In this document: positions 1-64,000 of the stretch, in pieces
Position numbering within the stretch: position 1 is the first letter of the stretch
Layout of the letters: each line of letters opens with the position of its first letter
Virus record (IMG/VR): IMGVR_UViG_3300001528_000699
Span: 1 to 64,000 of that record
DNA length: 64,000 nucleotides
Direction: 5' to 3' (one strand)
Origin: a virus
Taxonomy: Duplodnaviria; Caudoviricetes
Translations under genes and position numbers: made by a program
The notes under the pieces: generated by a model
Told to the model about the DNA's origin: nothing
Database searches by the model: none
What the model saw: the letters and a program-made list of their open reading frames with translations, nothing else

Positions 1-1
1 G

Positions 2-502
2 ACCTTGCACCCCGTTTTGTTGAGGGATTTAATCAATATAGCGAGAAAGGCGAAGAAAAAGGTAACGATTGAGACAAACGGAACAATCATCAAACCGGAT
101 GTTCTCGGAAAAGGTCATTACCCGGATCTCGTTTCGATCTCACCGAAATTAAGCAGTTCAATCCCTGCCGGTGAATTTCAGCAACAGCATGAATCAATAC
201 GGGAAAATATTCCGGCGATCGTGTCGTGGATTCGGTTCGCGAAACGACATCAATTAAAATACGTTGTATCATCTAACGATGATATCAAAGAAGTTCAAGA
301 TCAAGTTTCAAGAATCGCTTTACGAATGATTGATGAGGGTGTATCGTTTCCTCGCTTAACTGTTTATTTGATGCCGGAAGGTGACACCGAAGAAAAACTA
401 AAGGAAAAACGGCAATGGTTGGCGAAAAAGTGTGTAGAGCTGGGATACTTCTATACTGATCGTCTTCATATAATAATATTCGGGACAGAGAGAGAAGCTT
501 GA
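2..502 (+). CDS. queE: 7-carboxy-7-deazaguanine synthase QueE (radical SAM), 5'-truncated by window edge
   Basis: TIETNGT, SISPKL, LKYVV, YLMPEG and RLHI motifs of the QueE C-terminal half; adjacent to folE and queC. Confidence 0.8.
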   Translation, partial: TLHPVLLRDLINIARKAKKKVTIETNGTIIKPDVLGKGHYPDLVSISPKLSSSIPAGEFQQQHESIRENIPAIVSWIRFAKRHQLKYVVSSNDDIKEVQDQVSRIALRMIDEGVSFPRLTVYLMPEGDTEEKLKEKRQWLAKKCVELGYFYTDRLHIIIFGTEREA

Positions 503-526
503 TTATAACAAATATAAACACGAAAT

Positions 527-1168
527 ATGAAAAAGATAAAAGCAGGAGAAAACATCGCTCTTTCCAACGAGGAAAGAGCGGAGATGTTAACCAAGGCGAC
601 AGAAGCGTACGGTAAGTTTTTGGAAGCGTTGGGGTATGACTGGGAAAATGATCCCAATATGATGAAAACACCGTACCGGGTTGCGAAAATGTTCGTTAAT
701 GAGATCACCTCCGGTGCGTATTCCGCACCCCCAAAGCTAGCGGTGTTTCCGAGCTCGGGTTATTCAGGGATGGTGATAGAACATGGAATCGAGGTGAACT
801 CACTTTGTTCACATCATTTACTTCCGTTTACGGGGTTTTGCAGTATCGCGTACATTAGCAAGGATAACGGGCAGGTACTCGGTCTTTCAAAATTGAACAG
901 AATCGTGCATTGGTTCGCGAAAAGACCTCAATTACAGGAACAATTAACGAAACAGATTCATGATTATCTTTGCGAGGTATTCGGAGAATCCGTTCTCGGG
1001 GTGGCTGTGTATATTGAGGCGGAGCATATGTGCGTGAGCATGAGAGGTGCTGAAGATAATAGCACCATGACAACTCACTATTGCTCGGGCGCTTTTCTTG
1101 ATAACAAAATGAATAGTAGGGATGAGTTTCTTCGTGCTATTCAAATCTATAAACTCGGTAGAAAATAA
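527..1168 (+). CDS. folE: GTP cyclohydrolase I
   Basis: TPYRVAKM, SLCSHHLLPF, GLSKLNRIV, RPQLQEQLT and HMCVSMRG motifs. Confidence 0.95.
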   Translation: MKKIKAGENIALSNEERAEMLTKATEAYGKFLEALGYDWENDPNMMKTPYRVAKMFVNEITSGAYSAPPKLAVFPSSGYSGMVIEHGIEVNSLCSHHLLPFTGFCSIAYISKDNGQVLGLSKLNRIVHWFAKRPQLQEQLTKQIHDYLCEVFGESVLGVAVYIEAEHMCVSMRGAEDNSTMTTHYCSGAFLDNKMNSRDEFLRAIQIYKLGRK

Positions 1169-1171
1169 GCG

Positions 1172-1609
1172 ATGGGAGAGATAAGAAAAATAGAGAAAGA
1201 GATTAGGTGGGTTAAGGCGGGCGACATACACTGCCACTCTTCCAACCCTCGAAGAAATTCGAAGTCAGCGAAGATGGTCGCTAAAAGTATCGAGGAATAC
1301 GGGTATATAAATCCGATCGTGGTTGATGAAGAGGGTACGATCTTGGCTGGTAACACCCGGTTTAAAGCGTTGGAGATTCTCGGAGTCACCGAGTTTGACG
1401 TGCTGGTTGTTAAGGGGTTGACGGAGCAAGAAAAGATCGGGTTCCTGATTGCTGATAACAAGGTGAATGAATATTCGCAATGGAATTACGCCGGATTGCA
1501 ACGTTTGGTTGAACAGGCGGGGAACAAGGAGTCGTTGAAAGCTATCGGGATTACCACTATGCAGGATAATAAAGATGAACTCGATAGATTAATCGCTGAT
1601 ATTGATTGA
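1172..1609 (+). CDS. ParB/Srx-like nuclease-domain protein
   Basis: NPR...SIEEYGYINPIVVD...ILAGNTRFKA...IADNK ParB N-terminal pattern. Confidence 0.8.
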   Translation: MGEIRKIEKEIRWVKAGDIHCHSSNPRRNSKSAKMVAKSIEEYGYINPIVVDEEGTILAGNTRFKALEILGVTEFDVLVVKGLTEQEKIGFLIADNKVNEYSQWNYAGLQRLVEQAGNKESLKAIGITTMQDNKDELDRLIADID

Positions 1610-1610
1610 T

Positions 1611-1949
1611 ATGTTTGAGAGACCTAAGAAAAGATTTATAATGGGACTTGCCGGGGCGATGGTTTATCATTGCAAAGGATCTGCCGCGTTGAAAAAGATG
1701 CTTCTTTTACAAGATAACGATTACTTGATATCAACGTTGGATATGACGGCAGGTTGTGTCAAGTATTTTCTTGACGTGGTGGCGGCGATCGGCTTTGGTT
1801 CGATTCCGGTGGTTTCACCTTGTTTAAAAAGGAAAAGAAGTTGGGCGCCGATAACCCGGGGGAGAATCCCTCTAAAATATCTCGGTCAAGACATGATCGT
1901 TTTCGGGTTTACCGACGCGAGAGCGAGAACCTTTTTATACGAGAAATAG
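1611..1949 (+). pseudogene. Internally deleted, locally frameshifted paralog of the downstream TGT/DpdA-like gene
   Basis: N- and C-termini align with 1970..2878; 1781-1858 encodes GGDRLWFDSGGFTLFKKEKKLGADNP in a shifted frame; the middle ~176 codons are missing. Confidence 0.75.
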
Positions 1950-1969
1950 AACGATAAAATGGTGGCGTG

Positions 1970-2878
1970 ATGGAAAATGATCAAATTAATTTTATTCGAC
2001 CGAAAAGGCGGTTGGTGATGGGTCTCGGTGGCGGGCTTGTGAGTAGCTGCCGATCTGACAAAGTCTTGGAAAAACTTCTACTCGCTCATGAAAATGATTA
2101 TTTGATATCAACCGTTGATATGACAACCGGTTACATCAGGTTCATTCAAGCGGTGGTTGGCGGGGATCGGTTGTGGTTAGATTCGGGTGGTTTCACGTTA
2201 TTTAAGAAACAGAAAAAATTGGGTGAGGATAACCCACTTTTCTGGGCTGAGTGCGAGAAAATGAAGAAGAAATTTTTCAGGTTTCTTCATTTGGGAAGGT
2301 TTAAAATGTGCTTCGAACTTGATAATGAGTATTTCCGGAAAGACGAGGATCTTCTATCGCCAAAGAATTATTTGAGGGATGAAATCAAAGAAATCACGGG
2401 GTATTATCCGGCACCTGTATTCAAAATACACCAAGGTTTTCAGTATTGGAAAGATCTTTGCGATTCGCCCTTGTATCCTGTTATTTCGATAGGGGGTTTG
2501 GCTCAGGGAAGGCAGTGGCATGTATACAGGGAAGAACTTGGGAAGATGATGAAATATGCCCGAGATAAAGGGAAGTACGTTCATTTACTGGGATGCTCGA
2601 ACGTGGAAACAGGTAGATTTGTTATGCCAGATTCCGTCGATTTCTCTATTTTCAGGTACGCTATCAACTTGGAGAAGGCGAAGAAAAATTACCTTGATAA
2701 AGTCAAAAAGGGGGAGATAATTCCGGGAGAAGATGTGTACGAAAGTGCGGGAAAGGATTTGTCAGGTAGAATCCCTTACAAGTATTTGAGCAGGGATATT
2801 GTCCTATACGCCTTCGCTGAGGCAAGGGCGAGGGCGTTTCTTTATGAGAAACAGAACGAAGAAACGATATGTGATTAA
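1970..2878 (+). CDS. TGT-fold (DpdA-like) 7-deazaguanine DNA transglycosylase candidate
   Basis: WLDSGGF, ELD, PVF, ISIGGLA, VHLLG and DSVD motifs typical of TGT/DpdA TIM barrels; inside the que cluster. Confidence 0.7.
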   Translation: MENDQINFIRPKRRLVMGLGGGLVSSCRSDKVLEKLLLAHENDYLISTVDMTTGYIRFIQAVVGGDRLWLDSGGFTLFKKQKKLGEDNPLFWAECEKMKKKFFRFLHLGRFKMCFELDNEYFRKDEDLLSPKNYLRDEIKEITGYYPAPVFKIHQGFQYWKDLCDSPLYPVISIGGLAQGRQWHVYREELGKMMKYARDKGKYVHLLGCSNVETGRFVMPDSVDFSIFRYAINLEKAKKNYLDKVKKGEIIPGEDVYESAGKDLSGRIPYKYLSRDIVLYAFAEARARAFLYEKQNEETICD

Positions 2879-2897
2879 ATTTTAATAAATTAAAAGT

Positions 2898-3404
2898 ATG
2901 TTAAACGGAAAAGAATTGGATCAAAACGGTATTATTACCGGTCATTTAAAGGAAAATTTGACGCAGCATGGTTGTGACATTCGGTTAAAAAGAGTTAGCG
3001 TTGTGAAGGGGCAGGGATTCGTTCCTGTTAAAGGAAAAACGATGTTACCCTCTTACGAGGAAATGAAGCCGTACGAGGATATGAACGGGAACATGGTCTG
3101 GCATTTTGAACCCGGATATTATATGATTGATTTCGTGGAAGGGTGCAATATCTTGAAGAACAAGATGGGTCGGATCGTTCAGAGAAGCTCGGTTGCGAGA
3201 TGCGGGGCTTGGATTTACTCCTCTATTTTTGACGCAGGGTTCAGAACGGAATCGATGGGTACGTTCATGGAAGTATTCCACCCTCTAACGATAGAGGTTA
3301 ACGCTCGTGTGGCTCAGTTCTATTGTTATGATTGCACGGAAGTGAGTGAAAGGGATTTATATAACGGTCAATATCAAAACGATAAACAGAGAAATGGTAA
3401 TTAG
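2898..3404 (+). CDS. Trimeric dUTPase / dCTP deaminase family protein
   Basis: DIRL, QRSSVARCG, FDAGF, RVAQF and YNGQYQ motifs. Confidence 0.8.
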   Translation: MLNGKELDQNGIITGHLKENLTQHGCDIRLKRVSVVKGQGFVPVKGKTMLPSYEEMKPYEDMNGNMVWHFEPGYYMIDFVEGCNILKNKMGRIVQRSSVARCGAWIYSSIFDAGFRTESMGTFMEVFHPLTIEVNARVAQFYCYDCTEVSERDLYNGQYQNDKQRNGN

Positions 3405-3966
3405 TATTTCAGGTGCTCAGTGCACGGGTAAGACAACGTTGATTAACGCGTTGAAAGAAGCGGAACCTTTCAAGGAGAATACGATTTTCATGGGATCTCC
3501 TTCCAGGAAGGGAAATGATAAGGGTGTGAAGATTAATCAGGGCGCTGGCCTCATCGACCAGCTATGGATCACATCATCTTATATCAAGGAATTAATTGAG
3601 ACAGTTATGTCTCACCCTAAACACATCATCTCCGATAGATGTATCCTTGATATGCTATGCTACACGGATTATCATTATTACAATTCTGATGGATTGGAAA
3701 GAAATAGATGGTCCGAGATGAGAGATACCGTGACCCAGCTCATGTTTCACATGGAAGAGTTATACGATTACCATATCATTCTGAAACCTGAATTTGGGAT
3801 AGTGGATGATGGAGTGAGGTCGATCGATCCTGTTTATCAAAGATCCATAAATAATCTATTCGAAGAGAATGTGAAGATGTTGATGGATTTCGTTCCGGAA
3901 AAAATTATTCATGTTACGGGGTCTGTCGAAGAAAGGGTAAAATCCGTTTTATCCTTGACAAGATAG
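3394..3966 (+). CDS. P-loop nucleotide kinase (AAA_28/dNMP kinase-like)
   Basis: ISGAQCTGKTT Walker A, ISDRCILD, DDGVR; ATG at 3394 preferred to the track start 3346. Confidence 0.65.
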   Translation: MVISISGAQCTGKTTLINALKEAEPFKENTIFMGSPSRKGNDKGVKINQGAGLIDQLWITSSYIKELIETVMSHPKHIISDRCILDMLCYTDYHYYNSDGLERNRWSEMRDTVTQLMFHMEELYDYHIILKPEFGIVDDGVRSIDPVYQRSINNLFEENVKMLMDFVPEKIIHVTGSVEERVKSVLSLTR

Positions 3967-4011
3967 TTGGATAATTCATAAACATAGTGTATCTTTATGG
4001 TGTTGAAAATA
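3966..4011 (+). promoter_or_regulatory. Phage promoter TAAAC-N4-TG-TATCTTTA upstream of queC
   Basis: Near-identical to 32535-32580; -7-like box at 3990-3997. Confidence 0.7.
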
Positions 4012-4048
4012 TTAAATATTATAAGGATACACTTTAATTTTTATTTAA

Positions 4049-5779
4049 ATGAAAAAAGCGATTTTAAGTTTGTCAGGTGGTTTGGATAGTACATGTTTGC
4101 TCATGTACCTTCTATCCAACGATTACGAGGTTAAGGCTTATTCTTTCCAATACGGCCAGAAACATCAGGTTGAGTTGGAAAAAGTGAAAAGAAATATTGA
4201 ATTTTTGAAAGGTAAAGGGTTCGAGTTATCGCATCAGATTATTGATTTAAGGGATTGCTTCAGCGATAGTAATTCATCCCTTCATTTAGGTGGGGCTCCC
4301 ATTCCTGAAGGTCACTATGAGTCCGAAAATATGAAATCAACTGTTATTGAGAATAGAAATGTGATTTTTTCTGCTATCATTTACGGGAAAGCACTTTCAT
4401 GGGCGAATAAAACCGAGAGTAACGTTGATGTGTTTTTAGGTCTACATAGTGGCGATCACTGCTGTTACCCCGATACCTCCGAGGAATCTCGAATTGCTTG
4501 CGAGCATGCGTTTAAAGTATCAAACTGGGGCAGCGAAAGAGTGGGATATGAAGCTCCGTTCAATCACATGGATAAAGGTGGCGTTCTCGCTGAAGGATTA
4601 CGTGCGATGACAATTCTTGGATTTGATGATCGCGAAATTAATTTCGTGCTAGGTAACACCCATACTTGTTACAATCCGGATTCGGAAGGGAGGTCATGTG
4701 GAAAGTGTGGCTCATGTATAGAGGAATCACAAAAAGTTCTTATGGGAGATAATACATGGAAAATGATCAAGGACGTAAGTATCGGAGATGAAGTTTGGGG
4801 TGTCGATGAAAACACAAAAAAGATTTGCATTACAAAGGTTCTTGATAAATTTGATAACGGGATACAGCCTATTTACAATATGTCGGGTTTATTATTGACA
4901 AAAGATCATCGCGTTTATGCATCCACAAGAAAGCTAAGACCCCGTTACAGAAAATATGGTGATATGAAACGAAAAGATGCTATGTATATGGTGAAATATT
5001 GGCCTGTTTCATATACAAGAACGGATATTGATAATGAAAAGTTCGCATTGGGATATTTAAGAGGTTTTGCTGAAGGAGATGGAACTATTGATGATCGTGG
5101 GGTTAAGGTTTATCAAAAAGAAAAAACGGTGCTCGAGGAATTTTGGTCCCTTTATGATAAATACATTAAACCTTGTAATGTAAATGTTTCATATGATAGT
5201 GAAACGGATATGTATAAGGCTGGAGGCGGATATTCCCTTATATTTAATGAAAAAACGGCGTTTAACGATAATCCTGAATATTTAAGGGGCTATTTGAATG
5301 GGATTCTAATCACCGATGGTGGTGCTTTTTATAATAAAAGTAATAAATCGTTTGGTTTTGGAATAACGCAATCATTTAGCGCAAATCGAGAAAAGTGTGA
5401 AAGAATTGATCGTGCGTTAAATATTCTTGGAATTAAATGTGATCGGCATCAAAGTAGGATCTTTGGTTTCCTCGAGGAAGGCTCACTCATGCAGAGTTGG
5501 AGGGTAACAAGGCCATATATAATAACCTTGAAATATGGTGCAAAAAAACGTGATGAAATGTTGTCGAAATTAGCTAACCATAATTCGATAAGACTTTTAG
5601 ATCAGGTTCCTGTGGATAGAATCACTTCCTCTATCGGTAACGGTCATGTATATGATATAAAAACGGGAGCCGGTTCGTTTATTTGTGAAGGTTATCTTGT
5701 TCATAATTGTACCGAGCGACTGGAAGCGTTCCAAATGAATGGAATTATCGATCCTATAACGTACCAAAATCATGATTAA
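4049..5779 (+). CDS. queC: 7-cyano-7-deazaguanine synthase QueC, intein-interrupted
   Basis: LSGGLDST, YGQKH, NRN, YPD, TCY...CGKCGS|intein|CTERLEAF. Confidence 0.95.
   Translation: MKKAILSLSGGLDSTCLLMYLLSNDYEVKAYSFQYGQKHQVELEKVKRNIEFLKGKGFELSHQIIDLRDCFSDSNSSLHLGGAPIPEGHYESENMKSTVIENRNVIFSAIIYGKALSWANKTESNVDVFLGLHSGDHCCYPDTSEESRIACEHAFKVSNWGSERVGYEAPFNHMDKGGVLAEGLRAMTILGFDDREINFVLGNTHTCYNPDSEGRSCGKCGSCIEESQKVLMGDNTWKMIKDVSIGDEVWGVDENTKKICITKVLDKFDNGIQPIYNMSGLLLTKDHRVYASTRKLRPRYRKYGDMKRKDAMYMVKYWPVSYTRTDIDNEKFALGYLRGFAEGDGTIDDRGVKVYQKEKTVLEEFWSLYDKYIKPCNVNVSYDSETDMYKAGGGYSLIFNEKTAFNDNPEYLRGYLNGILITDGGAFYNKSNKSFGFGITQSFSANREKCERIDRALNILGIKCDRHQSRIFGFLEEGSLMQSWRVTRPYIITLKYGAKKRDEMLSKLANHNSIRLLDQVPVDRITSSIGNGHVYDIKTGAGSFICEGYLVHNCTERLEAFQMNGIIDPITYQNHD
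4715..5707 (+). mobile_element. Intein with LAGLIDADG homing endonuclease in queC (331 aa)
   Basis: Starts CIEESQKV, TKDH block B, GYLRGFAEGDG and YLNGILITDGG, ends VYDI...VHN followed by +1 Cys. Confidence 0.9.
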
Positions 5780-6572
5780 GATAGCACATGAAGCACCGTT
5801 ATCGATCATGAACAAGGTTCAAAAGATGACGGATTACGATTACGCGTTGGTTCATTTATTCGAAGACCCGGAAATAGGTGAGAAATATCTAAAATTCTTT
5901 TCTGACGCGTTGAAAAAGGGAAGGGATGTCATTCTTGATAATTCAGTTTTCGAACTTGGATCCGCTTTCGATTCAAATCGGTTCAGGTCGTGGGTAAAAA
6001 CATTGAAACCGACTTATTACGTGTTACCGGATGTTTTAAGAAACGCGAAAGAAACCATGAGAATTGCCAAAGAATGGGAACCTATTCCGGGATGCGGTTC
6101 GATAGGGGTCGTGCAAGGAGTTACGTGGGATGATCTCGTTACTTGTTACAAGTTTCTGGTGGCTCGATGTGACATGGTGGCTTTACCGTTCAATCTTCCT
6201 ATTTATTTATCACTTGGAAATGACGAGAATCAAGCGATGGCGTATTGTAAGGGAAGAAGGGCGTTTATCGATAAATTAATGGGGGAAGGTGTTCTTGATG
6301 AATTAAAACCCATGCATTTGCTTGGAACCGTCTTACCTCAAGAGGTGAAACAGTACGAGGATTATCATTATTCCTTCATTAGGAGTATCGATACATCTAA
6401 TCCTGTTATACACGGATTGCATCGTATTCGGTACACGGATAATGGGTTAGAAGATAAGGTTCCAACCATGCTTCATAAAATGATCGGGGTGAAAGTTACC
6501 CCTTCTGAATGGACTGATATAAAGTTTAATATAAAGAAGTACCGAAATTTCGCCGGATATGTTGGTGAATAG
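5772..6572 (+). CDS. Second TGT-fold / DpdA-like protein
   Basis: ILDNSVFELG, LPDV, GVVQG, MHLLG and RSIDTSNP follow TGT-barrel order; overlaps the queC stop. Confidence 0.6.
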   Translation: MIKIAHEAPLSIMNKVQKMTDYDYALVHLFEDPEIGEKYLKFFSDALKKGRDVILDNSVFELGSAFDSNRFRSWVKTLKPTYYVLPDVLRNAKETMRIAKEWEPIPGCGSIGVVQGVTWDDLVTCYKFLVARCDMVALPFNLPIYLSLGNDENQAMAYCKGRRAFIDKLMGEGVLDELKPMHLLGTVLPQEVKQYEDYHYSFIRSIDTSNPVIHGLHRIRYTDNGLEDKVPTMLHKMIGVKVTPSEWTDIKFNIKKYRNFAGYVGE

Positions 6573-6603
6573 ATAAACTTTGTGTATCTTTACAGTGTTG
6601 AAA
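6572..6603 (+). promoter_or_regulatory. Phage promoter GATAAACTTTGTGTATCTTTACAGTGTTGAAA
   Basis: Same core as the 18.86, 27.63 and 34.48 kb copies. Confidence 0.75.
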
Positions 6604-6630
6604 GATAAACATTAATAAAAACACGAGATT

Positions 6631-7212
6631 ATGAAAACATTTAAAGAGATGACAAAAGAGGAGTTACGCAAGGAAGCGGCGACTCGGGGTATTAAGAATT
6701 ATATTATCATGCCAACAGTGAAGCTGATTGAAGCGTTGGAAGAGGATGAACGTCGGAATCAATCGGTAGTCAATCAACTTGGTCAGGATGCGAAAACGAA
6801 GGTTGAAAGGGTTATTGGATTTTATGATCGGCTCGCTGAGTACGGAGCTTGTGATTTATACGCGAAAGTTGATTCAATCGTTGATGATCGAGAGATAACG
6901 GATTTGGAGGATTCTGAATTGGATGAAATTCTCGCTCTTGAGGAAGGTTTCGATCCTTCTAAATTTAAAAAAGTTACCGTCAAAGAGGAGAAAAAAGAGG
7001 AGAAAAAAGAAGAATTACCTAAAGTCCCTTCAGAAAAGAAATCCGTTGCGAGTAAAAGAAACGGCGTTATAGCTCTCAGCAACCCCCTTCTACCTCAAAT
7101 TAAAAAACTTTTGGAAGAAGGAAAAAAGAACGCCGAGATCGCGAAAATACTTGGTAAGAGTAGCGTTTATATCTATAAATGTGTTAAAGCGATTAAATCC
7201 GCAAATGAATAA
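6631..7212 (+). CDS. Hypothetical protein, C-terminal HTH-like, possible regulator
   Basis: N-terminal Rho-N-like helix pair; C-terminal IKKLLEEGKKNAEIAKILGKSSVYIYK; own promoter and terminator. Confidence 0.55.
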   Translation: MKTFKEMTKEELRKEAATRGIKNYIIMPTVKLIEALEEDERRNQSVVNQLGQDAKTKVERVIGFYDRLAEYGACDLYAKVDSIVDDREITDLEDSELDEILALEEGFDPSKFKKVTVKEEKKEEKKEELPKVPSEKKSVASKRNGVIALSNPLLPQIKKLLEEGKKNAEIAKILGKSSVYIYKCVKAIKSANE

Positions 7213-7216
7213 TTCT

Positions 7217-7244
7217 CGAGGTTCCTTTTTGGAACCTCGTTTTT
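7217..7244 (+). terminator. Intrinsic terminator
   Basis: CGAGGTTCC/GGAACCTCG stem plus T run. Confidence 0.75.
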
Positions 7245-7253
7245 CAACGAAAT

Positions 7254-8858
7254 ATGAAAGATTTAATAGAATATCTTAATTCAAATGGATTCACTTACGA
7301 TGTTTCCGAGCTAGGAATCATCGCCATCAACGGTGACACCTACGAGCTATCTTTACCGAACCATGACGGATTCTTTTTCGATCGAGGGTTTAATTATATA
7401 GGAACTTCGATCACCGCTAATAATTATATTTACAAATTCGGTCAGCTATATTACACGTTGAAGAAAGGTGATGAATTAAACGTGAAACTGAAATTACTTA
7501 AATATATAGGAAAAGTTGACAGCGAGATTCCGACCATGTCCTTTCTCGGAGTTCACGGTCCTTTCGAATTATTGAACGGTACCGGGAATTACAATGATTG
7601 GTGTTTGAAAGCTAAATTTTTTGGCGTGGAATACCTCGGTATATGTGAGAAAAACACTCTGGCGGGCGTTTTGAAGTTTCAACTTGCTTGTGAGAAAAAC
7701 GGGCTGAAACCGGTTGTTGGCGAAACGGTAACAGTTTTCAGTGAGAAAAGAGATTTGATGTACGATGTGAAGTTGTACGTGGAGAACGAGATCGGTTGGA
7801 TGAACCTCCTATCCATAAACAAAGAGATCAATGTCGGTGATAATTTAAGGATCGAGGAGGAAACCTTTCTGTCTCTTTTAGATGGTCTAGTTGTTGTTAT
7901 CGATCCGAAAAGTTTAAAATTCGAGGATGTTCCTTTAAGTTTATCGAACGTTTGCTATCAACTTGATTCGGTGAAATTCGATTCGGATGACCGGGATAAA
8001 GCGTATCTTCAAAATCTTCAGAAATACGTTTCGAGCAAGATGGTTGTGACAAGTATCTGTGACGCTTATTATCTTGATCAGGAATATTCTTACCTGAAAC
8101 GGGCTGTAAATTCAATAGGCGGGGTAAGTAACGATTTATCCAGGAATCAGTATTTCAAGTGCAACGAGGAATATTTGATGGAGATAAAGGATCTGTTCAG
8201 AGAGGAAGATTCGGATTCGATGTTCGATTTGCTTGAACTCGCGATAGATAACACGAACGATATGGCCAAACGATGCTCGTCCTTCAAGATTGAAATGGAT
8301 GTGAAGCACCTCCCTAAATACAAGATGACGGAAGAGGAGTTCAAGAAGTACGGTGGTTCGAAAAAGGATATGTTTATTGATTTGATTGGAGGGGGGTTGA
8401 TGGAAATGGGTATACCTGAGGAGGAAATGGATAAGTACTTGGAGAGAATCGAGAAAGAAGTCGGTGTTATCGAGCGAGGTGGAACCATCGATTACTTTCT
8501 TATCTTATGGGATATAGTGAAATGGTGCAAGAAAAATAACATTCTTATTGGGTTCGGTCGTGGTTCCGGGTGCGGTTCTCTTTGCGCGAGGGCGTTGAAT
8601 TTAACTCATATAGATCCGTTTGATTACGATCTCCTATTCGAGAGATTTTTATCTGAAGGTCGTATTGGAAAGCAAGTTGATGTGAATGTTATTGAGTTAA
8701 ACGGTGAGTACGAGATAGAAGAAGGTAAAACTGTTTTGATCAAACGGGGCGAAAAAGAAATGGAAATGAAAGGATCAGAACTCGAGGAAGGTGATATTAT
8801 TTTGAGTGATAACGTGTTATATAAAATTGGAAACGAGGTAAATCATGATAATAATTAA
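7254..8858 (+). CDS. dnaE: DNA polymerase III alpha, N-terminal piece (PHP plus start of palm)
   Basis: PHP-like HGPFELLNG, YFLILWD, GFGRGSGCGSL, DLLFERFL; ends in an intein-like tail. Confidence 0.9.
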   Translation: MKDLIEYLNSNGFTYDVSELGIIAINGDTYELSLPNHDGFFFDRGFNYIGTSITANNYIYKFGQLYYTLKKGDELNVKLKLLKYIGKVDSEIPTMSFLGVHGPFELLNGTGNYNDWCLKAKFFGVEYLGICEKNTLAGVLKFQLACEKNGLKPVVGETVTVFSEKRDLMYDVKLYVENEIGWMNLLSINKEINVGDNLRIEEETFLSLLDGLVVVIDPKSLKFEDVPLSLSNVCYQLDSVKFDSDDRDKAYLQNLQKYVSSKMVVTSICDAYYLDQEYSYLKRAVNSIGGVSNDLSRNQYFKCNEEYLMEIKDLFREEDSDSMFDLLELAIDNTNDMAKRCSSFKIEMDVKHLPKYKMTEEEFKKYGGSKKDMFIDLIGGGLMEMGIPEEEMDKYLERIEKEVGVIERGGTIDYFLILWDIVKWCKKNNILIGFGRGSGCGSLCARALNLTHIDPFDYDLLFERFLSEGRIGKQVDVNVIELNGEYEIEEGKTVLIKRGEKEMEMKGSELEEGDIILSDNVLYKIGNEVNHDNN

Positions 8859-11409
8859 AAACATAAGAAAAAAGATCCGGCAAGAGCTCGTTGGCGGTTC
8901 ACTTCCAGACCTTGATACTGACTTCGAGATGGCCAGAAGGGGTGAGGTGAAGGAATACATGGAAAGAAGGTACGGCAAGGATCAAGTTTGCTCGGTGGGT
9001 ACTTACACTACCTTGCAAGTGAAAGCCGCTATAAAAGACCTGTGCAGGTTGGAAGGGGTTCCCATATCGGAAGTGAACATGTTCACCGCTAAAATAGACG
9101 GGGTGAAAGATTTTGACGATCTATTCCGGATGGCCTGTCAGAAAAAAGATGTCGCGTATTTTATCAATAAATATCCGGGAATAATTCAAGCGGTTGGTTT
9201 GATTCAGGGTCAGCCTAAAGCGAAGTCAATTCACGCGTGCGCCATGATGGTGTACCCGGATGATCATGACATGTTCCATTGGAACCCGGTGAGAAGGCAA
9301 GGGGATATGATGGTGAGCGAGTGGGAAGGGGGTGAGCTGGATGGAGCCGGATTCTTGAAAGAGGATATTTTGGGTATTCTTCAACTCAGTAAATTCGGAG
9401 ATATATTGAAATTGGTGAAAGAACATACAGGGAAAGATGTCGATATATACACATTACCTCTTGATGATAAGAAGGTGTATTCCTATTTTCAGAAAGGTTG
9501 GACAGGTGACGTGTTTCACTTTGGAGCTAAAGGGTTAACTGGTTATTGCAAGATGCTTAAACCGGATAATATAACAGAATTGGTGAACTGTATTGGGTTG
9601 TACCGACCCGGAGTCATGGAAGGTAATTTTCACAATGAATACATATTGAGAAAGAACGGGGAAAGAGAGGTATCTTTTCGGAAGGGATCGGATGAGATAT
9701 TGCAGGACACGCGCTACATCATGATTTGGCAGGAACAGACCATGAAGATGTTTCAGAAGCTGGGTGGGTTTAATTTGGTGGAGGCTGATGATGCGAGACG
9801 TGCATTGGGAAAGAAAAAGGTTGAAAAATTGCTACCTTTTAAAGAACGATTCTTGAAGCATTACATGTCTAATTTTGGTGTTGATCAGAAATATGCCGAC
9901 GATACATGGAAAGAGATTGAGAATATGGCTGCCTATCAGTTTAATCACTGTATTAGCGGTCGTGAACGAATTATGAAGAGCACCCGTAATAAAAAGATAT
10001 TTAATCCAACCATCGCTGAAATGTATGCCATCAAGAATGATAGATCGTACGCGATTAAACATGGTCGATTATGTTTGCATGATTGGTATATCAAAAACGG
10101 GTACGGAAAGGCGTGGTCGTTGAATGAAAACGGAGAGGTGATCCTTAATAATATCGTTGATATTAGATGGGCGGGGTTCAGAAGAACTTACAAAGTTGAA
10201 ACGGAAACAGGGCTAACGGTATCGGTAACGGATAATCATAAAATTCCCACTAAGCGAGGCGAATTTCAATTAAAGGATATTGTTGTTGGCGACGAAATTT
10301 TTATACGCGAGGAGAAACCTATCGGCAATGAAGAAAAGTATCCTGTTAGATTCGAAAAGATAGTTAGTATTGAATTTGATCGCGAGGAAAATGTTTACGA
10401 TGTTGAAATGGCGCATCCGTATCACACGGTAACGATGAATAACAGGATAGTTGTTTGCAATTCTCACGCCGTTGCTTACGCGAATACTGGTTACGCTTGC
10501 GAATGGTTGAAGGTGAATTATCCTCTCGAATATTGGTCGGTTGCTTTCTCCTACGCTGATGATGATGATTATCCTGTTTATTTGCATGAAATAAACGAGA
10601 TAGGTAATATCAAGGTTCTACCTCCTGATATTAATGAATCAACCGATAAGATCAAGACTGATTTTAACGACAATAGCCTGGTTTGGTCAATATCTTCCGT
10701 GAAACAGGTAGGTGAGAAAGCACAAGTTGAGATCATGGAGGAGAGATCGAAGAACGGCCCTTATTTCAGTTTCGAGGAGTTCCTGGATCGTCATTCACAG
10801 AAAGGAAGTGCCGTTAACAAGAGCGTTATCGAGAATCTTGTTTCGTGCGGGGCGTTTGATAAACTTGAATCCATATCGATTCCTGTTGATAGGTTACGTT
10901 TGATTGACCGGTACAGGGAATTGAACAAGGTGAAAATTGACAAGGAGAAAGATCCGTTTGAATCGAACCCGGATAAACGGAAATACGCGTGGTGGTATAG
11001 TTTAAGGCAGAAAAGATTGTGCGGGTTGGCGTTCTTCGATTATCCCAAGTTATACACGGATCATTTCAAGGAAATCCTCGATAGACCTGATTATCCGTTT
11101 AAAGATTTCTCGGAGATAATCGATGATCCTCTTGACAGTAAGAGTTTGAATCTAACTGTTGGTGGTTATGTTTATGATATCGATGTGAAAAGTGGCAAGA
11201 AAGGGGAGTACGCGATTGTCACGTTGGAACAGAACTATCAATTTAGAACCGTCGTTTTCTGGGCGAATGAGTACGAAAGTTTCGAGAACGTGTTGAAAAC
11301 GTGCAAGAACTCGATACTTTTCATGAATGGAAGAACGAACTGGGATGGAAGGAACCAACAAACAGCGATTTACGCTAACGAGAGCACGGAAGTTTTAGTG
11401 TTAACTTAG
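8845..11409 (+). CDS. dnaE: DNA polymerase III alpha, C-terminal piece (catalytic Asp, fingers, OB) with mini-intein
   Basis: LPDLDTDF, SIHACA, KEDILG, LYRPG, IWQEQ, FN|SHAVAY, LPPDINES, OB fold. Confidence 0.9.
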   Translation: MIIIKNIRKKIRQELVGGSLPDLDTDFEMARRGEVKEYMERRYGKDQVCSVGTYTTLQVKAAIKDLCRLEGVPISEVNMFTAKIDGVKDFDDLFRMACQKKDVAYFINKYPGIIQAVGLIQGQPKAKSIHACAMMVYPDDHDMFHWNPVRRQGDMMVSEWEGGELDGAGFLKEDILGILQLSKFGDILKLVKEHTGKDVDIYTLPLDDKKVYSYFQKGWTGDVFHFGAKGLTGYCKMLKPDNITELVNCIGLYRPGVMEGNFHNEYILRKNGEREVSFRKGSDEILQDTRYIMIWQEQTMKMFQKLGGFNLVEADDARRALGKKKVEKLLPFKERFLKHYMSNFGVDQKYADDTWKEIENMAAYQFNHCISGRERIMKSTRNKKIFNPTIAEMYAIKNDRSYAIKHGRLCLHDWYIKNGYGKAWSLNENGEVILNNIVDIRWAGFRRTYKVETETGLTVSVTDNHKIPTKRGEFQLKDIVVGDEIFIREEKPIGNEEKYPVRFEKIVSIEFDREENVYDVEMAHPYHTVTMNNRIVVCNSHAVAYANTGYACEWLKVNYPLEYWSVAFSYADDDDYPVYLHEINEIGNIKVLPPDINESTDKIKTDFNDNSLVWSISSVKQVGEKAQVEIMEERSKNGPYFSFEEFLDRHSQKGSAVNKSVIENLVSCGAFDKLESISIPVDRLRLIDRYRELNKVKIDKEKDPFESNPDKRKYAWWYSLRQKRLCGLAFFDYPKLYTDHFKEILDRPDYPFKDFSEIIDDPLDSKSLNLTVGGYVYDIDVKSGKKGEYAIVTLEQNYQFRTVVFWANEYESFENVLKTCKNSILFMNGRTNWDGRNQQTAIYANESTEVLVLT
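9949..10461 (+). mobile_element. Mini-intein (171 aa, no endonuclease) in dnaE
   Basis: FNH|CISG...TDNH...VYDVEM...VVCN|SHAVAY; removing it restores the FNxSH motif. Confidence 0.9.
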
Positions 11410-11429
11410 TCGAAATTCGTTGGTTTTAA

Positions 11430-11460
11430 GATAAACTTTATGTATTTTTAGAGTGTGAAA
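11430..11460 (+). promoter_or_regulatory. Phage promoter (TAAAC-N4-TG-TATTTTTA)
   Basis: Variant of the repeated motif, upstream of the recombination operon. Confidence 0.6.
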
Positions 11461-11476
11461 TGTAAAATTTGAACGG

Positions 11477-12007
11477 ATGAATACTGTTATTCATATAGGA
11501 GATAAACCGGTTGTTCTTATATCAGGAGATTCGGAAGAGGAAATTGACATCGATGCTTTATGTAGGATAGATCATTCAAATCTTTACGGGGAGATAGTGA
11601 CCGTGTCAGCTCTCCTAAACAAGGTTGGAATCTGGAAATCGGAAGCGGAAGCGTTGTATAATAAGAGTAAACTGAAGTGTGATATATACGAGGCTAATTT
11701 TAGGAAGGAGATAAGGATTGAAGCTAACAAGAATTTAGGTAAGTTTAGGATAGGAGATGATTTAATCAAGCTAACGGAGAAATCGGTTGATGAGGTTATT
11801 TATTGTGATGAGGAGTTTCAGAGATTGAAGAATGATATGATTGAAAATCAGAGAATGCTGAATATATTAGATTCATGGTTCTGGGCGATTAACGATAAGA
11901 GTAAGAAATTAAGTTCGATAGTTAAACCGGTATCACCGGATGAGTTTTTAAATGAGTTGGTCGAAGCGAAAGTGAATACATTTTTAATTAAGAAAGGAAT
12001 TAAGTAA
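11477..12007 (+). CDS. Hypothetical protein, possible UvsY-like recombination mediator
   Basis: Helical protein upstream of SSB and RecA; weak resemblance only. Confidence 0.4.
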   Translation: MNTVIHIGDKPVVLISGDSEEEIDIDALCRIDHSNLYGEIVTVSALLNKVGIWKSEAEALYNKSKLKCDIYEANFRKEIRIEANKNLGKFRIGDDLIKLTEKSVDEVIYCDEEFQRLKNDMIENQRMLNILDSWFWAINDKSKKLSSIVKPVSPDEFLNELVEAKVNTFLIKKGIK

Positions 12008-12008
12008 C

Positions 12009-12269
12009 ATGGAATCGTTTGTGTTTAAAAACATGGAGATTAAGCCGTGCGCCTATTCTCCGGGTAGGTATGATGTTTTCGAAAGCCGTGAAGCGGAAAG
12101 TGGTAAGATTTATTCGAAGGATATCGCGTACGGGGTGACGTTGGAAAGGGCCGTAACATTAATGGTTGAAAATATTGGGTTTGAAGAAGCGAAAGATTTA
12201 ACGGAATTTTTGGGGAAATATTCTTTATTGAAAGATGAGTTGTTAAATAAATTATCGAAAATTAAGTGA
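12009..12269 (+). CDS. Hypothetical protein
   Basis: ORF tightly packed in operon. Confidence 0.6.
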   Translation: MESFVFKNMEIKPCAYSPGRYDVFESREAESGKIYSKDIAYGVTLERAVTLMVENIGFEEAKDLTEFLGKYSLLKDELLNKLSKIK

Positions 12270-12298
12270 ATCAGTTAACAGTTTAAATTTTTAGAATT

Positions 12299-13582
12299 AT
12301 GGCATTTGACAGAAGTAAATTTAAAGCATCAAGTTTTGAGTCAATTCAGAAAGAAGAACAGAAACAGAAAGAAACAAACAAAACATTTTATCAAACTGAA
12401 GGTCGCCGTGCTCCGTTTTATCAGATCAGCGACGGGCGAAATTGGTTACGCGTTTTACCGTCAACGAACGAGGAGACTGCCGCTTACGTGGCGATGCGTA
12501 CTGCCCAGCTTCAGGTCATGGATGATGAGTGGGAAAACGGGGAGAAGACTGGGAGAAAGGTGCTGAAGGGCAAGAAAATTTTCATCGCGACAACCCATTG
12601 CAAGGCGGTGAAGGAAGCGGGTTTACAGGACCCCATTGAATTTTACATCCAGAAAGCGTTTGAGAAAGCGGAAGATTTCCAAGATGAGAATGATAAAAAG
12701 AAATTCTTATTTCCGATTCAAGGTGGTGGTTCAGGAAAAAATTGGAGACCGGGTTGCATACCTCAATCCACCTGGGTTTGTTACGTTCAAGATCAGAAAA
12801 GAGATCTGTATCGATTGGAGTTGAGAACAAATTGGTTTAACCAACTTCACAAGAAATCCGTCGAGCTAGCGGAAGAATCGAATAAGGTGTCGCTCGATAT
12901 GTTCTCATCACCGGATGATGGATTTCCTCTAATTATCGTGAAAGGGGTGAAAACTCAGAACGGAAAAGAAAGAGTGTATTATGATATTGAGGCGGGAAAA
13001 CCCACCATCGGTCAATCATGGGATGATTTCTTCGGTAAATGCAAGATCACAGATGCTGAATTGGAGAGGTTGATGAATCAACCTTCGCTGAAGGATTTGT
13101 ACGTGGATAGTTATACAACGCGTGATCTTAAATTAGCGTTAGAGGGGCTGAAGAACTTAGAGTCACAACACCCGGAATACGATATTTTGAGTGATCCCGA
13201 TTTCGAGGATTTAGTTAAGAAACTGTACGAGGTTGTACCTGAACCGAAAGAAGTGGCTGAAGATGCCGTCGAGCAAGCGTTCAAAAGAGAGGAATCTAAC
13301 GAGATCACACCTTTAAAAATGAAGAAATTTTTGAGAGAGTATATCGCTGAGAATTACTCCGAGGAAGGATACACGTTACCTGATCTTACGAAGGATGATC
13401 TGTCAAGATGGTATAAATTGGCAATGGAAGGCGAGGAGCTGCCGTTTGATGAGATAGATGGGAGTGAACCTGAAGAACAAGGACAGCAGGAAGAGAAACC
13501 GGCTGCTGATGACGGTGTGAAGGCTCATGATCCGGCTTCCGTGAAAGCGTCTTTGAGAAACATCCTTAACCGTAAAAAATAA
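12299..13582 (+). CDS. Single-stranded DNA-binding protein (T4 gp32-like)
   Basis: GRNWLRVLP, DMFSSPDDGFPLII, acidic C-tail; replication context. Confidence 0.6.
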   Translation: MAFDRSKFKASSFESIQKEEQKQKETNKTFYQTEGRRAPFYQISDGRNWLRVLPSTNEETAAYVAMRTAQLQVMDDEWENGEKTGRKVLKGKKIFIATTHCKAVKEAGLQDPIEFYIQKAFEKAEDFQDENDKKKFLFPIQGGGSGKNWRPGCIPQSTWVCYVQDQKRDLYRLELRTNWFNQLHKKSVELAEESNKVSLDMFSSPDDGFPLIIVKGVKTQNGKERVYYDIEAGKPTIGQSWDDFFGKCKITDAELERLMNQPSLKDLYVDSYTTRDLKLALEGLKNLESQHPEYDILSDPDFEDLVKKLYEVVPEPKEVAEDAVEQAFKREESNEITPLKMKKFLREYIAENYSEEGYTLPDLTKDDLSRWYKLAMEGEELPFDEIDGSEPEEQGQQEEKPAADDGVKAHDPASVKASLRNILNRKK

Positions 13583-13606
13583 GAAAGGGGTAAAACCCTT
13601 TCTTTT
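13581..13606 (+). terminator. Intrinsic terminator
   Basis: AAGAAAGGG/CCCTTTCTT stem plus Ts. Confidence 0.65.
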
Positions 13607-13620
13607 AAATATTATTGGTT

Positions 13621-14676
13621 ATGGAAGAAAGAAAAGTTGTAGCGGTAATATCAACCGACTGGCACCTTCAGCAATCGAACACCTCCATTATCAAGAATCT
13701 TTTAGAACAGCAGATTGACCTCGCGAAGGGGTTCGATTGCACGACGCTTCTATGTTTGGGCGATGTGTTTGATAGTAGAGTGTCTCAAAGAGAGGAAGTG
13801 CTGAACGCTTTCACTGATATTCTAGACATGATTCACGCCAATGGAATGCTACTTGGTTGCATTCCCGGAAATCATGATAAAACGGATTATAAGAGTGATC
13901 GAAGTTTCCTCGATCCTTTTTACCATCATCCGGCGCTAGTGTTGCATAGGATAGAAGGATTGGTAAGCATTCAAGGCCTTCCCGTAGCGTTCATACCCTT
14001 TTATGACACGGATATTTGGTTGGAGAGGTATGAATTAATCAAACAAGATGTTGTTGATAAGAATTTCAAAGAAGGAACCCCTATCGTCTTAATGAGTCAT
14101 GTAGCGTTGAACGGTAGCGTCAATAACGATGGTTCGAAGGTGGTAAGTTCGATAACCCCTAAAACGTTATCCGAAACATTCACGCATGTTTATCTCGGTC
14201 ATTATCATAACACGCAAGAGGTGGCGCCGGGAATCGTTCACCTATCATCTATTCGCCAGAACAATTTCGGTGAAGATAATGTGAAGGGGTTCTGGGTTCT
14301 ATACAGCGATGGAGAGGTTGAGTTCAGGAAATCAAGATTCACGGAATACAAGGTGGTGAAGGTTGATCTCGATAAAACATCGAAAGCGGATCTCGTCAAG
14401 CTGGCGAGCGAGATCGATGCTTCTGATTCGAAGGTGAAAATTGAATTTTCCGGTTCTGAATCCAAGTTAAGATCATTACAAGAGGATATGTTCGTGGAAA
14501 AGGGCGTGATCGTGAAAAAGAAAAGAAAGGATCTTGATGTTATTGACCCGGAAATTGAAAGCACCCCCTCTACCTTGACCGGTAGTGATATGAAAGCGAT
14601 GTTTGAGAAGTTTTGCGAGGAAAAGGGGTATGACAAGGAAAAGGGGTATAAATTCTTGAAAAAATACGTGGAATAA
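13621..14676 (+). CDS. SbcD/Mre11-like nuclease (gp47-like)
   Basis: TDWHL, LGDVFD, PGNHD and GHYH metallophosphoesterase motifs. Confidence 0.9.
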   Translation: MEERKVVAVISTDWHLQQSNTSIIKNLLEQQIDLAKGFDCTTLLCLGDVFDSRVSQREEVLNAFTDILDMIHANGMLLGCIPGNHDKTDYKSDRSFLDPFYHHPALVLHRIEGLVSIQGLPVAFIPFYDTDIWLERYELIKQDVVDKNFKEGTPIVLMSHVALNGSVNNDGSKVVSSITPKTLSETFTHVYLGHYHNTQEVAPGIVHLSSIRQNNFGEDNVKGFWVLYSDGEVEFRKSRFTEYKVVKVDLDKTSKADLVKLASEIDASDSKVKIEFSGSESKLRSLQEDMFVEKGVIVKKKRKDLDVIDPEIESTPSTLTGSDMKAMFEKFCEEKGYDKEKGYKFLKKYVE

Positions 14677-15623
14677 TGGATTTGAAAAGTATGATCGCCG
14701 GAATCGAGAAAGAGTTCGGCAAAGAAGCTATATGTGGGAATTACATAGACGTGGAGAGGGTTCCATCCGGGTCTCTCGTTTTGGATGAGGCGTTAGGTGG
14801 TGGTTATGGTCTTGGTAGGCTGGTTGAATTGTTCGGGCACGAATCGAGTGGCAAAAGCACGCTCGCCATTCATGCTTGTAAATCTATACAAGATACGGGT
14901 CGTTCTGCCGGTTATATAGATACCGAACAAGCGATGGACCCGGATTACATGAGAGCATTGGGAGTAGATTTAAGTCCTGAAAAATTCGTGCTGAGTCAGG
15001 CGGATTCTGCCGAGATGGCTTTAACCATCATGAGAAGGATGTTGGATTGCCCCGATATCGGTATAATAGTTCTTGACTCGATAGCGGCTCTCGTGCCGAA
15101 AGCTAGAATTGATGGTGAGGTGGGTGATGCCGTTATAGCGTTAGTGGCACGGTTGATGAGTGCCGAGTTACCGCTAATCGCCCAGAAAGCGAAGAAGAAC
15201 AAGACGCTAGTTATGTTCATCAACCAGTATCGGAGTAATATAGGATTCATGGGGTCCGCCAATACCACGCCCGGTGGTAACGCGATGAAATTTTACGCTT
15301 CCCAGAGAGTTGAAGTTTGCAGGGTTGGTAATAAGAAAGAAGGGGACGATGTGACTGCTATCCGAAGTAAGGTAACCGTGAAGAAGAATAAGATCGCACC
15401 TCCTTTCAAGCAAGCGGAAATCTCTATCGCTTTCGGGAAGGGTATCGATACCATGCAGGAAATACTCGATTTCGCGGTTGGTCAAGGTATTATCAAGAAG
15501 TCAGGTAGTTGGTTTTCTTATGAAGGTGCCAATCTGGGGCAAGGTGAGGCGAATATCAAAACCATCTTGTCGGATAACCCGGAGCTATTGGAAGAAATAC
15601 GTGGTAAAATAAAGATTGGATGA
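14676..15623 (+). CDS. recA: RecA recombinase
   Basis: GHESSGKST, IDTEQA, LDSIAAL, FINQ, TTPGGNAMKFYAS, KNKIAPPF. Confidence 0.97.
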   Translation: MDLKSMIAGIEKEFGKEAICGNYIDVERVPSGSLVLDEALGGGYGLGRLVELFGHESSGKSTLAIHACKSIQDTGRSAGYIDTEQAMDPDYMRALGVDLSPEKFVLSQADSAEMALTIMRRMLDCPDIGIIVLDSIAALVPKARIDGEVGDAVIALVARLMSAELPLIAQKAKKNKTLVMFINQYRSNIGFMGSANTTPGGNAMKFYASQRVEVCRVGNKKEGDDVTAIRSKVTVKKNKIAPPFKQAEISIAFGKGIDTMQEILDFAVGQGIIKKSGSWFSYEGANLGQGEANIKTILSDNPELLEEIRGKIKIG

Positions 15624-15624
15624 C

Positions 15625-17622
15625 ATGGTACCTGTAAGATTAAGATTAGTGAATTTTCTCTCGTTCAAGGAACTTGAATACGATTTCGAGAACGGACCTG
15701 TTTTATTGATGGGTGAGAATAGATCGGATGAAGGGCAAGAAAGTAACGGTAGCGGGAAAACGGCTATTCAATCCGCTATCGAGAAGTGCTGGTTAGATTA
15801 CACCTCGAGAAAGGGCGTTCGCGATGTTGATTTGATAAGGAGGGGTCAAGATGAGGCGGTTATCGAATCTTGGATTTATTGCCAGGTAAGAGACGAGATG
15901 TTTCACATCAAAAGAACGTTGACCAGGAAGGGCAATAAACTCGAATTGTACGTTAACGATGAACCGGTTTCATTCGCGACCGTGAATGATGGTAATAACT
16001 ATATAATTGATTGGTTCGGGATAAACAAGGAGGATTTGAGTAATTATTACGTGGTGAACAAGGAACGATTCACTTCCTTCTTCACTTCCTCTAATTCTCA
16101 GAAACTTCAATTGATAGCGAGGTTCAGTAACGCTTCTTTTTTGGATAACATCGACTCGGATATAAAGGTAGAGGTATCAATCAAGGAAGTTGACAGGGAA
16201 AGATTGGTTCGCGAGAAGGCTTTCGTTCAAGGTAGGATTGAAACACTGAAAGAGAGTTTGGAGGGTTGTTCGATGGATAAGTACGAGAGAATGAAAGAAG
16301 AAATGATTTCATCGTATAGGAACCGAATAATGGAAAAAGAATCCGAGATAGCTTCGAACGAGGAGAGAATCGATACTTTGATTCTTGAAATGGGTGGCAT
16401 CGAGCGAGGTCTAGTCATGGTTAATGATAAGCTGAAAGAACAATCCGCCCTTCTATCAAACAAGGTCAAGGACGGGGACAGGATATCGAAGGAGATCGAT
16501 TCCATTAATAAAGCGTTGAAAGAAGTTAATGATGGCGAGAAACAAGTTCGAGATGATATCAAGGAATCCGTGAGCACGAGGGCGGAAATAGAGGTGGCGT
16601 TGGTCGATATCGAAGCCGTTTTATCCGGTATTATAACGTGTCCTAAATGTGGTCACCGGTTTCTTTTTGACGAGGATGCTGACATAAAGGTGGAGGAGGA
16701 AAAGAGGGTTGATTTAATCAAGTTAAACGAGGAAATAAATAGCTCTATCGTTCTTTTAAACGATGATTTATGCAGGGTTGAAGAACAATCTGAACGCTTG
16801 AGAGGTGATTTAAGATCGAAGAGGGAGGAAGAATCTCGTTTTACTAGTGAATTATCGGTTTTAAGGAAGAATCTGGCGAAAATTGAAGAAGATATCGAGA
16901 GAGATAAATTAAAGCTAGAAACTTATAAAAAACAGGTTAAATCGCTGGAATGGGATGTTGAGAGTGCAAAGGCAGAAGTGAAAGAACTAGGTTTGAAGGT
17001 AGATGAGGCGAGCAAGGAAGATATCGGAAGTGTTTTCATGGAGGAGATAAAGGGGATCGAATCTGACTTGGGGAAAGAAAATAACAATATAAAAGAACTC
17101 GATAAAAAAATCGAAGTCGTTGACGGTGAACTTCAGAGCGCGAGAGAGTGGTTGGTACAGTACAAGGAGTTCAGGATGTATCTCGCTAACATTAGCGTGA
17201 AGGAAATACAGAGAAACTGTAACGAGACGCTTAGAGATATGGGCTCCGACTTGTCAGTTATCATAGATGGATTTAAAAGGAAAGCAGATGGAAGCGTGAA
17301 AGAGGAAATAACACCTACTATTTTGAGGGATGAGGCGTTACCTTTTAATTCTTTCTCGGGTGGTGAGAGGGGTCGATTGGAATACGCCATGATACTCGCT
17401 CAGCAAAGAATGATAAATCAATCTAACGAGCACGGAGGTTTGAATTTCCTTTTCACGGATGAGATAGCAGAGGGGATTGACGCGTTAGGGTTGAGATCTC
17501 TCGTTAAATCGTTGGATAGATTTAATTACCCGATACTTGTGACAACGCACGTGGTGAATCAATCGGTTGGAACGAAGGTTCTGAAAGTGATCAAGGAAAA
17601 TAATATTAGTAGAATAGAGTAA
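15625..17622 (+). CDS. SbcC/Rad50-like ATPase (gp46-like)
   Basis: SNGSGKT, coiled coils, CPKC zinc hook, FSGGE, FTDE, TTH. Confidence 0.92.
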   Translation: MVPVRLRLVNFLSFKELEYDFENGPVLLMGENRSDEGQESNGSGKTAIQSAIEKCWLDYTSRKGVRDVDLIRRGQDEAVIESWIYCQVRDEMFHIKRTLTRKGNKLELYVNDEPVSFATVNDGNNYIIDWFGINKEDLSNYYVVNKERFTSFFTSSNSQKLQLIARFSNASFLDNIDSDIKVEVSIKEVDRERLVREKAFVQGRIETLKESLEGCSMDKYERMKEEMISSYRNRIMEKESEIASNEERIDTLILEMGGIERGLVMVNDKLKEQSALLSNKVKDGDRISKEIDSINKALKEVNDGEKQVRDDIKESVSTRAEIEVALVDIEAVLSGIITCPKCGHRFLFDEDADIKVEEEKRVDLIKLNEEINSSIVLLNDDLCRVEEQSERLRGDLRSKREEESRFTSELSVLRKNLAKIEEDIERDKLKLETYKKQVKSLEWDVESAKAEVKELGLKVDEASKEDIGSVFMEEIKGIESDLGKENNNIKELDKKIEVVDGELQSAREWLVQYKEFRMYLANISVKEIQRNCNETLRDMGSDLSVIIDGFKRKADGSVKEEITPTILRDEALPFNSFSGGERGRLEYAMILAQQRMINQSNEHGGLNFLFTDEIAEGIDALGLRSLVKSLDRFNYPILVTTHVVNQSVGTKVLKVIKENNISRIE

Positions 17623-17623
17623 T

Positions 17624-18157
17624 ATGGAAGAGAAAATTTATATAGGAATAGATCCCGGAAAATTAGGATTCTTGTGCATACTGGCACCTAACGAGGAACC
17701 GGAGTTTATCGCGTTACAGGCAGATCCGAAAAAAGATTTCAACATCTGGTATGTTAGAGGGGTTATGGAGGGTGTGTTTACCCGGTTTCAGGGAAAGAAC
17801 GTCGTGGTTGGGATAGAGGATGTTCATGCTTTATTCGGGGCTTCTGCCGGTTCGACCTTTAATTTCGGTTATATAACCGGGGTTTTGAATGGGTTGGTTG
17901 CGGCGAAAGGGGTAACGCTCGTGAACCCTAAACCGAAAGAATGGCAGAAAGTGATGTGGGAAGGCGTCGGCGTTATGAAGAAGAAATCGTCATCCGGTAA
18001 AACGGAGGTAACCGACACGAAGGCGACATCTATCAAGGCTTGCCAGAAATTGTTTCCAAACGTGGATCTGAGAAGGACTGAAAGGTCGATCAAGTTGGAT
18101 GATAATAAATGCGATAGTTTGCTCATAGCATCCTATCTGAAACGTAAAAATTTTTAG
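17624..18157 (+). CDS. RuvC-like Holliday junction resolvase
   Basis: IGIDPG, IEDV, FNFG, PKEWQK, DSLLIA. Confidence 0.85.
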   Translation: MEEKIYIGIDPGKLGFLCILAPNEEPEFIALQADPKKDFNIWYVRGVMEGVFTRFQGKNVVVGIEDVHALFGASAGSTFNFGYITGVLNGLVAAKGVTLVNPKPKEWQKVMWEGVGVMKKKSSSGKTEVTDTKATSIKACQKLFPNVDLRRTERSIKLDDNKCDSLLIASYLKRKNF

Positions 18158-18162
18158 GTTGT

Positions 18163-18483
18163 ATGGCGACGAAATTTTATTGCAGGAATGAACGATGCGA
18201 GAAATTCAATCATGAATTTCATTTCAAGGAGATAACCTATGTTATGAGGGAAGGGCATCTCGTTCCGAGAGAGAAGTTAGTTTGTGATAAATGCGGGGAG
18301 GAACTGGAAATGGTGAAAGTGAAAAACGAGGGCGGTGTTGGCTTCAATCTCGGCAGGTTCGATTCTCTTTCCAACGATGAAAAAAAGAAATGGATCATGA
18401 AGCGCAACGAAAAAGTTCGGAAACAGGATGCCGAGATGAAACGCTTCTACGAGAAAAAGATTATAGGAACTAATTTGGATTGA
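18163..18483 (+). CDS. Zinc-ribbon protein
   Basis: CRNERC and CDKCG. Confidence 0.6.
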   Translation: MATKFYCRNERCEKFNHEFHFKEITYVMREGHLVPREKLVCDKCGEELEMVKVKNEGGVGFNLGRFDSLSNDEKKKWIMKRNEKVRKQDAEMKRFYEKKIIGTNLD

Positions 18484-18484
18484 T

Positions 18485-18790
18485 ATGGGAGAGTTATTGA
18501 AAAACGATATCTGGGAGATCTGCCTTGGAATCGTGAAACATCAAAAGGTGCAGATCATGGTTCTTCGAAATTTCGGGGGATTAAGTTTCTGGTTGGTTGA
18601 TTCTTTTTCTTCCAAGGGAATAGGTCAGAGTTATAATGAAATAACGGGTAGGGACGTGACCAAGTATTTATCCAACCAAGCGTTCTATTCGCCATCAGGT
18701 AAGTCATTACTTGAACAGGCTCAGGGAACACGAACGGTAACTATGAAGTTCGGACACGATGATTATATCTGGGTTCTGAATGTTGAGTGA
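18485..18790 (+). CDS. Hypothetical protein
   Basis: ORF in operon, followed by a terminator. Confidence 0.6.
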   Translation: MGELLKNDIWEICLGIVKHQKVQIMVLRNFGGLSFWLVDSFSSKGIGQSYNEITGRDVTKYLSNQAFYSPSGKSLLEQAQGTRTVTMKFGHDDYIWVLNVE

Positions 18791-18796
18791 TCTGGG

Positions 18797-18823
18797 AGAG
18801 GGCGAGGGCCCTCTTTTTATTTT
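18797..18823 (+). terminator. Intrinsic terminator
   Basis: AGAGGGC/GCCCTCT plus T run. Confidence 0.7.
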
Positions 18824-18924
18824 CAGATTTTTAAGAAAACTTTTTCATGATTTCTGTTGTACATTGATAAACTTTGTATATCTTTACAGTGTTGAAAATG
18901 ATGTATAACTAAAAATAAGAGAAG
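18824..18924 (+). repeat. Promoter cassette repeat, copy 1 (~100 bp)
   Basis: Similar over ~100 bp to 27591-27700 and 34441-34549. Confidence 0.85.
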
Positions 18925-19497
18925 ATGAGCAAGATAGTGAGAATGGAGATGATTACCTCCTGGAAAAGAGCTTTAAACGCCGCCAGGAGGACTGTTGGAA
19001 AGGAACCGGTCAATAAAGATCCTTCTGATTCATGGAAAGCGAAAATGTTGCTAGCCGAGCATAGCCCCATTCGATTAGTTGAATTCGAGTGGACATGGCG
19101 GGATATAAAGCAATGGATCACGGTTCACTTGGTTCGCCATCATGAAGGATGCGAGAAGTTCGTTCATTCCCAGAGAGAAGATAGAAGTGATTTGAACGTA
19201 TCTCGTGATGAGTTGAAGCAAGGCTCGCTCAACGACATGGACATGATGGCTAACGCTCAAGCGTTGATAAACATATCGAAGGTTCGTCTCTGCATGAAGG
19301 CATCGAAGGAAACGAGAAGGGCGTGGCGGCAAGTTATAGACGCGGTGAGAGAGATAGATCCCGTCATGGCGGATAAATGTGTTCCTTCATGCGTTTATAG
19401 GGGGTTTTGCCCGGAAATGAACGGATGTGGATACGATAAGACAGAAGAATTTAAGGAAAGATTAAAACGATATAGAAGCACGGATTATGACAACTAG
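18925..19497 (+). CDS. thyX: Flavin-dependent thymidylate synthase
   Basis: EHSPI, HLVRHH...SQR, NAQALINISKVRLC, CVYRGFCPE. Confidence 0.8.
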   Translation: MSKIVRMEMITSWKRALNAARRTVGKEPVNKDPSDSWKAKMLLAEHSPIRLVEFEWTWRDIKQWITVHLVRHHEGCEKFVHSQREDRSDLNVSRDELKQGSLNDMDMMANAQALINISKVRLCMKASKETRRAWRQVIDAVREIDPVMADKCVPSCVYRGFCPEMNGCGYDKTEEFKERLKRYRSTDYDN

Positions 19498-21427
19498 AAT
19501 AGATTACTTGGTATCAACCATATTGGCAGCCAACAAGGATTATCGAAGCGGTAATTCTTTCATGAGTGACGAAGATTATGATAAACTCGTTGATGAATTG
19601 AAAGAAATTGACCCGGAAAACCCTTTATTCAAAAAATCGGTTATCGAGGATGTTAAGGGTAAAAATAGGGTGGAAACGTTACCGCTCCCTATGTTCAGTT
19701 TGGAAAAGGCAAAGAGCTGGGATGTGATAGAAGGTTGGTTGGGACAATTCAGTGATGACACTGTTATCGTTCTTACCCCTAAATATGACGGCATATCTTT
19801 ATTAACCGAAACTGATTTGAACGGTAAAGCATGGACGAGAGGTGATGGAAACGAAGGTCAAGAAAGTTCAAACAGATTTAGGTTGATGTCATTTAATAGA
19901 TCGGGGATGGAGGGGTTGAAAGATGAAGGTGCTCGCTATTGCTGGGGTGAGGCGATAATGAGAAAAGACGCGTTTGAATCATATCTTCAATCAGGAGAGT
20001 ATAAAACGGCTAGAAACATGGTGGCAGGTCAGTTTAACGCCGATGAATGGAAACCCGGTATCGTTACCAAAATTGATTACGTTGTTTACGGGTGCGATCT
20101 GCCATGCAGCAAGTTACGGCAAGTTAAATTACTGTCAACCATCGGCGGCGTTAGATGGGACGCGAAAACGGTGAAAGAGATATTATCAGATAAAAATATC
20201 TTTCACGGATTATATAATATTTGGAGCAATCGTTACAATATAGACGGGATTGTGATGGATGTTGATGATTATTCGCTGAGAGAGAAACTCGGAAGGCTAC
20301 CGAACGGGAATCCCCGGTACGCGATAGCGGTTAAGTTCCCGGAATGGAATGATAGCAAGTTAACGAAAGTTACGGGTATAACGTGGAAGGTTAGCAAGGA
20401 TGGTTTATCAAAACCGGTAATTAACATAGAACCGGTCGAGTTAAGCGGGGCGACAGTTATCAACGTTACAGGTCATAACGCGGGTTATATCGTCGACAAT
20501 TCTATCTGTCCAAATGCCATGATACGGGTTAGAAGGTCTGGCGACGTGATTCCGAAACACGATGAAACGGAATCGTTCGTGGTAAGTGATTTCGAGAGAA
20601 CGTGCGATGATATGATAATTTGCCCTAGTTGTGGAAATCCTTTGGTTTGGGATAAGAATATGGTTGAATTAGTTTGTACTAACGATGACTGCGAGCAAAA
20701 AATCGTCGCGAGAAACTTGTTTTTCTTCACAACGATGGGTATCGAAGAGGTGGGTGAACCTACCATCAAGAAATTATATGATAAAGGTTATAAAACGATC
20801 AACGATATATTGACGATAAAGAAAGATGATTGGTGTTCGATTGATGGGTTTGGGGAAATGAGTTACGATAACGTGTTTTCACAAATTAAAAAGATGGAAG
20901 GGACCGAAATTCCTGTGGCGAGATTACTGACCGCTTGTAACGTTTTTCACGGTGCTTTCGGTGAGAAAACTTGTCAAATAATCTTTGATAACATAACAGT
21001 AGATGAGTACAGGTCAATGATATTGTTTCGCTCGTTTGATCGTGAGGAGATGGTGAATAAATTAAGCGGGATTAAATATATCGGTGAAACAACCGCCAGA
21101 ATTTTCATTGATAGTTTAGTTGAGTGTGATCGGCGTTCGATTCCATTTGACTTATTCGTTACTTATTTCAAAAAGGAGGTAAAGCAAGCGGAAGGGAAAT
21201 CGTTGTCAATTTGTTTTTCGGGGGTTCGTGACAAGGAATTGGAGGAAGAGTTAGCAGAAAGATGTCATAAAGTTGTATCCGGAGTTAGCAAGAACATTGA
21301 CCTTCTAATCGTGAAAGACGTGAACGGGAACTCATCTAAGATAGCTAAAGCGAGAGAGCTCGGAATACCTATCATTTCGATAGATGATAGAGAAGCGATT
21401 TGGTCTAAAATCAGCGAGTTGGAATGA
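19487..21427 (+). CDS. ligA: NAD-dependent DNA ligase
   Basis: KYDG, TRGDG, DGIV, RSGDVIP, Zn finger, HhH, BRCT. Confidence 0.95.
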   Translation: MTTRIDYLVSTILAANKDYRSGNSFMSDEDYDKLVDELKEIDPENPLFKKSVIEDVKGKNRVETLPLPMFSLEKAKSWDVIEGWLGQFSDDTVIVLTPKYDGISLLTETDLNGKAWTRGDGNEGQESSNRFRLMSFNRSGMEGLKDEGARYCWGEAIMRKDAFESYLQSGEYKTARNMVAGQFNADEWKPGIVTKIDYVVYGCDLPCSKLRQVKLLSTIGGVRWDAKTVKEILSDKNIFHGLYNIWSNRYNIDGIVMDVDDYSLREKLGRLPNGNPRYAIAVKFPEWNDSKLTKVTGITWKVSKDGLSKPVINIEPVELSGATVINVTGHNAGYIVDNSICPNAMIRVRRSGDVIPKHDETESFVVSDFERTCDDMIICPSCGNPLVWDKNMVELVCTNDDCEQKIVARNLFFFTTMGIEEVGEPTIKKLYDKGYKTINDILTIKKDDWCSIDGFGEMSYDNVFSQIKKMEGTEIPVARLLTACNVFHGAFGEKTCQIIFDNITVDEYRSMILFRSFDREEMVNKLSGIKYIGETTARIFIDSLVECDRRSIPFDLFVTYFKKEVKQAEGKSLSICFSGVRDKELEEELAERCHKVVSGVSKNIDLLIVKDVNGNSSKIAKARELGIPIISIDDREAIWSKISELE

Positions 21428-23115
21428 AATATTTTTACATAGAGAAAACATACATTTACGTCGGATTTAAATACGACCCATCTATCGTATCCCTTCTGAA
21501 GGAGATAGGTGGGTTCTTTTTCAATCCTCAAACAAAAGAGTGGTACAGGGAGATCTCTCTTGATAAAGGGAGTTTGATTGAAAAATTTCTTCGAGAAAAT
21601 GGGTTTGAAAATAAAAGACCTGAGCCGAGAATCGATAACCTTGAATTACCCGTTTACAAGGATGTGATTTCAATAGAGGATACAAAAACGCTGATAGAGG
21701 AACTCCACCTAAAACGAAAATTGAGGGATTATCAGGTAGAGTGCGTTCATTATCTTGCGAATCATGTCAATTCGATTAACGGTTGCTCTCCGGGTCTGGG
21801 AAAGACGGGGATCTCTGTGGTTTTAACTGAAATGCTCCAAATGTTTCCCTGCTTGGTTGTCACACCCGCTTCAGTGAAATACGGTTGGAGAGCTGAGTGG
21901 CAGAAATGGGTTGACCTTCGAAAGAGGAAAGTTCAGGTTATCGAAAGCAAGGATAAGTGGAAGCCGAATCAGGATGTTTATATCATAAACTACGATATAT
22001 TGTATAAGAAGGATAAAGAGAGTGGCGTTCAGGTTAGATTCCCTGAATTACTGGAAACAGAGTGGGAGGCTATGTTCTTGGATGAAGCGCATATGTGCAA
22101 GAACAGGAAGAGCTTGCGAAGCGAATGGGTGGCGAGAGTGGCGAAGAAATCCCAATTCGTCTATCCTTTAACGGGAACCTTGGTTATGAATAGGCCGTCC
22201 GAGTTGATAAATATATTGGAGATAACGGGGTGGTTCAAAGAATTATTTCATGATTGGCAATCCTTTGTTTACAGGTATTGTAACGCGAAACGAAGGTGTG
22301 TGAACGGCCAACTTTTCGGGTGGGATATATCATGTGCCAGTAACACGCTTGAGTTGAATAAGATTATATCGAACGCTTGTTATTTCAGAAAAGAGAAGAG
22401 AGAGGTTCTGACTGAGTTACCACCTATGATTGAGAACACCGTTCCCGTTCATATCAGCAACATGCGAGAGTATAAGAAAGCGGAGGATAGTTTGATAGAG
22501 TACTTGGAAAAGATTGATATCGAAAAAGCGGAAAAAGCGGAAAACGCCCCTCATCTGGTTAAATTGAGCACATTGAAAGATCTGTCCTTGAAGGGAAAGA
22601 TGAAGGATATTGAAGTCTTCCTTAATGAATGGAAGGAAATATCGGAGGAGAAACTTCTTGTGTTTGGCGTTAGGCGAGAACCTCTAAAAAAATTGGCGGA
22701 TAAATATGACAGCCCTCTTATTCAAGGTGGTATGTCATCGAAAGATAAATTCGGAACGGTTCAAGCGTTTAAAACAAGTTCGAAGCAATTTCTTTTCGCT
22801 AACATAGACGCGGTTGGAACCGGGGTGGATGGATTGCAGGAATGTTGCAGTAATTTAATGTATATAGAATTACCTGATAAATTTACCACGTTGGATCAGA
22901 CAAATTCCCGGCTGGAGCGAATGGGGCAGAAAAATACGATTAACGTGTTTTACCTTCTGTGTCCGGATACGATCGATGTTTATATGGCGGAGTTAGTCGA
23001 GGAAAAGAAAAAGGTTACTGACGCTATTAATAAAGGAGTTGACGTGGATGTTAGTGGCATGGATGTTAATTTCATGCTGATGAAAAAGTTAAGATCGGCG
23101 AAGAATAATAAGTGA
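21424..23115 (+). CDS. SNF2-family helicase
   Basis: LRDYQ, PGLGKT, LDEAH, LTGT, RLERMGQ. Confidence 0.9.
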   Translation: MKYFYIEKTYIYVGFKYDPSIVSLLKEIGGFFFNPQTKEWYREISLDKGSLIEKFLRENGFENKRPEPRIDNLELPVYKDVISIEDTKTLIEELHLKRKLRDYQVECVHYLANHVNSINGCSPGLGKTGISVVLTEMLQMFPCLVVTPASVKYGWRAEWQKWVDLRKRKVQVIESKDKWKPNQDVYIINYDILYKKDKESGVQVRFPELLETEWEAMFLDEAHMCKNRKSLRSEWVARVAKKSQFVYPLTGTLVMNRPSELINILEITGWFKELFHDWQSFVYRYCNAKRRCVNGQLFGWDISCASNTLELNKIISNACYFRKEKREVLTELPPMIENTVPVHISNMREYKKAEDSLIEYLEKIDIEKAEKAENAPHLVKLSTLKDLSLKGKMKDIEVFLNEWKEISEEKLLVFGVRREPLKKLADKYDSPLIQGGMSSKDKFGTVQAFKTSSKQFLFANIDAVGTGVDGLQECCSNLMYIELPDKFTTLDQTNSRLERMGQKNTINVFYLLCPDTIDVYMAELVEEKKKVTDAINKGVDVDVSGMDVNFMLMKKLRSAKNNK

Positions 23116-23129
23116 TTTCGTTTGTAAAA

Positions 23130-23165
23130 TGATAAACTTTGTGTATTTTTACGTCGTTGAAAATG
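23130..23165 (+). promoter_or_regulatory. Phage promoter (GATAAACTTTGTGTATTTTTAC)
   Basis: Variant of the repeated motif. Confidence 0.7.
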
Positions 23166-23174
23166 ATTGATAAT

Positions 23175-23351
23175 ATGAGGGTAGTTTATAGAATTTATTA
23201 TTTAACCATTGGTGGAAAGAAAAGAAGGGTTGGCGGGGATTTTGAATCGTTGGAAGCGGCTGAGTACAGGGTGGAAGAGATTCTTTCAACAACGGGATGG
23301 GAAACAGGAGAATACGTTATAAAGAAAATTTACGTTAAAGATAAAGATTAG
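23175..23351 (+). CDS. Hypothetical protein
   Basis: Small ORF after the promoter; start moved downstream of the promoter box. Confidence 0.55.
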   Translation: MRVVYRIYYLTIGGKKRRVGGDFESLEAAEYRVEEILSTTGWETGEYVIKKIYVKDKD

Positions 23352-23357
23352 AACGCT

Positions 23358-24848
23358 ATGAAACTGGATAGATACAAACAAGCTATTTCGGACGCGTATA
23401 TGAATTCGAACAGCAATATATTTGTTAACGCGAGTGCGGGTGCAGGTAAGACTTCATTGTTGCTTCATTTATTGGAAGTTACACCGTCATACAAGGATTG
23501 TTTATTCCTCGCTTTCAATAAAAGCATAGTCGAGGAGTTGGAATCGAGGTGCATGGGAAGGACTGAGGTGAAAACGATTCATAGCAAGGCATTTTCCACC
23601 CTTCTAAGTAATAAAAGGTGTAGATTCAAGTTATCAAAATGGAGGGATTACGCGCTTTGCAAGGAATACCTCGTTCCCGTTTGGAAAATGGTGGAGGATA
23701 AAAAGATAAATGCTAGGATAATGAACATATCTCGTCTTTATCAATTCGCTCGCATGAATCTTGTTGACGTGAATAACAGGGAGCAATTGGAAGAAATTTG
23801 CGATAGATGGGGTGTTGATTTTGATACCTCCTACTGGGAAGATTTGAAGAAGTTTGTCGAGGTTATTGACAAGAAAACGAACGGTTTGAGGGTGAATCAA
23901 TTGGATATAGATTTCACTGATCAACTTTACTTAACTTATAAATATGTTCGACCGGAATCGTACCCTAAATACGATGTTATATTCTGCGACGAGGCACAAG
24001 ATCTGAACCCGTTGCAGAGAGAATTAATCCTTCGAATGCTGAAGGAGAACGGGCGGTTGATAACGGTGGGTGACTTTTTTCAATCGGTGTATGGTTTTCA
24101 AGGTTGTTCGACTGATTCTTTTAAAGCGTTTCAGAATAGACCGAATACCATATCTTTGCCATTAAGTTTAACTTATCGATGCGCGAAGAATATAGTGGAA
24201 GAAGCGAAGAAATATTCTCCTGATATAGAGGCGTTACCTGACGCACCGGATGGCGAGGTAAGGTTCGGGACGCTGGATGAGGTTAAAAACGGGGATTACG
24301 TTATATGCCGGAATAACTTACCGCTAGTTGAAACGTTTATAAAGTTACTGCAAGCCGGGAAAAGGTCCGTTATTCTCGGAAAAGATTACGGTGAAGGGTT
24401 ACAATCCATTTTATCGAATATCAACTCGATTGTTGATCTGAAAAAGATGCTGGAGGAGAAAAGAAAAGAGCTCGAAGAACGGGGTATCAAGAATTTCCAG
24501 GCTAACGAGGGGTACATCGCTTTGGCAGAGAAAATTCAAATCATCATGATACTCGTTCAATCTTTCGGTGACGTGACCGCCGTTAAGAATCAGGTAAACG
24601 AGATATTCGGGGATAAATCGGATGATAAAATAATTCTTTCCACTATTCATAAAAGTAAAGGGCTGGAAGCCGAAAGGGTATTCATCCTAGGTTTTCACGA
24701 ATTGATACCAAGCAAGTACGCTAATACCGAGCTGGCGCTATACGGAGAGAAATGTCTTCAATTCGTGGCGGTGACAAGAGCGAAGAGATCATTAATATTC
24801 ATACCATATAAAGAAAGAAGCTATGAAGAAACCGAAGTTATACATTGA
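23358..24848 (+). CDS. UvrD/REP-family SF1 helicase
   Basis: ASAGAGKT, DEAQD, VGDFFQSVYGF, TYRC, STIHKSKGLE, VAVTRAK. Confidence 0.92.
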   Translation: MKLDRYKQAISDAYMNSNSNIFVNASAGAGKTSLLLHLLEVTPSYKDCLFLAFNKSIVEELESRCMGRTEVKTIHSKAFSTLLSNKRCRFKLSKWRDYALCKEYLVPVWKMVEDKKINARIMNISRLYQFARMNLVDVNNREQLEEICDRWGVDFDTSYWEDLKKFVEVIDKKTNGLRVNQLDIDFTDQLYLTYKYVRPESYPKYDVIFCDEAQDLNPLQRELILRMLKENGRLITVGDFFQSVYGFQGCSTDSFKAFQNRPNTISLPLSLTYRCAKNIVEEAKKYSPDIEALPDAPDGEVRFGTLDEVKNGDYVICRNNLPLVETFIKLLQAGKRSVILGKDYGEGLQSILSNINSIVDLKKMLEEKRKELEERGIKNFQANEGYIALAEKIQIIMILVQSFGDVTAVKNQVNEIFGDKSDDKIILSTIHKSKGLEAERVFILGFHELIPSKYANTELALYGEKCLQFVAVTRAKRSLIFIPYKERSYEETEVIH

Positions 24849-25155
24849 AACGGGAACGAAACACGCGATCACGATGGTTTGCGCTAATAAGATAGCGTGC
24901 CTGGAACCCTATTTACCCGATCTGAAGAAGATTCAAAATCACCTGATTTACGAGAGAAGGGCTTGCGAGTTGGATGAAAATAGAAGACCCAAACCCTTGA
25001 TTATCGTCCTGGAAAATAGTATCTTTAAATCTGTTTCGCGAGAGATATCACGGAAAGGAAGTTATTTTAACGTGTTGGATTGCATTGATTTAGTGGTCCA
25101 ATCGGGAAACCTCCCTCTCTGCCGTTTGATACCTCGCGAGGAAGAGGAGATATAA
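24823..25155 (+). CDS. Hypothetical protein
   Basis: ORF in operon. Confidence 0.55.
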   Translation: MKKPKLYIETGTKHAITMVCANKIACLEPYLPDLKKIQNHLIYERRACELDENRRPKPLIIVLENSIFKSVSREISRKGSYFNVLDCIDLVVQSGNLPLCRLIPREEEEI

Positions 25156-25174
25156 TTTTTTAAAATCAGGTTAT

Positions 25175-27514
25175 ATGAATGAAATGATTGATAGTAGAAA
25201 AGAGATCGGAGATTACATCTTCGTCAGCAAATACGCGAGGACCGTTAACGGTAGAAAAGAAACGTGGGATGAAAGCGTTGACCGGGTCATGGACATGCAC
25301 TACCGGCACCTGGCAAGTGATATGGCGATAAAGGCTGAGGATGAAAAAGAACTCGATTCTTATTTGAAATTCGCCGAAACGTTGTATCGTGAACAGGTAA
25401 TTCTCGGTGCTCAACGCGCTCTTCAATACGGTGGAGATTCCTTGCTGAAGAATCATTCCCGGAACTTCAATTGCACGGGATCGTACATTGATAGAATCGA
25501 GTTCTTCCAGGAATTGATGCACCTCCTTCTATGTGGCGCGGGTGCCGGTTACTCGGTTCAGAGAATACACACGGAGAAGCTACCTAAATTGAAAGGTTTA
25601 GATGAGAAGATGGACCCCGTTAACATCGTTATAGGTGATTCGATAGAGGGATGGGCGTTCGCCGTTGGAGAGGTTGTGAAATCCCATTACCTCGGTTTGC
25701 CCGCGATCAATTTCGATTACTCCCTTATAAGGCCGAAAGGTGCTTTCATAAGCGGTGGGTTCAAGGCGCCGGGACCCGATCCTTTAAAGAAATGTATCGA
25801 GAAATTGAACAAGGTGTTGAGAAAGATAAAAGGAAGGAAAGCGACCCCGTTCGAGTTGCACCGGATGGCTTGTATCATAGCCGATGCCGTTATCTCCGGT
25901 GGTATACGGAGATCTGCCCTTCTATGTCAGTTTGATGCTGATGACGAGGAAATGCTGAATTGTAAGACGGGGAATTGGTTCAGCGAGTACCCGGAACTGG
26001 CGAGAGCGAATAACAGCGCGGTGATCCTCCCTAACACGCCGAAAGAAACGTATGATAAGATATTTAAATCGATAAAAGAGTTCGGTGAACCCGGTTTGGT
26101 CTTCCTATCGCACAAGGACGTGGTATATAATCCGTGTTGCGAGGTGGGGATGTTTCCGAAATTCAAGAACAAGGATGGTGTTCACGAATCCGGGTTCTCT
26201 TTCTGTAACCTTACCGAGATAAACGGGGCGAAAATAAAAACGAGGGAGCAATTCCTTGATGCTTGCAAGGGTGCAGCTATTTTGGGTACGATTCAAGCGT
26301 CATACACTAATTTCAAGGTTCTATCTCCCGTTTCTCGAAAGATAGCTGAAAGGGATGCATTGATCGGTGTTGGCGTAACGGGTATGTGTGAGAACCCGGA
26401 AATACTGTTTGATCCTGAATTGCAGGATGAAGGCGCGAGGGTGGTGAAAGAAACGAATCAAAAGGTGGCGGATTTGATCGGCATAAATCACGCGGCTCGA
26501 ACCACCGTTATTAAACCGTCAGGTAACTCTTCCCAGCTACTTGGATGCACGAGTTCGGGTATTCATAAATTTCATTTCAAGAGGTTCATAAGAAACATAC
26601 AGGCAGCTAACACGGAACAAGCCTTACAACATATCAAAGAGGTAAACCCGGTGATGGTCAGACCTTCTGTTTACAACAAGGAAGGGGAGAGTGTCATATC
26701 ATTCCCGGTTGAACTGGAAAATAACGTGCTGACGAGCGAGGATTCATCCGCCCTTGATTTCCTGAAATTGGTGAAGCTAACGAAAGAGCATTGGATCGAG
26801 ACGGGAACCAATTTCGATCATCCCTTCTATAAAGAATACCCGGAGATGAAGGATCTTCGCATGAACGTTTCAAACACTTGCACGGTAAAAGACGATGAAT
26901 GGGACGGGGTAAGGGAGTACGTGTGGAAGAACAGGGATGTGTTTTCGGGGATCAGTTTCCTCCCTAAAGGAGGCGATCTTATTTACCCTCAAGCCCCATA
27001 TACTAGCGTTTTGAATGAAAAAGAGCTGGCGGAAAGGTATGGCGCGGGAGCGATACTCGCCGGAGGTTTGATTGTTGATGGTTTGGCCGTGTTCAACGAT
27101 GATCTGTGGCTGGCGTGTGATGTGGCGATGGGAAGAAATAACCACCATTTAACTTTAACCGACAAGGATATATCCGATTTCATCCTCTCTCACCTAAAAG
27201 ACGGAAAACTATTGGTTGAGGTGAACGGGGTTATGATCAGCGATGTTAACGCCATTTCATCTCATCTCCAATCCATCGTGGATAAGAAGGTGGATTGGGT
27301 GAGAAGATTCAAGAATTTCGCGATCAAGTACTTGGACGGAGATCTGGTAAAAACCGAATTTTGTCTCAAACACGTATCCCTGTTTCATCGCTGGCAGAAA
27401 TTGAAAGGCATGAAACATGTTGACTGGGAATCGGTTACTTGGAACGAGGAATGGGTGGATGCCGGGTCAACCGTCGCTCAAGCGTGTTCGGGTGGTATGT
27501 GCGAGCTAAAATGA
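25175..27514 (+). CDS. nrdJ: Class II (B12-dependent) ribonucleotide reductase
   Basis: FNCT, GGIRRSA, NPCCE, CNLTEIN, TTVIKPSGN, C-terminal ACSGGMCE; no nrdB in window. Confidence 0.85.
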   Translation: MNEMIDSRKEIGDYIFVSKYARTVNGRKETWDESVDRVMDMHYRHLASDMAIKAEDEKELDSYLKFAETLYREQVILGAQRALQYGGDSLLKNHSRNFNCTGSYIDRIEFFQELMHLLLCGAGAGYSVQRIHTEKLPKLKGLDEKMDPVNIVIGDSIEGWAFAVGEVVKSHYLGLPAINFDYSLIRPKGAFISGGFKAPGPDPLKKCIEKLNKVLRKIKGRKATPFELHRMACIIADAVISGGIRRSALLCQFDADDEEMLNCKTGNWFSEYPELARANNSAVILPNTPKETYDKIFKSIKEFGEPGLVFLSHKDVVYNPCCEVGMFPKFKNKDGVHESGFSFCNLTEINGAKIKTREQFLDACKGAAILGTIQASYTNFKVLSPVSRKIAERDALIGVGVTGMCENPEILFDPELQDEGARVVKETNQKVADLIGINHAARTTVIKPSGNSSQLLGCTSSGIHKFHFKRFIRNIQAANTEQALQHIKEVNPVMVRPSVYNKEGESVISFPVELENNVLTSEDSSALDFLKLVKLTKEHWIETGTNFDHPFYKEYPEMKDLRMNVSNTCTVKDDEWDGVREYVWKNRDVFSGISFLPKGGDLIYPQAPYTSVLNEKELAERYGAGAILAGGLIVDGLAVFNDDLWLACDVAMGRNNHHLTLTDKDISDFILSHLKDGKLLVEVNGVMISDVNAISSHLQSIVDKKVDWVRRFKNFAIKYLDGDLVKTEFCLKHVSLFHRWQKLKGMKHVDWESVTWNEEWVDAGSTVAQACSGGMCELK

Positions 27515-27557
27515 TGATTCTTTTGTTTTCATATATTGGGATTGTTTTCAACAAAGT

Positions 27558-27590
27558 AGGGTGGATCTTTCCACCCTCTTTTTTTATTTT
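27558..27590 (+). terminator. Intrinsic terminator
   Basis: AGGGTGGA/TCCACCCT plus T run. Confidence 0.75.
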
Positions 27591-27700
27591 CAGATTTTTA
27601 ACAAAACTTTTCTCCGTTTCTTTTTGTAGTTTGATAAACTTTGTGTATCTTTACAGTGTTGAAAATGATGTATAACTAAAAACAATAAGAGATATGAAAG
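27591..27700 (+). repeat. Promoter cassette repeat, copy 2
   Basis: 27631-27700 is identical to 34480-34549, including the ATGAAAG start. Confidence 0.9.
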
Positions 27701-28089
27701 GCTCAAGATTATATAACGACATTGATTTCTCACAACCGGTTGCAACACACATTTACGTTGAAGGTTTATCTCGTATTCAACTAGCAAACGAATCGTTAAA
27801 AGCGATGGCAAGAATCAATCAAGCTGAACAGGGATCGATACGGGATTCATACGAACTCGCATCATCCACGATGAGAGATCGTAGAACATTGATAGAAACG
27901 ATATATGAGGATGGGTACGTGATGTATAACGATGGCTGGTTTATTGTTGAATGCGATGAGAATGGAACTCTTTATGTTGACGTGACAGGTCTTGCGATGA
28001 AGAAATGCCCGGAATACAATGATATGAAATACTTTGTAAGCGAAGGGTTGGAACCTGAATGTAATGATTATGTTTACGCTAGAAGATAA
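27694..28089 (+). CDS. Early hypothetical protein; untagged paralog of the cargo domain of 50453..51031
   Basis: ATHI, ELASS, YNDGW.IVE, LYVDVTG.AM and SEGLE shared. Confidence 0.8.
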   Translation: MKGSRLYNDIDFSQPVATHIYVEGLSRIQLANESLKAMARINQAEQGSIRDSYELASSTMRDRRTLIETIYEDGYVMYNDGWFIVECDENGTLYVDVTGLAMKKCPEYNDMKYFVSEGLEPECNDYVYARR

Positions 28090-28100
28090 TAAGTAAGAAC

Positions 28101-28295
28101 ATGGAAATAAGAGATATTGGTAGCGGTACGGTGATCGGGTCCTTTCAACCCGATCTTAGAAGCGGTCGTGAAAAGAGAAGGGAAAGACGGAAGAAGGGAA
28201 AGACAAGAGAGATGGAGAAAGATCCTAGAATACGAGCAAATTTATTTGGTAGTTCAAACAAATCAAGAAGATCAGCAATATTAAAAAGAAAATAA
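28101..28295 (+). CDS. Small basic hypothetical protein
   Basis: R/K-rich ORF in operon. Confidence 0.5.
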   Translation: MEIRDIGSGTVIGSFQPDLRSGREKRRERRKKGKTREMEKDPRIRANLFGSSNKSRRSAILKRK

Positions 28296-28297
28296 TC

Positions 28298-28759
28298 ATG
28301 GAAACAAAAGACATTAATTTAGAAGAATACGAGATTTCAGAACAATCAGGGGAAGAAATTATTTTGAGAAAGAAGCAGCCCAAATATCCAAAGTGGGAAG
28401 AATTAAAAACTATAAAAGGATACTATATTCATGGGTCCACCTCTTCTATTGAAGAATATGAGTCATATAAACCGAATTGCTTCGATAGAAATATTTTCTT
28501 AACTGTAAAACATGCTAAATCAGCTCTAGCAATGGCACAGATTAGTCAGCTTATGCCCTATTATGGCGGTGAGATAACTGACGAAGAATGGAGAGATTTT
28601 AATATTACTAAAATGGTTATAATGAGAAAAGGTAATGCTGTTGCAAAAGAAATTTCATTTAGTATGCATGAATTTCTAGCATTTCACACAGAAGAACAAA
28701 GAGACGAGTTCTTGAAGAACAACGAACAACTAGTTAAGGACTATTTAATGATTGAATGA
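28298..28759 (+). CDS. Hypothetical protein
   Basis: ORF; AT-rich segment. Confidence 0.65.
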   Translation: METKDINLEEYEISEQSGEEIILRKKQPKYPKWEELKTIKGYYIHGSTSSIEEYESYKPNCFDRNIFLTVKHAKSALAMAQISQLMPYYGGEITDEEWRDFNITKMVIMRKGNAVAKEISFSMHEFLAFHTEEQRDEFLKNNEQLVKDYLMIE

Positions 28760-28760
28760 T

Positions 28761-28994
28761 ATGAGTAAAATTGTGGATTTAGAAAACGCAAAATTGTATA
28801 AAGTAACTACAACCACTAAAAGAAGGGACGGTTCTGTTATTTCTAATGTAGAAATTTATGTTTATGCACTTTCAATACCTGATGCCATGAAGTGGACTAA
28901 CATTAGCTTTGATGATGAGTGTTGTGAAATTAAAATTGAGGAAGTTGATGGTTTCATTGATTCCAAATTTTTTGTTAAAGAAAAAGCGTTATGA
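28761..28994 (+). CDS. Hypothetical protein
   Basis: ORF in operon. Confidence 0.55.
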   Translation: MSKIVDLENAKLYKVTTTTKRRDGSVISNVEIYVYALSIPDAMKWTNISFDDECCEIKIEEVDGFIDSKFFVKEKAL

Positions 28995-29431
28995 CTGTAT
29001 ATGATATAATAAAAGAATTGGGGATTAAAACATGTTGGTGTTCTGTTTATGGAGAAGTGCATGTTATTTGTCTGAAAGATATTAAATATATAGATTTATT
29101 GCTCAAAGAAAATGATGGGGTTGTGATGAGATTAGATGGGGATGGCAAACTTGACGATAAAGGAGAATGTTTAATATTTCCATCCAAGAATGATAGAGAT
29201 TGGGATAAGGCGTTGGAAGAAAAGAGAAATCAACTACTTTTTCCTTTCAATACACTAGTTATGGTATCTGATGGAGGACTTGATTGGCGGGCTAGATATT
29301 ATAAGAAGGGTAAACAATGCGGGCTTAAAAAAGAAAATAATGATTTATGTAGTTGGAACTACATAGTCCCAATTTCAAATTTTGATTTTAATGCTGATGA
29401 TTTGTCTATTAACATTAAAAACTCTATTTAG
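28991..29431 (+). CDS. Hypothetical protein
   Basis: ORF overlapping the previous stop (ATGA). Confidence 0.65.
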   Translation: MTVYDIIKELGIKTCWCSVYGEVHVICLKDIKYIDLLLKENDGVVMRLDGDGKLDDKGECLIFPSKNDRDWDKALEEKRNQLLFPFNTLVMVSDGGLDWRARYYKKGKQCGLKKENNDLCSWNYIVPISNFDFNADDLSINIKNSI

Positions 29432-29482
29432 GCCAAGAAGAATGGAATTGGAATTAGGATTAGGATTTTAATAAATAAAACT

Positions 29483-29845
29483 ATGAAACCGTTTAATTTA
29501 GAAGAAGCTAAAGCAGGTAAGCCTGTATGTACGAGGGATGGTAAGCCTGTTAGAATATTATGCTATGATCTTAAAGATAAGTATCCAATTGTTGTAATAC
29601 ATGAACTAGATGATGGCACAGAGTGCATTCTAACACATACGACTACTGGAAAAACACATCAAGATGAACAAAGTCCAACAGATTTATTTATGAAACCGGA
29701 GAAGAAAGAAGGTTGGATAAATATTTATAATCCATTTGTAGATTATCATACGGCATCTACTTATATTTATCAAACATTTGAAGATGCTTATAAAAGTAGA
29801 GCTTCTAATTATATTAGTACAATCAAAATAGAATGGGAGGAATAG
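29483..29845 (+). CDS. Hypothetical protein, paralog of 42497..42871
   Basis: GKPVCTRDG.PVRILCYD...IEWEE shared. Confidence 0.75.
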   Translation: MKPFNLEEAKAGKPVCTRDGKPVRILCYDLKDKYPIVVIHELDDGTECILTHTTTGKTHQDEQSPTDLFMKPEKKEGWINIYNPFVDYHTASTYIYQTFEDAYKSRASNYISTIKIEWEE

Positions 29846-29847
29846 AT

Positions 29848-30018
29848 ATGATCAAGTTAATTATTTTCATTATCGCTATCAACGCGTTGATAGCTTTCTG
29901 TGTTACCAGAATAGTAGCCAACAACAATATCGGAAAGGGTCAGAAAGTGGCGATCTGGGTTGGTGTGGCGTTTCTTATCGCCATGCTGGTGACAGGTATA
30001 GTTCATTTCATGAAATAA
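29848..30018 (+). CDS. Small 2-TM membrane protein
   Basis: Two hydrophobic helices. Confidence 0.6.
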   Translation: MIKLIIFIIAINALIAFCVTRIVANNNIGKGQKVAIWVGVAFLIAMLVTGIVHFMK

Positions 30019-30029
30019 AATTTGAGGTT

Positions 30030-30227
30030 ATGAAAGAGGAATTGAGAAAAATGATCGATGAGTTGAGTGACAAGGAAATCTGTGATATCGGTATTTGGGG
30101 AGGAATCGTGGACGCAAGCACGGAAACGGTTGAGGATATCCGGCATGACCTCTATAATATGTTTAAAAACGTGAAGGAATTTAAATCATGGTTAGATGAT
30201 AACGAGATTGATCCAAGTTGTTATTAA
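30030..30227 (+). CDS. Hypothetical protein
   Basis: ORF in operon. Confidence 0.55.
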   Translation: MKEELRKMIDELSDKEICDIGIWGGIVDASTETVEDIRHDLYNMFKNVKEFKSWLDDNEIDPSCY

Positions 30228-30238
30228 ATTTAAAAATT

Positions 30239-30622
30239 ATGAAAAAGTATAAATACACAGGAGAGTTCAAAGTCGAGGAAATGCCCTACGGCGAGTATTG
30301 CAGGTTGTATACAAAAGGTGAGGCACCGGGTGAAGAGGTCGCCGGTAATCCTATTTACCGGGTTGAATGGGAAGGAGGGGAAACGAATTGGTTCCTTGAG
30401 GATGAATTCGAAATGATGTTTGATTGCGTTGATACCTGGAACGATCGTCTCATCAATGAAAGAGATGAGCTAGAAGTGAAGGTGAACAAATTAAGAACTT
30501 TCGTGAACTCTAAAACTTTCGATCACGTTAGCGAGAAACAGAAGGGCTTGTTGAGGGAACAGCTCCATCACATGCAATGCTATCTCGATATTCTGAATGA
30601 TCGATTGGAGAGTAAAAGATAA
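30239..30622 (+). CDS. crAss001_48-like protein
   Basis: DRLINERDEL...KL..F...QKGLLREQLHHMQCYLDILNDR pattern. Confidence 0.6.
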   Translation: MKKYKYTGEFKVEEMPYGEYCRLYTKGEAPGEEVAGNPIYRVEWEGGETNWFLEDEFEMMFDCVDTWNDRLINERDELEVKVNKLRTFVNSKTFDHVSEKQKGLLREQLHHMQCYLDILNDRLESKR

Positions 30623-30694
30623 ATAAAATGAATCGATTTTTGTTAAAATGAGTACAAAAACGTAATTTCACACCCGGAACGCTAAAACAATTAT

Positions 30695-31966
30695 ATGGAA
30701 ATCGATGAATTAAGAGAAAAAATACGGGATAACCTGCCTGATTACATAAAAGGGCAGAAAGATGAGATCCAGGAGCACTACATCGAGTACGAGCTTATAA
30801 AAAGGTACTGGGAAACCCTCCCTGAGAGGTATTTTCACTTCACCAACAAACAGGGAAAAGAGTGCACGGTGGATACCACCGGCGTGAACGTGAGAATGGC
30901 AGTTAAGAAACAGGGTGGAACGGACGAGCAGGCGGATGAGGCCGTCGAGCACAGAAACACCTACGCCATGCCGGTTATACGCAAGTTATCCATTCATAAG
31001 AACCGGATAAAGGGGCTGTTTGGCTCGAAGTACAGCGTGGCGATAATGGAGAACGCGGATGAGATCATAGATCTCTTCGCTCAGTTCTACACCACGCAGG
31101 ATATAATCTCAGTTCTGAAGGTGAAGAAAGGGTACACGGTGTCCACTAGCTTGCTGAAGATCTTCTACCAGGATAACCGGGAAACGATAGAGAGGAGAAG
31201 GTTGAAGTTCATCGATTCCAAGAAAGATTTCTTCATAGCGACGGAGGCGGGTAGGTTGCAGGTTCTCAACGAGTTGCTTCTGAATTGGAGGATGCGGTTC
31301 GATCATGAAGGAAAACTTTCATACTCGGCCGAGATCCGGAAAGTTCTGGAACAGGCGAGAAAGGAATGTAAGGGAGAACAGCTCTTCCTAACCGTGGATG
31401 GTAAGATAGATATCAACGCCATGATACACGGACAGGACAACATCGCCGAAGCACTTCAGAAACTTCCTATAAACATGATAGTTATAGGGTTGGTCGCGGC
31501 CAAGGCGGGTGTAAATCCGGCTTCCATCATGGGCCAGCTCGCGTCATCCTACTACAAGGATCATAACGGATACAACAAGAACTTTCTGGACGGTCAGAAT
31601 ATCCAGTTACCGGGTAATATAATCCGTAACATGTCGTGGGAAGAACTGGGTGAGAAATCGAGATTGAAGGTGAATGAAATTGAACCCATAACGGATGCTA
31701 TCGTGGTGGAAGAGAACGAACTACCTAAAGTCGAGGAAGGACGTGGTAAGTTATTGGAGATGCTTCGTCGCGGTATGTCATCCACCGATCTGGCACGGGA
31801 AAAGAAGATAATCGAGGTGAACGAGGTTACCAAGCGAAGGTACGCCAAGAGAGGGGATCTAACGGAAGAGGAGAAGAAAGAGAAGTGGAGGGAGTACCGT
31901 CGCCAGAGATATCACCTTCAGAAGAAGAAAAAAGAGGACGAGGAGAAGAAAGGTGATGAGTCATAG
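30695..31966 (+). CDS. Possible terminase small subunit (DUF2280-like core)
   Basis: F.YTTQDI...R..F...IA..AGRLQVL...VLEQARKE.KG pattern; basic C-tail. Confidence 0.45.
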   Translation: MEIDELREKIRDNLPDYIKGQKDEIQEHYIEYELIKRYWETLPERYFHFTNKQGKECTVDTTGVNVRMAVKKQGGTDEQADEAVEHRNTYAMPVIRKLSIHKNRIKGLFGSKYSVAIMENADEIIDLFAQFYTTQDIISVLKVKKGYTVSTSLLKIFYQDNRETIERRRLKFIDSKKDFFIATEAGRLQVLNELLLNWRMRFDHEGKLSYSAEIRKVLEQARKECKGEQLFLTVDGKIDINAMIHGQDNIAEALQKLPINMIVIGLVAAKAGVNPASIMGQLASSYYKDHNGYNKNFLDGQNIQLPGNIIRNMSWEELGEKSRLKVNEIEPITDAIVVEENELPKVEEGRGKLLEMLRRGMSSTDLAREKKIIEVNEVTKRRYAKRGDLTEEEKKEKWREYRRQRYHLQKKKKEDEEKKGDES

Positions 31967-32075
31967 ATCTGTTATAACTGATTCATCCCTCTAATCAACA
32001 TAAATTATCGGATAAAGAAAAAGAATCGGTTATAACAAGTTTAAACAAAAATAATTCGTATATTTACATATTGAA

Positions 32076-32351
32076 ATGGAAGAGATCATGAAAAAGAAGA
32101 TATTGATAAGAAAATCAGCGATATTCGGAGTGGAACTCAGATCATCCATCCAAGCGAGGAAATGGTGGCAGAAGAACGAACCTTGCAGGGTTCTACTTTA
32201 CGTTACGGGGTTGGATGAACCCGCCTCCTATTCATTCTTGAGCGACGAGAAAGGTAACGCTTTCTACGAGGAAGTGAAGACTTGGTTGAACGACGACGCT
32301 TACCCGGCGATGGCCGATATAAACGGGATAATATCTGACATAATGCGTTGA
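32076..32351 (+). CDS. Hypothetical protein
   Basis: ORF after a TATATTTA box at ~32059. Confidence 0.6.
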   Translation: MEEIMKKKILIRKSAIFGVELRSSIQARKWWQKNEPCRVLLYVTGLDEPASYSFLSDEKGNAFYEEVKTWLNDDAYPAMADINGIISDIMR

Positions 32352-32480
32352 TATATAAAGATATAATGTTTGCTTTTTAAATGTTGATTATTGTTTGAAT
32401 TAATTCAAGGCGCCGGAATACCCGAGACGGGACGCGCCTTTCAGTTTTCATTACTCATTTATTTTTAGTTAAACAATCGT

Positions 32481-32511
32481 TGGAGGGGAGTGACCGCTTT
32501 CCTCCATTTTT
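32481..32511 (+). terminator. Intrinsic terminator
   Basis: TGGAGGGGAG/CTTTCCTCCA plus Ts. Confidence 0.65.
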
Positions 32512-32534
32512 ATTCAAGAAAAATGATCAATTTG

Positions 32535-32606
32535 GTTGGATAATTCATAAACATAGTGTATCTTTATCGTGTTGAAAATAAATGATAAACTTAAAAACAA
32601 GGAATT
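32535..32606 (+). promoter_or_regulatory. Promoter cassette, second subtype
   Basis: Upstream half matches 3966-4011; 32558-32601 matches 35448-35491. Confidence 0.8.
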
Positions 32607-32996
32607 ATGAAAGGGAATGTTTTCAAGGAGATTTACCCGATCGTGATAGAACGTGATAACGAGGGCAACGTTATTGGACGTGAGTTAGGTAATGAAAGAA
32701 ATGTATGCTACGTACCGAGAGTCGGCGAAGTGATATCACTCGATACACTTGATTTTTACATAGATAATGAAGGTGATTACGAGAGATGTGAGGATGGGAG
32801 AGTAAGAGTGCGAGACGTTGAGTTTTACAGGGTTCTCGCCGTTGTTCATGAAGAGACGGAAGATGAGAGAGGTTCGCTCGGTTATTGTACGAATATAATC
32901 ATCGAGAAAATCAAAGGCAACGAGGTGAAATTCCTCTCGGATTGTATGTATGAAAATTATGAATATTTTGTTGAACCCAAAAATTTTGAGGATTAA
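32607..32996 (+). CDS. Hypothetical protein
   Basis: ORF directly after promoter cassette. Confidence 0.65.
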   Translation: MKGNVFKEIYPIVIERDNEGNVIGRELGNERNVCYVPRVGEVISLDTLDFYIDNEGDYERCEDGRVRVRDVEFYRVLAVVHEETEDERGSLGYCTNIIIEKIKGNEVKFLSDCMYENYEYFVEPKNFED

Positions 32997-33004
32997 TTTT
33001 AGAT

Positions 33005-33214
33005 ATGAAAGCGATTATTAACATAGTGATAATAATACTCGTACTTCTATGGGTGCTGATGGTAACGATCTATGCCTGGGTGGTGGAATGTTTCAAGAAG
33101 AACCACCCTGTTTGCCCTAGATGCAAGAGTAGAAGAACGTACCGGATAAAATGGATGGAAATGTTTCATTGCGAGGATTGTAACCTAAATTTTGACGGCA
33201 ATGAGAAGCGTTAA
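33005..33214 (+). CDS. Small membrane-anchored zinc-ribbon protein
   Basis: N-terminal TM, CPRC and CEDC. Confidence 0.6.
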   Translation: MKAIINIVIIILVLLWVLMVTIYAWVVECFKKNHPVCPRCKSRRTYRIKWMEMFHCEDCNLNFDGNEKR

Positions 33215-34109
33215 GATCTGGACTGACGGTTCCGCCACCGTCAAGGATGACAGAAGGGGTGGTAGCGGGGTATACATGAAATGGGATGACGGGGTGGAGG
33301 TCATGCTATCGAAAGGTTGGAGGAACACCAAGACGGGGAGGGCTGAGATTCACGCTTTCCTTCTAGCCTTGAAACAGCTCAGGGATGAACCTATCTCGGC
33401 TACCTTCTACATGGATTCAGAGTACGTTATGAAGAGCGTTATCGAGTACATGCCCAAGTGGTTGGAGAATAACTGGATGGGTTACGCGGGACCGGTAAAG
33501 AACAAGGATTTGTGGCTTCAGGTTCTCAAGGAGCTGGACCGAACCCCTAAAGTTCTGAAGAGCTACGTTCATGTTAAAGGGCATCAGGATAGGATGGATG
33601 ATGAAACCGCTTTCGGTAACTCGGTTGCCGATCATCTAGCTAATTACAAAACGCAAGCGAGCTGGGAGGATGACATGCCAGTTAGCGAGGGAAAGAAATT
33701 GAAAGATTACTACATCTACTCTCCCGCACGGAAAGAGATCTATATAGGGAAGGTAAGGCAAGGAGATGATGATGTGATGGTGGGAGTCGTCGTGAACGAA
33801 GGAATGGAAGAGGTTGATATGCTGGTTAACGCCGCTTCCATGAATGATATCATTGATCCCTTCTATACCTATCGAGGAAGGAAGGGTCCGTCAAGAGAGA
33901 TGGTATATTACATTCATTATCCATCACGCACCTATTTCGTGGATGAAAAGTACAAAGATTTCAAGGATGATAAAGGTGACGTGTATATCGTTGGTCCATG
34001 CTACGAATCAACCGAGAAGGAGTTGGAAGAGTTGCTTTTAAGGGATCACCCGCCTCTTCATCGCACGTTTAAAAATTATAAATTAAGAGAGGAGATCCGA
34101 GTATCTTAA
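33201..34109 (+). CDS. rnhA: Ribonuclease HI with C-terminal extension
   Basis: WTDGS, RAEI, MDSEYV, VKNKDLW, HVKGH, GNSVADHLA. Confidence 0.9.
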   Translation: MRSVKIWTDGSATVKDDRRGGSGVYMKWDDGVEVMLSKGWRNTKTGRAEIHAFLLALKQLRDEPISATFYMDSEYVMKSVIEYMPKWLENNWMGYAGPVKNKDLWLQVLKELDRTPKVLKSYVHVKGHQDRMDDETAFGNSVADHLANYKTQASWEDDMPVSEGKKLKDYYIYSPARKEIYIGKVRQGDDDVMVGVVVNEGMEEVDMLVNAASMNDIIDPFYTYRGRKGPSREMVYYIHYPSRTYFVDEKYKDFKDDKGDVYIVGPCYESTEKELEELLLRDHPPLHRTFKNYKLREEIRVS

Positions 34110-34273
34110 AAAGAATTAATTTTAGAGATGAACCACGCTATTTTCACGGAAAATAACAGAAAATACAACCTGTTGATAATGAAGAGGGGAGTGTCAAAAT
34201 TCCACCAAGGTTTTATCCTTGAAAATAGAACGGGTACGAAATGATTTTATATTTACCATAATAATTGAATGAT

Positions 34274-34435
34274 ATGAAACGAATGATAAGATTTTTCTAC
34301 ATGATATGCTTCTTACCGGTGGTTTGTTTGAGCGTTTTAATCTGGATGGTATCGTATATCTGGAACGGCAAGGAATCGAATCTGGGGCCGTACGATATAG
34401 CTGACATGATTCATGATTATCTGGAAAAGGAATAA
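34274..34435 (+). CDS. Small membrane protein (53 aa, not in ORF track)
   Basis: MKRMIRFFYMICFLPVVCLSVLIWMVSYIW...; preceded by a TATATTTA box. Confidence 0.5.
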   Translation: MKRMIRFFYMICFLPVVCLSVLIWMVSYIWNGKESNLGPYDIADMIHDYLEKE

Positions 34436-34440
34436 CTTTA

Positions 34441-34549
34441 AGATTTTTACCCAAACTTTTCTCCGTTTCCTGTTGTACATTGATAAACTTTGTGTATCTT
34501 TACAGTGTTGAAAATGATGTATAACTAAAAACAATAAGAGATATGAAAG
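34441..34549 (+). repeat. Promoter cassette repeat, copy 3
   Basis: 70 bp identical to 27631-27700. Confidence 0.9.
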
Positions 34550-34794
34550 CACAAATTGAAAACAGAATCGAGAACGCGACATTAGAAGGAATGGAAGCTT
34601 TTGTTAGCTTGTTAAATGATATCCAGGATTGCAAGAACGGGGAAGAGTTAAGAGAGAAATTTTCTGATAAGAATGAGAATGTTGCTTTGTATATTAACTT
34701 CTTCGTGGTGGGATTCGGTAAGAGGCATATGTGGGTGAAAGAAATCGTGAACGGAGAGATATCCGATAAGAGATTGATCCTCGTTGAATTTTAA
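34543..34794 (+). CDS. Early hypothetical protein
   Basis: ORF starting inside the cassette. Confidence 0.7.
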   Translation: MKAQIENRIENATLEGMEAFVSLLNDIQDCKNGEELREKFSDKNENVALYINFFVVGFGKRHMWVKEIVNGEISDKRLILVEF

Positions 34795-34874
34795 AATTTT
34801 TCCATGTATTAAACAAATCTTGAAAGGGATTATATATTATATATATAATTCCTTTCACCCTAAAAAGAAAAGTT

Positions 34875-35084
34875 ATGAATAACGAGAAAAAGATAGGTGA
34901 GAGATTCCTGTACGGCAGGAAAAGATTGCATCTGGTGGTCCTGGAAAAGGAAGGATGCAAGGAATGCTTCCTAAAGGATGGATCGTACGCCGATTGCTGT
35001 AAGGCGATGAAACATATAGGTCCGTGTGAGGCCTCGATGAGAAAGGATAGAAAGGGAGTTATTTTTAAACTGCTGGAGGGATGA
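34875..35084 (+). CDS. Small Cys-rich hypothetical protein
   Basis: GCKECFL...C...R.D.KGVIFK. Confidence 0.6.
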   Translation: MNNEKKIGERFLYGRKRLHLVVLEKEGCKECFLKDGSYADCCKAMKHIGPCEASMRKDRKGVIFKLLEG

Positions 35085-35419
35085 CGGAGCGCGTATCATT
35101 ATCGGAAAGGACCGAGCTCCTCTACCTAAGAGAAAGGGTCAGGGAGCTGGAAGCGGACAATTCCATGCTCCAGGAAAAGGTCAAGGAAATGACGCGTCAA
35201 ATATCGTTTTTAACGCAGGAAGAGGTAAATTATAATGATTTACACGGGGATGGGGGAAAAAACGAGAATACACAGCTCTATCACATGCTAAAAAGAGAAT
35301 TTGACGGTAGGATCTTTCTCGCCATAGAGGAAGGTGGAAGAATCAGAATCCCGGAAACCAAGGAGGAAATCAGGGGCATGAACCTCCTAGAAGGTTACGG
35401 GTACGAAATTTTGTCATGA
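35081..35419 (+). CDS. Hypothetical coiled-coil protein
   Basis: ORF overlapping the previous stop. Confidence 0.6.
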   Translation: MTERVSLSERTELLYLRERVRELEADNSMLQEKVKEMTRQISFLTQEEVNYNDLHGDGGKNENTQLYHMLKREFDGRIFLAIEEGGRIRIPETKEEIRGMNLLEGYGYEILS

Positions 35420-35434
35420 AAAGGCGAGGATATT

Positions 35435-35496
35435 TGATAAACAAGTTGTATCTTTATCGTGTTGAAAATAAATGATAAACTTAAAAACAAGAGATT
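35435..35496 (+). promoter_or_regulatory. Promoter cassette, second subtype
   Basis: 44 bp shared with 32558-32601. Confidence 0.8.
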
Positions 35497-35658
35497 ATGA
35501 AAACGAAAATATTCATGGCGATCGCCTCATTTTTCACCTCCGCTCAATGTGTACGTCCCATGTTCTACGAGGAACCCAATTACGATCTATGGTGGATGGC
35601 GATAGTGTTCTTTTTATTGGGGTTAGGGTTATGGGTGAACAGGAAAACCAAGTTATAA
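35497..35658 (+). CDS. Small membrane protein (53 aa, not in ORF track)
   Basis: ATG at the cassette's usual start position; MKTKIFMAIASFFTSAQC...WWMAIVFFLLGLGLWV. Confidence 0.65.
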   Translation: MKTKIFMAIASFFTSAQCVRPMFYEEPNYDLWWMAIVFFLLGLGLWVNRKTKL

Positions 35659-35667
35659 GATACAGGC

Positions 35668-35898
35668 ATGGAAAAGAGAAATAACATCATGTTTATTCAG
35701 GTAGGAGGGTTGAGAGTTAGAGTGTCCTCGATTCTCTCCTATCAGATGGAAGAGTATAAACACATGGAAGATCGCTCTTTGAGATTCGCCATAAAAGTGG
35801 TAACTTCACGGTCCTCTTTCACGGTGAAGGTTAGGAGCGAGGACGAGGGGTTGAAGATACTGGAAGAGTTAGATAACGTTTTGGTGTTAAACAGATAA
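35668..35898 (+). CDS. Hypothetical protein
   Basis: ORF in operon. Confidence 0.6.
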   Translation: MEKRNNIMFIQVGGLRVRVSSILSYQMEEYKHMEDRSLRFAIKVVTSRSSFTVKVRSEDEGLKILEELDNVLVLNR

Positions 35899-35910
35899 AA
35901 ATTAGGAACG

Positions 35911-36498
35911 ATGAAATTGAAAGAGTTCGTGGATAAGGGAGGGGTTGTCGCCCTCAACAACGCGGGAGAATTACAGGAGGTGGTACGGTATTCGGAGAAG
36001 GTGGGATACCCTGTGGCGAAACAGTATACCTGTAGCGGTAATTACCCGTTCTTTTTCCGGGTACGGGACGGGGTGGTACTGACGAAGGAAGGGGTGAAGG
36101 ATAACGGGTTGATCATATCAACCAAGGAGTTCACCTCTAACGTGGAGATGGTCCTTCAGGAGGTAAAAGAGAATAAAGGGGAGACTGTGTACGTTAAATG
36201 CGGTAATGAGAAAGAGATGAATGAATGTTCTCTTTACTTCACCAGGATAACGGGATCGCCATCACCCAAACAATGCTATACGGGCGCCATGCCTTACTTT
36301 AACCTTCAGAACGGGTACATCTACCCTTCTTATTGCCTGGAAAAAGAGAGCAAGGTGATATCATTCACCGATTTTCGGTGTACCTTCCAACAACCCTCTA
36401 ACGGCAAGAAGAATTTGGTTGCGGTACTGGACAAGATTGACAGCATCATGAAAGGGCTGTACGAGTTGAAGAAAATGATCGAGCAGGAGGCTCGATAG
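35911..36498 (+). CDS. Hypothetical protein
   Basis: ORF in operon. Confidence 0.65.
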   Translation: MKLKEFVDKGGVVALNNAGELQEVVRYSEKVGYPVAKQYTCSGNYPFFFRVRDGVVLTKEGVKDNGLIISTKEFTSNVEMVLQEVKENKGETVYVKCGNEKEMNECSLYFTRITGSPSPKQCYTGAMPYFNLQNGYIYPSYCLEKESKVISFTDFRCTFQQPSNGKKNLVAVLDKIDSIMKGLYELKKMIEQEAR

Positions 36499-36529
36499 AT
36501 TAACATAAACCAATTTAAATTTTAAAAAC

Positions 36530-36811
36530 ATGAAAAGAGAAGAGCTAGAACGGTTAAAAGCGCACATCGAAGGTAACGCTAACTTCATCAGTTTAGGGTA
36601 CGAGTTCGCGAAGAACATGATCATCGATCAGGTACTGGAGGAGAAGAGAAACCAGATGCAGAACCAGTACGATTTCTCCCGTTTCAAGGACGTGATCGTT
36701 AACAGCGTGTTGCAACAGGAACTGAAACGTAACCCGCTTGAAGAGGAAGTGAAAGAAGGTCCGTCTATCAAACCGGCTGACAAGGAAGTTAAAGAAGGAC
36801 CCGCTAAATAA
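36530..36811 (+). CDS. Hypothetical protein
   Basis: ORF; EVKEGP repeated twice at the C-terminus. Confidence 0.6.
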   Translation: MKREELERLKAHIEGNANFISLGYEFAKNMIIDQVLEEKRNQMQNQYDFSRFKDVIVNSVLQQELKRNPLEEEVKEGPSIKPADKEVKEGPAK

Positions 36812-36830
36812 AGGAAAGGGAGGATAGATC

Positions 36831-37253
36831 ATGTATTACGAGGTTAAGGTCAAGTTCCCGGAAGTGAACGATGTGGGCGAGGTGAAGGAGGTTAACCGTT
36901 CCTTCCTCATTGACGCGATGAGCTTCACGGAAGCGGAAACGAGAATGATCGAGGTGGCACGCGATAGAGATTTCAACGATCTCACCATCAAGGCGATCAC
37001 CTATTCCAGGATCAACAAGGTGATAAACGAGGTAGAAGGTGATGACAAGAAATTCTTCAACGTCACCGTCACTTACATCGAGGAAACGGATGAGGGTAAG
37101 AAGAAGAATTACCACCTCTATTACCTGGTGAGAGCCGGGGTTCCGGAAGAAACCGTCCCCTTTATCGATCAGGATTGGGCAGGTTCAACCATCGAGTGGA
37201 AGGTAACCCAGATCAAGGAATCACCTATCGTGGAGGTGATCGAGCACGAATGA
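36831..37253 (+). CDS. DUF4494-like protein (Bacteroidota family)
   Basis: YEVKVK...KEV..SFLIDAMSFTEAE.R...KFF...I.E...GK.K...YLV.A. Confidence 0.7.
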   Translation: MYYEVKVKFPEVNDVGEVKEVNRSFLIDAMSFTEAETRMIEVARDRDFNDLTIKAITYSRINKVINEVEGDDKKFFNVTVTYIEETDEGKKKNYHLYYLVRAGVPEETVPFIDQDWAGSTIEWKVTQIKESPIVEVIEHE

Positions 37254-37295
37254 TAAATTAAACCACTATTCTTTTTTAATTCATAATTACATTTG

Positions 37296-37329
37296 ATAGA
37301 GGGTTGGGGTGATCCCGCCCTCTATTTTT
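37296..37329 (+). terminator. Intrinsic terminator
   Basis: ATAGAGGG/CCCTCTAT plus Ts. Confidence 0.7.
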
Positions 37330-37375
37330 ATTCCTTGATATTTTGTGAATACATAAATAAAGTGTATATTTACAT

Positions 37376-37470
37376 CGACAATGTTTGGTATTCATAAAAT
37401 GTGTAGATTTAGTGACCTGTCGAGATGATAGATAGCGAGAAAGGGAGATGGAAAATTCTCCCTTTTTATT
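37376..37470 (+). ncRNA. Candidate small RNA (promoter-to-terminator unit without ORF)
   Basis: TAAAT-N4-TG-TATATTTA at 37354-37372 and terminator AAGGGAGA/TCTCCCTT at 37441-37470. Confidence 0.4.
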
Positions 37471-37685
37471 TTGAAAATAAACAATATGTCCTTATCTTTA
37501 CAATCATGTAAAGAACAATTAACTCAGTCCCGGTGTCGCGGGTTCTGGTCCTTTTTTAATTCACACGCTAATAACACATCTCCGCGTTTTCAATTCTTCT
37601 CCCGCGACACCATTCTTTTTCACCTTCATTTTGATAATCGATCATTTTTCATTACCTTTCCATCGAAAATGTAAAAAGAAACGTC

Positions 37686-38162
37686 ATGGAATCTAATGAA
37701 TTAAGAAACTTGATCGAGGAAGTACTGGGTAAACTCGCCACCCTTCCATCTTACCCTACCATAAATCGAAAAGAAGCGGTGGAGTTGTTGATGGGTACGT
37801 GCGCACAAGAAAGCCATCTCGGAAAGTATCGGAAACAGATAGGGGGCGGTCCGGCTCTAGGTATTTACCAGATGGAACCGGCAACTTTCGATGACATAGT
37901 GAAAAATTACCTATCCTCGAAACCTGTTCTGAAAGAGAAAATAATGGAGGTGAGCGGGGTGACGGAACTTAACTCGAAAGACCTCGTTAACAATGATCGT
38001 TTATCCACCTGCATGGCGAGGGTTCATTATTTAAGAGTGAGGGAGGGGATCCCCTCTAGCTTAGATGGACAGGCTCGTTATTACAAGAAATATTACAATA
38101 CCTATTTAGGTGCCGCAACGGAAGAAGAATATAAGTCTAATTATAAAAAACTGGTGATATGA
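37686..38162 (+). CDS. Endolysin (lysozyme-like fold)
   Basis: GTCAQES.LG...GGGPALGIYQMEPAT...ARVHY...YYKKYYNT. Confidence 0.7.
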   Translation: MESNELRNLIEEVLGKLATLPSYPTINRKEAVELLMGTCAQESHLGKYRKQIGGGPALGIYQMEPATFDDIVKNYLSSKPVLKEKIMEVSGVTELNSKDLVNNDRLSTCMARVHYLRVREGIPSSLDGQARYYKKYYNTYLGAATEEEYKSNYKKLVI

Positions 38163-38371
38163 AATATTTAATCGATTTTCTTAAAAGTGAAGGTTTTCTC
38201 TGTTTACTGATCACCTTCCTTGTTTGCGCTTTCCTGGGTGCCTGGACCGGCTTGGTCGCGACCCTTATCATGTGGATCTGTAACATGGGGTACACCGCCC
38301 GTTTCTCTCTCTATAACGCCATAGGGTTCGGTTGCGGGTACGCTTTATCCTTGTTTCAAAAATTAATCTAA
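38159..38371 (+). CDS. Small membrane protein, holin candidate
   Basis: 2-3 TM helices; overlaps the endolysin stop. Confidence 0.45.
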   Translation: MKYLIDFLKSEGFLCLLITFLVCAFLGAWTGLVATLIMWICNMGYTARFSLYNAIGFGCGYALSLFQKLI

Positions 38372-38383
38372 AATTTAAACGAT

Positions 38384-38680
38384 ATGGCTAGATACGATAT
38401 TTCAACCCCGCGTTCGGGGAACGTTTCGGGAATCGGCGGCATTCACTCTTTCGCCGTTTCATTCCTCGTTAAGAAAAGTGGAACGGTTAAGGCGAGCGAT
38501 CTCGGTTTACCCTTCTTTTACATCGCGCCGCTTCAGGAAGGCGAGGTAACGATCATTCCTTTAAACGGTAATGATAAGATCACCCTACCCTCCGATTTCA
38601 TGAAGAATAACGTTGGAGGGTTCCTACCCATCCAGGTGAAAGAGGTGACGTCAGCTAACGATTTAATCCTTGGCTTATGA
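38384..38680 (+). CDS. Hypothetical virion-associated protein
   Basis: Small beta-rich ORF preceding the fibre-like gene. Confidence 0.5.
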   Translation: MARYDISTPRSGNVSGIGGIHSFAVSFLVKKSGTVKASDLGLPFFYIAPLQEGEVTIIPLNGNDKITLPSDFMKNNVGGFLPIQVKEVTSANDLILGL

Positions 38681-38832
38681 CATCGATTGGTATAGGGTTC
38701 GGTATAGGTCTTCAAGGTAGGGGTGCCGTTGGAGGGAAAGAACCGGACCAACAGGTTCTCCTCTTGGAGGATTCTTCAGATTTCCTCCTTGAAGATAATG
38801 AAGTTATATTACTTGAAATTCAAAACGAATAA
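38677..38832 (+). CDS. Small protein (51 aa, not in ORF track) with LLLED repeats
   Basis: MTSIGIGFGIGLQG...LLLEDSSDFLLEDNEVILLE; fills the gap exactly between neighbours. Confidence 0.7.
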   Translation: MTSIGIGFGIGLQGRGAVGGKEPDQQVLLLEDSSDFLLEDNEVILLEIQNE

Positions 38833-38837
38833 GCAAA

Positions 38838-40106
38838 ATGGCAGGAAAGAAAATATCAGAGCTACAGGCTCTAACTGAAATAACGGGTCAGGAGATGATC
38901 CCGGTGGCGAGGGACGGTCAGAACTATTCCGTTCTCTCTTCCCTTCTCCAGGGCGGGGACGCCACCAAGTTGAACGATTACATGTATGACGTGTCGGAAT
39001 TGATGGGAAAGATGGCGGTGAGGGGAACTCAAGGAAGAGCCCAAGTAGTTCCTGATGGAGATGGTTCGGGTGCATACAATGTTGATGGCACGATAGGAGA
39101 ATCTAATTTAGCCCATGCAACGAGATACGCCAAACCAAACCACGTTTATTATTTTGATATATCGTACTCACCCATTTCACCGAAACCAGAATCAGCACTT
39201 CTACTTTTGTTTGATAAAGATGATAAAATACTGAAAGCTATCCCGGCAACGGAAGCTCCGATTAAATCTTATCTCTGTTTCACATCCGAGGTTTATAAAT
39301 ACGGAGTTTCGTACTCGTTGTTTCCCGGTACATCATCCGATTTTACCAAAGAGTACGAAATCCAGGACATTAACGATATTATATCCAATATAAACACCAA
39401 TATCGAAACGAACACCACTTCCATCTCCTCTATCAAGAGTGACATCAATACCTCCCAAGGCAACCGTGCCTTGTACGTCGCCGCGGGAGCGGTCTACAAC
39501 GAGCAAACGGGCTTCTACGAGTTGAACGGGCTGACGGATATTACCGAAGAGCAGATGAGAGAGATTTACACGGATTGTTGCTCGAATGTTCAGGTAGCTT
39601 CGCTTCAAGAAAGGTATTCTTATTCTCAAATGCGAACGAATTTCAGATTCAAAGATAATTACGGGGGTTGGGTTGGTGGATTCAACGTTCAAAACATGTG
39701 CTACGGCTGCACCTCGTTGGAGGTATTCGCGGTATCTAGCAGTTCAAATTTTCTGTATGTGGTTAATTGTGCCCGGATGTTCTTAAATTGTTCAAGATTA
39801 AGGGCAATACTGGGTGGTCTTAAATTTAATCCAACGATTACGAATTATACCTTAATGTTCGGTGGCTGCGCCTTGCTTGAAAAGGTTAAATGTAACGGTA
39901 TTGTTGCAAGCATTTCGTTCTCCGATTCACCCCTTCTCAGCCTTGAATCCTTGCAATACCTGATCACTAACGCGGCTAACACCTCGGCCATCACGGTTAC
40001 CGTTCACGCTGACGTTTACGCGAAGATTCAGGATGAATCACAGGCAGACTGGCACGCGTTGATCGCGTCAGCACAAGAGAAACAGATAACATTCGCGACC
40101 GCTTAA
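38838..40106 (+). CDS. Fibre/receptor-binding-like protein with C-terminal BspA-type leucine-rich repeats
   Basis: KKISEL N-terminus, short coiled coil, M(F/C).GC..L repeats. Confidence 0.55.
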   Translation: MAGKKISELQALTEITGQEMIPVARDGQNYSVLSSLLQGGDATKLNDYMYDVSELMGKMAVRGTQGRAQVVPDGDGSGAYNVDGTIGESNLAHATRYAKPNHVYYFDISYSPISPKPESALLLLFDKDDKILKAIPATEAPIKSYLCFTSEVYKYGVSYSLFPGTSSDFTKEYEIQDINDIISNINTNIETNTTSISSIKSDINTSQGNRALYVAAGAVYNEQTGFYELNGLTDITEEQMREIYTDCCSNVQVASLQERYSYSQMRTNFRFKDNYGGWVGGFNVQNMCYGCTSLEVFAVSSSSNFLYVVNCARMFLNCSRLRAILGGLKFNPTITNYTLMFGGCALLEKVKCNGIVASISFSDSPLLSLESLQYLITNAANTSAITVTVHADVYAKIQDESQADWHALIASAQEKQITFATA

Positions 40107-40118
40107 AATAATGAAATT

Positions 40119-40442
40119 ATGATACAAGTTACAAGCAAAGAAGTTTACAGCGATTCCGACAAGTACGTGCATAGGCTTGGGACGGAATCTTATTTCAAGA
40201 GATCAACCTTGCTACCGGGTGACACGGTGGATAAATTCGAGGAAGTTGACGCCGTTCCCGAACAGCCATCGTTTGATTACAACGAGGAAGTGAACAACAT
40301 GATCCGTCAAAGATACTCGCTATCGGAAGAACTCGCGATTCTACGGCAAAGGGATACTAAACCGGAAGAGTTCGCCGCTTACAACGAGTACGCGGAGGAG
40401 TGCAAGGCGAAGGTGAAAGCGATGATGAGTGCCCAATCTTAA
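40119..40442 (+). CDS. Fibre-associated small protein
   Basis: IRQRYSLSEELAILRQRD.KPEEF..YNEYAEECK; follows the fibre-like gene. Confidence 0.5.
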   Translation: MIQVTSKEVYSDSDKYVHRLGTESYFKRSTLLPGDTVDKFEEVDAVPEQPSFDYNEEVNNMIRQRYSLSEELAILRQRDTKPEEFAAYNEYAEECKAKVKAMMSAQS

Positions 40443-40454
40443 AAACTAGGAACC

Positions 40455-40895
40455 ATGAAAATTTATTATAATTCCAAGCTGGCCAAAATATTGACTTTCC
40501 TTCCTCATTTCTCTACCATGATGTTTTTCGGGTGCGTGATAACGGAAGGTAAATGGTTGAGCAAGAAAACGATAGCTCATGAAGGATGTCACGCTCTTCA
40601 ATACAGGGACGTGACACGGATCGGACTACCCTTATCTGTTATCATCTTTTTCGTGACGCTCGCCTTCATGGAGATAGATTGGTGGATGTTATCGTACATC
40701 CTGGTAGGACCCCTTCTCTATTACATCATCTATTTGGTTGAATGGCTCGTCCTTCTATTCGTTATGGGACCGCATGGAGCTTACCGGAATATCGGTTTCG
40801 AGAGGCAGGCGAGATGGGTTGCCTCTACCTACAACAAACCGGAAAATGAGAAGAATAAATATAAATTCCTCGGTTGGTGGGGGAAGATGAAGTGA
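40455..40895 (+). CDS. Membrane protein with HExxH metallopeptidase-like motif
   Basis: HEGCHALQY, TM helices, AYRNIGFERQA. Confidence 0.55.
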   Translation: MKIYYNSKLAKILTFLPHFSTMMFFGCVITEGKWLSKKTIAHEGCHALQYRDVTRIGLPLSVIIFFVTLAFMEIDWWMLSYILVGPLLYYIIYLVEWLVLLFVMGPHGAYRNIGFERQARWVASTYNKPENEKNKYKFLGWWGKMK

Positions 40896-40922
40896 AACGG
40901 TTGCTTTTCGTTTTTCATTGTT

Positions 40923-41309
40923 TTAGTTGTTTGTTTTACCGGGATTTGACGGGTTCATTTCCCGGTTTTTCATCTTCAAATGCCAAGATAGAAGATCGTT
41001 ATCGTTTATCCATATGTTGAAGGTAGAGGTTCTCATCATCTTTCCTTCCTCGTCTATCACCTTGATGAAGAAAGAGCCGGAGAAGGAAACGGTTTCAACC
41101 TCGACGAATTTGACGCATTTTAGAGTTCGATTACTCGCCGTTACATGGAAGGATGGATAAACGCTTTCGATTTCCCTTATTCTCGCGTTTAAACAAGTCT
41201 TTAACGCCTCTTTCACCTCTTCTGAAGGTCTGTAAAGGGATCCTCTTTTGGTGAAACGGCATAGAGTGGCGATCTCGCTCATCTTTTCTTGAAATTCTTT
41301 ATCATTCAT
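40923..41309 (-). CDS. Hypothetical protein
   Basis: ORF; ATG at 41309 just after the antirepressor stop. Confidence 0.6.
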   Translation of the reverse strand: MNDKEFQEKMSEIATLCRFTKRGSLYRPSEEVKEALKTCLNARIREIESVYPSFHVTASNRTLKCVKFVEVETVSFSGSFFIKVIDEEGKMMRTSTFNIWINDNDLLSWHLKMKNREMNPSNPGKTNN

Positions 41310-41310
41310 A

Positions 41311-42135
41311 CTAGTAAGTTTGCACGAGTTCATCTTTCAATTCAACGTTCAATAATTCATGGAGGAACTTCCTACCTTTCTCGGTCCAAACGGTTATGGT
41401 CTTGCTCCAAGTACCACCGCTATTGTTCTCCCCGGTAGATGTACGGGTCTTCGTGTACCCTTTATCGCAATAAGGGGCGGTTAGCATCCATGAACCGGAT
41501 TGGGAGAACATCACTTTCATATCTTTTAACCTCTGGTGAAGGGTAACGGCGGATCTCATCCCCAATTCTTTCGCGATCTGGGTGGTGGTGTAGGTGGTCG
41601 GAGCGTTCAGGGTTGATTTAACGTATTTCACGTCCGGTGCCTGCTCGATCAGCTTACCCATCATGTTATGATTTTCTCTCGTTTTCTCCTCTAGTAATTT
41701 CTGTTGTTTCTCGTTTTCTGCTTGTAACCTCTCCTTTTCCTCTTCCGCCTCTATCACCATCATCGCGAGTTCTTTTCTTGACAGGGTGTTGTTAACGGAT
41801 TTGTGAAATACCTGCCTGTACACCTCGAACACGGCTCTTACTTTTCTAGCTACAAGAAATTCAAGACAGGAAACAGATATATGATATTCGTTTGATGGTC
41901 TTCCTCCTAGAGGGTTTTCCCAGTTTTTGAGGAAAACTTGATAATCAACACCTTCCATAAACTTTTCAGATAAATCTCTAACAGCATGATCCTTTCTATT
42001 ATAGGCTAGTGGCCATACATCATCAAGATTTACCGGGAACTCCTCGTTCATTTTTGATAACTTTAAAATTGAATTGAAATAATCTCTTATCTCATTCTCT
42101 CCACTTTCTTTTGATAAAATTAATTTCGTTGTCAT
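41311..42135 (-). CDS. Phage antirepressor (AntA-like N-terminus plus KilAC C-terminus)
   Basis: FPVNLDDVW...GGRPS.EY...; TTTQIAKELGM...WTEKGRKFL. Confidence 0.8.
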   Translation of the reverse strand: MTTKLILSKESGENEIRDYFNSILKLSKMNEEFPVNLDDVWPLAYNRKDHAVRDLSEKFMEGVDYQVFLKNWENPLGGRPSNEYHISVSCLEFLVARKVRAVFEVYRQVFHKSVNNTLSRKELAMMVIEAEEEKERLQAENEKQQKLLEEKTRENHNMMGKLIEQAPDVKYVKSTLNAPTTYTTTQIAKELGMRSAVTLHQRLKDMKVMFSQSGSWMLTAPYCDKGYTKTRTSTGENNSGGTWSKTITVWTEKGRKFLHELLNVELKDELVQTY

Positions 42136-42169
42136 ATCTTCTTATTTTTAAATTTTCAGGCATAGGAAA

Positions 42170-42296
42170 AGCGACTGCCATATTGCGCTTGCTAACAGAT
42201 CTAGAATAGAGATCTTCGCAATAGGCGGTCGCTTGTATTTTAATGTTGGGATACTCAAACCACTATCTAAAACTCTATTCCATGTTATCTGTTAGC
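42170..42296 (-). promoter_or_regulatory. Structured leader with alternative pairings (c4/CI-like) upstream of the antirepressor
   Basis: 42273-42296 complementary to 42191-42211; 42217-42233 complementary to 42170-42187; TACCTTTA box at 42301-42308. Confidence 0.6.
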
Positions 42297-42353
42297 GATG
42301 TAAAGGTAAAAACAATTTTTGAATAAACAAAATTTATCATCACTATTTTCAAA

Positions 42354-42509
42354 TTAAATTTTTACCGTTTTATTCTTTCCGCATCTCTCGCAATAATACA
42401 CCTCGATCGTGTAGCGTAATTTCCCGTTCACGAAACACTTTTGCACCTCACAAAGCCTGTAATCATGTTTACAGAATAATCTCTTGAGGAATAATCTTAT
42501 TCTTCCCAT
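42354..42509 (-). CDS. Small zinc-ribbon protein (51 aa, not in ORF track)
   Basis: MGRIRLFLKRLFCKHDY...YYCERCGK. Confidence 0.65.
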   Translation of the reverse strand: MGRIRLFLKRLFCKHDYRLCEVQKCFVNGKLRYTIEVYYCERCGKNKTVKI

Positions 42510-42871
42510 TCTACCGGAACTGTGACGATGTAATTTTCCGGATCACCAATATTCCTTTTTGCTTCTTCTTCGGTTGCGTATGGGTTTAGACCTCCGAATG
42601 ATCTAACGTGACTACCAGAATACTCACTGTACACGTTTACCCACACCTTTCTTTTCTCGCCAATCATCATGAGATCCAAATCATGATTCCCTTCTCTTCC
42701 ATCGAGATTATAAAACAACGCCGCTTCCTGTTTCTCGCTCAGTTTAACCAACGCTATTATCGGGGTGTTTTCAAGCGAAATAAAATCATAACACAATATT
42801 CTAACCGGCCTACCATCCCTCGTGCAAACAGGTTTGCCTTGTTTCGCGAGTTCAATATCAAATTTCTTCAT
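42497..42871 (-). CDS. Hypothetical protein, paralog of 29483..29845
   Basis: GKPVCTRDGRPVRILCYD...VEWEE. Confidence 0.75.
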   Translation of the reverse strand: MKKFDIELAKQGKPVCTRDGRPVRILCYDFISLENTPIIALVKLSEKQEAALFYNLDGREGNHDLDLMMIGEKRKVWVNVYSEYSGSHVRSFGGLNPYATEEEAKRNIGDPENYIVTVPVEWEE

Positions 42872-42883
42872 CTTCCTTTATTT

Positions 42884-43660
42884 TTATTGTTTATAGTTAT
42901 TATCTTGATCAACCACGTCAAACACTCTCGCCAGGAAATCTAACCCTCTCTGGGTTACCAGAACTTTCAAAACGGTGAACCCGTCGTAGTAGGAGCGATC
43001 GATCCATTTCTCCTTCATAACGAAGTAACCCCGATCCACGTATTCTTGCTTGGGTTCATTTCGACTGGCGAAGAAGATACCTCTATCTCTCAATTCCTGG
43101 AAAAGGGTGTTCCTACCGAAAGGTAATTGGAGCAGCTTGGCGGCTTGACCTATATCGACGAGCTCGTCAGAATCCATCACCTTCTCCATGAGTTGAGCTT
43201 TAGGTTTCAAAACCTTGTTTTCCTCTTCCAGCTTCATTCTCGCCTCCCTTTCCTCCTTTAATTTCTTAGCTAACCCTATAACCAGATCAGGGTTGAGAAT
43301 GATCTCTTCTAGCTTTTCGGGTGTTGCTGTCATGCCGTATTTTAGTAATTCTTTCATCCTATCATTACACCAAATGGCGAAAGCGGGTGATAGCCATCTC
43401 GCGAACTCCATCGCTACATCTTCATGAAGCCACGTACCTGAATTATTACCACCTTTTGTAACTTGCACTAAATCAGCCAAAGGGATTTTTCTCCCTTTGC
43501 TTAAAACATTTAAAAACTCTTTTGTTTGATCTGTTTTAAGCCAATCTTTCGTAACTTTACCGAAAGGTTTCGCCATCTCGGTGGCGTTTACCATCAATCC
43601 GTTCTCATCACTCGCGAAAGTGATATCAGTTCCGTTATAATTAAAAATTTTATTTTCCAT
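42884..43660 (-). CDS. KilA-N plus KilAC antirepressor-like protein
   Basis: MVNATEMAKPFGK...GTWLHEDVAMEFARWLSPAFAIWCN; GRNTLFQELR...PKQEYVDRGYF...VTQRG. Confidence 0.88.
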   Translation of the reverse strand: MENKIFNYNGTDITFASDENGLMVNATEMAKPFGKVTKDWLKTDQTKEFLNVLSKGRKIPLADLVQVTKGGNNSGTWLHEDVAMEFARWLSPAFAIWCNDRMKELLKYGMTATPEKLEEIILNPDLVIGLAKKLKEEREARMKLEEENKVLKPKAQLMEKVMDSDELVDIGQAAKLLQLPFGRNTLFQELRDRGIFFASRNEPKQEYVDRGYFVMKEKWIDRSYYDGFTVLKVLVTQRGLDFLARVFDVVDQDNNYKQ

Positions 43661-43682
43661 GTTTATACCCGTTATAATCGAT

Positions 43683-44192
43683 TTATTTTTCTTTCTTGAG
43701 CAAATATATCGAGGTGTAGTTTTCTCTCGGTCCACTCTTTTCCATCGCTTTTAAAATCTTGCTTAGGGCCAGTTTTCCATCCTTGTCATCGATAACGAGA
43801 ACGTCTTTCTTGGTCATGTAATAGTTACATGTATCAACTGACTGGCTGCCGTAGGTTTCGTTATTGAAGATGAACTTTCCTTTCCCGTTAAACACGCCGA
43901 CCTCGACCCATTTATCCCTGTTCCACTTGAAATCGGTGGTCAGAACCGCCTTCCATTCCCCTCTCGGGGTGGCGATAAGTTTGAGGGTGGCCGAGATAGC
44001 CGATTCCTTGTAGGTGAACGTGCTATCCCGATTGTTCACGTCATACGCTCCTATATAGAGATGCTGGTAGGAGCCTTCATCGACCTTGTACTTGCCCTTG
44101 CACTCGTACCATTCATTATACATGCTCGAACCCATTGAAATGAAGGATGCGATTCCTAGCACGACAACTAATATCCAAATTAACGCTTTCAT
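43683..44192 (-). CDS. Membrane-anchored protein, paralog of 44215..44700
   Basis: N-terminal TM; shared GKGxFI, DTC.YY, VI.DK.G.L.L and Y..IY.LKK. Confidence 0.7.
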   Translation of the reverse strand: MKALIWILVVVLGIASFISMGSSMYNEWYECKGKYKVDEGSYQHLYIGAYDVNNRDSTFTYKESAISATLKLIATPRGEWKAVLTTDFKWNRDKWVEVGVFNGKGKFIFNNETYGSQSVDTCNYYMTKKDVLVIDDKDGKLALSKILKAMEKSGPRENYTSIYLLKKEK

Positions 44193-44214
44193 GATCTTTG
44201 TTTTTAGAGATTCG

Positions 44215-44700
44215 TTATTTGATTCTTTTATTTTTCTTTAACCCGTAAATGGCAACGTATTCCTCGTCTTTTTCCGTTTTGGCGTTTATTCTCAACCATC
44301 TTGTCAAGGATAAAACACCTTTCTTGTCTTCTATTATCACGCTCCCGTTTCCAAGTATCTCGTAATAGCAAGTATCCGTTTGTGTCACCCACGTTTTAGG
44401 GTTCATGAACTCGCCTATGAAATGACCTTTCCCGTCAAGAATACCAGATTCAAGATAGGTGAGTCCGAAAACAGCCAGCTCGGTTGTTAAACTTGCTCTT
44501 TGCGTTCCGTTAGGAAGAGTGTTTACTCTTAAATACCCGGTCCAAACCCCTTCATCGAAAATAAAGGAATTATCACTATCTCCCGGTAGGCATTTACCCA
44601 CCATCGTGATATCGTACCTACCTTCACTTAATTTTGAATTATCACATGCCGCGAATAACATCACGGCTAAGAACGCTAGTAAAATGTTAATTGTTTTCAT
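44215..44700 (-). CDS. Lipoprotein
   Basis: Signal peptide with lipobox LFAA|C followed by DN. Confidence 0.75.
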   Translation of the reverse strand: MKTINILLAFLAVMLFAACDNSKLSEGRYDITMVGKCLPGDSDNSFIFDEGVWTGYLRVNTLPNGTQRASLTTELAVFGLTYLESGILDGKGHFIGEFMNPKTWVTQTDTCYYEILGNGSVIIEDKKGVLSLTRWLRINAKTEKDEEYVAIYGLKKNKRIK

Positions 44701-44740
44701 AATTCTCTTGTTTTTAAAATATTAATAATTTTGTTCTGTT

Positions 44741-44775
44741 TCAACGATGTAAAGATACACGTTGTTTATTTATCA
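44741..44775 (-). promoter_or_regulatory. Phage promoter TAAAC-AACG-TG-TATCTTTAC (minus strand)
   Basis: Reverse complement matches the repeated motif; drives the lipoprotein operon. Confidence 0.75.
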
Positions 44776-44836
44776 TCCAAATGTTTTCGGAGAAAAGTTT
44801 GATGGATAAGATCTATCAAATCAAATTGGATGTAAC

Positions 44837-44925
44837 GGTAAAACACCCTTCGCATTGATTACAAGGATGTTTTACCACATTGAGAGTTTATTCCCATTTT
44901 GGAATAAACTCTCATAATCAATGTG
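44837..44925 (-). other. Double-hairpin structured element
   Basis: Stems 44837-44850/44863-44876 and 44881-44894/44901-44914. Confidence 0.65.
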
Positions 44926-44931
44926 TTCATA

Positions 44932-45243
44932 TTACTTTTCTTCACTCTCATCCTTTCTTCTTCTTTTCCTTTTAGGACACAGTACATCTTGGATCTCATC
45001 TATCTCTTTCTTGATCTTTTTGGCTTGGAGAGATAGGGTTCTTACCTGTTCATTTATCTCGTCTATCTCTTTTTTGCGCTTGTTGTATGCTTCTCTTAAA
45101 GTAATCGTTTCCTCGCATTGATCAAGAGCGGCGGATTCAAGGGCGGCATCACGAACCATTTCAGTTAAATTTTTGTATTGCCTGATTTTCCTTCCCAATT
45201 TTTCCTGTAATTTTAATTTCTCATCATCTTGTAAAGTGTTCAT
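44932..45243 (-). CDS. Hypothetical coiled-coil protein
   Basis: ORF overlapping the upstream gene. Confidence 0.6.
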   Translation of the reverse strand: MNTLQDDEKLKLQEKLGRKIRQYKNLTEMVRDAALESAALDQCEETITLREAYNKRKKEIDEINEQVRTLSLQAKKIKKEIDEIQDVLCPKRKRRRKDESEEK

Positions 45244-45811
45244 AATCTAATAATTTATCGGTTACATATAATATATTTGTTCTGTTTGTCGGCTTGATAT
45301 TGATCAAACCTTTATTGTATAATTTGTTGATATTTATTCTCATTGAATTTCTACTGACCATTCCTAACTTACCGGCTATAGTTTCATTCGCCCAATTAAA
45401 TTCCTTTCTGTCATAAAAATAGGATACAACCAGCGCGATGACATATAGCTGTGTAAAATTTAATTTATGGACTTTGTTTAGCGAGAATAACCAAGTTGGG
45501 AATGATAAATAGGTTTCATTGTTTTCGGCGATAAGCGTTTTTCTTAGCAGCCATTTATCGTTTTCCATTTGAAATTTCCTCGATTCATTATCCCAGAAAA
45601 GAATGTCGTTATATTTTTTGATTAAAATATTTAATTGCGGATATGAATACACAGATAATTTAGAGTACTGAAGAAGAAAATCACGCCTACTTTTTACTTT
45701 TATCTCGGTTTGAAGGGTAAGGATTGATGATATAAAGAACTCGCCTTCCAGCGTTAGCCCTAACTTTGAATAGTCATAATTATAAATAAGAATATTTCTT
45801 CCTTTTTTCAT
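45224..45811 (-). CDS. Winged-HTH protein, possible replication initiator
   Basis: LNFTQLYVIALV...WANETIAGKLGMVSRNSMRININKLYNKGLI; adjacent to iteron-like repeats. Confidence 0.55.
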   Translation of the reverse strand: MKKGRNILIYNYDYSKLGLTLEGEFFISSILTLQTEIKVKSRRDFLLQYSKLSVYSYPQLNILIKKYNDILFWDNESRKFQMENDKWLLRKTLIAENNETYLSFPTWLFSLNKVHKLNFTQLYVIALVVSYFYDRKEFNWANETIAGKLGMVSRNSMRININKLYNKGLINIKPTNRTNILYVTDKLLDYEHFTR

Positions 45812-46071
45812 AAGAGTGTCAAGTTAAATCTAATCGAATTTTGGAAATGGCAACATCCAGCGATTAGAAGGCTGACAAAACCTATGAAACCAGAAATTGC
45901 CATTTCCAACTGTAAAAATACGATGAAATTTTTGGATAAACAACAAATATACAAAGTTTATTTAGAAAATCGCTCCAAAATGACCGAGTAAAAAGGTTGT
46001 ACATATAAATATTGGGTAAAAAAGTCACCACAGCAATCCCAAAAATGACCGAACAAAAACAAGAAATTTAA

Positions 46072-46187
46072 ATGGTATAAAAATGATCCCACAAAAATTG
46101 TACATATAAATATGGTATAAAAATGATCCCACAAACTATAGGAAAATGGTATAAAAATGATCCCACAAATGGTATAAAAATGATCCC
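46072..46187. repeat. Four direct repeats ATGGTATAAAAATGATCCC(ACAAA), iteron-like
   Basis: Copies start at 46072, 46112, 46146 and 46169 in an 860 bp non-coding divergence region. Confidence 0.9.
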
Positions 46188-46698
46188 CAATAAAGATAAT
46201 ATCGGTATTTATAAAGATATTCGGATATTCAATAAATTGAATATCCTATTTAAAACGAAGTAAAGATATTCACGGATTCGACATGTTCGAACCCGGTTCC
46301 GGATGAACCCGTTCCGGGTGATTTCATCACCCTAAAACGGATCCCCTCGGCATAGGGGTGGGGTGGTCACCCTTCAGGCGGACTCACCCGCACCCTGACG
46401 CCTCACGGTCTGGGAAAATTAGAGGGATAAGGAAGGGGAAGGAACAAAAATTAGAACCTCCTAATTAAAGGATGAAATAAGAGGATCTGTAATTAAAAAT
46501 CAAAAAGGGTGGGGTGGTCACGAGTCTGAAAATTCTTTAAAAAGTCTTACGAAAATTTTTAACCATCAAAACCGGGTTTTCTGGTACTGATACAATCGGA
46601 TCTCGAATTTTTGAGTTATAGAAAATAATCCGTATCTTTATCACGATTATATCACCCTTCAAGAAAACGGGGTGTTGGTTAGAATAAAAAGAGAGAAT

Positions 46699-47256
46699 AT
46701 GATACTTTATAAATTTTTGAACGCTGATGAAACGGCGACCGCCAAGTACGTGACGGATTCCTTCTATGACGTGAACGAGAAAAAATCGTTAAAGCAATTT
46801 TACGTTACGGAATTGAGAGAGGTATCTTCCGAGATCGTTAAAGCGGGTATCAATATCGAGATCGGGATGTATCATGAAGCACAGCTAATCGCCATGGCGA
46901 AAAAAGCTGGATTGACGCTGGAGAAATGGTCTGATAACACTTTCGTTGAAACGTTGGTGGTTATTCCCACTCAAAAGAACATGACTTTCACATCACCCAC
47001 CGGGAATATCAAACAGGGAGCCGCTTTGAACTTCGCTTGGACGGCGGTTGCTAACGCTAAATTCTACGAGGTGTTCGTTTACCCGGATGGTTCAACTTAC
47101 GATATACTGAACCCTACTTTCACTGTAGAGGAAGGACCTATCGCTTCAACGAACACTTACCCGTTAGGAAAGATCAATTACGTGGTGCTGGTTCACCTGG
47201 AAAACGGGAACGTGGAGAAGAGTCAAGTCGCTTCATTCACTTCAACGGCAGCCTAA
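46699..47256 (+). CDS. Putative capsid decoration protein with C-terminal Ig/FN3-like domain
   Basis: LNFAWTAVANAKFYEVFV...YVVLV; N-domain resembles that of 57919..59745. Confidence 0.5.
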   Translation: MILYKFLNADETATAKYVTDSFYDVNEKKSLKQFYVTELREVSSEIVKAGINIEIGMYHEAQLIAMAKKAGLTLEKWSDNTFVETLVVIPTQKNMTFTSPTGNIKQGAALNFAWTAVANAKFYEVFVYPDGSTYDILNPTFTVEEGPIASTNTYPLGKINYVVLVHLENGNVEKSQVASFTSTAA

Positions 47257-47315
47257 TAAAATATATCGGACCCGGAATCAATCCGGGTTCATCTTTCATT
47301 AAACAATAAAACGAG

Positions 47316-49049
47316 ATGAGTAGAAAGGTAAGAAATAACAATTCGGCGAGGGAACAATCCACGGGTTACGACAAGGTGATAAAGAGCATCGCCTCCATGT
47401 CATTCTCGGAGCTCAACTCGCTAGGCGAGGCTATCCCTACCATCTTGAACTCGAAATTACAGGCTTCACTCGCATCGGATGACGTGGAGAAGGCGATAGA
47501 GGCTGGGCTGTACGTGGAGAAACAACGTATCAGATCCACCGAGCAGAACAAATCCATTTTCTTCCTACCCGATAGCATCGCTTATTCGGGGCGTGGGTAC
47601 AAGGAAACTCTGAGCAGGATATCGTTTCAGACCCTTCAGAGGATGGGTAACCTCTATTGCGTGAAAAATGTCATATCAACCCGCATCGAGCAGATAACTC
47701 GTTTCCTGAAATTTTCTAACGATGAACAGAAGGAAGGGTTCACCATTCGAAAGAAGAAATCCTTGTTCGATTCGGGAGAGGATCGAGGGAAAATGACCAA
47801 AGGCGAGAGAAAAAGGGTAGAGAGAATAGTTAACTTCCTAGAGAACGGGGGAGAGACGGATAAGTGGGAGATGGCGGATTCCTTCGTTACCTTCGTGAGA
47901 AAGATCATGCAGGATTCACTCTCCATCGATCAGCTCGCTTTCGAGATAACCAGAACGAGGGGTCAGGAGCTTCATCAATTCAAAGCGATAGACGGGAGCA
48001 TGATACGGTTCCTCGATACCATCGACCCTAATTACGCTTCGCAATTCGAGAGGTACAGGTATAAAGGTTATCTCCCCAAATACTGTCAAGTTTTCGACCA
48101 GCAAATCGTTTTCAACAAGCAACTCGGTACTTACGTGATGTACTATCCGTGGGAGCTTGGGTTCGGGGTGAGAAACGTTGGAACGGATATTTGGCAGAAC
48201 GGGTACGGGAGAAGCGAGCTTGAATCATTGATAGAGATAATTACCTATATCCTTAACGGGGTACAGTATAACGGTAACTTCTTCAAGAACGGGTCAAACC
48301 CGAAAGGGTTCGTTAATATAAAAAACATGAATACGAACTCGACGGCGTTAAACGATTTCAAACAGAAGTGGAGACAGATGCTTACGGGTACTGAAAACGC
48401 TTGGAAATTGCCTGTTTTCTCAGGGTTGGACGTGGAGTGGATTCCGATTGGTGTCAATAACAAGGACATGGAGTTTGATAACTGGACCAAGTTCTTGATA
48501 GTTCTCCTATGCTCCGTTTACCGGATAGACCCGAGCGAGCTGGGATTCCAGTTCAAGGAAGCAGCTAACGTGTTCGGGCAGGACGGTCAGAAAGCTCGGT
48601 TGGATCACAGCCGCCAGAAAGGTTTGTACCCACTCCTAATATTCCTTCAGGATATCATTAACAAGTTTATCGTGTCCGAGCTCGACGAGGAGATGGAGTT
48701 CGCGTTTACTGGGATAGAGGTGGAGGACGAGGAGAAACAGGTTAAACTTGACGCTGATAAACTTTCAGCCGGTATGGTATCCATGCAAGACATGTTCAGA
48801 AAATACTCGGGGAGGGAGTTCGATGAGAACAAGGACATAATCCTCAACCAGGTGTACCAAACCCAGAAGCAAATGTCGATGTACGGTGGCGAGGGGATGA
48901 ACCAGGTTGTTGACGAGCAAACGGGCGAACCTGAAGCGGGAGTTCCGAATCCCTTCGAGGAGATGGAGAGGAGCATGACCTCTAACCCTATTTTCGAGAA
49001 GGCTTGCGAGTTCATAGATAAAAGTTTCAACGATGACAACGAGGGATAG
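47316..49049 (+). CDS. Portal protein
   Basis: GYGRSELE, YNGNFFKNGSNPKG, WKLPV, DMEF..W, YRIDPSELG, GLYPLL. Confidence 0.88.
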   Translation: MSRKVRNNNSAREQSTGYDKVIKSIASMSFSELNSLGEAIPTILNSKLQASLASDDVEKAIEAGLYVEKQRIRSTEQNKSIFFLPDSIAYSGRGYKETLSRISFQTLQRMGNLYCVKNVISTRIEQITRFLKFSNDEQKEGFTIRKKKSLFDSGEDRGKMTKGERKRVERIVNFLENGGETDKWEMADSFVTFVRKIMQDSLSIDQLAFEITRTRGQELHQFKAIDGSMIRFLDTIDPNYASQFERYRYKGYLPKYCQVFDQQIVFNKQLGTYVMYYPWELGFGVRNVGTDIWQNGYGRSELESLIEIITYILNGVQYNGNFFKNGSNPKGFVNIKNMNTNSTALNDFKQKWRQMLTGTENAWKLPVFSGLDVEWIPIGVNNKDMEFDNWTKFLIVLLCSVYRIDPSELGFQFKEAANVFGQDGQKARLDHSRQKGLYPLLIFLQDIINKFIVSELDEEMEFAFTGIEVEDEEKQVKLDADKLSAGMVSMQDMFRKYSGREFDENKDIILNQVYQTQKQMSMYGGEGMNQVVDEQTGEPEAGVPNPFEEMERSMTSNPIFEKACEFIDKSFNDDNEG

Positions 49050-49371
49050 AAATTACAAGGGGTTGATCATCGTGCTGGCGTTCTTGTTAGCGGCGTTGTT
49101 CATATACGTTAACAGACCGGAGGTTATCGAGGACAAGAAGGAGAGGGATGAAAGGGATAAGAAAGTCATCGATTCGCTTGGTAAGGTTAACGAGGAATTG
49201 TTGAAACTTATCGAGGATCAAAGAAGGCGAGAGGATGAAGCCCATGAGAAGTTCAAGAAGGAAACCGAGAAAATGAAAAAGGAGTATGATAAGAAAATTC
49301 GTGATCTCAGCGATCTTAGCTCTGACGAGCACGTTCGCTTTCTCGCAAGAGAGTTATCCGAGAAAGATTAA
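49033..49371 (+). CDS. i-spanin-like protein
   Basis: N-terminal TM plus coiled coil; overlaps the next gene in another frame. Confidence 0.5.
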   Translation: MTTRDRNYKGLIIVLAFLLAALFIYVNRPEVIEDKKERDERDKKVIDSLGKVNEELLKLIEDQRRREDEAHEKFKKETEKMKKEYDKKIRDLSDLSSDEHVRFLARELSEKD

Positions 49372-49705
49372 GCTGGATGGTGATACTTGCGTGGTGATAT
49401 CTGTTCCGCAGCTAAAAGCGATAAACTCACGGTTAGTTGAGAGACGGTATCTGAAAGCGGCGATCGATAGCTTGAGCGTTTACACCTCTAATCTGAATTC
49501 TTTTATCGAGGAGAAGAACAAGCAGATAGATAGTTTGGCCGTTTTGGCTTCGAATTATCGGTTTAGACTGCAAAACGAGATGGTTTTGAATTCTAAATAC
49601 AGGGAAAAAAATATCGAGCTTAAAACAAATATAAAACGGAAAAAACGAAATTTTTGGATCGCGATCGGATTAGGGTTTTTTACCGGTTTTTTACTGGCGA
49701 GATAG
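49286..49705 (+). CDS. Secreted coiled-coil protein with C-terminal TM, spanin partner candidate
   Basis: Sec signal AFS|Q, coiled coil, FWIAIGLGFFTGFLLAR. Confidence 0.5.
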   Translation: MIRKFVISAILALTSTFAFSQESYPRKIKLDGDTCVVISVPQLKAINSRLVERRYLKAAIDSLSVYTSNLNSFIEEKNKQIDSLAVLASNYRFRLQNEMVLNSKYREKNIELKTNIKRKKRNFWIAIGLGFFTGFLLAR

Positions 49706-49763
49706 TTGGAAAGAATAAACAAAGTTTATATTTTTAGATCAGAAAAATAAAATAAAAATTGTT

Positions 49764-50243
49764 ATGGGATTTATAGAAGAACAAATACAGAAAAATATAG
49801 CGAATCGAGTTGCTATTGAGAAAGCGACGGGTAAAGAATTTACCGAATCCGATTGCTTGGATTTATTGGAGAAAGCTGGAAAAGCTGCTCAAATGGGTGA
49901 GGTTCGTACATGGAACGGAAAAGAATACATCAAGACACCAAAGGGATGGAGACCGAAACCGAAAGGTTACAAGGAAGGTGAGAAGAAACAGGAAGTTACC
50001 GAAGCTGGAAACCCGGTTGGAAAACCTGAATCAGTGACATCTAAAAAAGTGACTGATGGATTTAAGGTTGGTGATCGAGTTATGTATCAAGGTAAGCTCA
50101 TGGAATTGACTCGTATTAGCAAGGATGGTCGGTTCCAAAATGGTATCGAGATGAAATTCGTGAATGAAGGTGATTCAACACCAACCGGTAGTAAAACATT
50201 ACAGGGTAATATGATGTACGCTAAACCTGTCAAGGAAAAATAA
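49764..50243 (+). CDS. Tagged putative internal head protein with SH3/KOW-like cargo
   Basis: LLEKA-GKAAQMGEVRTWNGKEYIKTPKGWRP tag; FKVGDRVMYQG. Confidence 0.65.
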   Translation: MGFIEEQIQKNIANRVAIEKATGKEFTESDCLDLLEKAGKAAQMGEVRTWNGKEYIKTPKGWRPKPKGYKEGEKKQEVTEAGNPVGKPESVTSKKVTDGFKVGDRVMYQGKLMELTRISKDGRFQNGIEMKFVNEGDSTPTGSKTLQGNMMYAKPVKEK

Positions 50244-50252
50244 TTATATATT

Positions 50253-50456
50253 ATGAATAAGAAAATATCCGGTATAGATATTAAGACTGTTAGACCGGTC
50301 GTTAAAAAGGAAAAGGCGGGGGTTAAAGACCCCGTCCGCTTTCCTGATGTCATAAACGGGTACGAGAACGAGAGCAAGAGGCTGTTCAACGAGGAGTTGA
50401 ACCTTCTGTTCGCTGACGTGGTGAAAAAGATGGTTGGTATTATAAAGGATAAGTGA
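50253..50456 (+). CDS. Hypothetical protein
   Basis: ORF in head operon. Confidence 0.6.
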   Translation: MNKKISGIDIKTVRPVVKKEKAGVKDPVRFPDVINGYENESKRLFNEELNLLFADVVKKMVGIIKDK

Positions 50457-51031
50457 TGGAAAATCTTGATATAAAAGCGTTGGATGTTATCGAGAAATCC
50501 GGTAAACCGGCGCAGATAGGTGAAATCCGTGTTTGGAACGGAAAGCGGTATCACAAAACCCCTAAAGGCTGGCGACCGGTTCCAAAAGGTTATCGTGAAA
50601 ACAAGCAAGATCCGGCGAAGATCAAATATCAAAACAAAGACGAAAGCTATAAACCGAAAGCCACCCATATCTGGGTCGATGGATTGAAGGATAATAGAGA
50701 GAAAGCCCTTCGCGTTATGCAAGCGATGAAGGATATTCAAGGTGGTTACGCTCAAGGAACTTTAACCAATCCATCTGAACTCGCTAGCTCTTATGTTAAG
50801 AAAAACGATGGAGGAAGATGGATAAGTGATAATAACGGTGATAAAACGTTAATACAAGCTGTTCTCACTGGCGATGAGGTTGATTATAACGATGGATGGT
50901 ATATCGTTGAAACGGACGGCGATGTTTTATACGTTGATGTGACCGGACAAGCTATGAATGAGAACCCGGATGATTACAAGAATATGGAATACGTTACCAG
51001 TGAGGGATTGGAGTCCGGGAAAGAAGAATAA
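50453..51031 (+). CDS. Tagged putative internal head protein; cargo homologous to 27694..28089
   Basis: VIEKS-GKPAQIGEIRVWNGKRYHKTPKGWRP tag plus shared domain. Confidence 0.75.
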   Translation: MMENLDIKALDVIEKSGKPAQIGEIRVWNGKRYHKTPKGWRPVPKGYRENKQDPAKIKYQNKDESYKPKATHIWVDGLKDNREKALRVMQAMKDIQGGYAQGTLTNPSELASSYVKKNDGGRWISDNNGDKTLIQAVLTGDEVDYNDGWYIVETDGDVLYVDVTGQAMNENPDDYKNMEYVTSEGLESGKEE

Positions 51032-51042
51032 AATAATTAATC

Positions 51043-53079
51043 ATGTTATTCAACAACGAGCAAATACAGGATATACTTGAATTGGTGGATTTCAGGTTCG
51101 CTGATCTGGTGTGGAAGATATTCGGACCATCTCATTTAACCTCGCAGGACAAGGAGAAGTTGAGAAAGTTCGGGGTGAACCCGTCATCGCTCGTTAAAAA
51201 AATACCGCCCTATTGGGCTAACTGGATGTTTGGCCTTCTATCAGGAAAATTGAATGATTACCAAACCAAGCAAATAACGTACAAGGATCTTCTCGAATAT
51301 CTCGGAAGAAGGCAATACGAGACACCATCTAAAAGGGAGATAGAATCGTACGAGGTGGCCTGCAATCGCACGTACGGTTATTTGAAAGGGTTGGGTGATA
51401 AGATGAAGAAGGATATAACGAGTTACATATCTGATACCGAACTTCAAACTAGGATGGAGCAGGATCGTGTCATAAAGGAGGGGATAAAAAGAGGTATCTT
51501 GGAAAGGGATACGACAAAACTCATAGCTTCTAAAATAAGTAACCAGTTGGATGACTGGTCAAGGGATTGGAACAGGATAGTGGAGACGGAGTATCAGGGC
51601 GTTTTTAACATGGGTAGGGTACAATCCTACATGAGAGAAGGAGACGGAGAGAATACGCTAATTTATTTCGACGTGTTTCCTGGCGCATGTTTTCCAACCT
51701 CTGATACAGAATTTTTAACGGATGAGGGGTTTAAATTGTTAAAAGATATTAGGGGGGATGAAAAAGTTGCGTCATTTAATATTGAAACGAATACCTTGGA
51801 ATATACTGAAATTGAAAGTAAAATTCAATATTGGTATGAGGGCGTGATGAATGAATATAAGCATCATTCCCTTGATATGATCTGCACCCCTAATCATAAA
51901 CAATTAATTGGGATAGATTACCACCCCAAAGAAGGTGTTTACACAAAAAATCAATTAATTGATAGTTCGGAAGTTCCTTCCTTAACAAAACGGGCATATA
52001 TGTATTATACCGTTGATAATTGGGTTGGGCATGATGATGAAAAAATTGAAATTGCAGGGAAAAGGTTTGATACAAAGCCTTTTGTGAAAATGATGGGTTG
52101 GTATTTATCGGAAGGTTCAGTGGTTCCAAGAAAAAGTGACAAGAATGGTCATTATAATTCAACTCAGTTATGCATTTCGCAATCAAAAGTTAGTAATTTT
52201 GATGAAATCAAGGATTGCCTAGATAAAACATTTTGCCAAAAAGTGTATTACAGTTCGTCTCGGAATAATATTGATGGTCATTTTGTCGTATTGTTGGATA
52301 AATCCTATGATCCGTTCGTTAAGTGGTTAAAATCATTAGGTGATAGAGCGCATACGAAAACAATTCCAAAAGAAATAAAATTATTATCGAAAAAATATCT
52401 TTTTGAATTTCTGCTATCTTATTGGAAAGGAGATGGTTTCGGTAGGGGTGGGACTTTTATGGATGGAAATCGTCATATTGTTACGTCATCAAAGCAAATG
52501 GCGGATGATTTATCGGAGATAATTTTAAAGTGTGGTTACCGACCTTCATTAAAAATTATCGATAAGAGGGGTGTAACAACATTTTCAAAGAAAAGAAATA
52601 AGTCGTTTACCACCAGGCACCTGATTTATAAAGTGGGTATTTTGATAAGTAAACATTTTAATTCAATATATAAACATTTTAATGTGATTGATAATTGGAA
52701 AGGCGAGGTTGGTTGTTTGCAATTAAAAAAGAATTCGACATTATATATAAGGAGAAGTGGCCAATCAATTTGGAGCGGGAATTGTAGGCATTGTATAAGG
52801 TTATACTTAACCGGTGGAATAGGTAGCGAACCTAAATTGTTCACTATCAAGGAATTGATGGGAAACGGAACTAATATAGGTAGAAAGGTAAATGATTGGA
52901 AACCAACGGTTATAACCAGTATTCACCCCTTCTGTAGGTGCTTGGCTCGCAGGTATATGAAAGGCGATGTCTGGGACAAGGAAACGAGATCATTCAAGCA
53001 ACCTGAACATTACGAGAGAAAGGTGGCACCTAAAGTGAAAGTCAGAATACAGGTAGGTGATAAAGTTTTCAACGTTTAA
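51043..53079 (+). CDS. Head morphogenesis protein (MuF/SPP1 gp7-like), intein-interrupted
   Basis: RDWNRIVETE, GA|intein|CRHCIRLY, HPFCRC. Confidence 0.8.
   Translation: MLFNNEQIQDILELVDFRFADLVWKIFGPSHLTSQDKEKLRKFGVNPSSLVKKIPPYWANWMFGLLSGKLNDYQTKQITYKDLLEYLGRRQYETPSKREIESYEVACNRTYGYLKGLGDKMKKDITSYISDTELQTRMEQDRVIKEGIKRGILERDTTKLIASKISNQLDDWSRDWNRIVETEYQGVFNMGRVQSYMREGDGENTLIYFDVFPGACFPTSDTEFLTDEGFKLLKDIRGDEKVASFNIETNTLEYTEIESKIQYWYEGVMNEYKHHSLDMICTPNHKQLIGIDYHPKEGVYTKNQLIDSSEVPSLTKRAYMYYTVDNWVGHDDEKIEIAGKRFDTKPFVKMMGWYLSEGSVVPRKSDKNGHYNSTQLCISQSKVSNFDEIKDCLDKTFCQKVYYSSSRNNIDGHFVVLLDKSYDPFVKWLKSLGDRAHTKTIPKEIKLLSKKYLFEFLLSYWKGDGFGRGGTFMDGNRHIVTSSKQMADDLSEIILKCGYRPSLKIIDKRGVTTFSKKRNKSFTTRHLIYKVGILISKHFNSIYKHFNVIDNWKGEVGCLQLKKNSTLYIRRSGQSIWSGNCRHCIRLYLTGGIGSEPKLFTIKELMGNGTNIGRKVNDWKPTVITSIHPFCRCLARRYMKGDVWDKETRSFKQPEHYERKVAPKVKVRIQVGDKVFNV
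51688..52782 (+). mobile_element. Intein with LAGLIDADG endonuclease (365 aa)
   Basis: CFPTSDTEFLT, CTPNH, GWYLSEGS, SYWKGDG, ends WSGN followed by +1 Cys; AT-richer than flanks. Confidence 0.9.
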
Positions 53080-53141
53080 AATTGTTTAAACCGAAATAAA
53101 GACTTATTTTTATCCGAAATTAGTGATAAAATAGAAATATA

Positions 53142-53777
53142 ATGGAAGAAACAAGTACTCTCGTGAAGTTGATAGCTGATAACGGTATAACGGTCGTGCT
53201 AAGTGCTGTCACGATAATCATATTCTTGAACGTTTTCCGGAAAGCTACTAGAAACTGGGAGAGGATGGAAAAGAAGAATGATCACCTCATCGACTTGATA
53301 GTGGCGAAAGGAACTGCCGGTGATTACATGGAGAAACAGATCGAGATAAATAACAACATGCTTTCCATATTGAAAGAGATAAGGGAGGGTGCGACGAAAG
53401 AATGCACGATAGAGCAAGTCAAAACAACCACTAACGCTCTTTTCGATCTCGCCAAGTTCACCATGTTCGAGGAGGTGAAACGGATAAAAAAGGAGAATCA
53501 TCTAAATAACGAGGCGGCTATCGAAACGAAAGTGAAAACGATCGTTCATCAAAGAATAAATGACAGGAAAAGCAAACTGTACAATTACAACTGGAAGGGA
53601 AAGCCTTTAAGCGAGTTTAACTCCGTTTCGAAGGATGATATAGTCGATATAATGATAGGGGAGCTCTACGCGCCTGACGATTTCTCGGAAGAGAGGGTGA
53701 AAAGGAATATGGAGCTTTTCTATGATAACATGAAACTTGATTTGTTCAATGAAATTGTGGCGTATAATAATTTATAG
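53142..53777 (+). CDS. Single-TM membrane protein, holin-like candidate
   Basis: N-terminal TM (GITVVLSAVTIIIFL) plus soluble domain. Confidence 0.45.
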   Translation: MEETSTLVKLIADNGITVVLSAVTIIIFLNVFRKATRNWERMEKKNDHLIDLIVAKGTAGDYMEKQIEINNNMLSILKEIREGATKECTIEQVKTTTNALFDLAKFTMFEEVKRIKKENHLNNEAAIETKVKTIVHQRINDRKSKLYNYNWKGKPLSEFNSVSKDDIVDIMIGELYAPDDFSEERVKRNMELFYDNMKLDLFNEIVAYNNL

Positions 53778-53778
53778 T

Positions 53779-55506
53779 ATGAACTGGTTGAAAAAGATAC
53801 TTGGAATGACGGCGTGTAGCAAGGAGGAGAAGGTAGCCCGCTACATGGAATTGTTGAAAAGCATGGATGTTATCGAATCGGAAGCTGACGAGCTGGCCGA
53901 TTCTTTCCGTTTAAACAAATCGATGGTTGATAACGTGAAGGGTTGTGACATGGAAGAGATGGATAAGAGATTGGAAAGATTTGATGAGTTCATGCTGTGT
54001 CATAAGAAGGATGTTCACGAGCTACTGAAGGCGAAGATGGAAGTGGAGGATGAGATGAAGAAATTGAAGGAAGACCCCTCTATCTCTAAAGATATCAATG
54101 ACATCGATACTTATTTTAAAGCCAAGAAAGAATACAAGGCACGGAAATCAACGTTGAAAGAATTTAACGGTTCGATCAGGAAAGCGAAAGAAGGTCCTGT
54201 CAAGTACTCGGATGCCTTGGTGTTCGATTGTAACGGGAAATTGTTGATCCTTCACAGGATACAGGATGGCAAGCATTGCGAGGGAGGTGAATGGTGCATC
54301 CCCGGTGGTCACGTTGATCCGGGTGAGAACCATCGTGAAGCGGTAGAGAGGGAATTGAAAGAAGAAACCGGGTTGAAATTGAGAATGGAACCTGATCCGG
54401 CTGGATTCTATAACGACGATGAAGCGGATATTCATTATTACCGTGCCTTCACTGAAGAGAGTGAACCCTCTATCCTGGTTGATAGCACGGAGCATGATGG
54501 CGTGGAATGGATAGATTTGAGAGATATAGACAAGTACGATTTCATATTCAACATGAAAGATAACCTTAAAAAATTACTCGGCATGGAAGAGAAAGAAGAG
54601 AAAGGACCGGATACCATAGAGATACTCGCTAAAGCGTTAAAATCCGGTCAGATAACACCGGCTGTTTTCAGGGAAGCGGTCGAGAAAGCTAAAAATAAAA
54701 CTTATTTCTCGGAGAAGGAACGTGGAAAACTCGCTAAAGAAGGCGAAGCGATGCCTAACGGGAAATATCCAATAAGAAACGCTCAAGATTTGAAGGATGC
54801 CATTAAACTGGTTGGGGCGTCATCCATGCCGGAAGGTGAGGTAAAATCGTGGATCAAGAAAAGAGCGAAAGAGTTGAACCTTGAAAACGAGCTACCAGAA
54901 GATTGGAGGGATGTCGAGAAAGCGGTGGGAACGGAACAGGCGGAAACTATCGCGAGAGAATCGCTAGACGGTGAAATGAAGGATGATCGGGTTGAGAAAT
55001 CGTCCTTCTCTATTCGCGTTGATTTCGATGACTTGGAGAAAGCCGATCTTTTCAAATCCATGGTGGAGAAATATAAATCGGAGGGTGATCTCGGTATAAC
55101 GAGTGTTGACGTGATCGATATTGATGAAAACGAGGATAAAGAAATTTTCCGGGATTACCTGAACTTCATCGAGGGTGCTAAAACGAGAATCAAGAACCTG
55201 CACTGGACGGAAGAGGATAACGCCAAGCACGTTTACCTAGATGAATTATCTGAAGAGGTGTCAAAATTCGAGGATAAGATAGCGGAAGCGGGTCAAGCGA
55301 ATTTCGGTCGGTTCAAGGATGGTGAGATAGTGGGTGATGATATCCAAACGAGCGATCCTATCATGATCGTTGACCTTTTACTTGATATGACGAGCTCTTT
55401 CCGGTCCAAGTTGAATGAAAGACTCGTTTATAACGGTGAGATTTCATGGGTGGATGATTTCCTCGCCACTTTAAAGCAGATCAAATATCGTTTGCAATTA
55501 CATTAA
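53779..55506 (+). CDS. Multidomain head-associated protein: coiled coil, NUDIX, DUF6582-like and ferritin/Dps-like
   Basis: Nudix box GGHVDPGENHREAVERELKEETG; AMPNGKYPIRN..DL..AI; NLHW...HVYLDEL...DKIAE. Confidence 0.75.
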   Translation: MNWLKKILGMTACSKEEKVARYMELLKSMDVIESEADELADSFRLNKSMVDNVKGCDMEEMDKRLERFDEFMLCHKKDVHELLKAKMEVEDEMKKLKEDPSISKDINDIDTYFKAKKEYKARKSTLKEFNGSIRKAKEGPVKYSDALVFDCNGKLLILHRIQDGKHCEGGEWCIPGGHVDPGENHREAVERELKEETGLKLRMEPDPAGFYNDDEADIHYYRAFTEESEPSILVDSTEHDGVEWIDLRDIDKYDFIFNMKDNLKKLLGMEEKEEKGPDTIEILAKALKSGQITPAVFREAVEKAKNKTYFSEKERGKLAKEGEAMPNGKYPIRNAQDLKDAIKLVGASSMPEGEVKSWIKKRAKELNLENELPEDWRDVEKAVGTEQAETIARESLDGEMKDDRVEKSSFSIRVDFDDLEKADLFKSMVEKYKSEGDLGITSVDVIDIDENEDKEIFRDYLNFIEGAKTRIKNLHWTEEDNAKHVYLDELSEEVSKFEDKIAEAGQANFGRFKDGEIVGDDIQTSDPIMIVDLLLDMTSSFRSKLNERLVYNGEISWVDDFLATLKQIKYRLQLH

Positions 55507-55511
55507 AAATA

Positions 55512-55541
55512 ACGGGTCTTAACAGGACCCGTCCTTATATT
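55512..55541 (+). terminator. Hairpin, possible terminator
   Basis: ACGGGTC/GACCCGT stem, weak T tail. Confidence 0.4.
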
Positions 55542-55549
55542 TCATAACC

Positions 55550-57700
55550 ATGTTGAGTGAATTATTTAACGATATAAAGAAATCGAAGAACGTCGCCTCT
55601 ATCGGTGAGAAGCGGAAGTGGGGAGATAGGTGGTACATGAAGACCCCTCGCGGATGGGTGCTCACCAATGAAGAAGTGAATAAATTAACCGAGGAAGCTT
55701 TTCGTGCTAGAGAGGAGGAACTTGAAAGGAGAATAAATGAAGATCCCGAATTCCGTGCCCGCTATCAGAAAGAGCACGGTGAGGGATACACACCTTTCGT
55801 TCATTTAAAAGGAAATATCTCGGTAAAAGAAGTCGCTGGCATTCGGTTAAGAAATAGCGGTATTGACACGAAAGCTAAGAACTTGATGGCGCTTTTTCTA
55901 CCGAAGGCCGGGCAATGGGTTATCCCGATGCTGGGAGTGAACATTCCTCTAACCGATAAGATGAGGGAAGTGATCAGGGAACGGGGAAGATGCGAGCTGT
56001 ATTTCAGGAAAACGAAGAACGCGGCACCCGTTCGTGTGATGGTTGAAATGGATGAACGTGGTCGTTTTAAATTCACGGAAGCCACGAAAAGAGAAGGGAA
56101 AGTAGATGAATGGAAACTGTCTGTTGGTTCGGCTCTTGATCATGGATTATCCGGTCCTCATTTTTACAGTATCGACCTTGTCATGCCTTTCAAAGATGAT
56201 ATAGAGAAAGCGAAAGGTGCCGCTATCGGAGAGGAAAGGGAGTGGGGTGGAAAGGTTTACGTTAAAACTGTAAAAGGGTGGAGACCTAAAGGAAAAGGCG
56301 CGAAATCATCAGAGGATGATGAGGTCAAAACAGATCAATCTTCCAAAAATGAAATTCAGGGCGGCGATAAAAAAGCGATTCTTGAAGGGTACGCGTCTCA
56401 AGCGACTGACAAGCAACTTGAAACCGCCATGAATAAACCCGGTCAATCGGAAGAGGTGAGAAATATCGCCAAGCAAGAACTTGAAAATCGAGGGAAGGAA
56501 GTGAAGGAAGTTGAGGATGAAATTTCTTCGGCTTTAAATAAGCTGTTACAAAGCGATGAATTTGATGATGAATTTAAGAGGTTGCTTCAATCAAAACTCG
56601 ATGAGAGAACAGCTAAAAAACAGGAAAAAGAGAGTGAATCGGGAGAGAAGAAAGAGTTTGAATCATTCAAGAAGGAAGTAACTGAAAGGTTGGATAAACT
56701 TGAACAAGAAAATTCAGGTCACAAGCAGATAAAGAAAACGGGAATCATCGTTGACGGAAAGAAAATTTTTATCACGATGGATGGCGATCGTTATCAAGCG
56801 AAGAAAGGTGGTGAGACCTTGAAATCAGAACCGAATGAATCTCTGTCTAGTTTCAAGGATAAGGTGAGGGAAAAGTGGGGTGAAAAACAGGGGGAAGAAA
56901 AGGGCGAGCTAGAAAGAGATAAATTACCTGAAACACCCGAAATTGATATTCCGTTAGAAAGGATTAAAAAGGCAATAAGTGAGGGTGATTATAAAAACAA
57001 TTGGTTTTATAAAATGGTAATGGAAGATTCCGATGAAGCTCTCAGTTTCAGGAATGATAGAGAATTTCAACTTCTTTCAAACGCGGCGTTGCTTGAAAAA
57101 GGATTACGCCCTGTAATGGCACCCTTTGCGTTCACGGAATATGGTGGTGTGCAGTATAAGAGTTATGATCAGTATTTCATGGATTCGAACGATTCATTGA
57201 ATATTTATAAGAAGAAATTCAGGCCTTCAAGATCGATTTACACCAAGGCGGAAAAGGATGCGATGGAGGATTATAGTGGTGCGTATTTTGAATCCGTTCG
57301 AAGTTTTAATATTGATGGAACAGTGCCGTCATATCATGAAAAAGAGAAGGATGCGATTCGCCATACATCCGAATTAATTAAATCTTTTATAGATAGGAAT
57401 CGATTGAAAGAGAATGTTATTCTGAGTCGTCGCTTAAATTTTAAGGAGGGTGAAGAAAATCCATTTTTAAATCTTAAACCGGGTGATACATTTACCGACC
57501 CTTCATTCGGTTCATATTCACTCCGTCAATTATCAAGTTTTGGTCATTTTCAAATAACGTTACTCGCGAAGAAAGGTCAAGCTATATCAGCGATAAAATC
57601 AAATTGGCTGGGAGAACAAGAACTTCTTGCCCAAAAAGGATTGAAGTTTAAGGTTCTTGAAACCGGATATAAATCTATTGCGGTTGAGATAGTTGATTAA
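55550..57700 (+). CDS. Doubly tagged head protein with C-terminal VIP2-like ADP-ribosyltransferase (T4 Alt analogue)
   Basis: Two GE.R.W..YxKT..GW tags; LSRR, FTDPSFGSYS and GEQELL R-S-E motifs. Confidence 0.8.
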   Translation: MLSELFNDIKKSKNVASIGEKRKWGDRWYMKTPRGWVLTNEEVNKLTEEAFRAREEELERRINEDPEFRARYQKEHGEGYTPFVHLKGNISVKEVAGIRLRNSGIDTKAKNLMALFLPKAGQWVIPMLGVNIPLTDKMREVIRERGRCELYFRKTKNAAPVRVMVEMDERGRFKFTEATKREGKVDEWKLSVGSALDHGLSGPHFYSIDLVMPFKDDIEKAKGAAIGEEREWGGKVYVKTVKGWRPKGKGAKSSEDDEVKTDQSSKNEIQGGDKKAILEGYASQATDKQLETAMNKPGQSEEVRNIAKQELENRGKEVKEVEDEISSALNKLLQSDEFDDEFKRLLQSKLDERTAKKQEKESESGEKKEFESFKKEVTERLDKLEQENSGHKQIKKTGIIVDGKKIFITMDGDRYQAKKGGETLKSEPNESLSSFKDKVREKWGEKQGEEKGELERDKLPETPEIDIPLERIKKAISEGDYKNNWFYKMVMEDSDEALSFRNDREFQLLSNAALLEKGLRPVMAPFAFTEYGGVQYKSYDQYFMDSNDSLNIYKKKFRPSRSIYTKAEKDAMEDYSGAYFESVRSFNIDGTVPSYHEKEKDAIRHTSELIKSFIDRNRLKENVILSRRLNFKEGEENPFLNLKPGDTFTDPSFGSYSLRQLSSFGHFQITLLAKKGQAISAIKSNWLGEQELLAQKGLKFKVLETGYKSIAVEIVD

Positions 57701-57724
57701 TAGCGGGATTATTTATATTTTTAT

Positions 57725-57901
57725 ATGATGGAAGAGAATAACTTAATTAGAACGGTAAAAGAAGTGGATATCACCGGCATTAAATTTAATTATAACAGCG
57801 GTAAATCTAATCATGATAATTCTATCCTGATCAATGCTATTAAAAAGATCGGTGATGGTATTGAAGAATTGGAACGGGATAAAACCGGTAAAGAAAGTTA
57901 G
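57725..57901 (+). CDS. Small protein (58 aa, not in ORF track) downstream of the ART
   Basis: MMEENNLIRTVKEVDITG...; fills the intergenic gap. Confidence 0.55.
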   Translation: MMEENNLIRTVKEVDITGIKFNYNSGKSNHDNSILINAIKKIGDGIEELERDKTGKES

Positions 57902-57918
57902 AATATAACTATTTTTAC

Positions 57919-59745
57919 ATGCAGATTTTCACTTACAAGAAAAGAGATTTCAGTAATTTAAACATACACGCCACACGGATAGATAACCAGGGGTTATTCT
58001 TTTTGAGCGATATTCAAAGCCAAACCACGCAGCATTGGGTGCTGATGGGTTTTGATTGGACGCTCGGTTATAGGACATACCCCGAGATGATCGATCTGGC
58101 GAGAAAACTTAAAGCCATTCTTTGCATATTCGAGAACGGGAAGCTGGTTGAATGTTTCGATTTCGAGGAGGATCTTGTTCTGACCTATGAACAAGAGATA
58201 GCGGTTAATGATCCGCTTGAAAACGCACCTGTTTGGAATGAAGGTGTTGGTGGAGTTATCGAGGCACCGGAAGCCGTGGTGATAGACGAGGAAATCGTGT
58301 TACGATTCATCCCTTTACCCGGATTCACATTCAAAGGGTGGTACGACGAGAACAATGTATTGATATCAACTAATCAAGATCATAAATTCACGGTTAAGAA
58401 ATCCGAGACGATAACCGCTAGATCTCAGAAAAGATGGTACAACGTCTCTTGCGAGTTTGATAACGATATGGGTCTTGTTAACGGTCTTGGTAGGTATGTT
58501 TACGGGACGGAGGTAACGTTGACGGCTATCGGAAAGATGGGTTACAAATTCAAAGTGTGGTCTGACGGTTACACGGAGGCGGTTAGAAAAGTAACGGTAA
58601 CCGAAAATATCAATTTGGAAGTCGAGTTCGAGGTGAATGACGTGGTGGTTAACGCGAAAGTTTACCCGGTTGGAGCGGGTTCGATCACTAACGTGAATAA
58701 CATAACGCAGGAAGGTCAAACGGCTGACTTCCTGGCCACGCCAACCGATGATTACCTGTTTGACGAGTTCACCTACGCGACGGAGGAAGATCCAACAGGA
58801 GAGGAAGCGTTATCATCCAAGACGAACCCTGTCAAGATAAAACTTCTAGCTGGAAGAAATATAACGGCGAGATTCAAGTTACCGGTGGTTGACGTGAATA
58901 TGATCGCTAAAACGGGGTATAATGAGGCTGATCCGCAAGTTGCGACAACCTTTTCTGAAGGAACAACCGGTGGAACGATCTCTAATCAAGGCGGTTTGCT
59001 AACACCCGGAACATCATTTCAAAGTACCGCCACGCCAGCCGAAGGGTACGAGTTCGTTGGTTGGTACAACCTTCTATCAGGTGGAACGCTATTATCAGCA
59101 AACGCCACTTACACGAATAATGTCGGTAATTCTGACACGACGATATACGCTCGTTTCCAGAAGAAGTGGTACACTATAACGGCAACGAAAGGCGATTACA
59201 TAGAATCAGTCGAGGTTGGACCTAGCTTGCCTCCAACGCAAGAAGGTAACGGTACCATGAGAATAGCTCACGGAGAAGGAGTGATTCTGTCTTGCACTTT
59301 ATTACCCGATACAACCGATTACACGTACGATTTTGATGGATGGTACGATAACGGGGTTAAAGTACAGAATGAAGGAACCACGGCGGCGATAGATCCCGTA
59401 ACCAAGAATATAAACTGGACCGCCAAGGGAAAGAGAACGGCAACGCCAGATTATTCGCTGACCGCTAAGGCCGTTTTCAAGGCTATCGGTTCAGATACCT
59501 ACGTTGAATCAACAGAGGGTGGGACTGTTACCCCGACATCAGGTTCATACAAGAGCGGTGCGAGAGTGACGTTAACATCCGAGGTTGCGGCTGACACCGA
59601 AACGGCGGAATATCTGTTTGACGGTTATTTCACGGGGATGAATGACGGAAATAATTTATCGTACAGCAAAACGTACGGCGTAACGATAAGCGGTAACACG
59701 ACCGTTTACGCTAGATTCAGCGCGTCTGAGAAGAGCGGTAGTTAG
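57919..59745 (+). CDS. Surface/decoration protein with tandem InlB-B/Flg_new-like repeats
   Basis: Repeated TLTA.P..GY.F.GWY...T.YARF units. Confidence 0.75.
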   Translation: MQIFTYKKRDFSNLNIHATRIDNQGLFFLSDIQSQTTQHWVLMGFDWTLGYRTYPEMIDLARKLKAILCIFENGKLVECFDFEEDLVLTYEQEIAVNDPLENAPVWNEGVGGVIEAPEAVVIDEEIVLRFIPLPGFTFKGWYDENNVLISTNQDHKFTVKKSETITARSQKRWYNVSCEFDNDMGLVNGLGRYVYGTEVTLTAIGKMGYKFKVWSDGYTEAVRKVTVTENINLEVEFEVNDVVVNAKVYPVGAGSITNVNNITQEGQTADFLATPTDDYLFDEFTYATEEDPTGEEALSSKTNPVKIKLLAGRNITARFKLPVVDVNMIAKTGYNEADPQVATTFSEGTTGGTISNQGGLLTPGTSFQSTATPAEGYEFVGWYNLLSGGTLLSANATYTNNVGNSDTTIYARFQKKWYTITATKGDYIESVEVGPSLPPTQEGNGTMRIAHGEGVILSCTLLPDTTDYTYDFDGWYDNGVKVQNEGTTAAIDPVTKNINWTAKGKRTATPDYSLTAKAVFKAIGSDTYVESTEGGTVTPTSGSYKSGARVTLTSEVAADTETAEYLFDGYFTGMNDGNNLSYSKTYGVTISGNTTVYARFSASEKSGS

Positions 59746-59761
59746 ATGAAAATGAAAGAAA

Positions 59762-60550
59762 ATGATAGAGAATAGATTTAATTTTTGGGTCCCGATTGAT
59801 ATAGAGAAAGCGAGATCCGACAAGGAAAAAGAAGATGATTCCCGCTACGATAACATGGTGTTCGAGGGCGTGGCGAGTGATGATAGCGAGGATGATGAAG
59901 GGGAATCGATGAATCCAAGCGGGTTCGTGCTGGATAGATTCCTGAAAAGCGGTTTATTGAACCTTGACCACCTAACCTCGAGAGCGAAAGAGAATAAGTC
60001 TCGGTTTTGGATAGGTGAGCCGATTGACGCTTACGTGAAGGATAATAAATTCTTCGTGAAAGGAAAATTGTGGAAGAAATCGCCAGAAGCGAGGGCGTTC
60101 TGGGATAAGTGTATCCAGATGTCGGAGTCCGGTTCATCCCGTAAACCGGGAATGTCGATAGAAGGGAAAGTGATAGAGAGAGATAAAATGAACCCAAGAA
60201 AGGTAAACAAGGCATTGATCACGAACGTGGCTTTAACCTTTCAACCGGTGAACACGAACTCTTTCTTCGATATCGTGAAAGGTCGTCAATCAAAAGATTT
60301 CATCGATTACGAGTTTGAAAGCGACAAGGATTTTGATGAAAATGACAAGGTGATACTTGAATGGGAAGACGAGAGAGGCAACCTCCTGATGCTTGATTCA
60401 AAATTCAAGATCAAGGTGAAGAAAAAGCCAGAGTACAAGGTGGAAACGATCGAAAAGATGGCGAAAAGTTTCTCGGAAGGATCCGTTTCAGAGAGGGTTT
60501 ATATCGATTTCATCAAAAAGATAGAGAAAAATTTCCGTTTATCAAATTAA
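59762..60550 (+). CDS. Prohead protease
   Basis: FEGVASD...DEGE, LNLDH, IGEP, GMSIEG, NVALT.QPVN. Confidence 0.85.
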   Translation: MIENRFNFWVPIDIEKARSDKEKEDDSRYDNMVFEGVASDDSEDDEGESMNPSGFVLDRFLKSGLLNLDHLTSRAKENKSRFWIGEPIDAYVKDNKFFVKGKLWKKSPEARAFWDKCIQMSESGSSRKPGMSIEGKVIERDKMNPRKVNKALITNVALTFQPVNTNSFFDIVKGRQSKDFIDYEFESDKDFDENDKVILEWEDERGNLLMLDSKFKIKVKKKPEYKVETIEKMAKSFSEGSVSERVYIDFIKKIEKNFRLSN

Positions 60551-60602
60551 TTGATTATTTTTATCACAAAATGTATAAGTTAGAAACTAAATACTTTAAG
60601 AA

Positions 60603-61346
60603 ATGAAACCTATTACGAGTGAAATAGTGCAGGAACTGCAAAAAAGGGGGATTTCTTTGGATCAATACTGTGGCGACGAGGTCGTGAAAGCGTTGTTGGA
60701 CGCTGAGTTCGATCACGATTATATTTTGAAGAGTATCGATAACGGAGACATCACCACTTTCGCTAAATCAAAGTACACTGAGAAAGAAGAAATCGAGTAC
60801 GATGAGAATAAAGCGGGAGAGCACGAAAGACGTGATTTCGAGGAAGGAAAAGAAGAAGGCGAGAAAGAGGAAAAAGAAGAAATCGAAAAGAAGAAAAAAG
60901 ATAAGAAGGATGTTGAGAAATCGGAAGAAGATAAAGGTGAAGAGATGAAGAAATCCATCGAGAGTGACCTTTATAAATCTCAACGTGAATTTTTCGAAGA
61001 GGTTAACGCTTCCTTGAGCGAGATGAAGGATTTGATGAAATCCATGGGAGAGGAGCTTGAAACCTTGAGAAATCAACCGATGCCTTTCCGTTCTGTCGAT
61101 AAAGGTGCCGTTTTGGAGAAATCTTTCGGTGTTAAAACAACCGACGAAGGAAAGAAAATTTTATCCAAATCCGCTCATCGTGAACCGTTAAAACGGGTTA
61201 TGACCGAGTGCTTCGAGAAAGAGGAAGATAACGAGATGAAGAAATCTCTCGCTAATGATATCATGTCTTACTCTACCGGTACCATGTCACTTTCACAAGC
61301 GACCATCGATTACCTGAGTAAGAAAGGAATTGAAGTAGTTGAATAA
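60603..61346 (+). CDS. Scaffold protein
   Basis: E/K-rich coiled coil between protease and capsid; many xxKS sites. Confidence 0.7.
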   Translation: MKPITSEIVQELQKRGISLDQYCGDEVVKALLDAEFDHDYILKSIDNGDITTFAKSKYTEKEEIEYDENKAGEHERRDFEEGKEEGEKEEKEEIEKKKKDKKDVEKSEEDKGEEMKKSIESDLYKSQREFFEEVNASLSEMKDLMKSMGEELETLRNQPMPFRSVDKGAVLEKSFGVKTTDEGKKILSKSAHREPLKRVMTECFEKEEDNEMKKSLANDIMSYSTGTMSLSQATIDYLSKKGIEVVE

Positions 61347-61377
61347 TTTAATTGAATCAGAATAAAATATAGCAAAT

Positions 61378-62901
61378 ATGGTTGGAGAACAATTTGATTT
61401 TAATGGAGTAACTCCGGGAATCGACCGGGGAGAGTTCTTATCCGCCGATATTCTGAAGGCCATGGAAGCCGGGTTACAAACCGGTATGCAATACGCTAAC
61501 ACCTTGAATAACGGTGGCGGCTTGAAAGTGGAGTCTTTGGATGGCGTCATCAAGGTGTTGGAATACACTGAGAAACAATTGGTGTTGTGGAAAAACATCG
61601 GTAAAAAGAAAATTTACAACACCGTTCATCAATACAACCAGTTAGTGAAATACGGTAACAATATCGGGATCGCTAACTTGGAAGGTGAAACACCTCAATT
61701 CACCGATTCTCAATACAGACGGAAACCGATCATCACCAAGTTCTTGGGAGTTAGCGGTCAGGTAACGCATCCCGCAACCTTGGTTCGTATCGCCGCTGAA
61801 GGGGATTCAATGTACGAATTAGAGGTTCGTAATAAAACCTTGTTATTGTTACAAAACCTGAACGTTGCCCTGTCTAACTTCGATAGTAGCTGTATCGACG
61901 AGGAGTTTTCCGGTATCTGGCAGCAACACGTTGAGGGTATCCTCGATATTTACGGAGGTATGTCAGGAAAAACTTCCGAGGCGATCCTTGACACCTATTA
62001 TAACGATCCGGCTGTTGTTAACGCTGATGGTAATATCTTGAGCGACTTCAGCTTGCAAGAAGCAACGAACACCATCGTTAACTTGCGTTACGGTTTCGCT
62101 GACAAGATCATCGCCAATCCGATCGTTTTCACTGACTACGTGAACGCTCATACAGCTAACAAGGTGTTGAATGTGAACGGTGTATCTGGAAGTATGATGA
62201 ATGCTCGTGCCGGGTTACAAGTAACCAGCGTTGCAACTCAGTTCGGTGACATCGATTTCATGGCCGACCCGTTCTTCGATAGCAAACCGGCTCGTTTGGC
62301 AACTTCACCAGCTACTAACGACAAAGCCCCGGCCGCCCCGGTTAAAGATAACACAGCCGCAGTTGCGGTGGTAAACAACGATACGAAGACCAATTTCACG
62401 AACCACGAAGGATCTTACCTGTACGCTGTTGCCGCCAAGAATCGCTATGGAGAAAGTGCGTTGACTAAATTGAACGACGTTGCTCAAGCAGTGACAAAAA
62501 CTCAATCCGTTGATTTGAAATTCACCGCGGCCGTTGATTCAGTTTACCCGACTCAAGCATTCGTGATCTACCGTACGGAAGTTAACCCGGCAAACGCCGC
62601 AACCGCTAATTACTACCCGATTTTCCAAATCCCGGTATCTCAGTTAGCTTCAGGTTACGACGGTGCTGCCGCTAACGCTGTTCGTGATAGAAACCGTTCT
62701 ATCGCAGGAACTCACTCGGCTTTGGTATTCAAGATGGATGATTCCTTGATCCAATACTTGCAATTGGCTGACACGATGAAGATGGAGTACGCTATCACTT
62801 CACCGAGTAGACGCTTCTCTATCTTGAATTACGGTACGCCGGTACTGTACGCTCCTGGTAAGTTTGTGAGAATTTGCAACATTGGACGTAAAGCGGAATA
62901 A
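61378..62901 (+). CDS. Major capsid protein (SPO1/Twort-like)
   Basis: ILKA...GGGLKVESLD..IKVL, TVHQYNQ, YGTPVLYAP.K..RI.NI. Confidence 0.88.
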   Translation: MVGEQFDFNGVTPGIDRGEFLSADILKAMEAGLQTGMQYANTLNNGGGLKVESLDGVIKVLEYTEKQLVLWKNIGKKKIYNTVHQYNQLVKYGNNIGIANLEGETPQFTDSQYRRKPIITKFLGVSGQVTHPATLVRIAAEGDSMYELEVRNKTLLLLQNLNVALSNFDSSCIDEEFSGIWQQHVEGILDIYGGMSGKTSEAILDTYYNDPAVVNADGNILSDFSLQEATNTIVNLRYGFADKIIANPIVFTDYVNAHTANKVLNVNGVSGSMMNARAGLQVTSVATQFGDIDFMADPFFDSKPARLATSPATNDKAPAAPVKDNTAAVAVVNNDTKTNFTNHEGSYLYAVAAKNRYGESALTKLNDVAQAVTKTQSVDLKFTAAVDSVYPTQAFVIYRTEVNPANAATANYYPIFQIPVSQLASGYDGAAANAVRDRNRSIAGTHSALVFKMDDSLIQYLQLADTMKMEYAITSPSRRFSILNYGTPVLYAPGKFVRICNIGRKAE

Positions 62902-62933
62902 TCTCGTGTTTTAATATATTGATGATTTATCCG

Positions 62934-62968
62934 TGAAAGGGAACCTTCAAAAAGTTCCCTTTCATTTT
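62934..62968 (+). terminator. Intrinsic terminator after capsid gene
   Basis: TGAAAGGGAAC/GTTCCCTTTCA plus Ts. Confidence 0.8.
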
Positions 62969-63029
62969 ATCATCTTGATAAATAGAAAAATTATCAGTAT
63001 TTTTATGGTGAAACTTTAAAACTAAAAAC

Positions 63030-63575
63030 ATGAAAATAGAATCACAGGCCTATAAGGGTCAATCAATTAGAATTTTCGACGAGGTGATCACGTTCGGTCT
63101 TGATGGAATCGTTGAGGTAAACGATGAACTGGGTGAAAGAATTATCAATTCAGGTCTTCGTATTTACAGGGAAGGTGAGGTTCCGTCCAAGAAATCGAAA
63201 GCGGAAATGGAACTTGAAAAGGAATTGGAGAAGCGCGTTCAAGCGTACAAGGTGGAAAACGACTCTTTGAGAATCCAAATAAACGGCTTGAACGCTAAAA
63301 TTCAACGCTTGAATGATGAATTGAAGTTATGGAAAGACGCTTGCGAGTCGTTGAAGAAAGACCCGGCCTCCGATCTTCCTCAAGCGGAATCCATCGAAGA
63401 GAAGGAAGTTGTGAAAAGCGAGGATGATGAGATCCGTGAGCAATTAGAAGGTAAGAAAAAGGATGAACTCGTTGAAATGGCGAAACAGCTCGGAATCACC
63501 GAAGATCAATTAATGATTGATGGCCGGTACAAGAAAAAAGACGAGATCATAGATTTGCTTTTATCCGTGAAATAA
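63030..63575 (+). CDS. Hypothetical protein (coiled coil plus Rho-N-like C-terminus)
   Basis: KKKDELVEMAKQLGI...KKDEIIDLL. Confidence 0.65.
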   Translation: MKIESQAYKGQSIRIFDEVITFGLDGIVEVNDELGERIINSGLRIYREGEVPSKKSKAEMELEKELEKRVQAYKVENDSLRIQINGLNAKIQRLNDELKLWKDACESLKKDPASDLPQAESIEEKEVVKSEDDEIREQLEGKKKDELVEMAKQLGITEDQLMIDGRYKKKDEIIDLLLSVK

Positions 63576-63576
63576 A

Positions 63577-64000
63577 ATGAAACTGACACTATCCATAAAG
63601 TACAAGAAGAACACGGGGTTACTGTTCTCGCCTGCCGAGATCAACACCCTCTATCTTTACGGGATCTCGATAAGCGCGACCAACGGGACCAAGTTCTCGG
63701 ACGAGGCTTACGAGTATTACGTGAGAGAAGCGCAGAAAACGGTGGAGAACTGGTTCTCGGTGAAGATCGTGAAGCAATTGATAACGGAATCCTCTTCTTA
63801 TTACTGGGATAGTTACAGCCAGCAATTCCCGATAATAAACACGAAGTACATCGTTCAGAAACCTCTAGCGTTGGTTGGTTTACTGAAAACGGTGGAGCAG
63901 GTTAGATACCCTGTCGAATGGTTATCCTACGCCAAAGACCCTGACCAGATAGGTGGTAGAAGGATCAGTATAGTCCCCACCGGTTCAGGCTCGATGGCTA
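63577..64000 (+). CDS. Probable head-completion/neck protein, 3'-truncated
   Basis: Open frame MKLTLSIKYKKNTGLLFSPAEI... to the window end; position after capsid. Confidence 0.5.
   Translation, partial: MKLTLSIKYKKNTGLLFSPAEINTLYLYGISISATNGTKFSDEAYEYYVREAQKTVENWFSVKIVKQLITESSSYYWDSYSQQFPIINTKYIVQKPLALVGLLKTVEQVRYPVEWLSYAKDPDQIGGRRISIVPTGSGSMA

Follow-up and report, generated by a model that had tools for sequence, protein, structure and literature searches.

A phage genome encodes the same uncatalogued domain twice, as a bare gene behind a promoter cassette and as tagged cargo in its head module

The window analyzed here (the whole stretch of DNA, 64,000 nucleotides [nt]) covers the first 64 kb of a gut phage record in IMG/VR (IMGVR_UViG_3300001528_000699; 99,507 bp) that has direct terminal repeats. 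The bare domain copy (27694..28089, plus strand) is a protein of 131 amino acids with an isoelectric point of 4.6. It follows a ribonucleotide reductase gene (25175..27514) that is continuous in the window; in three related genomes (G001, G002, and G003), the B12-type reductase is split or interrupted near residue 320 (open frames, 917 to 1,125 amino acids). Direct reading of the sequence reveals a terminator-like hairpin (GGTGGA-TCTT-TCCACC) with a T run (27560..27586, plus strand) that closes the reductase gene unit, and this element sits at the equivalent position in the relatives L003 and G006. Immediately behind it lies a promoter-plus-leader cassette of 113 nt (27588..27700, plus strand; repeat families D1 to D5), the conserved leader of which extends through ATGAAAG. 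The cassette contains a −33 TTG (27624-27626) and a −7 TATCTTTA (27646-27653), which fits the core TTG-N19/20-TAnnTTTA, and the arrangement TTG-N19-TATCTTTA corresponds to the Bacteroidota −33/−7 layout with A as the last base. A second cassette (34437-34549) is 94% identical to it, again through ATGAAAG, so that the preliminary description was correct in placing the start of the bare copy inside a promoter cassette: the repeat runs past the start codon. Twelve copies of the long cassette are present genome-wide and none within the structural module (46.6-90 kb). The bare gene, with the hairpin and T run upstream and no terminator downstream, heads a short operon of small genes. Its AF2 model has a pLDDT of 83 and a pTM of 0.79.

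The second copy of the domain is encoded in the head module, which starts with the portal gene (47316..49049, plus strand; PF04860, E = 2.8e-18; phrog_12, E = 6.7e-35) and continues with two small genes, the tag genes described below, a MuF-like gene, a 211-amino-acid gene, a Nudix/Dps-like fusion, a 716-amino-acid protein, a repeat protein, the head maturation protease (59762..60550, plus strand; phrog_1028, E = 4.4e-39), a 247-amino-acid gene, and the capsid protein (61378..62901). By its position between protease and capsid, the 247-amino-acid gene is probably the scaffold. This major capsid protein shares 38 to 39% identity with its counterparts in the Bacteroides thetaiotaomicron phages DAC19 to DAC23 and about 32% with those in SPO1-like Bacillus phages. 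The MuF-like gene (51043..53079) carries an HPFCRC motif, has weak head-morphogenesis PHROG matches, and contains an intein-like insert of about 360 residues with a weak LAGLIDADG_3 match; several of the loci L052, L053, L054, and L059 have an uninterrupted allele in which residues 1 to 216 are joined straight to residues 576 to 678. The fusion protein (589 amino acids, 53737-55506) consists of a Nudix domain (PF00293, E = 3.9e-20) joined to a Dps-like C terminus, the latter assigned from a subthreshold DUF5856 match and phrog_858. The portal gene is intact in the window; in L047, L055, L057, and L058, it is broken by about 1.3 kb between residues ∼362 and ∼359, which suggests the insertion of an intron, an intein, or a homing endonuclease. 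A 28-nt repeat (AAATGGTATAAAAATGATCCCACAAA) occurs four times in the gap just ahead of the structural module (46064-46194).

Between the portal and MuF-like genes lie a 159-amino-acid gene (49764..50243, plus strand), a 67-amino-acid gene (50253..50456, plus strand), and the second domain gene (50453..51031, plus strand). The real start of the latter is probably ATG at 50456 rather than GTG at 50453, since the stop codon of the 67-amino-acid gene overlaps this ATG (TGATG) and the start of the homologue P0124 agrees with it. A BLASTP comparison of the two domain genes (27694..28086 versus 50453..51028) gave 50 identities in 122 positions (41%; E = 6e-23), pairing residues 14 to 120 of the bare copy with residues 67 to 187 of the tagged copy, and the domain common to both open reading frames comprises about 115 amino acids. 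The resemblance along the length of the bare copy, which the preliminary description had noticed in the sequence and had made dependent on a statistically significant alignment, is thus confirmed, and all six of the motifs quoted there are present. A search of the whole 99,507-bp genome found exactly two copies of the domain and no third.

In the AF2 model of the tagged protein (pLDDT, 75), the domain (residues 68 to 181) has the same order of secondary-structure elements as the model of the bare copy. It is preceded by a tag (residues 1 to 45; 50456..50590, plus strand) with a helix at residues 5 to 15, an IEK-S motif, and a basic sheet of three short strands at residues 24 to 41. A disordered linker (residues 46 to 63; 50591..50644, plus strand; pLDDT below 50) separates the tag from the domain copy (50645..51031, plus strand), which contains a 12-residue insertion of the kind also seen in the polyvalent-embedded copies described below. 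Because this disordered stretch lies between tag and domain, the tag/cargo boundary proposed in the preliminary description is real. The attribution of the N-terminal part to a head tag likewise held: residues 9 to 49 of the tagged gene are 71% identical to residues 31 to 71 of the 159-amino-acid gene, the cargo of which is unrelated to the domain and varies in relatives, and a tag hidden Markov model (HMM) found four copies in the genome, every one in head-module genes. Two of these four are located in the 716-amino-acid protein (55550..57700, plus strand; approximately residues 5 to 36 and 209 to 256), the C-terminal 266 residues of which match the ADP-ribosyltransferase (ART) family ADPrib_exo_Tox (PF03496; 26.2 bits, with a gathering threshold of 23.4). 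The tagged protein itself has no MuF part, and the MuF-like gene is separate and the next gene, so the tagged protein is not a MuF-fused effector.

A scan of IMG/VR detected the tag at 35 loci, in proteins of 136 to 1,227 amino acids and in N-terminal or internal positions. At most of these loci, the tag gene directly follows the portal gene or lies among MuF-like, Nudix, protease, and capsid genes; four short or distant loci have no recognized head neighbor, and one has no tblastn match at all. The position in the head block holds even for phages whose portal proteins are only 36 to 48% identical. The number and the cargo of the tag genes vary among close relatives: G001, for example, encodes tag proteins of 191 and 180 amino acids with other cargos and has no tagged domain copy. 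In distant phages, the tag is also located inside Nudix-containing proteins. The 67-amino-acid gene (50253-50456 in the window; also L048, L049, and L051) occurs with the tag genes in every case and is present in duplicate where these are more numerous, and the two behave as if they were a single shuffling unit. The tag is basic (isoelectric point, 9.8). When its model (residues 4 to 43) was compared with known structures, chain 8y6v_I (34 residues) from the capsid structure of PhiKZ was returned with a Z score of 3.3 and a root mean square deviation of 2.0 over 33 residues, which is within noise and no more than a lead.

The domain is an acidic alpha/beta domain (isoelectric point, 4.5 to 4.6). 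In its solo form, it is found in at least 260 homologous clusters of 120 to 140 amino acids, mostly on phage contigs of about 100 to 110 kb. The tagged form is rare, with three close clusters and, from the search for further head-type carriers, one contig each from IMG/VR and from a metagenome scan. A profile search of 1.84 billion representatives matched 45 clusters; four of these (P0133, P0137, P0141, and P0147) are proteins of 1,052 to 1,539 amino acids in which the domain is flanked by tags in the architecture kinase … domain … tag … ADP-ribosyltransferase. The contigs encoding these four are only 5 to 6 kb long, and the gene context of this embedded form lies beyond them. One of the four, P0141 (1,539 amino acids), has a Kinase-PolyVal domain (PF18762) at residues 384 to 559 (E = 7.9e-23), the domain at residues 792 to 925, tags, and an ART-like C terminus, and the other three are similar. 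All four combine two or more effector-type domains in a single polypeptide, as polyvalent proteins do, and the tagged gene of the window, between the portal and MuF-like genes, is encoded among virion morphogenesis genes. The long relatives end in the same ART as the 716-amino-acid protein of the window: residues 604 to 1051 of P0133 align to residues 218 to 714 of that protein, from the second tag through the ART (E = 6e-52). The relatives therefore hold the domain just upstream of the second tag, at a place where the 716-amino-acid protein has none.

Two subfamilies can be distinguished. Tagged and embedded copies share an N-terminal KY-N-K…YKP stretch and the insertion of about 12 residues, both of which are absent from solo copies. 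In a maximum likelihood tree, the tagged copies cluster with the polyvalent-embedded ones (SH-aLRT, 82, which is moderate and comes from a quick tree), and the bare copy falls into a clade of solo genes (SH-aLRT, 98). The tagged copy shares 59% identity with the G003 solo gene and 46% with the bare copy of its own genome; it is thus nearer to that solo gene and to the embedded copies than to its own companion, and the two copies therefore did not arise by local duplication. A recent duplication is ruled out by the 41% identity together with the placement in the tree. The invariant residues (T18-H19, N79-D80-G81-W82, E86, Y94, D96, and T98-G99) form a core (T-H, YNDGW, E, and LYVDVTG) that is kept in both subfamilies and would be compatible with a small active site as well as with a fixed surface for binding.

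Searches for a function of the domain returned matches at chance level only. Pfam and PHROGs searches with both copies and all 53 alignment members yielded only chance-level rows, among them P23-45_gp39_N in three members (best E value, 0.066) and PUD (E = 0.0045 to 0.006, under the cutoff of that family), and both were rejected. The domain matches none of the polyvalent-protein-associated Pfam families, and a sequence profile search of the PDB gave a sole match at an E value of 0.5. Structure prediction of the shared domain followed by a Foldseek search, which the preliminary description had proposed as a check, produced no match in the PDB at an E value of ≤0.001. VIA-align comparisons with the wide setting gave best Z scores of 3.0 and 3.4 for the two models, which is noise level; a type VI secretion system (T6SS) effector-immunity entry (9oz0_A) recurred at a Z score of about 3 and was dismissed for the same reason. 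The single match in BFVD is itself a member of the domain family, and the ESM Atlas gave no usable match.

The presence of the two forms differs even between close relatives. Among the phages of the tag-bearing clade, both forms occur in this genome only. The bare form alone is present in the closest relative, G001 (bare copy 95% identical), and in G020, and the tagged form alone in G006, the status of which is not certain because that genome is 82% complete, though the syntenic slot was inspected. In G006, the same terminator and cassette follow the reductase gene, but different genes stand behind them. Five relatives (G011 to G015; 90 to 100% complete) have neither form, which rules out the idea that each relative keeps at least one copy. 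More distant phages of 103 to 109 kb (G002 to G005) have the domain solely as a bare gene, and a search for the tag at an E value of ≤0.01 found none in them. Because its presence among relatives is so sporadic, the domain is accessory and mobile. Between the carriers, solo domains are 65 to 72% identical, compared with 50 to 51% for the portal protein and 55 to 59% for the reductase; the solo domain is thus better conserved than portal and reductase in the comparison with G002 to G005, yet it is missing from close relatives, and conservation above these two proteins is unusual for an arms-race gene. Neither copy had a tblastn match among 50,697 GenBank phage records, and a scan of 185,579 species genomes for prophage hosts gave no confirmed match.

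All 35 of the 35 solo loci in IMG/VR have a TTG-N19-TAnnTTTG/A site immediately upstream. In other phage lineages, the solo gene was found in two settings, either as the first or second gene of an operon that faces an XRE-like repressor gene, with a WYL_2 gene adjoining, or as a terminator-promoter unit after an SPP1-type portal gene and a gene with the MuF motif HPNCRC. The head module has its own promoter-like sites: the core TTG-N19/20-TATyTTTA occurs at 46611, 49706, 53082, 57693, and 62975, and the simpler site at 49706..49736 (plus strand; TTG-N20-TATTTTTA) lies 28 nt ahead of the first tag gene of the head operon. None of these core sites has the GTG and GTGTTGAAAAT parts of the cassette, and the two promoter classes may be regulated differently. 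The preliminary description had called the promoter of the bare copy early-type. This was not established, because the head operon shares the same core promoter type (TTG-N19/20-TAnnTTTA).

Taken together, we regard it, with moderate confidence, as probable that the shared domain serves gut Bacteroidota phages as a portable accessory effector module and that this genome came to hold both deployment forms through independent acquisition. The common form of deployment would be the solo gene as its own transcription unit, often after a terminator, behind a host-type −33 TTG/−7 TAnnTTTG/A promoter; given this promoter, host RNA polymerase could transcribe the gene without phage factors. The rare form would make the domain part of proteins produced with the head, either embedded in large polyvalent proteins or as a small gene of tag, linker, and domain, and from its context, capsids would probably take up this head form and deliver it to the cell along with the DNA. 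The tagged copy is linked to likely virion-carried proteins, judging by the ART with the same tag, the head maturation protease gene, and the polyvalent relatives. Two independently mobile modules would then have entered two hot spots of shuffling, one being the position that follows the promoter cassette and the other the array of tag genes that separates the portal gene from the MuF-like gene, leaving one copy of each kind; in support of such hot spots, the tag slots of G001 hold other cargos and the cassette of G006 leads other genes. Early supply from two sources may well result, as a by-product in one genome and not as a conserved design. The homology, the tag and its boundary, the split into subfamilies, the patchy distribution, and the promoter layout are directly observed, whereas packaging, any cleavage, injection, timing, and any host-directed activity are steps that we infer, the packaging, cleavage, and timing from gene context.

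The preliminary description had gone further and proposed that a single effector is delivered in two waves, first premade from the virion and then newly expressed. Its components have stood, namely, the paralogy, the cassette, the tag, the boundary, and the link to likely virion-carried proteins; the one-effector design, as it was put, is not supported. A purposeful system of this kind, in which the capsid would inject the same anti-defense activity ready-made and an early promoter would later replenish it, with both copies kept by selection, would agree with the occurrence of both forms in one genome, with a bare copy behind a cassette that is restricted to nonstructural regions, and with a tagged copy accompanied by an ART bearing the same tag, as with T4 Alt; Alt together with ModA/ModB provides a precedent. 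However, the copies are only 41% identical and belong to separate, deep subfamilies, the pairing is seen in this genome only (G001 and G020 have the bare form, G006 the tagged form, and G011 to G015 neither), and no anti-defense homology or fold was found with Pfam, PHROGs, the PDB, Foldseek, or VIA-align. We therefore consider such a system unlikely, and the two copies appear instead to be old versions that were acquired separately. Bolder, and to our minds just as improbable, is the proposal that the domain, through a new fold, inhibits or modifies a conserved host factor or defense of Bacteroidota and is deliberately supplied twice, ready-made in the capsid by means of a portable loading tag and afterwards by a gene with its own promoter, with tag-plus-cargo genes and polyvalent proteins as interconvertible stores of one injected arsenal.

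Alternatively, the two subfamilies might have diverged in function, the solo form being a cytoplasmic regulator or moron product, perhaps even made by a prophage, and the head-type form lacking an effector role and serving as a structural or internal component of the head or as a spacer module within polyvalent proteins. The settings of the solo gene in temperate relatives, first or second beside an XRE-like repressor or in a self-contained terminator-promoter unit, would fit this, as would the insertion and N-terminal extension that only head-type copies have. We nevertheless think divergence quite unlikely, since the invariant core residues in both subfamilies argue for one biochemical function and the five close relatives G011 to G015 build heads with no copy at all, so that the domain is dispensable for assembly. 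A further question concerns the tag, which could act in assembly or DNA binding instead of loading. If it were a small basic module that binds nucleic acids or a host component, the tagged proteins would act after late expression, for example on progeny DNA or in lysis, and not on entry. Its basic character, its helix plus three-stranded sheet, and its ability to be internal and repeated, unlike the short, cleaved N-terminal peptides of T4, are compatible with such a role; its strict confinement to the portal-to-capsid gene block across phages with portal proteins 36 to 48% identical speaks against it, as does its linkage to ART and Nudix domains, classes that have been reported to be often packaged in virions (PMC9503650), and we rate this reading as very unlikely.

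The domain defines an uncatalogued family of more than 260 solo clusters with rare tagged and polyvalent-embedded forms, and it links early accessory genes of gut Bacteroidota phages to proteins that are probably carried in the capsid. Exchange among solo gene, tag-plus-cargo gene, and polyvalent protein is visible in closely related genomes. If the tag loads its cargo, the boundary between tag, linker, and domain offers a ready design for loading tests, and the domain is a reasonable candidate for screens of host takeover or counter-defense in Bacteroides.

Several known systems resemble parts of this arrangement. Proteins carried in the phage head and delivered with the DNA include the T4 internal proteins (such as IPI*) with their capsid targeting sequence and the P1 Dar anti-restriction proteins. 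The capsid targeting signal of T4 is a short N-terminal peptide of about 10 residues that the prohead protease cuts off. The present genome likewise encodes a head maturation protease; however, the tag comprises about 40 to 45 residues with a predicted fold, is also found internally and in repeats, and has no sequence relation to the T4 signal. Like phage morons, the solo gene comes with a host-type promoter of its own directly upstream; it frequently follows a terminator and occupies varying positions across several phage lineages, whereas the bare gene of the window has no terminator after it and heads an operon. Polyvalent proteins of phages and conjugative elements have been described together with solo versions of their domains and cassette genes near the main locus (Iyer, Burroughs, Anand, de Souza, and Aravind 2017; PMC5512222). 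The present domain follows this pattern in that it occurs within proteins of 1,052 to 1,539 amino acids that string together kinase and ART domains and also exists in solo versions, but the modules here are separated by a repeated tag of about 45 amino acids, and the tagged gene of the window has a single cargo and is not itself polyvalent. T4 Alt is an ART packaged in the head (PMC5512222). The same domain families have been found either in early regions or in virion modules, acting early "in either case," and the model for this is the contrast of T4 Alt with ModA/ModB (PMC9503650). Alt is injected, and ModA/ModB are expressed after infection. Gene positions and promoters in the present genome fit such a dual deployment, but the same core promoter type recurs in the head operon. 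As in T4, paralogous domains are encoded in a head-associated protein and in a separately expressed gene, and an Alt-like ART is present in the head module; the domain itself is not an ART, the pairing is not conserved among relatives, and packaging and timing, known by experiment for T4, are here predictions from gene context. That one domain can be either expressed early or packaged in the virion has already been published, and the present case is a new example of this concept and not a new concept; what is new is the domain family, the repeated tag that separates modules, and the side-by-side occurrence of solo, tag-plus-cargo, and embedded forms.

Follow-up and report, generated by a model that had tools for sequence, protein, structure and literature searches.

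A predicted c4-type two-state RNA in the leader of an ANT/KilAC-domain gene of an SPO1-like Bacteroidota phage

The stretch analyzed here (the window) comprises positions 1 to 64,000 of IMG/VR virus record IMGVR_UViG_3300001528_000699, a record that is complete at 99.5 kb with terminal repeats. The portal of this phage is SPO1/Twort-like, with its nearest matches in Chryseobacterium phage MA9V-3 and the Bacteroides thetaiotaomicron DAC/SJC myoviruses, and on that ground an assignment to the crAss-like phages was rejected. Nothing in the carrier phage shows a sign of a temperate lifestyle. On the minus strand lies a gene, referred to below as ant, for a 274-aa protein with a C-terminal ANT/KilAC domain (Pfam PF03374, E = 6e-21; PHROG 63, "anti-repressor Ant," E = 5e-29). 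The relatives of this protein are all in Bacteroidota genomes, and its label as an antirepressor is annotation only. The same operon contains a second ANT-domain gene (KilA-N plus ANT, 283 aa; 42884-43735, minus strand) ~600 bp upstream, which has no c4-type element of its own. The features of the ant leader are as follows.

42300-42331, minus strand: promoter, consisting of TTTG, a 19-nt spacer, the TACCTTTA box, and a C
42308-42301, minus strand: the TACCTTTA box
42296-42287, minus strand: box a1 (10 nt; perfect complement of a'), located at the transcript's 5' end or close to it
42280-42273, minus strand: box b1, 8 nt; perfect complement of b'
42235-42272, minus strand: spacer from b1 to the core, its sequence unconserved between the two cassette types in the alignment and folds
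42234-42167, minus strand: c4-type core RNA, ~68 nt, made up of stem B/B', an inner hairpin, a linker, and U4
42233-42217 (B) and 42187-42170 (B'), minus strand: closing stem, 17 pairs with three single-base bulges
42215-42197, minus strand: inner hairpin of 6 bp (arms 42215-42210 and 42202-42197) with a 7-nt loop
42211-42204, minus strand: b', the hairpin loop plus 2 nt of the 5' arm
42200-42191, minus strand: a', comprising 4 nt of the 3' arm and the single-stranded linker after it, with a conserved AGCA at its end
42170-42167, minus strand: U4 tract after stem B'
42136-42166, minus strand: A-rich segment between the core and ant, with neither a promoter box nor an a2/b2 target
41311-42135, minus strand: the ANT/KilAC gene ant, 274 aa

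Promoters of the kind that precedes the leader recur throughout the window. The pattern TTTG-N17-22-TAYYTTTAC occurs 5 times against an expectation of 0.13, and TAYYTTTACA occurs 10 times against 0.79 expected (for example, at 6585, 18879, 27646, 37493, 44748, and 45911), in both cases always on the coding strand. Promoters in the Bacteroidota are of the −33/−7 type, and the ant promoter appears to be a phage variant of that type in which the final G of the −7 box is replaced by A. The strict Bacteroidota form, TTTG-N-TAnnTTTG, was rejected as the form used by this phage, being present at chance level where the variant ending in TTTAC is enriched. The TACCTTTA box is separated from a1 by 4 nt (3 nt by the (T/C)GCT reckoning used for the family described below), and b1 lies ~40 nt from the core. 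The ant start, on the same strand as the core, is 31 nt past the U-tract and 34 nt past stem B'. The stretch from the core to the ant ATG contains no promoter box, and transcription of ant must therefore run through the core. Short upstream open reading frames (ATG-GAA-TAG between a1 and b1, and one with its ATG at 42163) were dropped from consideration, being unconserved in the sister phages.

Other structured leaders lie in this part of the genome. One, at 45800-45960 (minus strand) in the same minus-strand cluster, precedes a 195-aa gene (45811-45224) and has a promoter of the same class as that of ant, with a shared GTTTATYCAAAAATT block and a TATTTTTA box. Behind the promoter come a perfect 13-bp inverted repeat and, interleaved with it, a second stem extending to the start codon; in L053/L054 this region is 80 to 83% identical, and it has no homology to the c4-type core. 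At 44731-44940 (minus strand), between a 103-aa gene and a TATCTTTAC promoter, are two long hairpins (−63 kcal/mol over 210 nt), in a region that is 83 to 86% identical in L053/L054. The transcript from the TATCTTTAC promoter begins with CATCG, as does the ant leader.

An earlier note on this DNA, made from the letters of the sequence, had described a TACCTTTA box followed by a bipartite leader part (A) and, downstream, a stem B/B' that encloses a hairpin and leaves exposed two hexamers complementary to the two parts of A. All of these elements are present on the minus strand where the note had placed them, and the two hexamers turned out to be the cores of longer perfect complementarities of 8 and 10 nt, the b1:b' and a1:a' pairings of our feature list. 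When folded alone, the core reaches −27.1 kcal/mol (z = −4.7), a value that none of 200 shuffled sequences equaled. The core is single copy in the genome. The ordered bipartite a1/b1 target occurs once in the 99.5 kb, as does its complement, and a reversed control pattern does not occur at all. The single bipartite site, the z score of the fold, and the preservation of the pairings by compensatory changes in relatives place the ant leader element beyond chance.

The closed core described in the note is the fold of the core by itself; the minimum-energy fold of the full leader is instead an extended duplex between a1b1 and b'a', at −38.0 kcal/mol, compared with −33.2 kcal/mol when the core is enforced. 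The duplex was favored over the core-enforced fold by 5 to 11 kcal/mol in four independent variants (the window, L003, L023, and L045). Only 3 nt separate a' from B', so that the a1b1:b'a' duplex and stem B/B' are mutually exclusive, and exclusive helices together with the duplex preference in four variants make the leader a genuine two-state RNA. In the closed state, the core would be folded and terminator-like, with the antisense boxes exposed; in the extended state, a1b1 would be paired with b'a' and B/B' would be open. It is in our view very probable that selection maintains this element and that it is genuinely a c4-type RNA with two states.

Three viral contigs (L002, L003, and L004) with portals 93 to 98% identical to that of the window phage carry the same locus, and a scan of viral contigs with the promoter pattern returned only these three sister phages. 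A Blast search with the leader did not find the element in phage relatives with 61 to 87% identical portals. A 60-bp promoter block is 98% identical in L002 and L003 (59/60 in L003/L004). In L002, 15 leader positions differ from the window and no helix is broken, the changes in both hairpin arms giving G-U pairs. In L003 and L004, the leader between the promoter and the segment before the ATG is 43% identical to that of the window, and the segment before the ATG (42136-42166) is 76% identical even though the leader upstream of it has been swapped. The folds of L002 and L003 have the same core architecture despite the sequence divergence of L003, in which five B/B' pairs differ from the window, all of them compensated on both sides. 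Moreover, a1/a' and b1/b' change together in L003/L004, generating a different specificity in which the new b1:b' pairing uses G-U pairs; the U-tract is interrupted in these two phages. Covariation in homologous leaders, which the earlier note had proposed as a check, was therefore found, with the fold and both pairings kept through compensatory changes. By analogy, the L003/L004 leader looks like an exchanged specificity cassette, resembling the heteroimmunity of P1 and P7.

Two side observations concern the coding sequences of these and related contigs. The ant frame of L002 (3001-3648) ends after 215 codons, and tblastn similarity extends to residue 272, so that the early end may be a frameshift or an assembly error. 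L003 (3076-3087, 12 nt) and L045 (3107-3116, 10 nt) contain perfect complements to the b' region within the coding sequence of the ANT domain, ~610 to 640 nt past the core; the window has no equivalent, and these complements may be due to chance.

We looked for a second target (a2/b2) near the ant start by scanning for exact complements and found none of at least 7 nt in the window, L002, L003, or L004. In a downstream duplex scan, the best duplex was within the background range, as was a weak site at about +130 (−16 kcal/mol). A genome-wide duplex scan ranked the leader's own a1/b1 first (−27.0), only slightly better than chance sites (−25.7); the next-best sites, at 21781 and 70417, are inside open reading frames and were judged to be chance. 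Genome-wide, one-mismatch matches to a1 were equal in number to those of the reversed-pattern control. Since a2 is missing, any effect on ant has to be indirect, and without a2/b2, the mode of action of c4, a translational block, cannot apply in the window.

An Infernal search against the c4-type models of Rfam, also suggested in the earlier note, left the window RNA unmatched, even at E ≤ 10. Rfam C4 (RF01695) gave no match in the window at the gathering threshold, none in 41900-42600 at E ≤ 10, and none in L001, L003, L023, or L045. Rfam c4-2 (RF02944) gave no match in the window even at E ≤ 10, nor any in L003, L023, or L045; as positive controls, L036, L043, L049, L051, L025, and L027 matched this model at 47 to 55 bits (cutoff, 41 bits). 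No other Rfam family, c4-a1b1 included, matched 41900-42600 at E ≤ 10, apart from one chance small RNA match on the other strand. The proposal that a switch analogous to P1 c4 and P4 CI operates here is partly supported: the design, the bipartite pairing, the covariation, and the family kinship favor it, and neither an Rfam match nor the downstream a2/b2 target of c4 is present. The evidence for kinship is that distant relatives of the element bear a target at the start codon and that neighboring copies are Rfam c4-2 RNAs, members of the c4 clan.

These relatives came to light through R1, a covariance model built from the core. Because the window is among the sequences on which R1 was trained, its own R1 score is uninformative. 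R1 found significant matches directly upstream of ANT-domain genes in unrelated 30- to 75-kb viral contigs, with independent matches in L023, L045, and L022 (E = 2e-6 to 5e-5), and two modules in a Porphyromonas gingivalis prophage (phage023a_KCOM2797, BK068104.1, near 40.8 and 42.1 kb; E = 3e-8 and 9e-7). Together with a pattern derived from its matches, it yielded ~80 relatives in Bacteroidota phages, Porphyromonas prophages included; the pattern, built on the conserved stems, found 69 copies in IMG/VR with 16 different interiors. R1 gave no match among 51 bacterial ant loci, a result for which the model is too narrow to allow absence to be concluded.

In 65 of the 69 relatives found by pattern, a1 lies ~95 nt upstream and a2 lies 25 to 39 nt downstream, where it overlaps the next gene's start codon; the sequence around a2 spans two ATGs, the second 12 nt after the first. 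In 60/60 distant relatives, exactly 3 nt separate the end of a TAnnTTTG box from a1, and the geometry of the window is the same: a −7 box, 3 nt, an a1 that begins with (T/C)GCT, an AGCA before the 3' arm, and U4-5. We rejected the idea that the U-tract of the window is weaker than those of its relatives because R1-type relatives have U4-5. In the alignment of stem B/B', 94.7% of cells were paired and 11 of 15 pairs were changed on both sides, compared with 15 to 43% of cells paired in slid controls, although the alignment was fitted to the R1 model, which inflates the pair counts and somewhat favors structure. Across 16 loci, leader-core duplexes had a mean of −28 kcal/mol for cognate combinations versus −11.4 kcal/mol (standard deviation, 4.6) for noncognate ones.

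Four cores were orphans, with no cognate site within 1.5 kb, and stood in tandem behind an Rfam c4-2 copy. L025 (2251-2600), L027 (1398-1740), and L028 have arrays of three different c4-like RNAs in tandem before one ant gene, in the order Rfam c4-2 copy, R1-type core without a cognate target, promoter, and third core type, the last of which has an a1 of its own and an a2 that takes in the ATG. The orphans of these arrays have specificities that match a2 sites not of their own phages but of other phage types. In L023, L036, L045, L006, L086, and L091, the spacer between a1 and the core contains a hairpin that is conserved across otherwise different leaders and whose 3' side reads T5-7-ATGCC. 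This hairpin, which the window clade does not have, may serve for early termination or for processing. Finally, in the P. gingivalis prophage locus L199 (BK068104.1, 40748-40918), a coding sequence for a "hypothetical protein" has been annotated across an R1-type leader RNA, from a1 to the core; it is probably not a gene.

The c4 RNA of P1 and P7 is processed by RNase P into a free RNA of ~77 nt that represses in trans. Its immI locus is arranged in the order a1 b1, c4 (a' b'), a2 b2, icd, and ant (Rfam C4, RF01695; PMC12197685). Like c4, the window element is a small RNA closed by a stem and encoded within an antirepressor gene's leader on the same strand, its two exposed boxes complement a bipartite site upstream in the same transcript, and box specificity differs between closely related phages. 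Unlike c4, it has no Rfam match, no a2/b2 on the downstream translation start, and no icd-like open reading frame, and the host phylum of its phage is the Bacteroidota. Use of Shine-Dalgarno sequences is rare in that phylum. We conclude that the window RNA is c4-type by design and context, without an Rfam match and without a second target at the ant start.

The c4-2 RNA (RF02944, clan CL00128; Weinberg et al.) is a motif found by bioinformatics (PMC5737381). It occupies the same niche: in L036, L043, L049, and L051, the cores are flanked by a1 on one side and, on the other, by an a2 at the ant start, and a c4-2 copy directly precedes the R1-type core in L025/L027. Both c4-2 and the window core have a closing stem, a U-tract, and an AG(C/g)A immediately ahead of the 3' arm. 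Where c4-2 has two inner hairpins, the window core has a single one and a 9-nt linker; its stem sequence also differs. As judged from sequence, the window core defines a family separate from c4-2, to which the 69 relatives found by pattern belong.

The CI RNA of P4 (seqB) has target sequences both upstream (seqA) and downstream (seqC) and controls premature transcription termination. The window RNA is like CI in that it would be cut from the leader of the operon that it controls, has an upstream target there, and has termination as its read-out (which we infer here), and by analogy we would regard P4 CI as the closest functional counterpart of the form without a2. Unlike P4, with its seqC, the window yielded no downstream copy of the target, and no sequence or Rfam relationship between the two RNAs was found. 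In pT181 and pIP501, an antisense RNA binds an early antiterminator segment of the leader and lets a terminator hairpin form. As in such attenuation, the small RNA would bind an early antiterminator segment of the ant leader, but unlike the pT181 and pIP501 RNAs, which come from the opposite strand, it would be the terminator hairpin itself and come from the same strand. The sar RNA of P22 is a small RNA that limits antirepressor synthesis, being a cis-encoded antisense transcript that overlaps the ant start (PMC12197685). Like sar, the window RNA would limit an antirepressor, and their architectures are unrelated.

Taken together, these results suggest a c4-type two-state leader that acts as a trans-fed, self-reinforcing switch before ant, an explanation to which, taken as a whole, we give about an even chance. 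In a naive transcript, the leader would adopt the extended fold, the B/B'-plus-U4 hairpin would be prevented, and RNA polymerase would read into ant. Core RNA that termination at U4, or processing, had set free earlier would pair in trans with a1/b1 of nascent leaders. The nascent core would then close, and transcription would stop, or the RNA would be cut, before ant. With ant off, more core RNA would be made, so that the switch would reinforce itself. We infer both the trans action and the termination or processing read-out, and the specific mechanism of trans attenuation is accordingly put forward tentatively, as somewhat less than an even bet. It resembles, by analogy, the action of P4 CI on seqA and antisense attenuation in pT181, and it fits the missing a2 because no translational target is needed. 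The U-tract, which is only U4 in the window and is interrupted in L003/L004, makes the efficiency of termination uncertain.

The main rival explanation is a two-state leader that works purely in cis, a single 5' untranslated region with alternative folds and no free antisense RNA. The choice between folds would be set by kinetics, temperature, a protein, or RNase access and would determine whether the ant mRNA is terminated or processed, or how stable it is. This explains the window's own sequence equally well: in each of the four variants, the intact leader has the cis duplex as its minimum-energy fold, the 99.5-kb genome nowhere holds a second target, and a1 lies right at the 5' end, so that its pairing could govern 5'-end-dependent decay. 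It nevertheless gives no reason for a swap of specificity boxes between near-identical phages and leaves unexplained the cores of relatives that have no cis partner, and trans-acting c4-type RNAs have as their hallmark a stable closed core that presents its boxes in a loop and a linker. The orphan cores and the cassette swap point, at the level of sequence, to trans-acting specificity, and we regard regulation purely in cis as possible but rather doubtful.

A bolder form of the trans-fed switch would have a c4-type RNA that has lost its translational target become a self-reinforcing, RNA-only attenuator, in which the terminator hairpin is the trans effector that removes its own antiterminator. 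The carrier would be a presumably virulent SPO1-like myovirus whose exchangeable cassette reads, or interferes with, the c4-type immunity RNAs of resident prophages. We think this combination unlikely. Cross-talk between phages could also be the main function of the element, the core silencing ant-type mRNAs of resident temperate phages whose start codons bear the same a box or the a1/b1 leader sensing or sponging a c4-type RNA made by a prophage. The window a' has 11 nt in common with the a' of phages of the L023/L138/L146 type, whose a2 sites at the start codon would give 9 to 10 bp with the window RNA; the orphan cores of L025/L027/L028 match a2 sites of other phage types; and an SPO1-like carrier has no obvious need of an immunity of its own. 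The common box may, however, reflect mere common descent, as these phages are the best R1 matches, only the a box and not the b box is in common, and the pairing that covaries in the sister phages is with a1/b1 of their own leader. We consider cross-talk as the main function decidedly improbable.

That the leader is a decaying relic, a module from a temperate phage that lost a2 and retains no regulation, would account for the absence of a2 from the window clade when it is present in 65/69 relatives, and for the absence of the element from more distant myovirus relatives (portals 61 to 87% identical). Both cassette types, on the other hand, keep the stem, the hairpin, and both pairings, with five stem pairs compensated, and the 15 leader differences of L002 break no helix. 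An element acting at the level of DNA, with inverted repeats at the ant promoter that bind a protein or mediate looping, has in its favor that these repeats, 86 bp apart, adjoin the highly conserved promoter block, but the G-U pairs in the stems and in b1:b' are valid only in minus-strand RNA, R1 scores 88.5 bits on the minus strand versus 21.9 bits on the plus strand, and, unlike in operators, the box sequences vary freely while complementarity is kept. (A scan for w..rc(w)..w triples is blind to strand, the pattern being mirror-symmetric.) Because of the compensated changes and the G-U pairs, both readings are unlikely: the relic very much so, and to the DNA-level element we give next to no credence.

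The c4-type RNAs are textbook examples of RNA-based phage immunity, and to our knowledge, experiments on them have been confined to P1/P7 and P4 of enterobacteria. What is new in the leader described here is a sequence family outside Rfam, a form with the upstream site only, a cassette swap in near-identical phages, and an SPO1-like myovirus as the carrier. The element belongs to a large c4-like family, absent from the Rfam catalogue, in Bacteroidota phages of the gut and mouth, and the R1-type family reaches prophages of cultured P. gingivalis. This family shows an unusually clean three-way covariation among the RNA, the 5' end of the leader, and the start codon. The window keeps only the upstream site, and the long-unexplained function of a1/b1 is therefore separable from the translational block. 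If the RNA acts in trans, the cassette swap would point to RNA-coded specificity in competition between phages in the gut.

What the first reader, a model, noticed from the sequence alone, without database searches (positions are those of the whole stretch)
49764..57700. Modular tag-plus-cargo system: candidate capsid-packaged, injected effector cassette
Seen: a ~30 aa motif, [IL][EK]K[AS]-x4-5-[IM]GExRxWxxxxYxKTxxGW, occurs four times in three head-module genes (~49863-49970, ~50486-50593, ~55571-55660, ~56195-56299). Each copy is followed by an unrelated domain: SH3/KOW-like, a domain shared with an early gene, an unknown domain, and finally an ADP-ribosyltransferase. Each copy begins at a K[AS] site like those in the scaffold and capsid leader. 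Established: T4 loads internal proteins through a shared capsid-targeting sequence, and gp21 protease processes them and Alt before ejection into the cell. Inference: this motif is a portable packaging/ejection address that lets the phage swap payloads such as anti-defence or host-takeover factors.
Basis: partly seen in the sequence, partly recalled or inferred. Interest (0 to 1): 0.9.

Follow-up and report, generated by a model that had tools for sequence, protein, structure and literature searches.

The report
Portable tag on phage head cargo proteins
A 40-residue module, a likely protease cut site followed by a small basic beta-sheet, sits in front of four unrelated domains in the head genes of a 100-kb phage. 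It recurs in more than 800 protein clusters from related phages with the downstream domain swapped, so it is probably a handle for loading and processing proteins carried in the capsid, though no experiment shows this yet.

Summary
Exactly four copies of the motif occur in the whole 99.5-kb phage genome, all in three head-module genes, with profile E-values of 1e-23 to 1e-28.

- **What the module is.** It consists of a site reading hydrophobic-x-K-[A/G/S], a short coil, and a three-stranded basic beta-meander (GExRxWxGxxYxKTxxGW).
- **How widespread it is.** A profile search of 1.84 billion proteins found 846 clusters, carrying one to four copies per protein. Pfam, NCBIfam and PHROGs do not name it.
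- **What it is attached to.** Carriers hold ADP-ribosyltransferase, PBECR1 RNase, NUDIX, kinase, pyrophosphatase, topoisomerase and many unknown domains. This is the known "polyvalent protein" repertoire.
- **Where it is encoded.** 25 of 29 IMG/VR loci have a portal, MuF-like, NUDIX or protease homologue within 3 kb; of seven other contexts, five lie in the portal-proximal head module.
- **Evidence for cargo swapping.** A phage with a 93% identical portal keeps leader and tag but carries different cargo. One cargo also exists untagged as an early gene.
- **Evidence for a cut site.** The site motif is enriched about sixfold across head-module proteins only, which fits a prohead-protease code.

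Packaging, cleavage and ejection remain inference. The SH3/KOW call was not confirmed. A first-reader note on an overlapping window of this genome describes the same stretch.

The parts
49764..50243 (+). 159-aa tagged protein: 30-aa leader with two hydrophobic-EK-A sites, the tag, then an 87-aa unidentified cargo
   Evidence: Cargo is replaced in relatives with 83-93% identical portals.
49854..49979 (+). tag copy 1
   Evidence: E 2.6e-27
50453..51031 (+). 192-aa tagged protein: 16-aa leader, the tag, then a 142-aa cargo
   Evidence: The same cargo sits inside polyvalent proteins of L006 and L009.
50477..50602 (+). tag copy 2
   Evidence: E 7.4e-28
55550..57700 (+). 716-aa doubly tagged protein: tag, unknown alpha/beta domain, tag, charged linker, ADP-ribosyltransferase
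55562..55687 (+). tag copy 3, at the N-terminus of the 716-aa protein
   Evidence: E 1.6e-26
55685..56188 (+). unknown alpha/beta domain between the two tags. The L005 orthologue has PBECR1 in this slot.
   Evidence: pLDDT 80-90 over most of the domain; no Pfam hit; no similarity to the PBECR1 segment; fold search inconclusive, Z up to 4.5
56186..56311 (+). tag copy 4, internal
   Evidence: E 2.5e-23
56312..56956 (+). Glu/Lys-rich linker
   Evidence: composition; no family
56957..57697 (+). C3/VIP2-type ADP-ribosyltransferase domain with R, SxS and ExE motifs
27694..28089 (+). untagged paralogue of the 192-aa cargo, in the block of small genes outside the head module
59762..60550 (+). head maturation protease, the candidate enzyme for the hydrophobic-x-K|[AGS] sites
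   Evidence: phrog_1028 at E 4e-39. Homologues occur in 7 of the 8 tag-bearing loci L005-L014 (none in the short L009 and L012 stretches, present on the L012-type genome in L005).
53779..55506 (+). NUDIX plus DUF5856 protein with four hydrophobic-EK-[AS] sites in the inter-domain linker; candidate processed polyprotein. Its homologues in L010 and L011 carry tags.
47316..49049 (+). portal, which marks the start of the head module
61378..62901 (+). major capsid protein. The I-L-K27-A28 site near its N-terminus is invariant in five diverged homologues.
60603..61346 (+). scaffold-like protein with two hydrophobic-EK-S sites

Best explanation
The module is a processing-and-retention handle for proteins carried inside the capsid of one lineage of roughly 60-170-kb phages (the window's own genome is 99.5 kb). 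These phages share a portal, a phrog_1028-type prohead protease and an SU10-like capsid protein. Each unit reads: optional short leader, then hydrophobic-x-K|[A/G/S], then about 6 coil residues, then a basic three-stranded beta-meander, then cargo. Proposed sequence of events: (1) the proteins are made late from the head module and enter the procapsid; (2) the prohead protease cuts at the site, removing leaders and splitting multi-tag proteins into single units; (3) each unit keeps the beta-meander at its new N-terminus, and this holds it inside the head, on the inner capsid surface or on the packed DNA, until it leaves with the genome; (4) the cargo (ADP-ribosyltransferase, RNase, NUDIX and others) then acts on the host. 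Shown here: the module, its spread, its restriction to head modules, cargo swapping, the site enrichment and the predicted fold. Inferred: steps 1 to 4.
For: There are four copies and only four in the genome. A profile search finds 846 clusters at E<=1e-3 and 128 at <=1e-10, in proteins of 53-2224 aa with 1-4 copies. Among 150 cluster representatives there are 220 tags. Of these, 94% start with the site, 75% of proteins have the first tag within 50 residues of the N-terminus, inter-tag spacing is domain-sized (median 255 aa) and mean net charge is +5. The Lys of the site is one of only two invariant columns in 27 diverse tags. Cargo families are PBECR1, MuF_C, ADPrib_exo_Tox, NUDIX, InPase, Kinase-PolyVal, LPD1, Topoisom_I, ART-PolyVal and RadC. 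Tags lie co-oriented with and close to the portal in L005, L006, L010, L011 and L014, and 25 of 29 IMG/VR loci have a head gene within 3 kb. Seven of the eight loci share the protease family, and the portal and capsid protein families recur wherever the stretch reaches them. Cargo swaps behind a constant leader and tag are seen in L018 (portal 93% identical) and L022. PBECR1 and an unrelated domain occupy the same slot between two tags. The 192-aa cargo occurs tagged, embedded in polyvalent proteins, and untagged as an early gene. Hydrophobic-EK-[AGS] is seen 15 times against 2.5 expected in head proteins and 5 against 4.7 elsewhere. Hydrophobic-x-K-[AS] is seen 44 times against 17 in head proteins and 30 against 35 elsewhere. 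Permuted control motifs are flat. The same enrichment holds in L005, L006 and L010. AlphaFold places the site in coil and the meander at pLDDT 84-86. The only structural match is a 34-residue chain of the PhiKZ capsid. It is probably gp184, a protease-processed beta-rich fragment on the inner capsid surface (PMC11297242). Precedents are the T4 capsid-targeting sequence and Alt (PMC9026906) and predicted packaged polyvalent proteins (PMC5512222).
Against: There is no virion proteomics, N-terminal mapping or ejection assay for any carrier. The one cultured relative, Chryseobacterium phage MA9V-3, has none. The site enrichment could reflect another constraint shared by head proteins. The PhiKZ match is weak (Z 2.2, E 0.14), and assigning chain I to gp184 is my inference. 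One tag family (P0183-like) sits beside a holin about 3.5 kb upstream of the portal, not strictly inside the head module. One tag per polyprotein would suffice for targeting alone, so the role of the meander after cleavage is a guess.
Confidence: 0.5

Rival explanations
1. The beta-meander is a nucleic-acid-binding mini-domain that forms part of effector function. It would put each enzyme on the ejected phage DNA or on host DNA or RNA, as an escort, and would not be a capsid address. This partly overlaps the best explanation if DNA binding is how the cargo travels.
For: Mean net charge is +5, Arg/Lys and three aromatic residues are conserved, and a basic tail often reads RPKxKG. Many cargos act on nucleic acids: Topoisom_I, PBECR1, RadC and NUDIX.
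Against: The tag is also joined to ADP-ribosyltransferase, kinase, pyrophosphatase and many small unknown domains. The same cargo exists untagged when encoded outside the head module. Tags were found in late or head modules only. No known DNA-binding fold was matched; the PC4 rows have probability <=0.08.
Confidence: 0.25
2. The module is only a structured inter-domain joint that presents a protease site. The meander would be a docking exosite or spacer, with no role in targeting or retention. It would persist because recombination at conserved joints is how cassettes move.
For: The site and the meander are always adjacent. Swaps break exactly after the tag. Multi-tag proteins have one tag per domain.
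Against: The other enriched sites in the NUDIX linker, scaffold, portal and capsid protein lack any meander, so cleavage, if real, does not need it. DNA identity between copies is too low for homologous recombination within a genome. Single-cargo proteins with N-terminal tags gain nothing from a mere spacer.
Confidence: 0.15
3. The module binds the host envelope or cell wall, like choline-binding or chitin-binding hairpin repeats. It would act on ejected proteins as they cross the envelope.
For: Weak Foldseek rows point to a chitinase (probability 0.75) and, below probability 0.25, to chitin-binding and choline-binding domains. One tag family lies next to a holin. The 159-aa protein has a weak CBM_5_12 hit.
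Against: All of these matches have E above 0.5. Such binders normally work as tandem arrays, whereas here there is one copy per unit. The cargos are cytoplasmic-type enzymes.
Confidence: 0.05

Closest known systems
Polyvalent proteins of phages (Iyer, Burroughs, Anand, de Souza, Aravind 2017; PMC5512222)
   Same: Multi-domain proteins are encoded beside portal and head genes. They share the same domain repertoire (ART, PBECR1, Kinase-PolyVal, LPD1, InPase, RadC). They are predicted to be packaged, processed and injected.
   Different: That work proposes a built-in metallopeptidase domain as the processing solution. Here, a repeated 40-residue module with a putative prohead-protease site precedes each domain, and it also heads many single-cargo small proteins. 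Pfam's LPD models do not match the module. I could not check whether it is one of the LPDs listed only in that paper's FTP supplement.
T4 capsid-targeting sequence of IPI-III, and packaged Alt (PMC9026906)
   Same: A shared short element is found on otherwise unrelated proteins carried in the head, next to a prohead-protease site. One cargo is an ADP-ribosyltransferase.
   Different: The T4 element is about 10 residues, N-terminal only, upstream of the cut, and discarded. Here the conserved fold is downstream of the cut, about 30 residues long, also internal, and predicted to be retained. The site is hydrophobic-x-K|small, not L/I-x-E|.
PhiKZ and SPN3US head proteins processed by gp175/gp245, especially PhiKZ gp184 (PMC11297242, PMC10052503)
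   Same: Many internal head proteins are cut at a short motif. A small beta-rich fragment lying near a cleavage site is anchored to the inner capsid surface while the rest of the protein is flexible. This fragment is the only structural match to the tag.
   Different: The structural match is weak (Z 2.2 over 27 residues) and there is no sequence relationship. The phage lineage and the cleavage motif (AXE|) both differ.
MuF-fused polymorphic toxins of temperate phages (Jamet et al. 2017; cited from memory, not read here)
   Same: Variable toxin or effector domains are attached to a constant head-associated element.
   Different: No MuF domain is present in the tagged proteins. The constant element is the 40-residue module, and the MuF-like gene is separate.

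Membership tests
Phage polyvalent proteins (Iyer et al. 2017) | Two or more domains of disparate biochemical activity in one polypeptide | tested here: inconclusive
   The window's 716-aa protein has one identified enzyme (ART) plus an unidentified alpha/beta domain. Orthologues P0020 and P0056 have PBECR1 with a C-terminus homologous to the window's ART, and P0207 has ART-PolyVal plus RadC.
Phage polyvalent proteins (Iyer et al. 2017) | Encoded in a portal or virion-gene neighbourhood of a phage | tested here: met
Phage polyvalent proteins (Iyer et al. 2017) | Delivered into the host together with the DNA | not testable with these tools
   Needs virion proteomics and an ejection assay.
T4-type capsid-targeting sequence | Short N-terminal propeptide lying upstream of the prohead-protease cut | tested here: not met
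   The conserved module lies downstream of the hydrophobic-x-K|[AGS] site and also occurs internally, for example at residues 214-254 of the 716-aa protein.
T4-type capsid-targeting sequence | Shared by unrelated head-carried proteins | tested here: met
   The cargos are unrelated to each other, and diverse families occur behind the tag.
T4-type capsid-targeting sequence | Sufficient to load a foreign protein into the capsid | not testable with these tools
   Needs a tag-reporter fusion experiment.
C3/VIP2-type ADP-ribosyltransferase (Pfam PF03496) | Profile match above the gathering score | tested here: inconclusive
   The window protein has no hit at E<=0.1. It is 44% identical over 261 aa (E 7e-63) to P0003, which scores 30.7 bits against a cut-off of 23.4.
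C3/VIP2-type ADP-ribosyltransferase (Pfam PF03496) | R, S-x-S and E-x-E catalytic motifs in that order | tested here: met
   LSRR, SYS and EQE are read in the alignment.
MuF-fused polymorphic toxin | N-terminal MuF domain in the same polypeptide as the toxin | tested here: not met
   No MuF or Phage_Mu_F hit in any of the three tagged proteins.
PhiKZ gp184-like inner-capsid anchor | Shared fold with the capsid-bound beta fragment | tested here: inconclusive
   8y6v_I is the top and only hit: Foldseek E 0.14 at probability 0.97, and VIA Z 2.2 with rmsd 1.8 A over 27 residues. The chain identity is inferred from PMC11297242.

The most novel reading that the evidence does not exclude
The module is a general, transferable cargo address for a whole phage lineage. 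Any protein placed behind 'hydrophobic-x-K|small plus beta-meander' would be loaded into the procapsid, trimmed by the prohead protease, parked on the inner capsid wall or on the DNA by the meander, and delivered into the host with the genome. This would explain how these phages exchange anti-defence and takeover effectors as plug-in cassettes, and it would offer a ready-made tag for engineering protein-delivering phages.
Probability: 0.35. Interest if true: 0.85.

Novelty: new variant of a known kind. Interest (0 to 1): 0.68.

Why it matters
Which proteins phages carry in their heads, and how they get there, is known for only a few model phages. This module gives a sequence signature that would flag candidate packaged effectors in hundreds of uncultured phage genomes. 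It also suggests a readable protease code for this lineage. It shows cargo exchange at a defined joint between near-identical phages. One cultured relative, Chryseobacterium phage MA9V-3, makes the idea directly testable. If the address function holds, the module could serve as a protein-delivery tag.

Tried and rejected
- **Naming the tag.** Pfam, NCBIfam and PHROGs do not name it; the only trace is a weak hit to phrog_4272, of unknown function.
- **Other look-ups for the tag.** The ESM Atlas feature search gave no usable hit. A PDB sequence search with the tag profile gave only a chance 16-residue match.
- **C-terminal domain of the 716-aa protein.** A PDB sequence search gave nothing, so the ADP-ribosyltransferase call rests on the P0003 bridge.
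- **Middle domain as a diverged PBECR1.** BLAST shows no similarity and the fold search is inconclusive. Scattered papain-like and HigB2 rows reach only Z<=4.5 or probability 0.30. Remote homology is not excluded.
- **Cultured phages.** megablast and tblastn of the region and of the 716-aa protein against 50,697 phage records found nothing. The tag reaches only Chryseobacterium phage MA9V-3.
- **Prokaryote genomes.** A narrow pattern scan of 185,579 species genomes found no relative. The pattern was strict, so this is weak evidence of absence.
- **Tool limits.** One literature query failed on a too-short search term.
- **Recent DNA duplication or chance as the source of the repeats.** Rejected.
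- **Not tested.** Co-folding the tag with portal, scaffold or capsid protein was not possible, because only single chains can be folded here.
Full report
**Setting.** The window is the first 64 kb of a 99,507-bp IMG/VR virus record with direct terminal repeats, rated complete. The genes from 46.7 kb onward form a head module on the + strand:
- portal, 47316-49049
- a MuF-like protein interrupted by a LAGLIDADG-type intein, 51043-53079
- a NUDIX plus DUF5856 protein, 53779-55506
- the 716-aa protein, 55550-57700
- a Listeria-Bacteroides-repeat protein
- a head maturation protease, 59762-60550 (phrog_1028, E 4e-39)
- a scaffold-like protein
- an SU10-like major capsid protein, 61378-62901

A six-frame regex scan gives exactly four matches, all in frame in three genes. 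A profile of the four copies finds only those four in the whole genome, at E 7e-28 to 2.5e-23. The DNA copies have diverged at synonymous positions, so selection acts on the peptide. Each copy starts with hydrophobic-[E/K]-K-[A/S]. The four downstream segments are mutually unrelated by BLAST. The cargo of the 192-aa protein has an untagged paralogue at 27694-28089, among the small genes outside the head module. The C-terminus of the 716-aa protein is an ADP-ribosyltransferase. It is 44% identical (E 7e-63) to P0003, which passes the Pfam PF03496 cut-off, and the R, SxS and ExE motifs are in place. The 'SH3/KOW-like' label could not be confirmed.

**Spread of the module.** I widened the profile with tags from two syntenic contigs (A3). 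An exhaustive search of 1.84 billion cluster representatives then returned 846 proteins at E<=1e-3 and 128 at <=1e-10. They range from 53 to 2224 aa and carry one to four copies. Among 150 representatives there are 220 tags:
- 94% begin with hydrophobic-x-K-[AGS].
- The first tag lies within 50 residues of the N-terminus in 113 of 150 proteins.
- Spacing between tags is domain-sized, with a median of 255 aa.
- Mean net charge is +5.

In an alignment of 27 diverse tags, the only invariant columns are the Lys of the site and the last Trp. No Pfam, NCBIfam or annotated PHROG family covers the module.

**What it is attached to.** Domains found behind or between tags include PBECR1, MuF_C, ADPrib_exo_Tox, NUDIX, InPase, Kinase-PolyVal, LPD1, Topoisom_I, ART-PolyVal and RadC. 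Most cargos are unknown. This is the repertoire that Iyer et al. defined for phage 'polyvalent proteins', which they predicted to be packaged and injected (PMC5512222).

**Where it is encoded.** In L005, L006, L010, L011 and L014 the tagged genes are co-oriented with the portal and lie in the head module. L013 has no detectable portal but has a protease homologue just upstream of its tagged gene. L009 is a 6.3-kb contig whose 5' end encodes a NUDIX-protein C-terminus. Homologues of the window's portal, protease and capsid protein recur across these loci at 25-81% identity, which marks one broad lineage. Of 29 IMG/VR loci taken with only 3-kb flanks, 25 show a portal, MuF-like, NUDIX or protease homologue beside the tag. 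One tag family (P0183-like) lies next to a holin about 3.5 kb upstream of the portal. A narrow pattern scan of 185,579 prokaryote genomes found no copy. The only cultured carrier is the Chryseobacterium myovirus MA9V-3, which has no proteomic data.

**Modularity.** Four lines of evidence show the tag staying constant while the cargo changes:
- In L018 the portal is 93% identical to the window's. Both small genes keep nearly the same leader and tag, but what follows is entirely different.
- In L022 the 192-aa gene is conserved, while the first gene has another leader and another cargo.
- In the large protein, the slot between the two tags holds PBECR1 in the L005 orthologue. In the window it holds an unrelated alpha/beta domain.
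- The 192-aa cargo also sits inside the 1070-aa and 1539-aa proteins of L006 and L009.

The pairing of a tagged copy in the head module with an untagged copy elsewhere in the same genome is informative. It argues that the tag goes with the place and time of expression, not with what the cargo does.

**The site.** The motif hydrophobic-EK-[AGS] occurs 15 times in the window's head-module proteins, against 2.5 expected from within-protein shuffles (0 of 300 shuffles reach 15). It occurs 5 times against 4.7 expected in the other + strand genes. The looser motif hydrophobic-x-K-[AS] gives 44 against 17 in head proteins and 30 against 35 elsewhere. Permuted or altered control motifs are not enriched. 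The enrichment repeats in L005 (10 against 2.9), L006 (13 against 2.2) and L010 (17 against 2.8). Sites recur in the NUDIX linker (four in 120 residues), the scaffold, the portal ends and the protease N-terminus. They also recur as an invariant K-A about 27 residues into five diverged capsid proteins. This pattern is what a prohead-protease code would leave, as in T4 (L/I-x-E) and SPN3US (A-x-E) (PMC9026906, PMC10052503). No cleavage has been observed here.

**Structure.** AlphaFold models of residues 1-260 of the 716-aa protein (mean pLDDT 68.6) and of the tag alone (71.1) agree. They show a short, low-confidence helix, the site and about 6 residues in coil, then a three-stranded antiparallel meander at pLDDT 84-86. 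The only structural match is a 34-residue chain of the PhiKZ capsid model 8Y6V. Foldseek gives probability 0.97 at E 0.14. VIA-align gives Z 2.2 with rmsd 1.8 A over 27 residues, the sole hit among 48,161 chains. The paper describes one beta-rich minor capsid protein, gp184. It is processed by the gp175 protease, is resolved only as a short piece, and is wedged against a hexamer on the inner capsid surface (PMC11297242). That chain I is gp184 is my inference, and the match is a lead, not proof.

**Reading.** The best explanation (about 0.5) is a processing-and-retention handle. The protease trims leaders and splits multi-tag proteins at the site. Each released unit keeps a basic meander that holds it inside the head until ejection. 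A DNA-escort role (0.25) overlaps with this and cannot be separated by computation. A mere protease-site joint (0.15) and a cell-wall binder (0.05) are less likely.

**Comparison with the T4 capsid-targeting sequence.** This is not a member of that class, because the conserved element lies on the other side of the cut and also occurs internally. It is a new variant within the known theme of capsid-carried, protease-processed effectors. An overlapping window of this genome carries first-reader notes on the same stretch and on the protease code. The looser site pattern that I tested came from those notes.

Noticed in passing
window 51043-53079: The MuF-like head protein is split by an insertion of roughly 360 aa with weak LAGLIDADG_3 and PI-PfuI endonuclease hits, probably an intein. 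L005 and L006 homologues (about 310 aa) lack it, and in L006 the portal carries an intein instead (Intein_splicing plus LAGLIDADG_3).
   Followed up: partly
window 53779-55506: The NUDIX plus DUF5856 (ferritin/Dps-like) protein has four hydrophobic-EK-[AS] sites within 120 residues of its inter-domain linker, so it looks like a protease-processed polyprotein. Homologous NUDIX proteins in L010 (964 aa) and L011 carry the tag itself.
   Followed up: partly
L005:12773-13639: In the PBECR1-type relative, an ADP-ribosylglycohydrolase gene (PF03747) lies just downstream of the tagged protein, whose C-terminus is homologous to the window's ADP-ribosyltransferase. It may reverse or guard against that activity in the producing cell. 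The window has no such gene at that position.
   Followed up: no
window 57725-57901; L005:12667-12828; L006:13220-13369; L009:5062-5217: A small 49-58-aa ORF always follows the large tagged gene. The three relatives resemble each other, while the window's copy is only 15-23% identical to them. Function is unknown; an immunity or chaperone role is possible.
   Followed up: partly
L014:6455-9733 and 18070-18324: In an 80-kb relative, a 1092-aa doubly tagged protein carries S-AdoMet lyase and Kyano_Gp96 domains. A Tad2-like (anti-Thoeris) gene lies in the same head module. This fits an anti-defence role for the cargo.
   Followed up: no
window 50253-50456: A conserved 67-aa ORF lies between the two small tagged genes. 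In L018 it sits after the second tagged gene instead, which points to local rearrangement of this cassette region.
   Followed up: no
window 38000-46000: GC skew flips sign and the genes switch to the minus strand (40923-45811) just upstream of the head module, marking a transcription-unit boundary.
   Followed up: no
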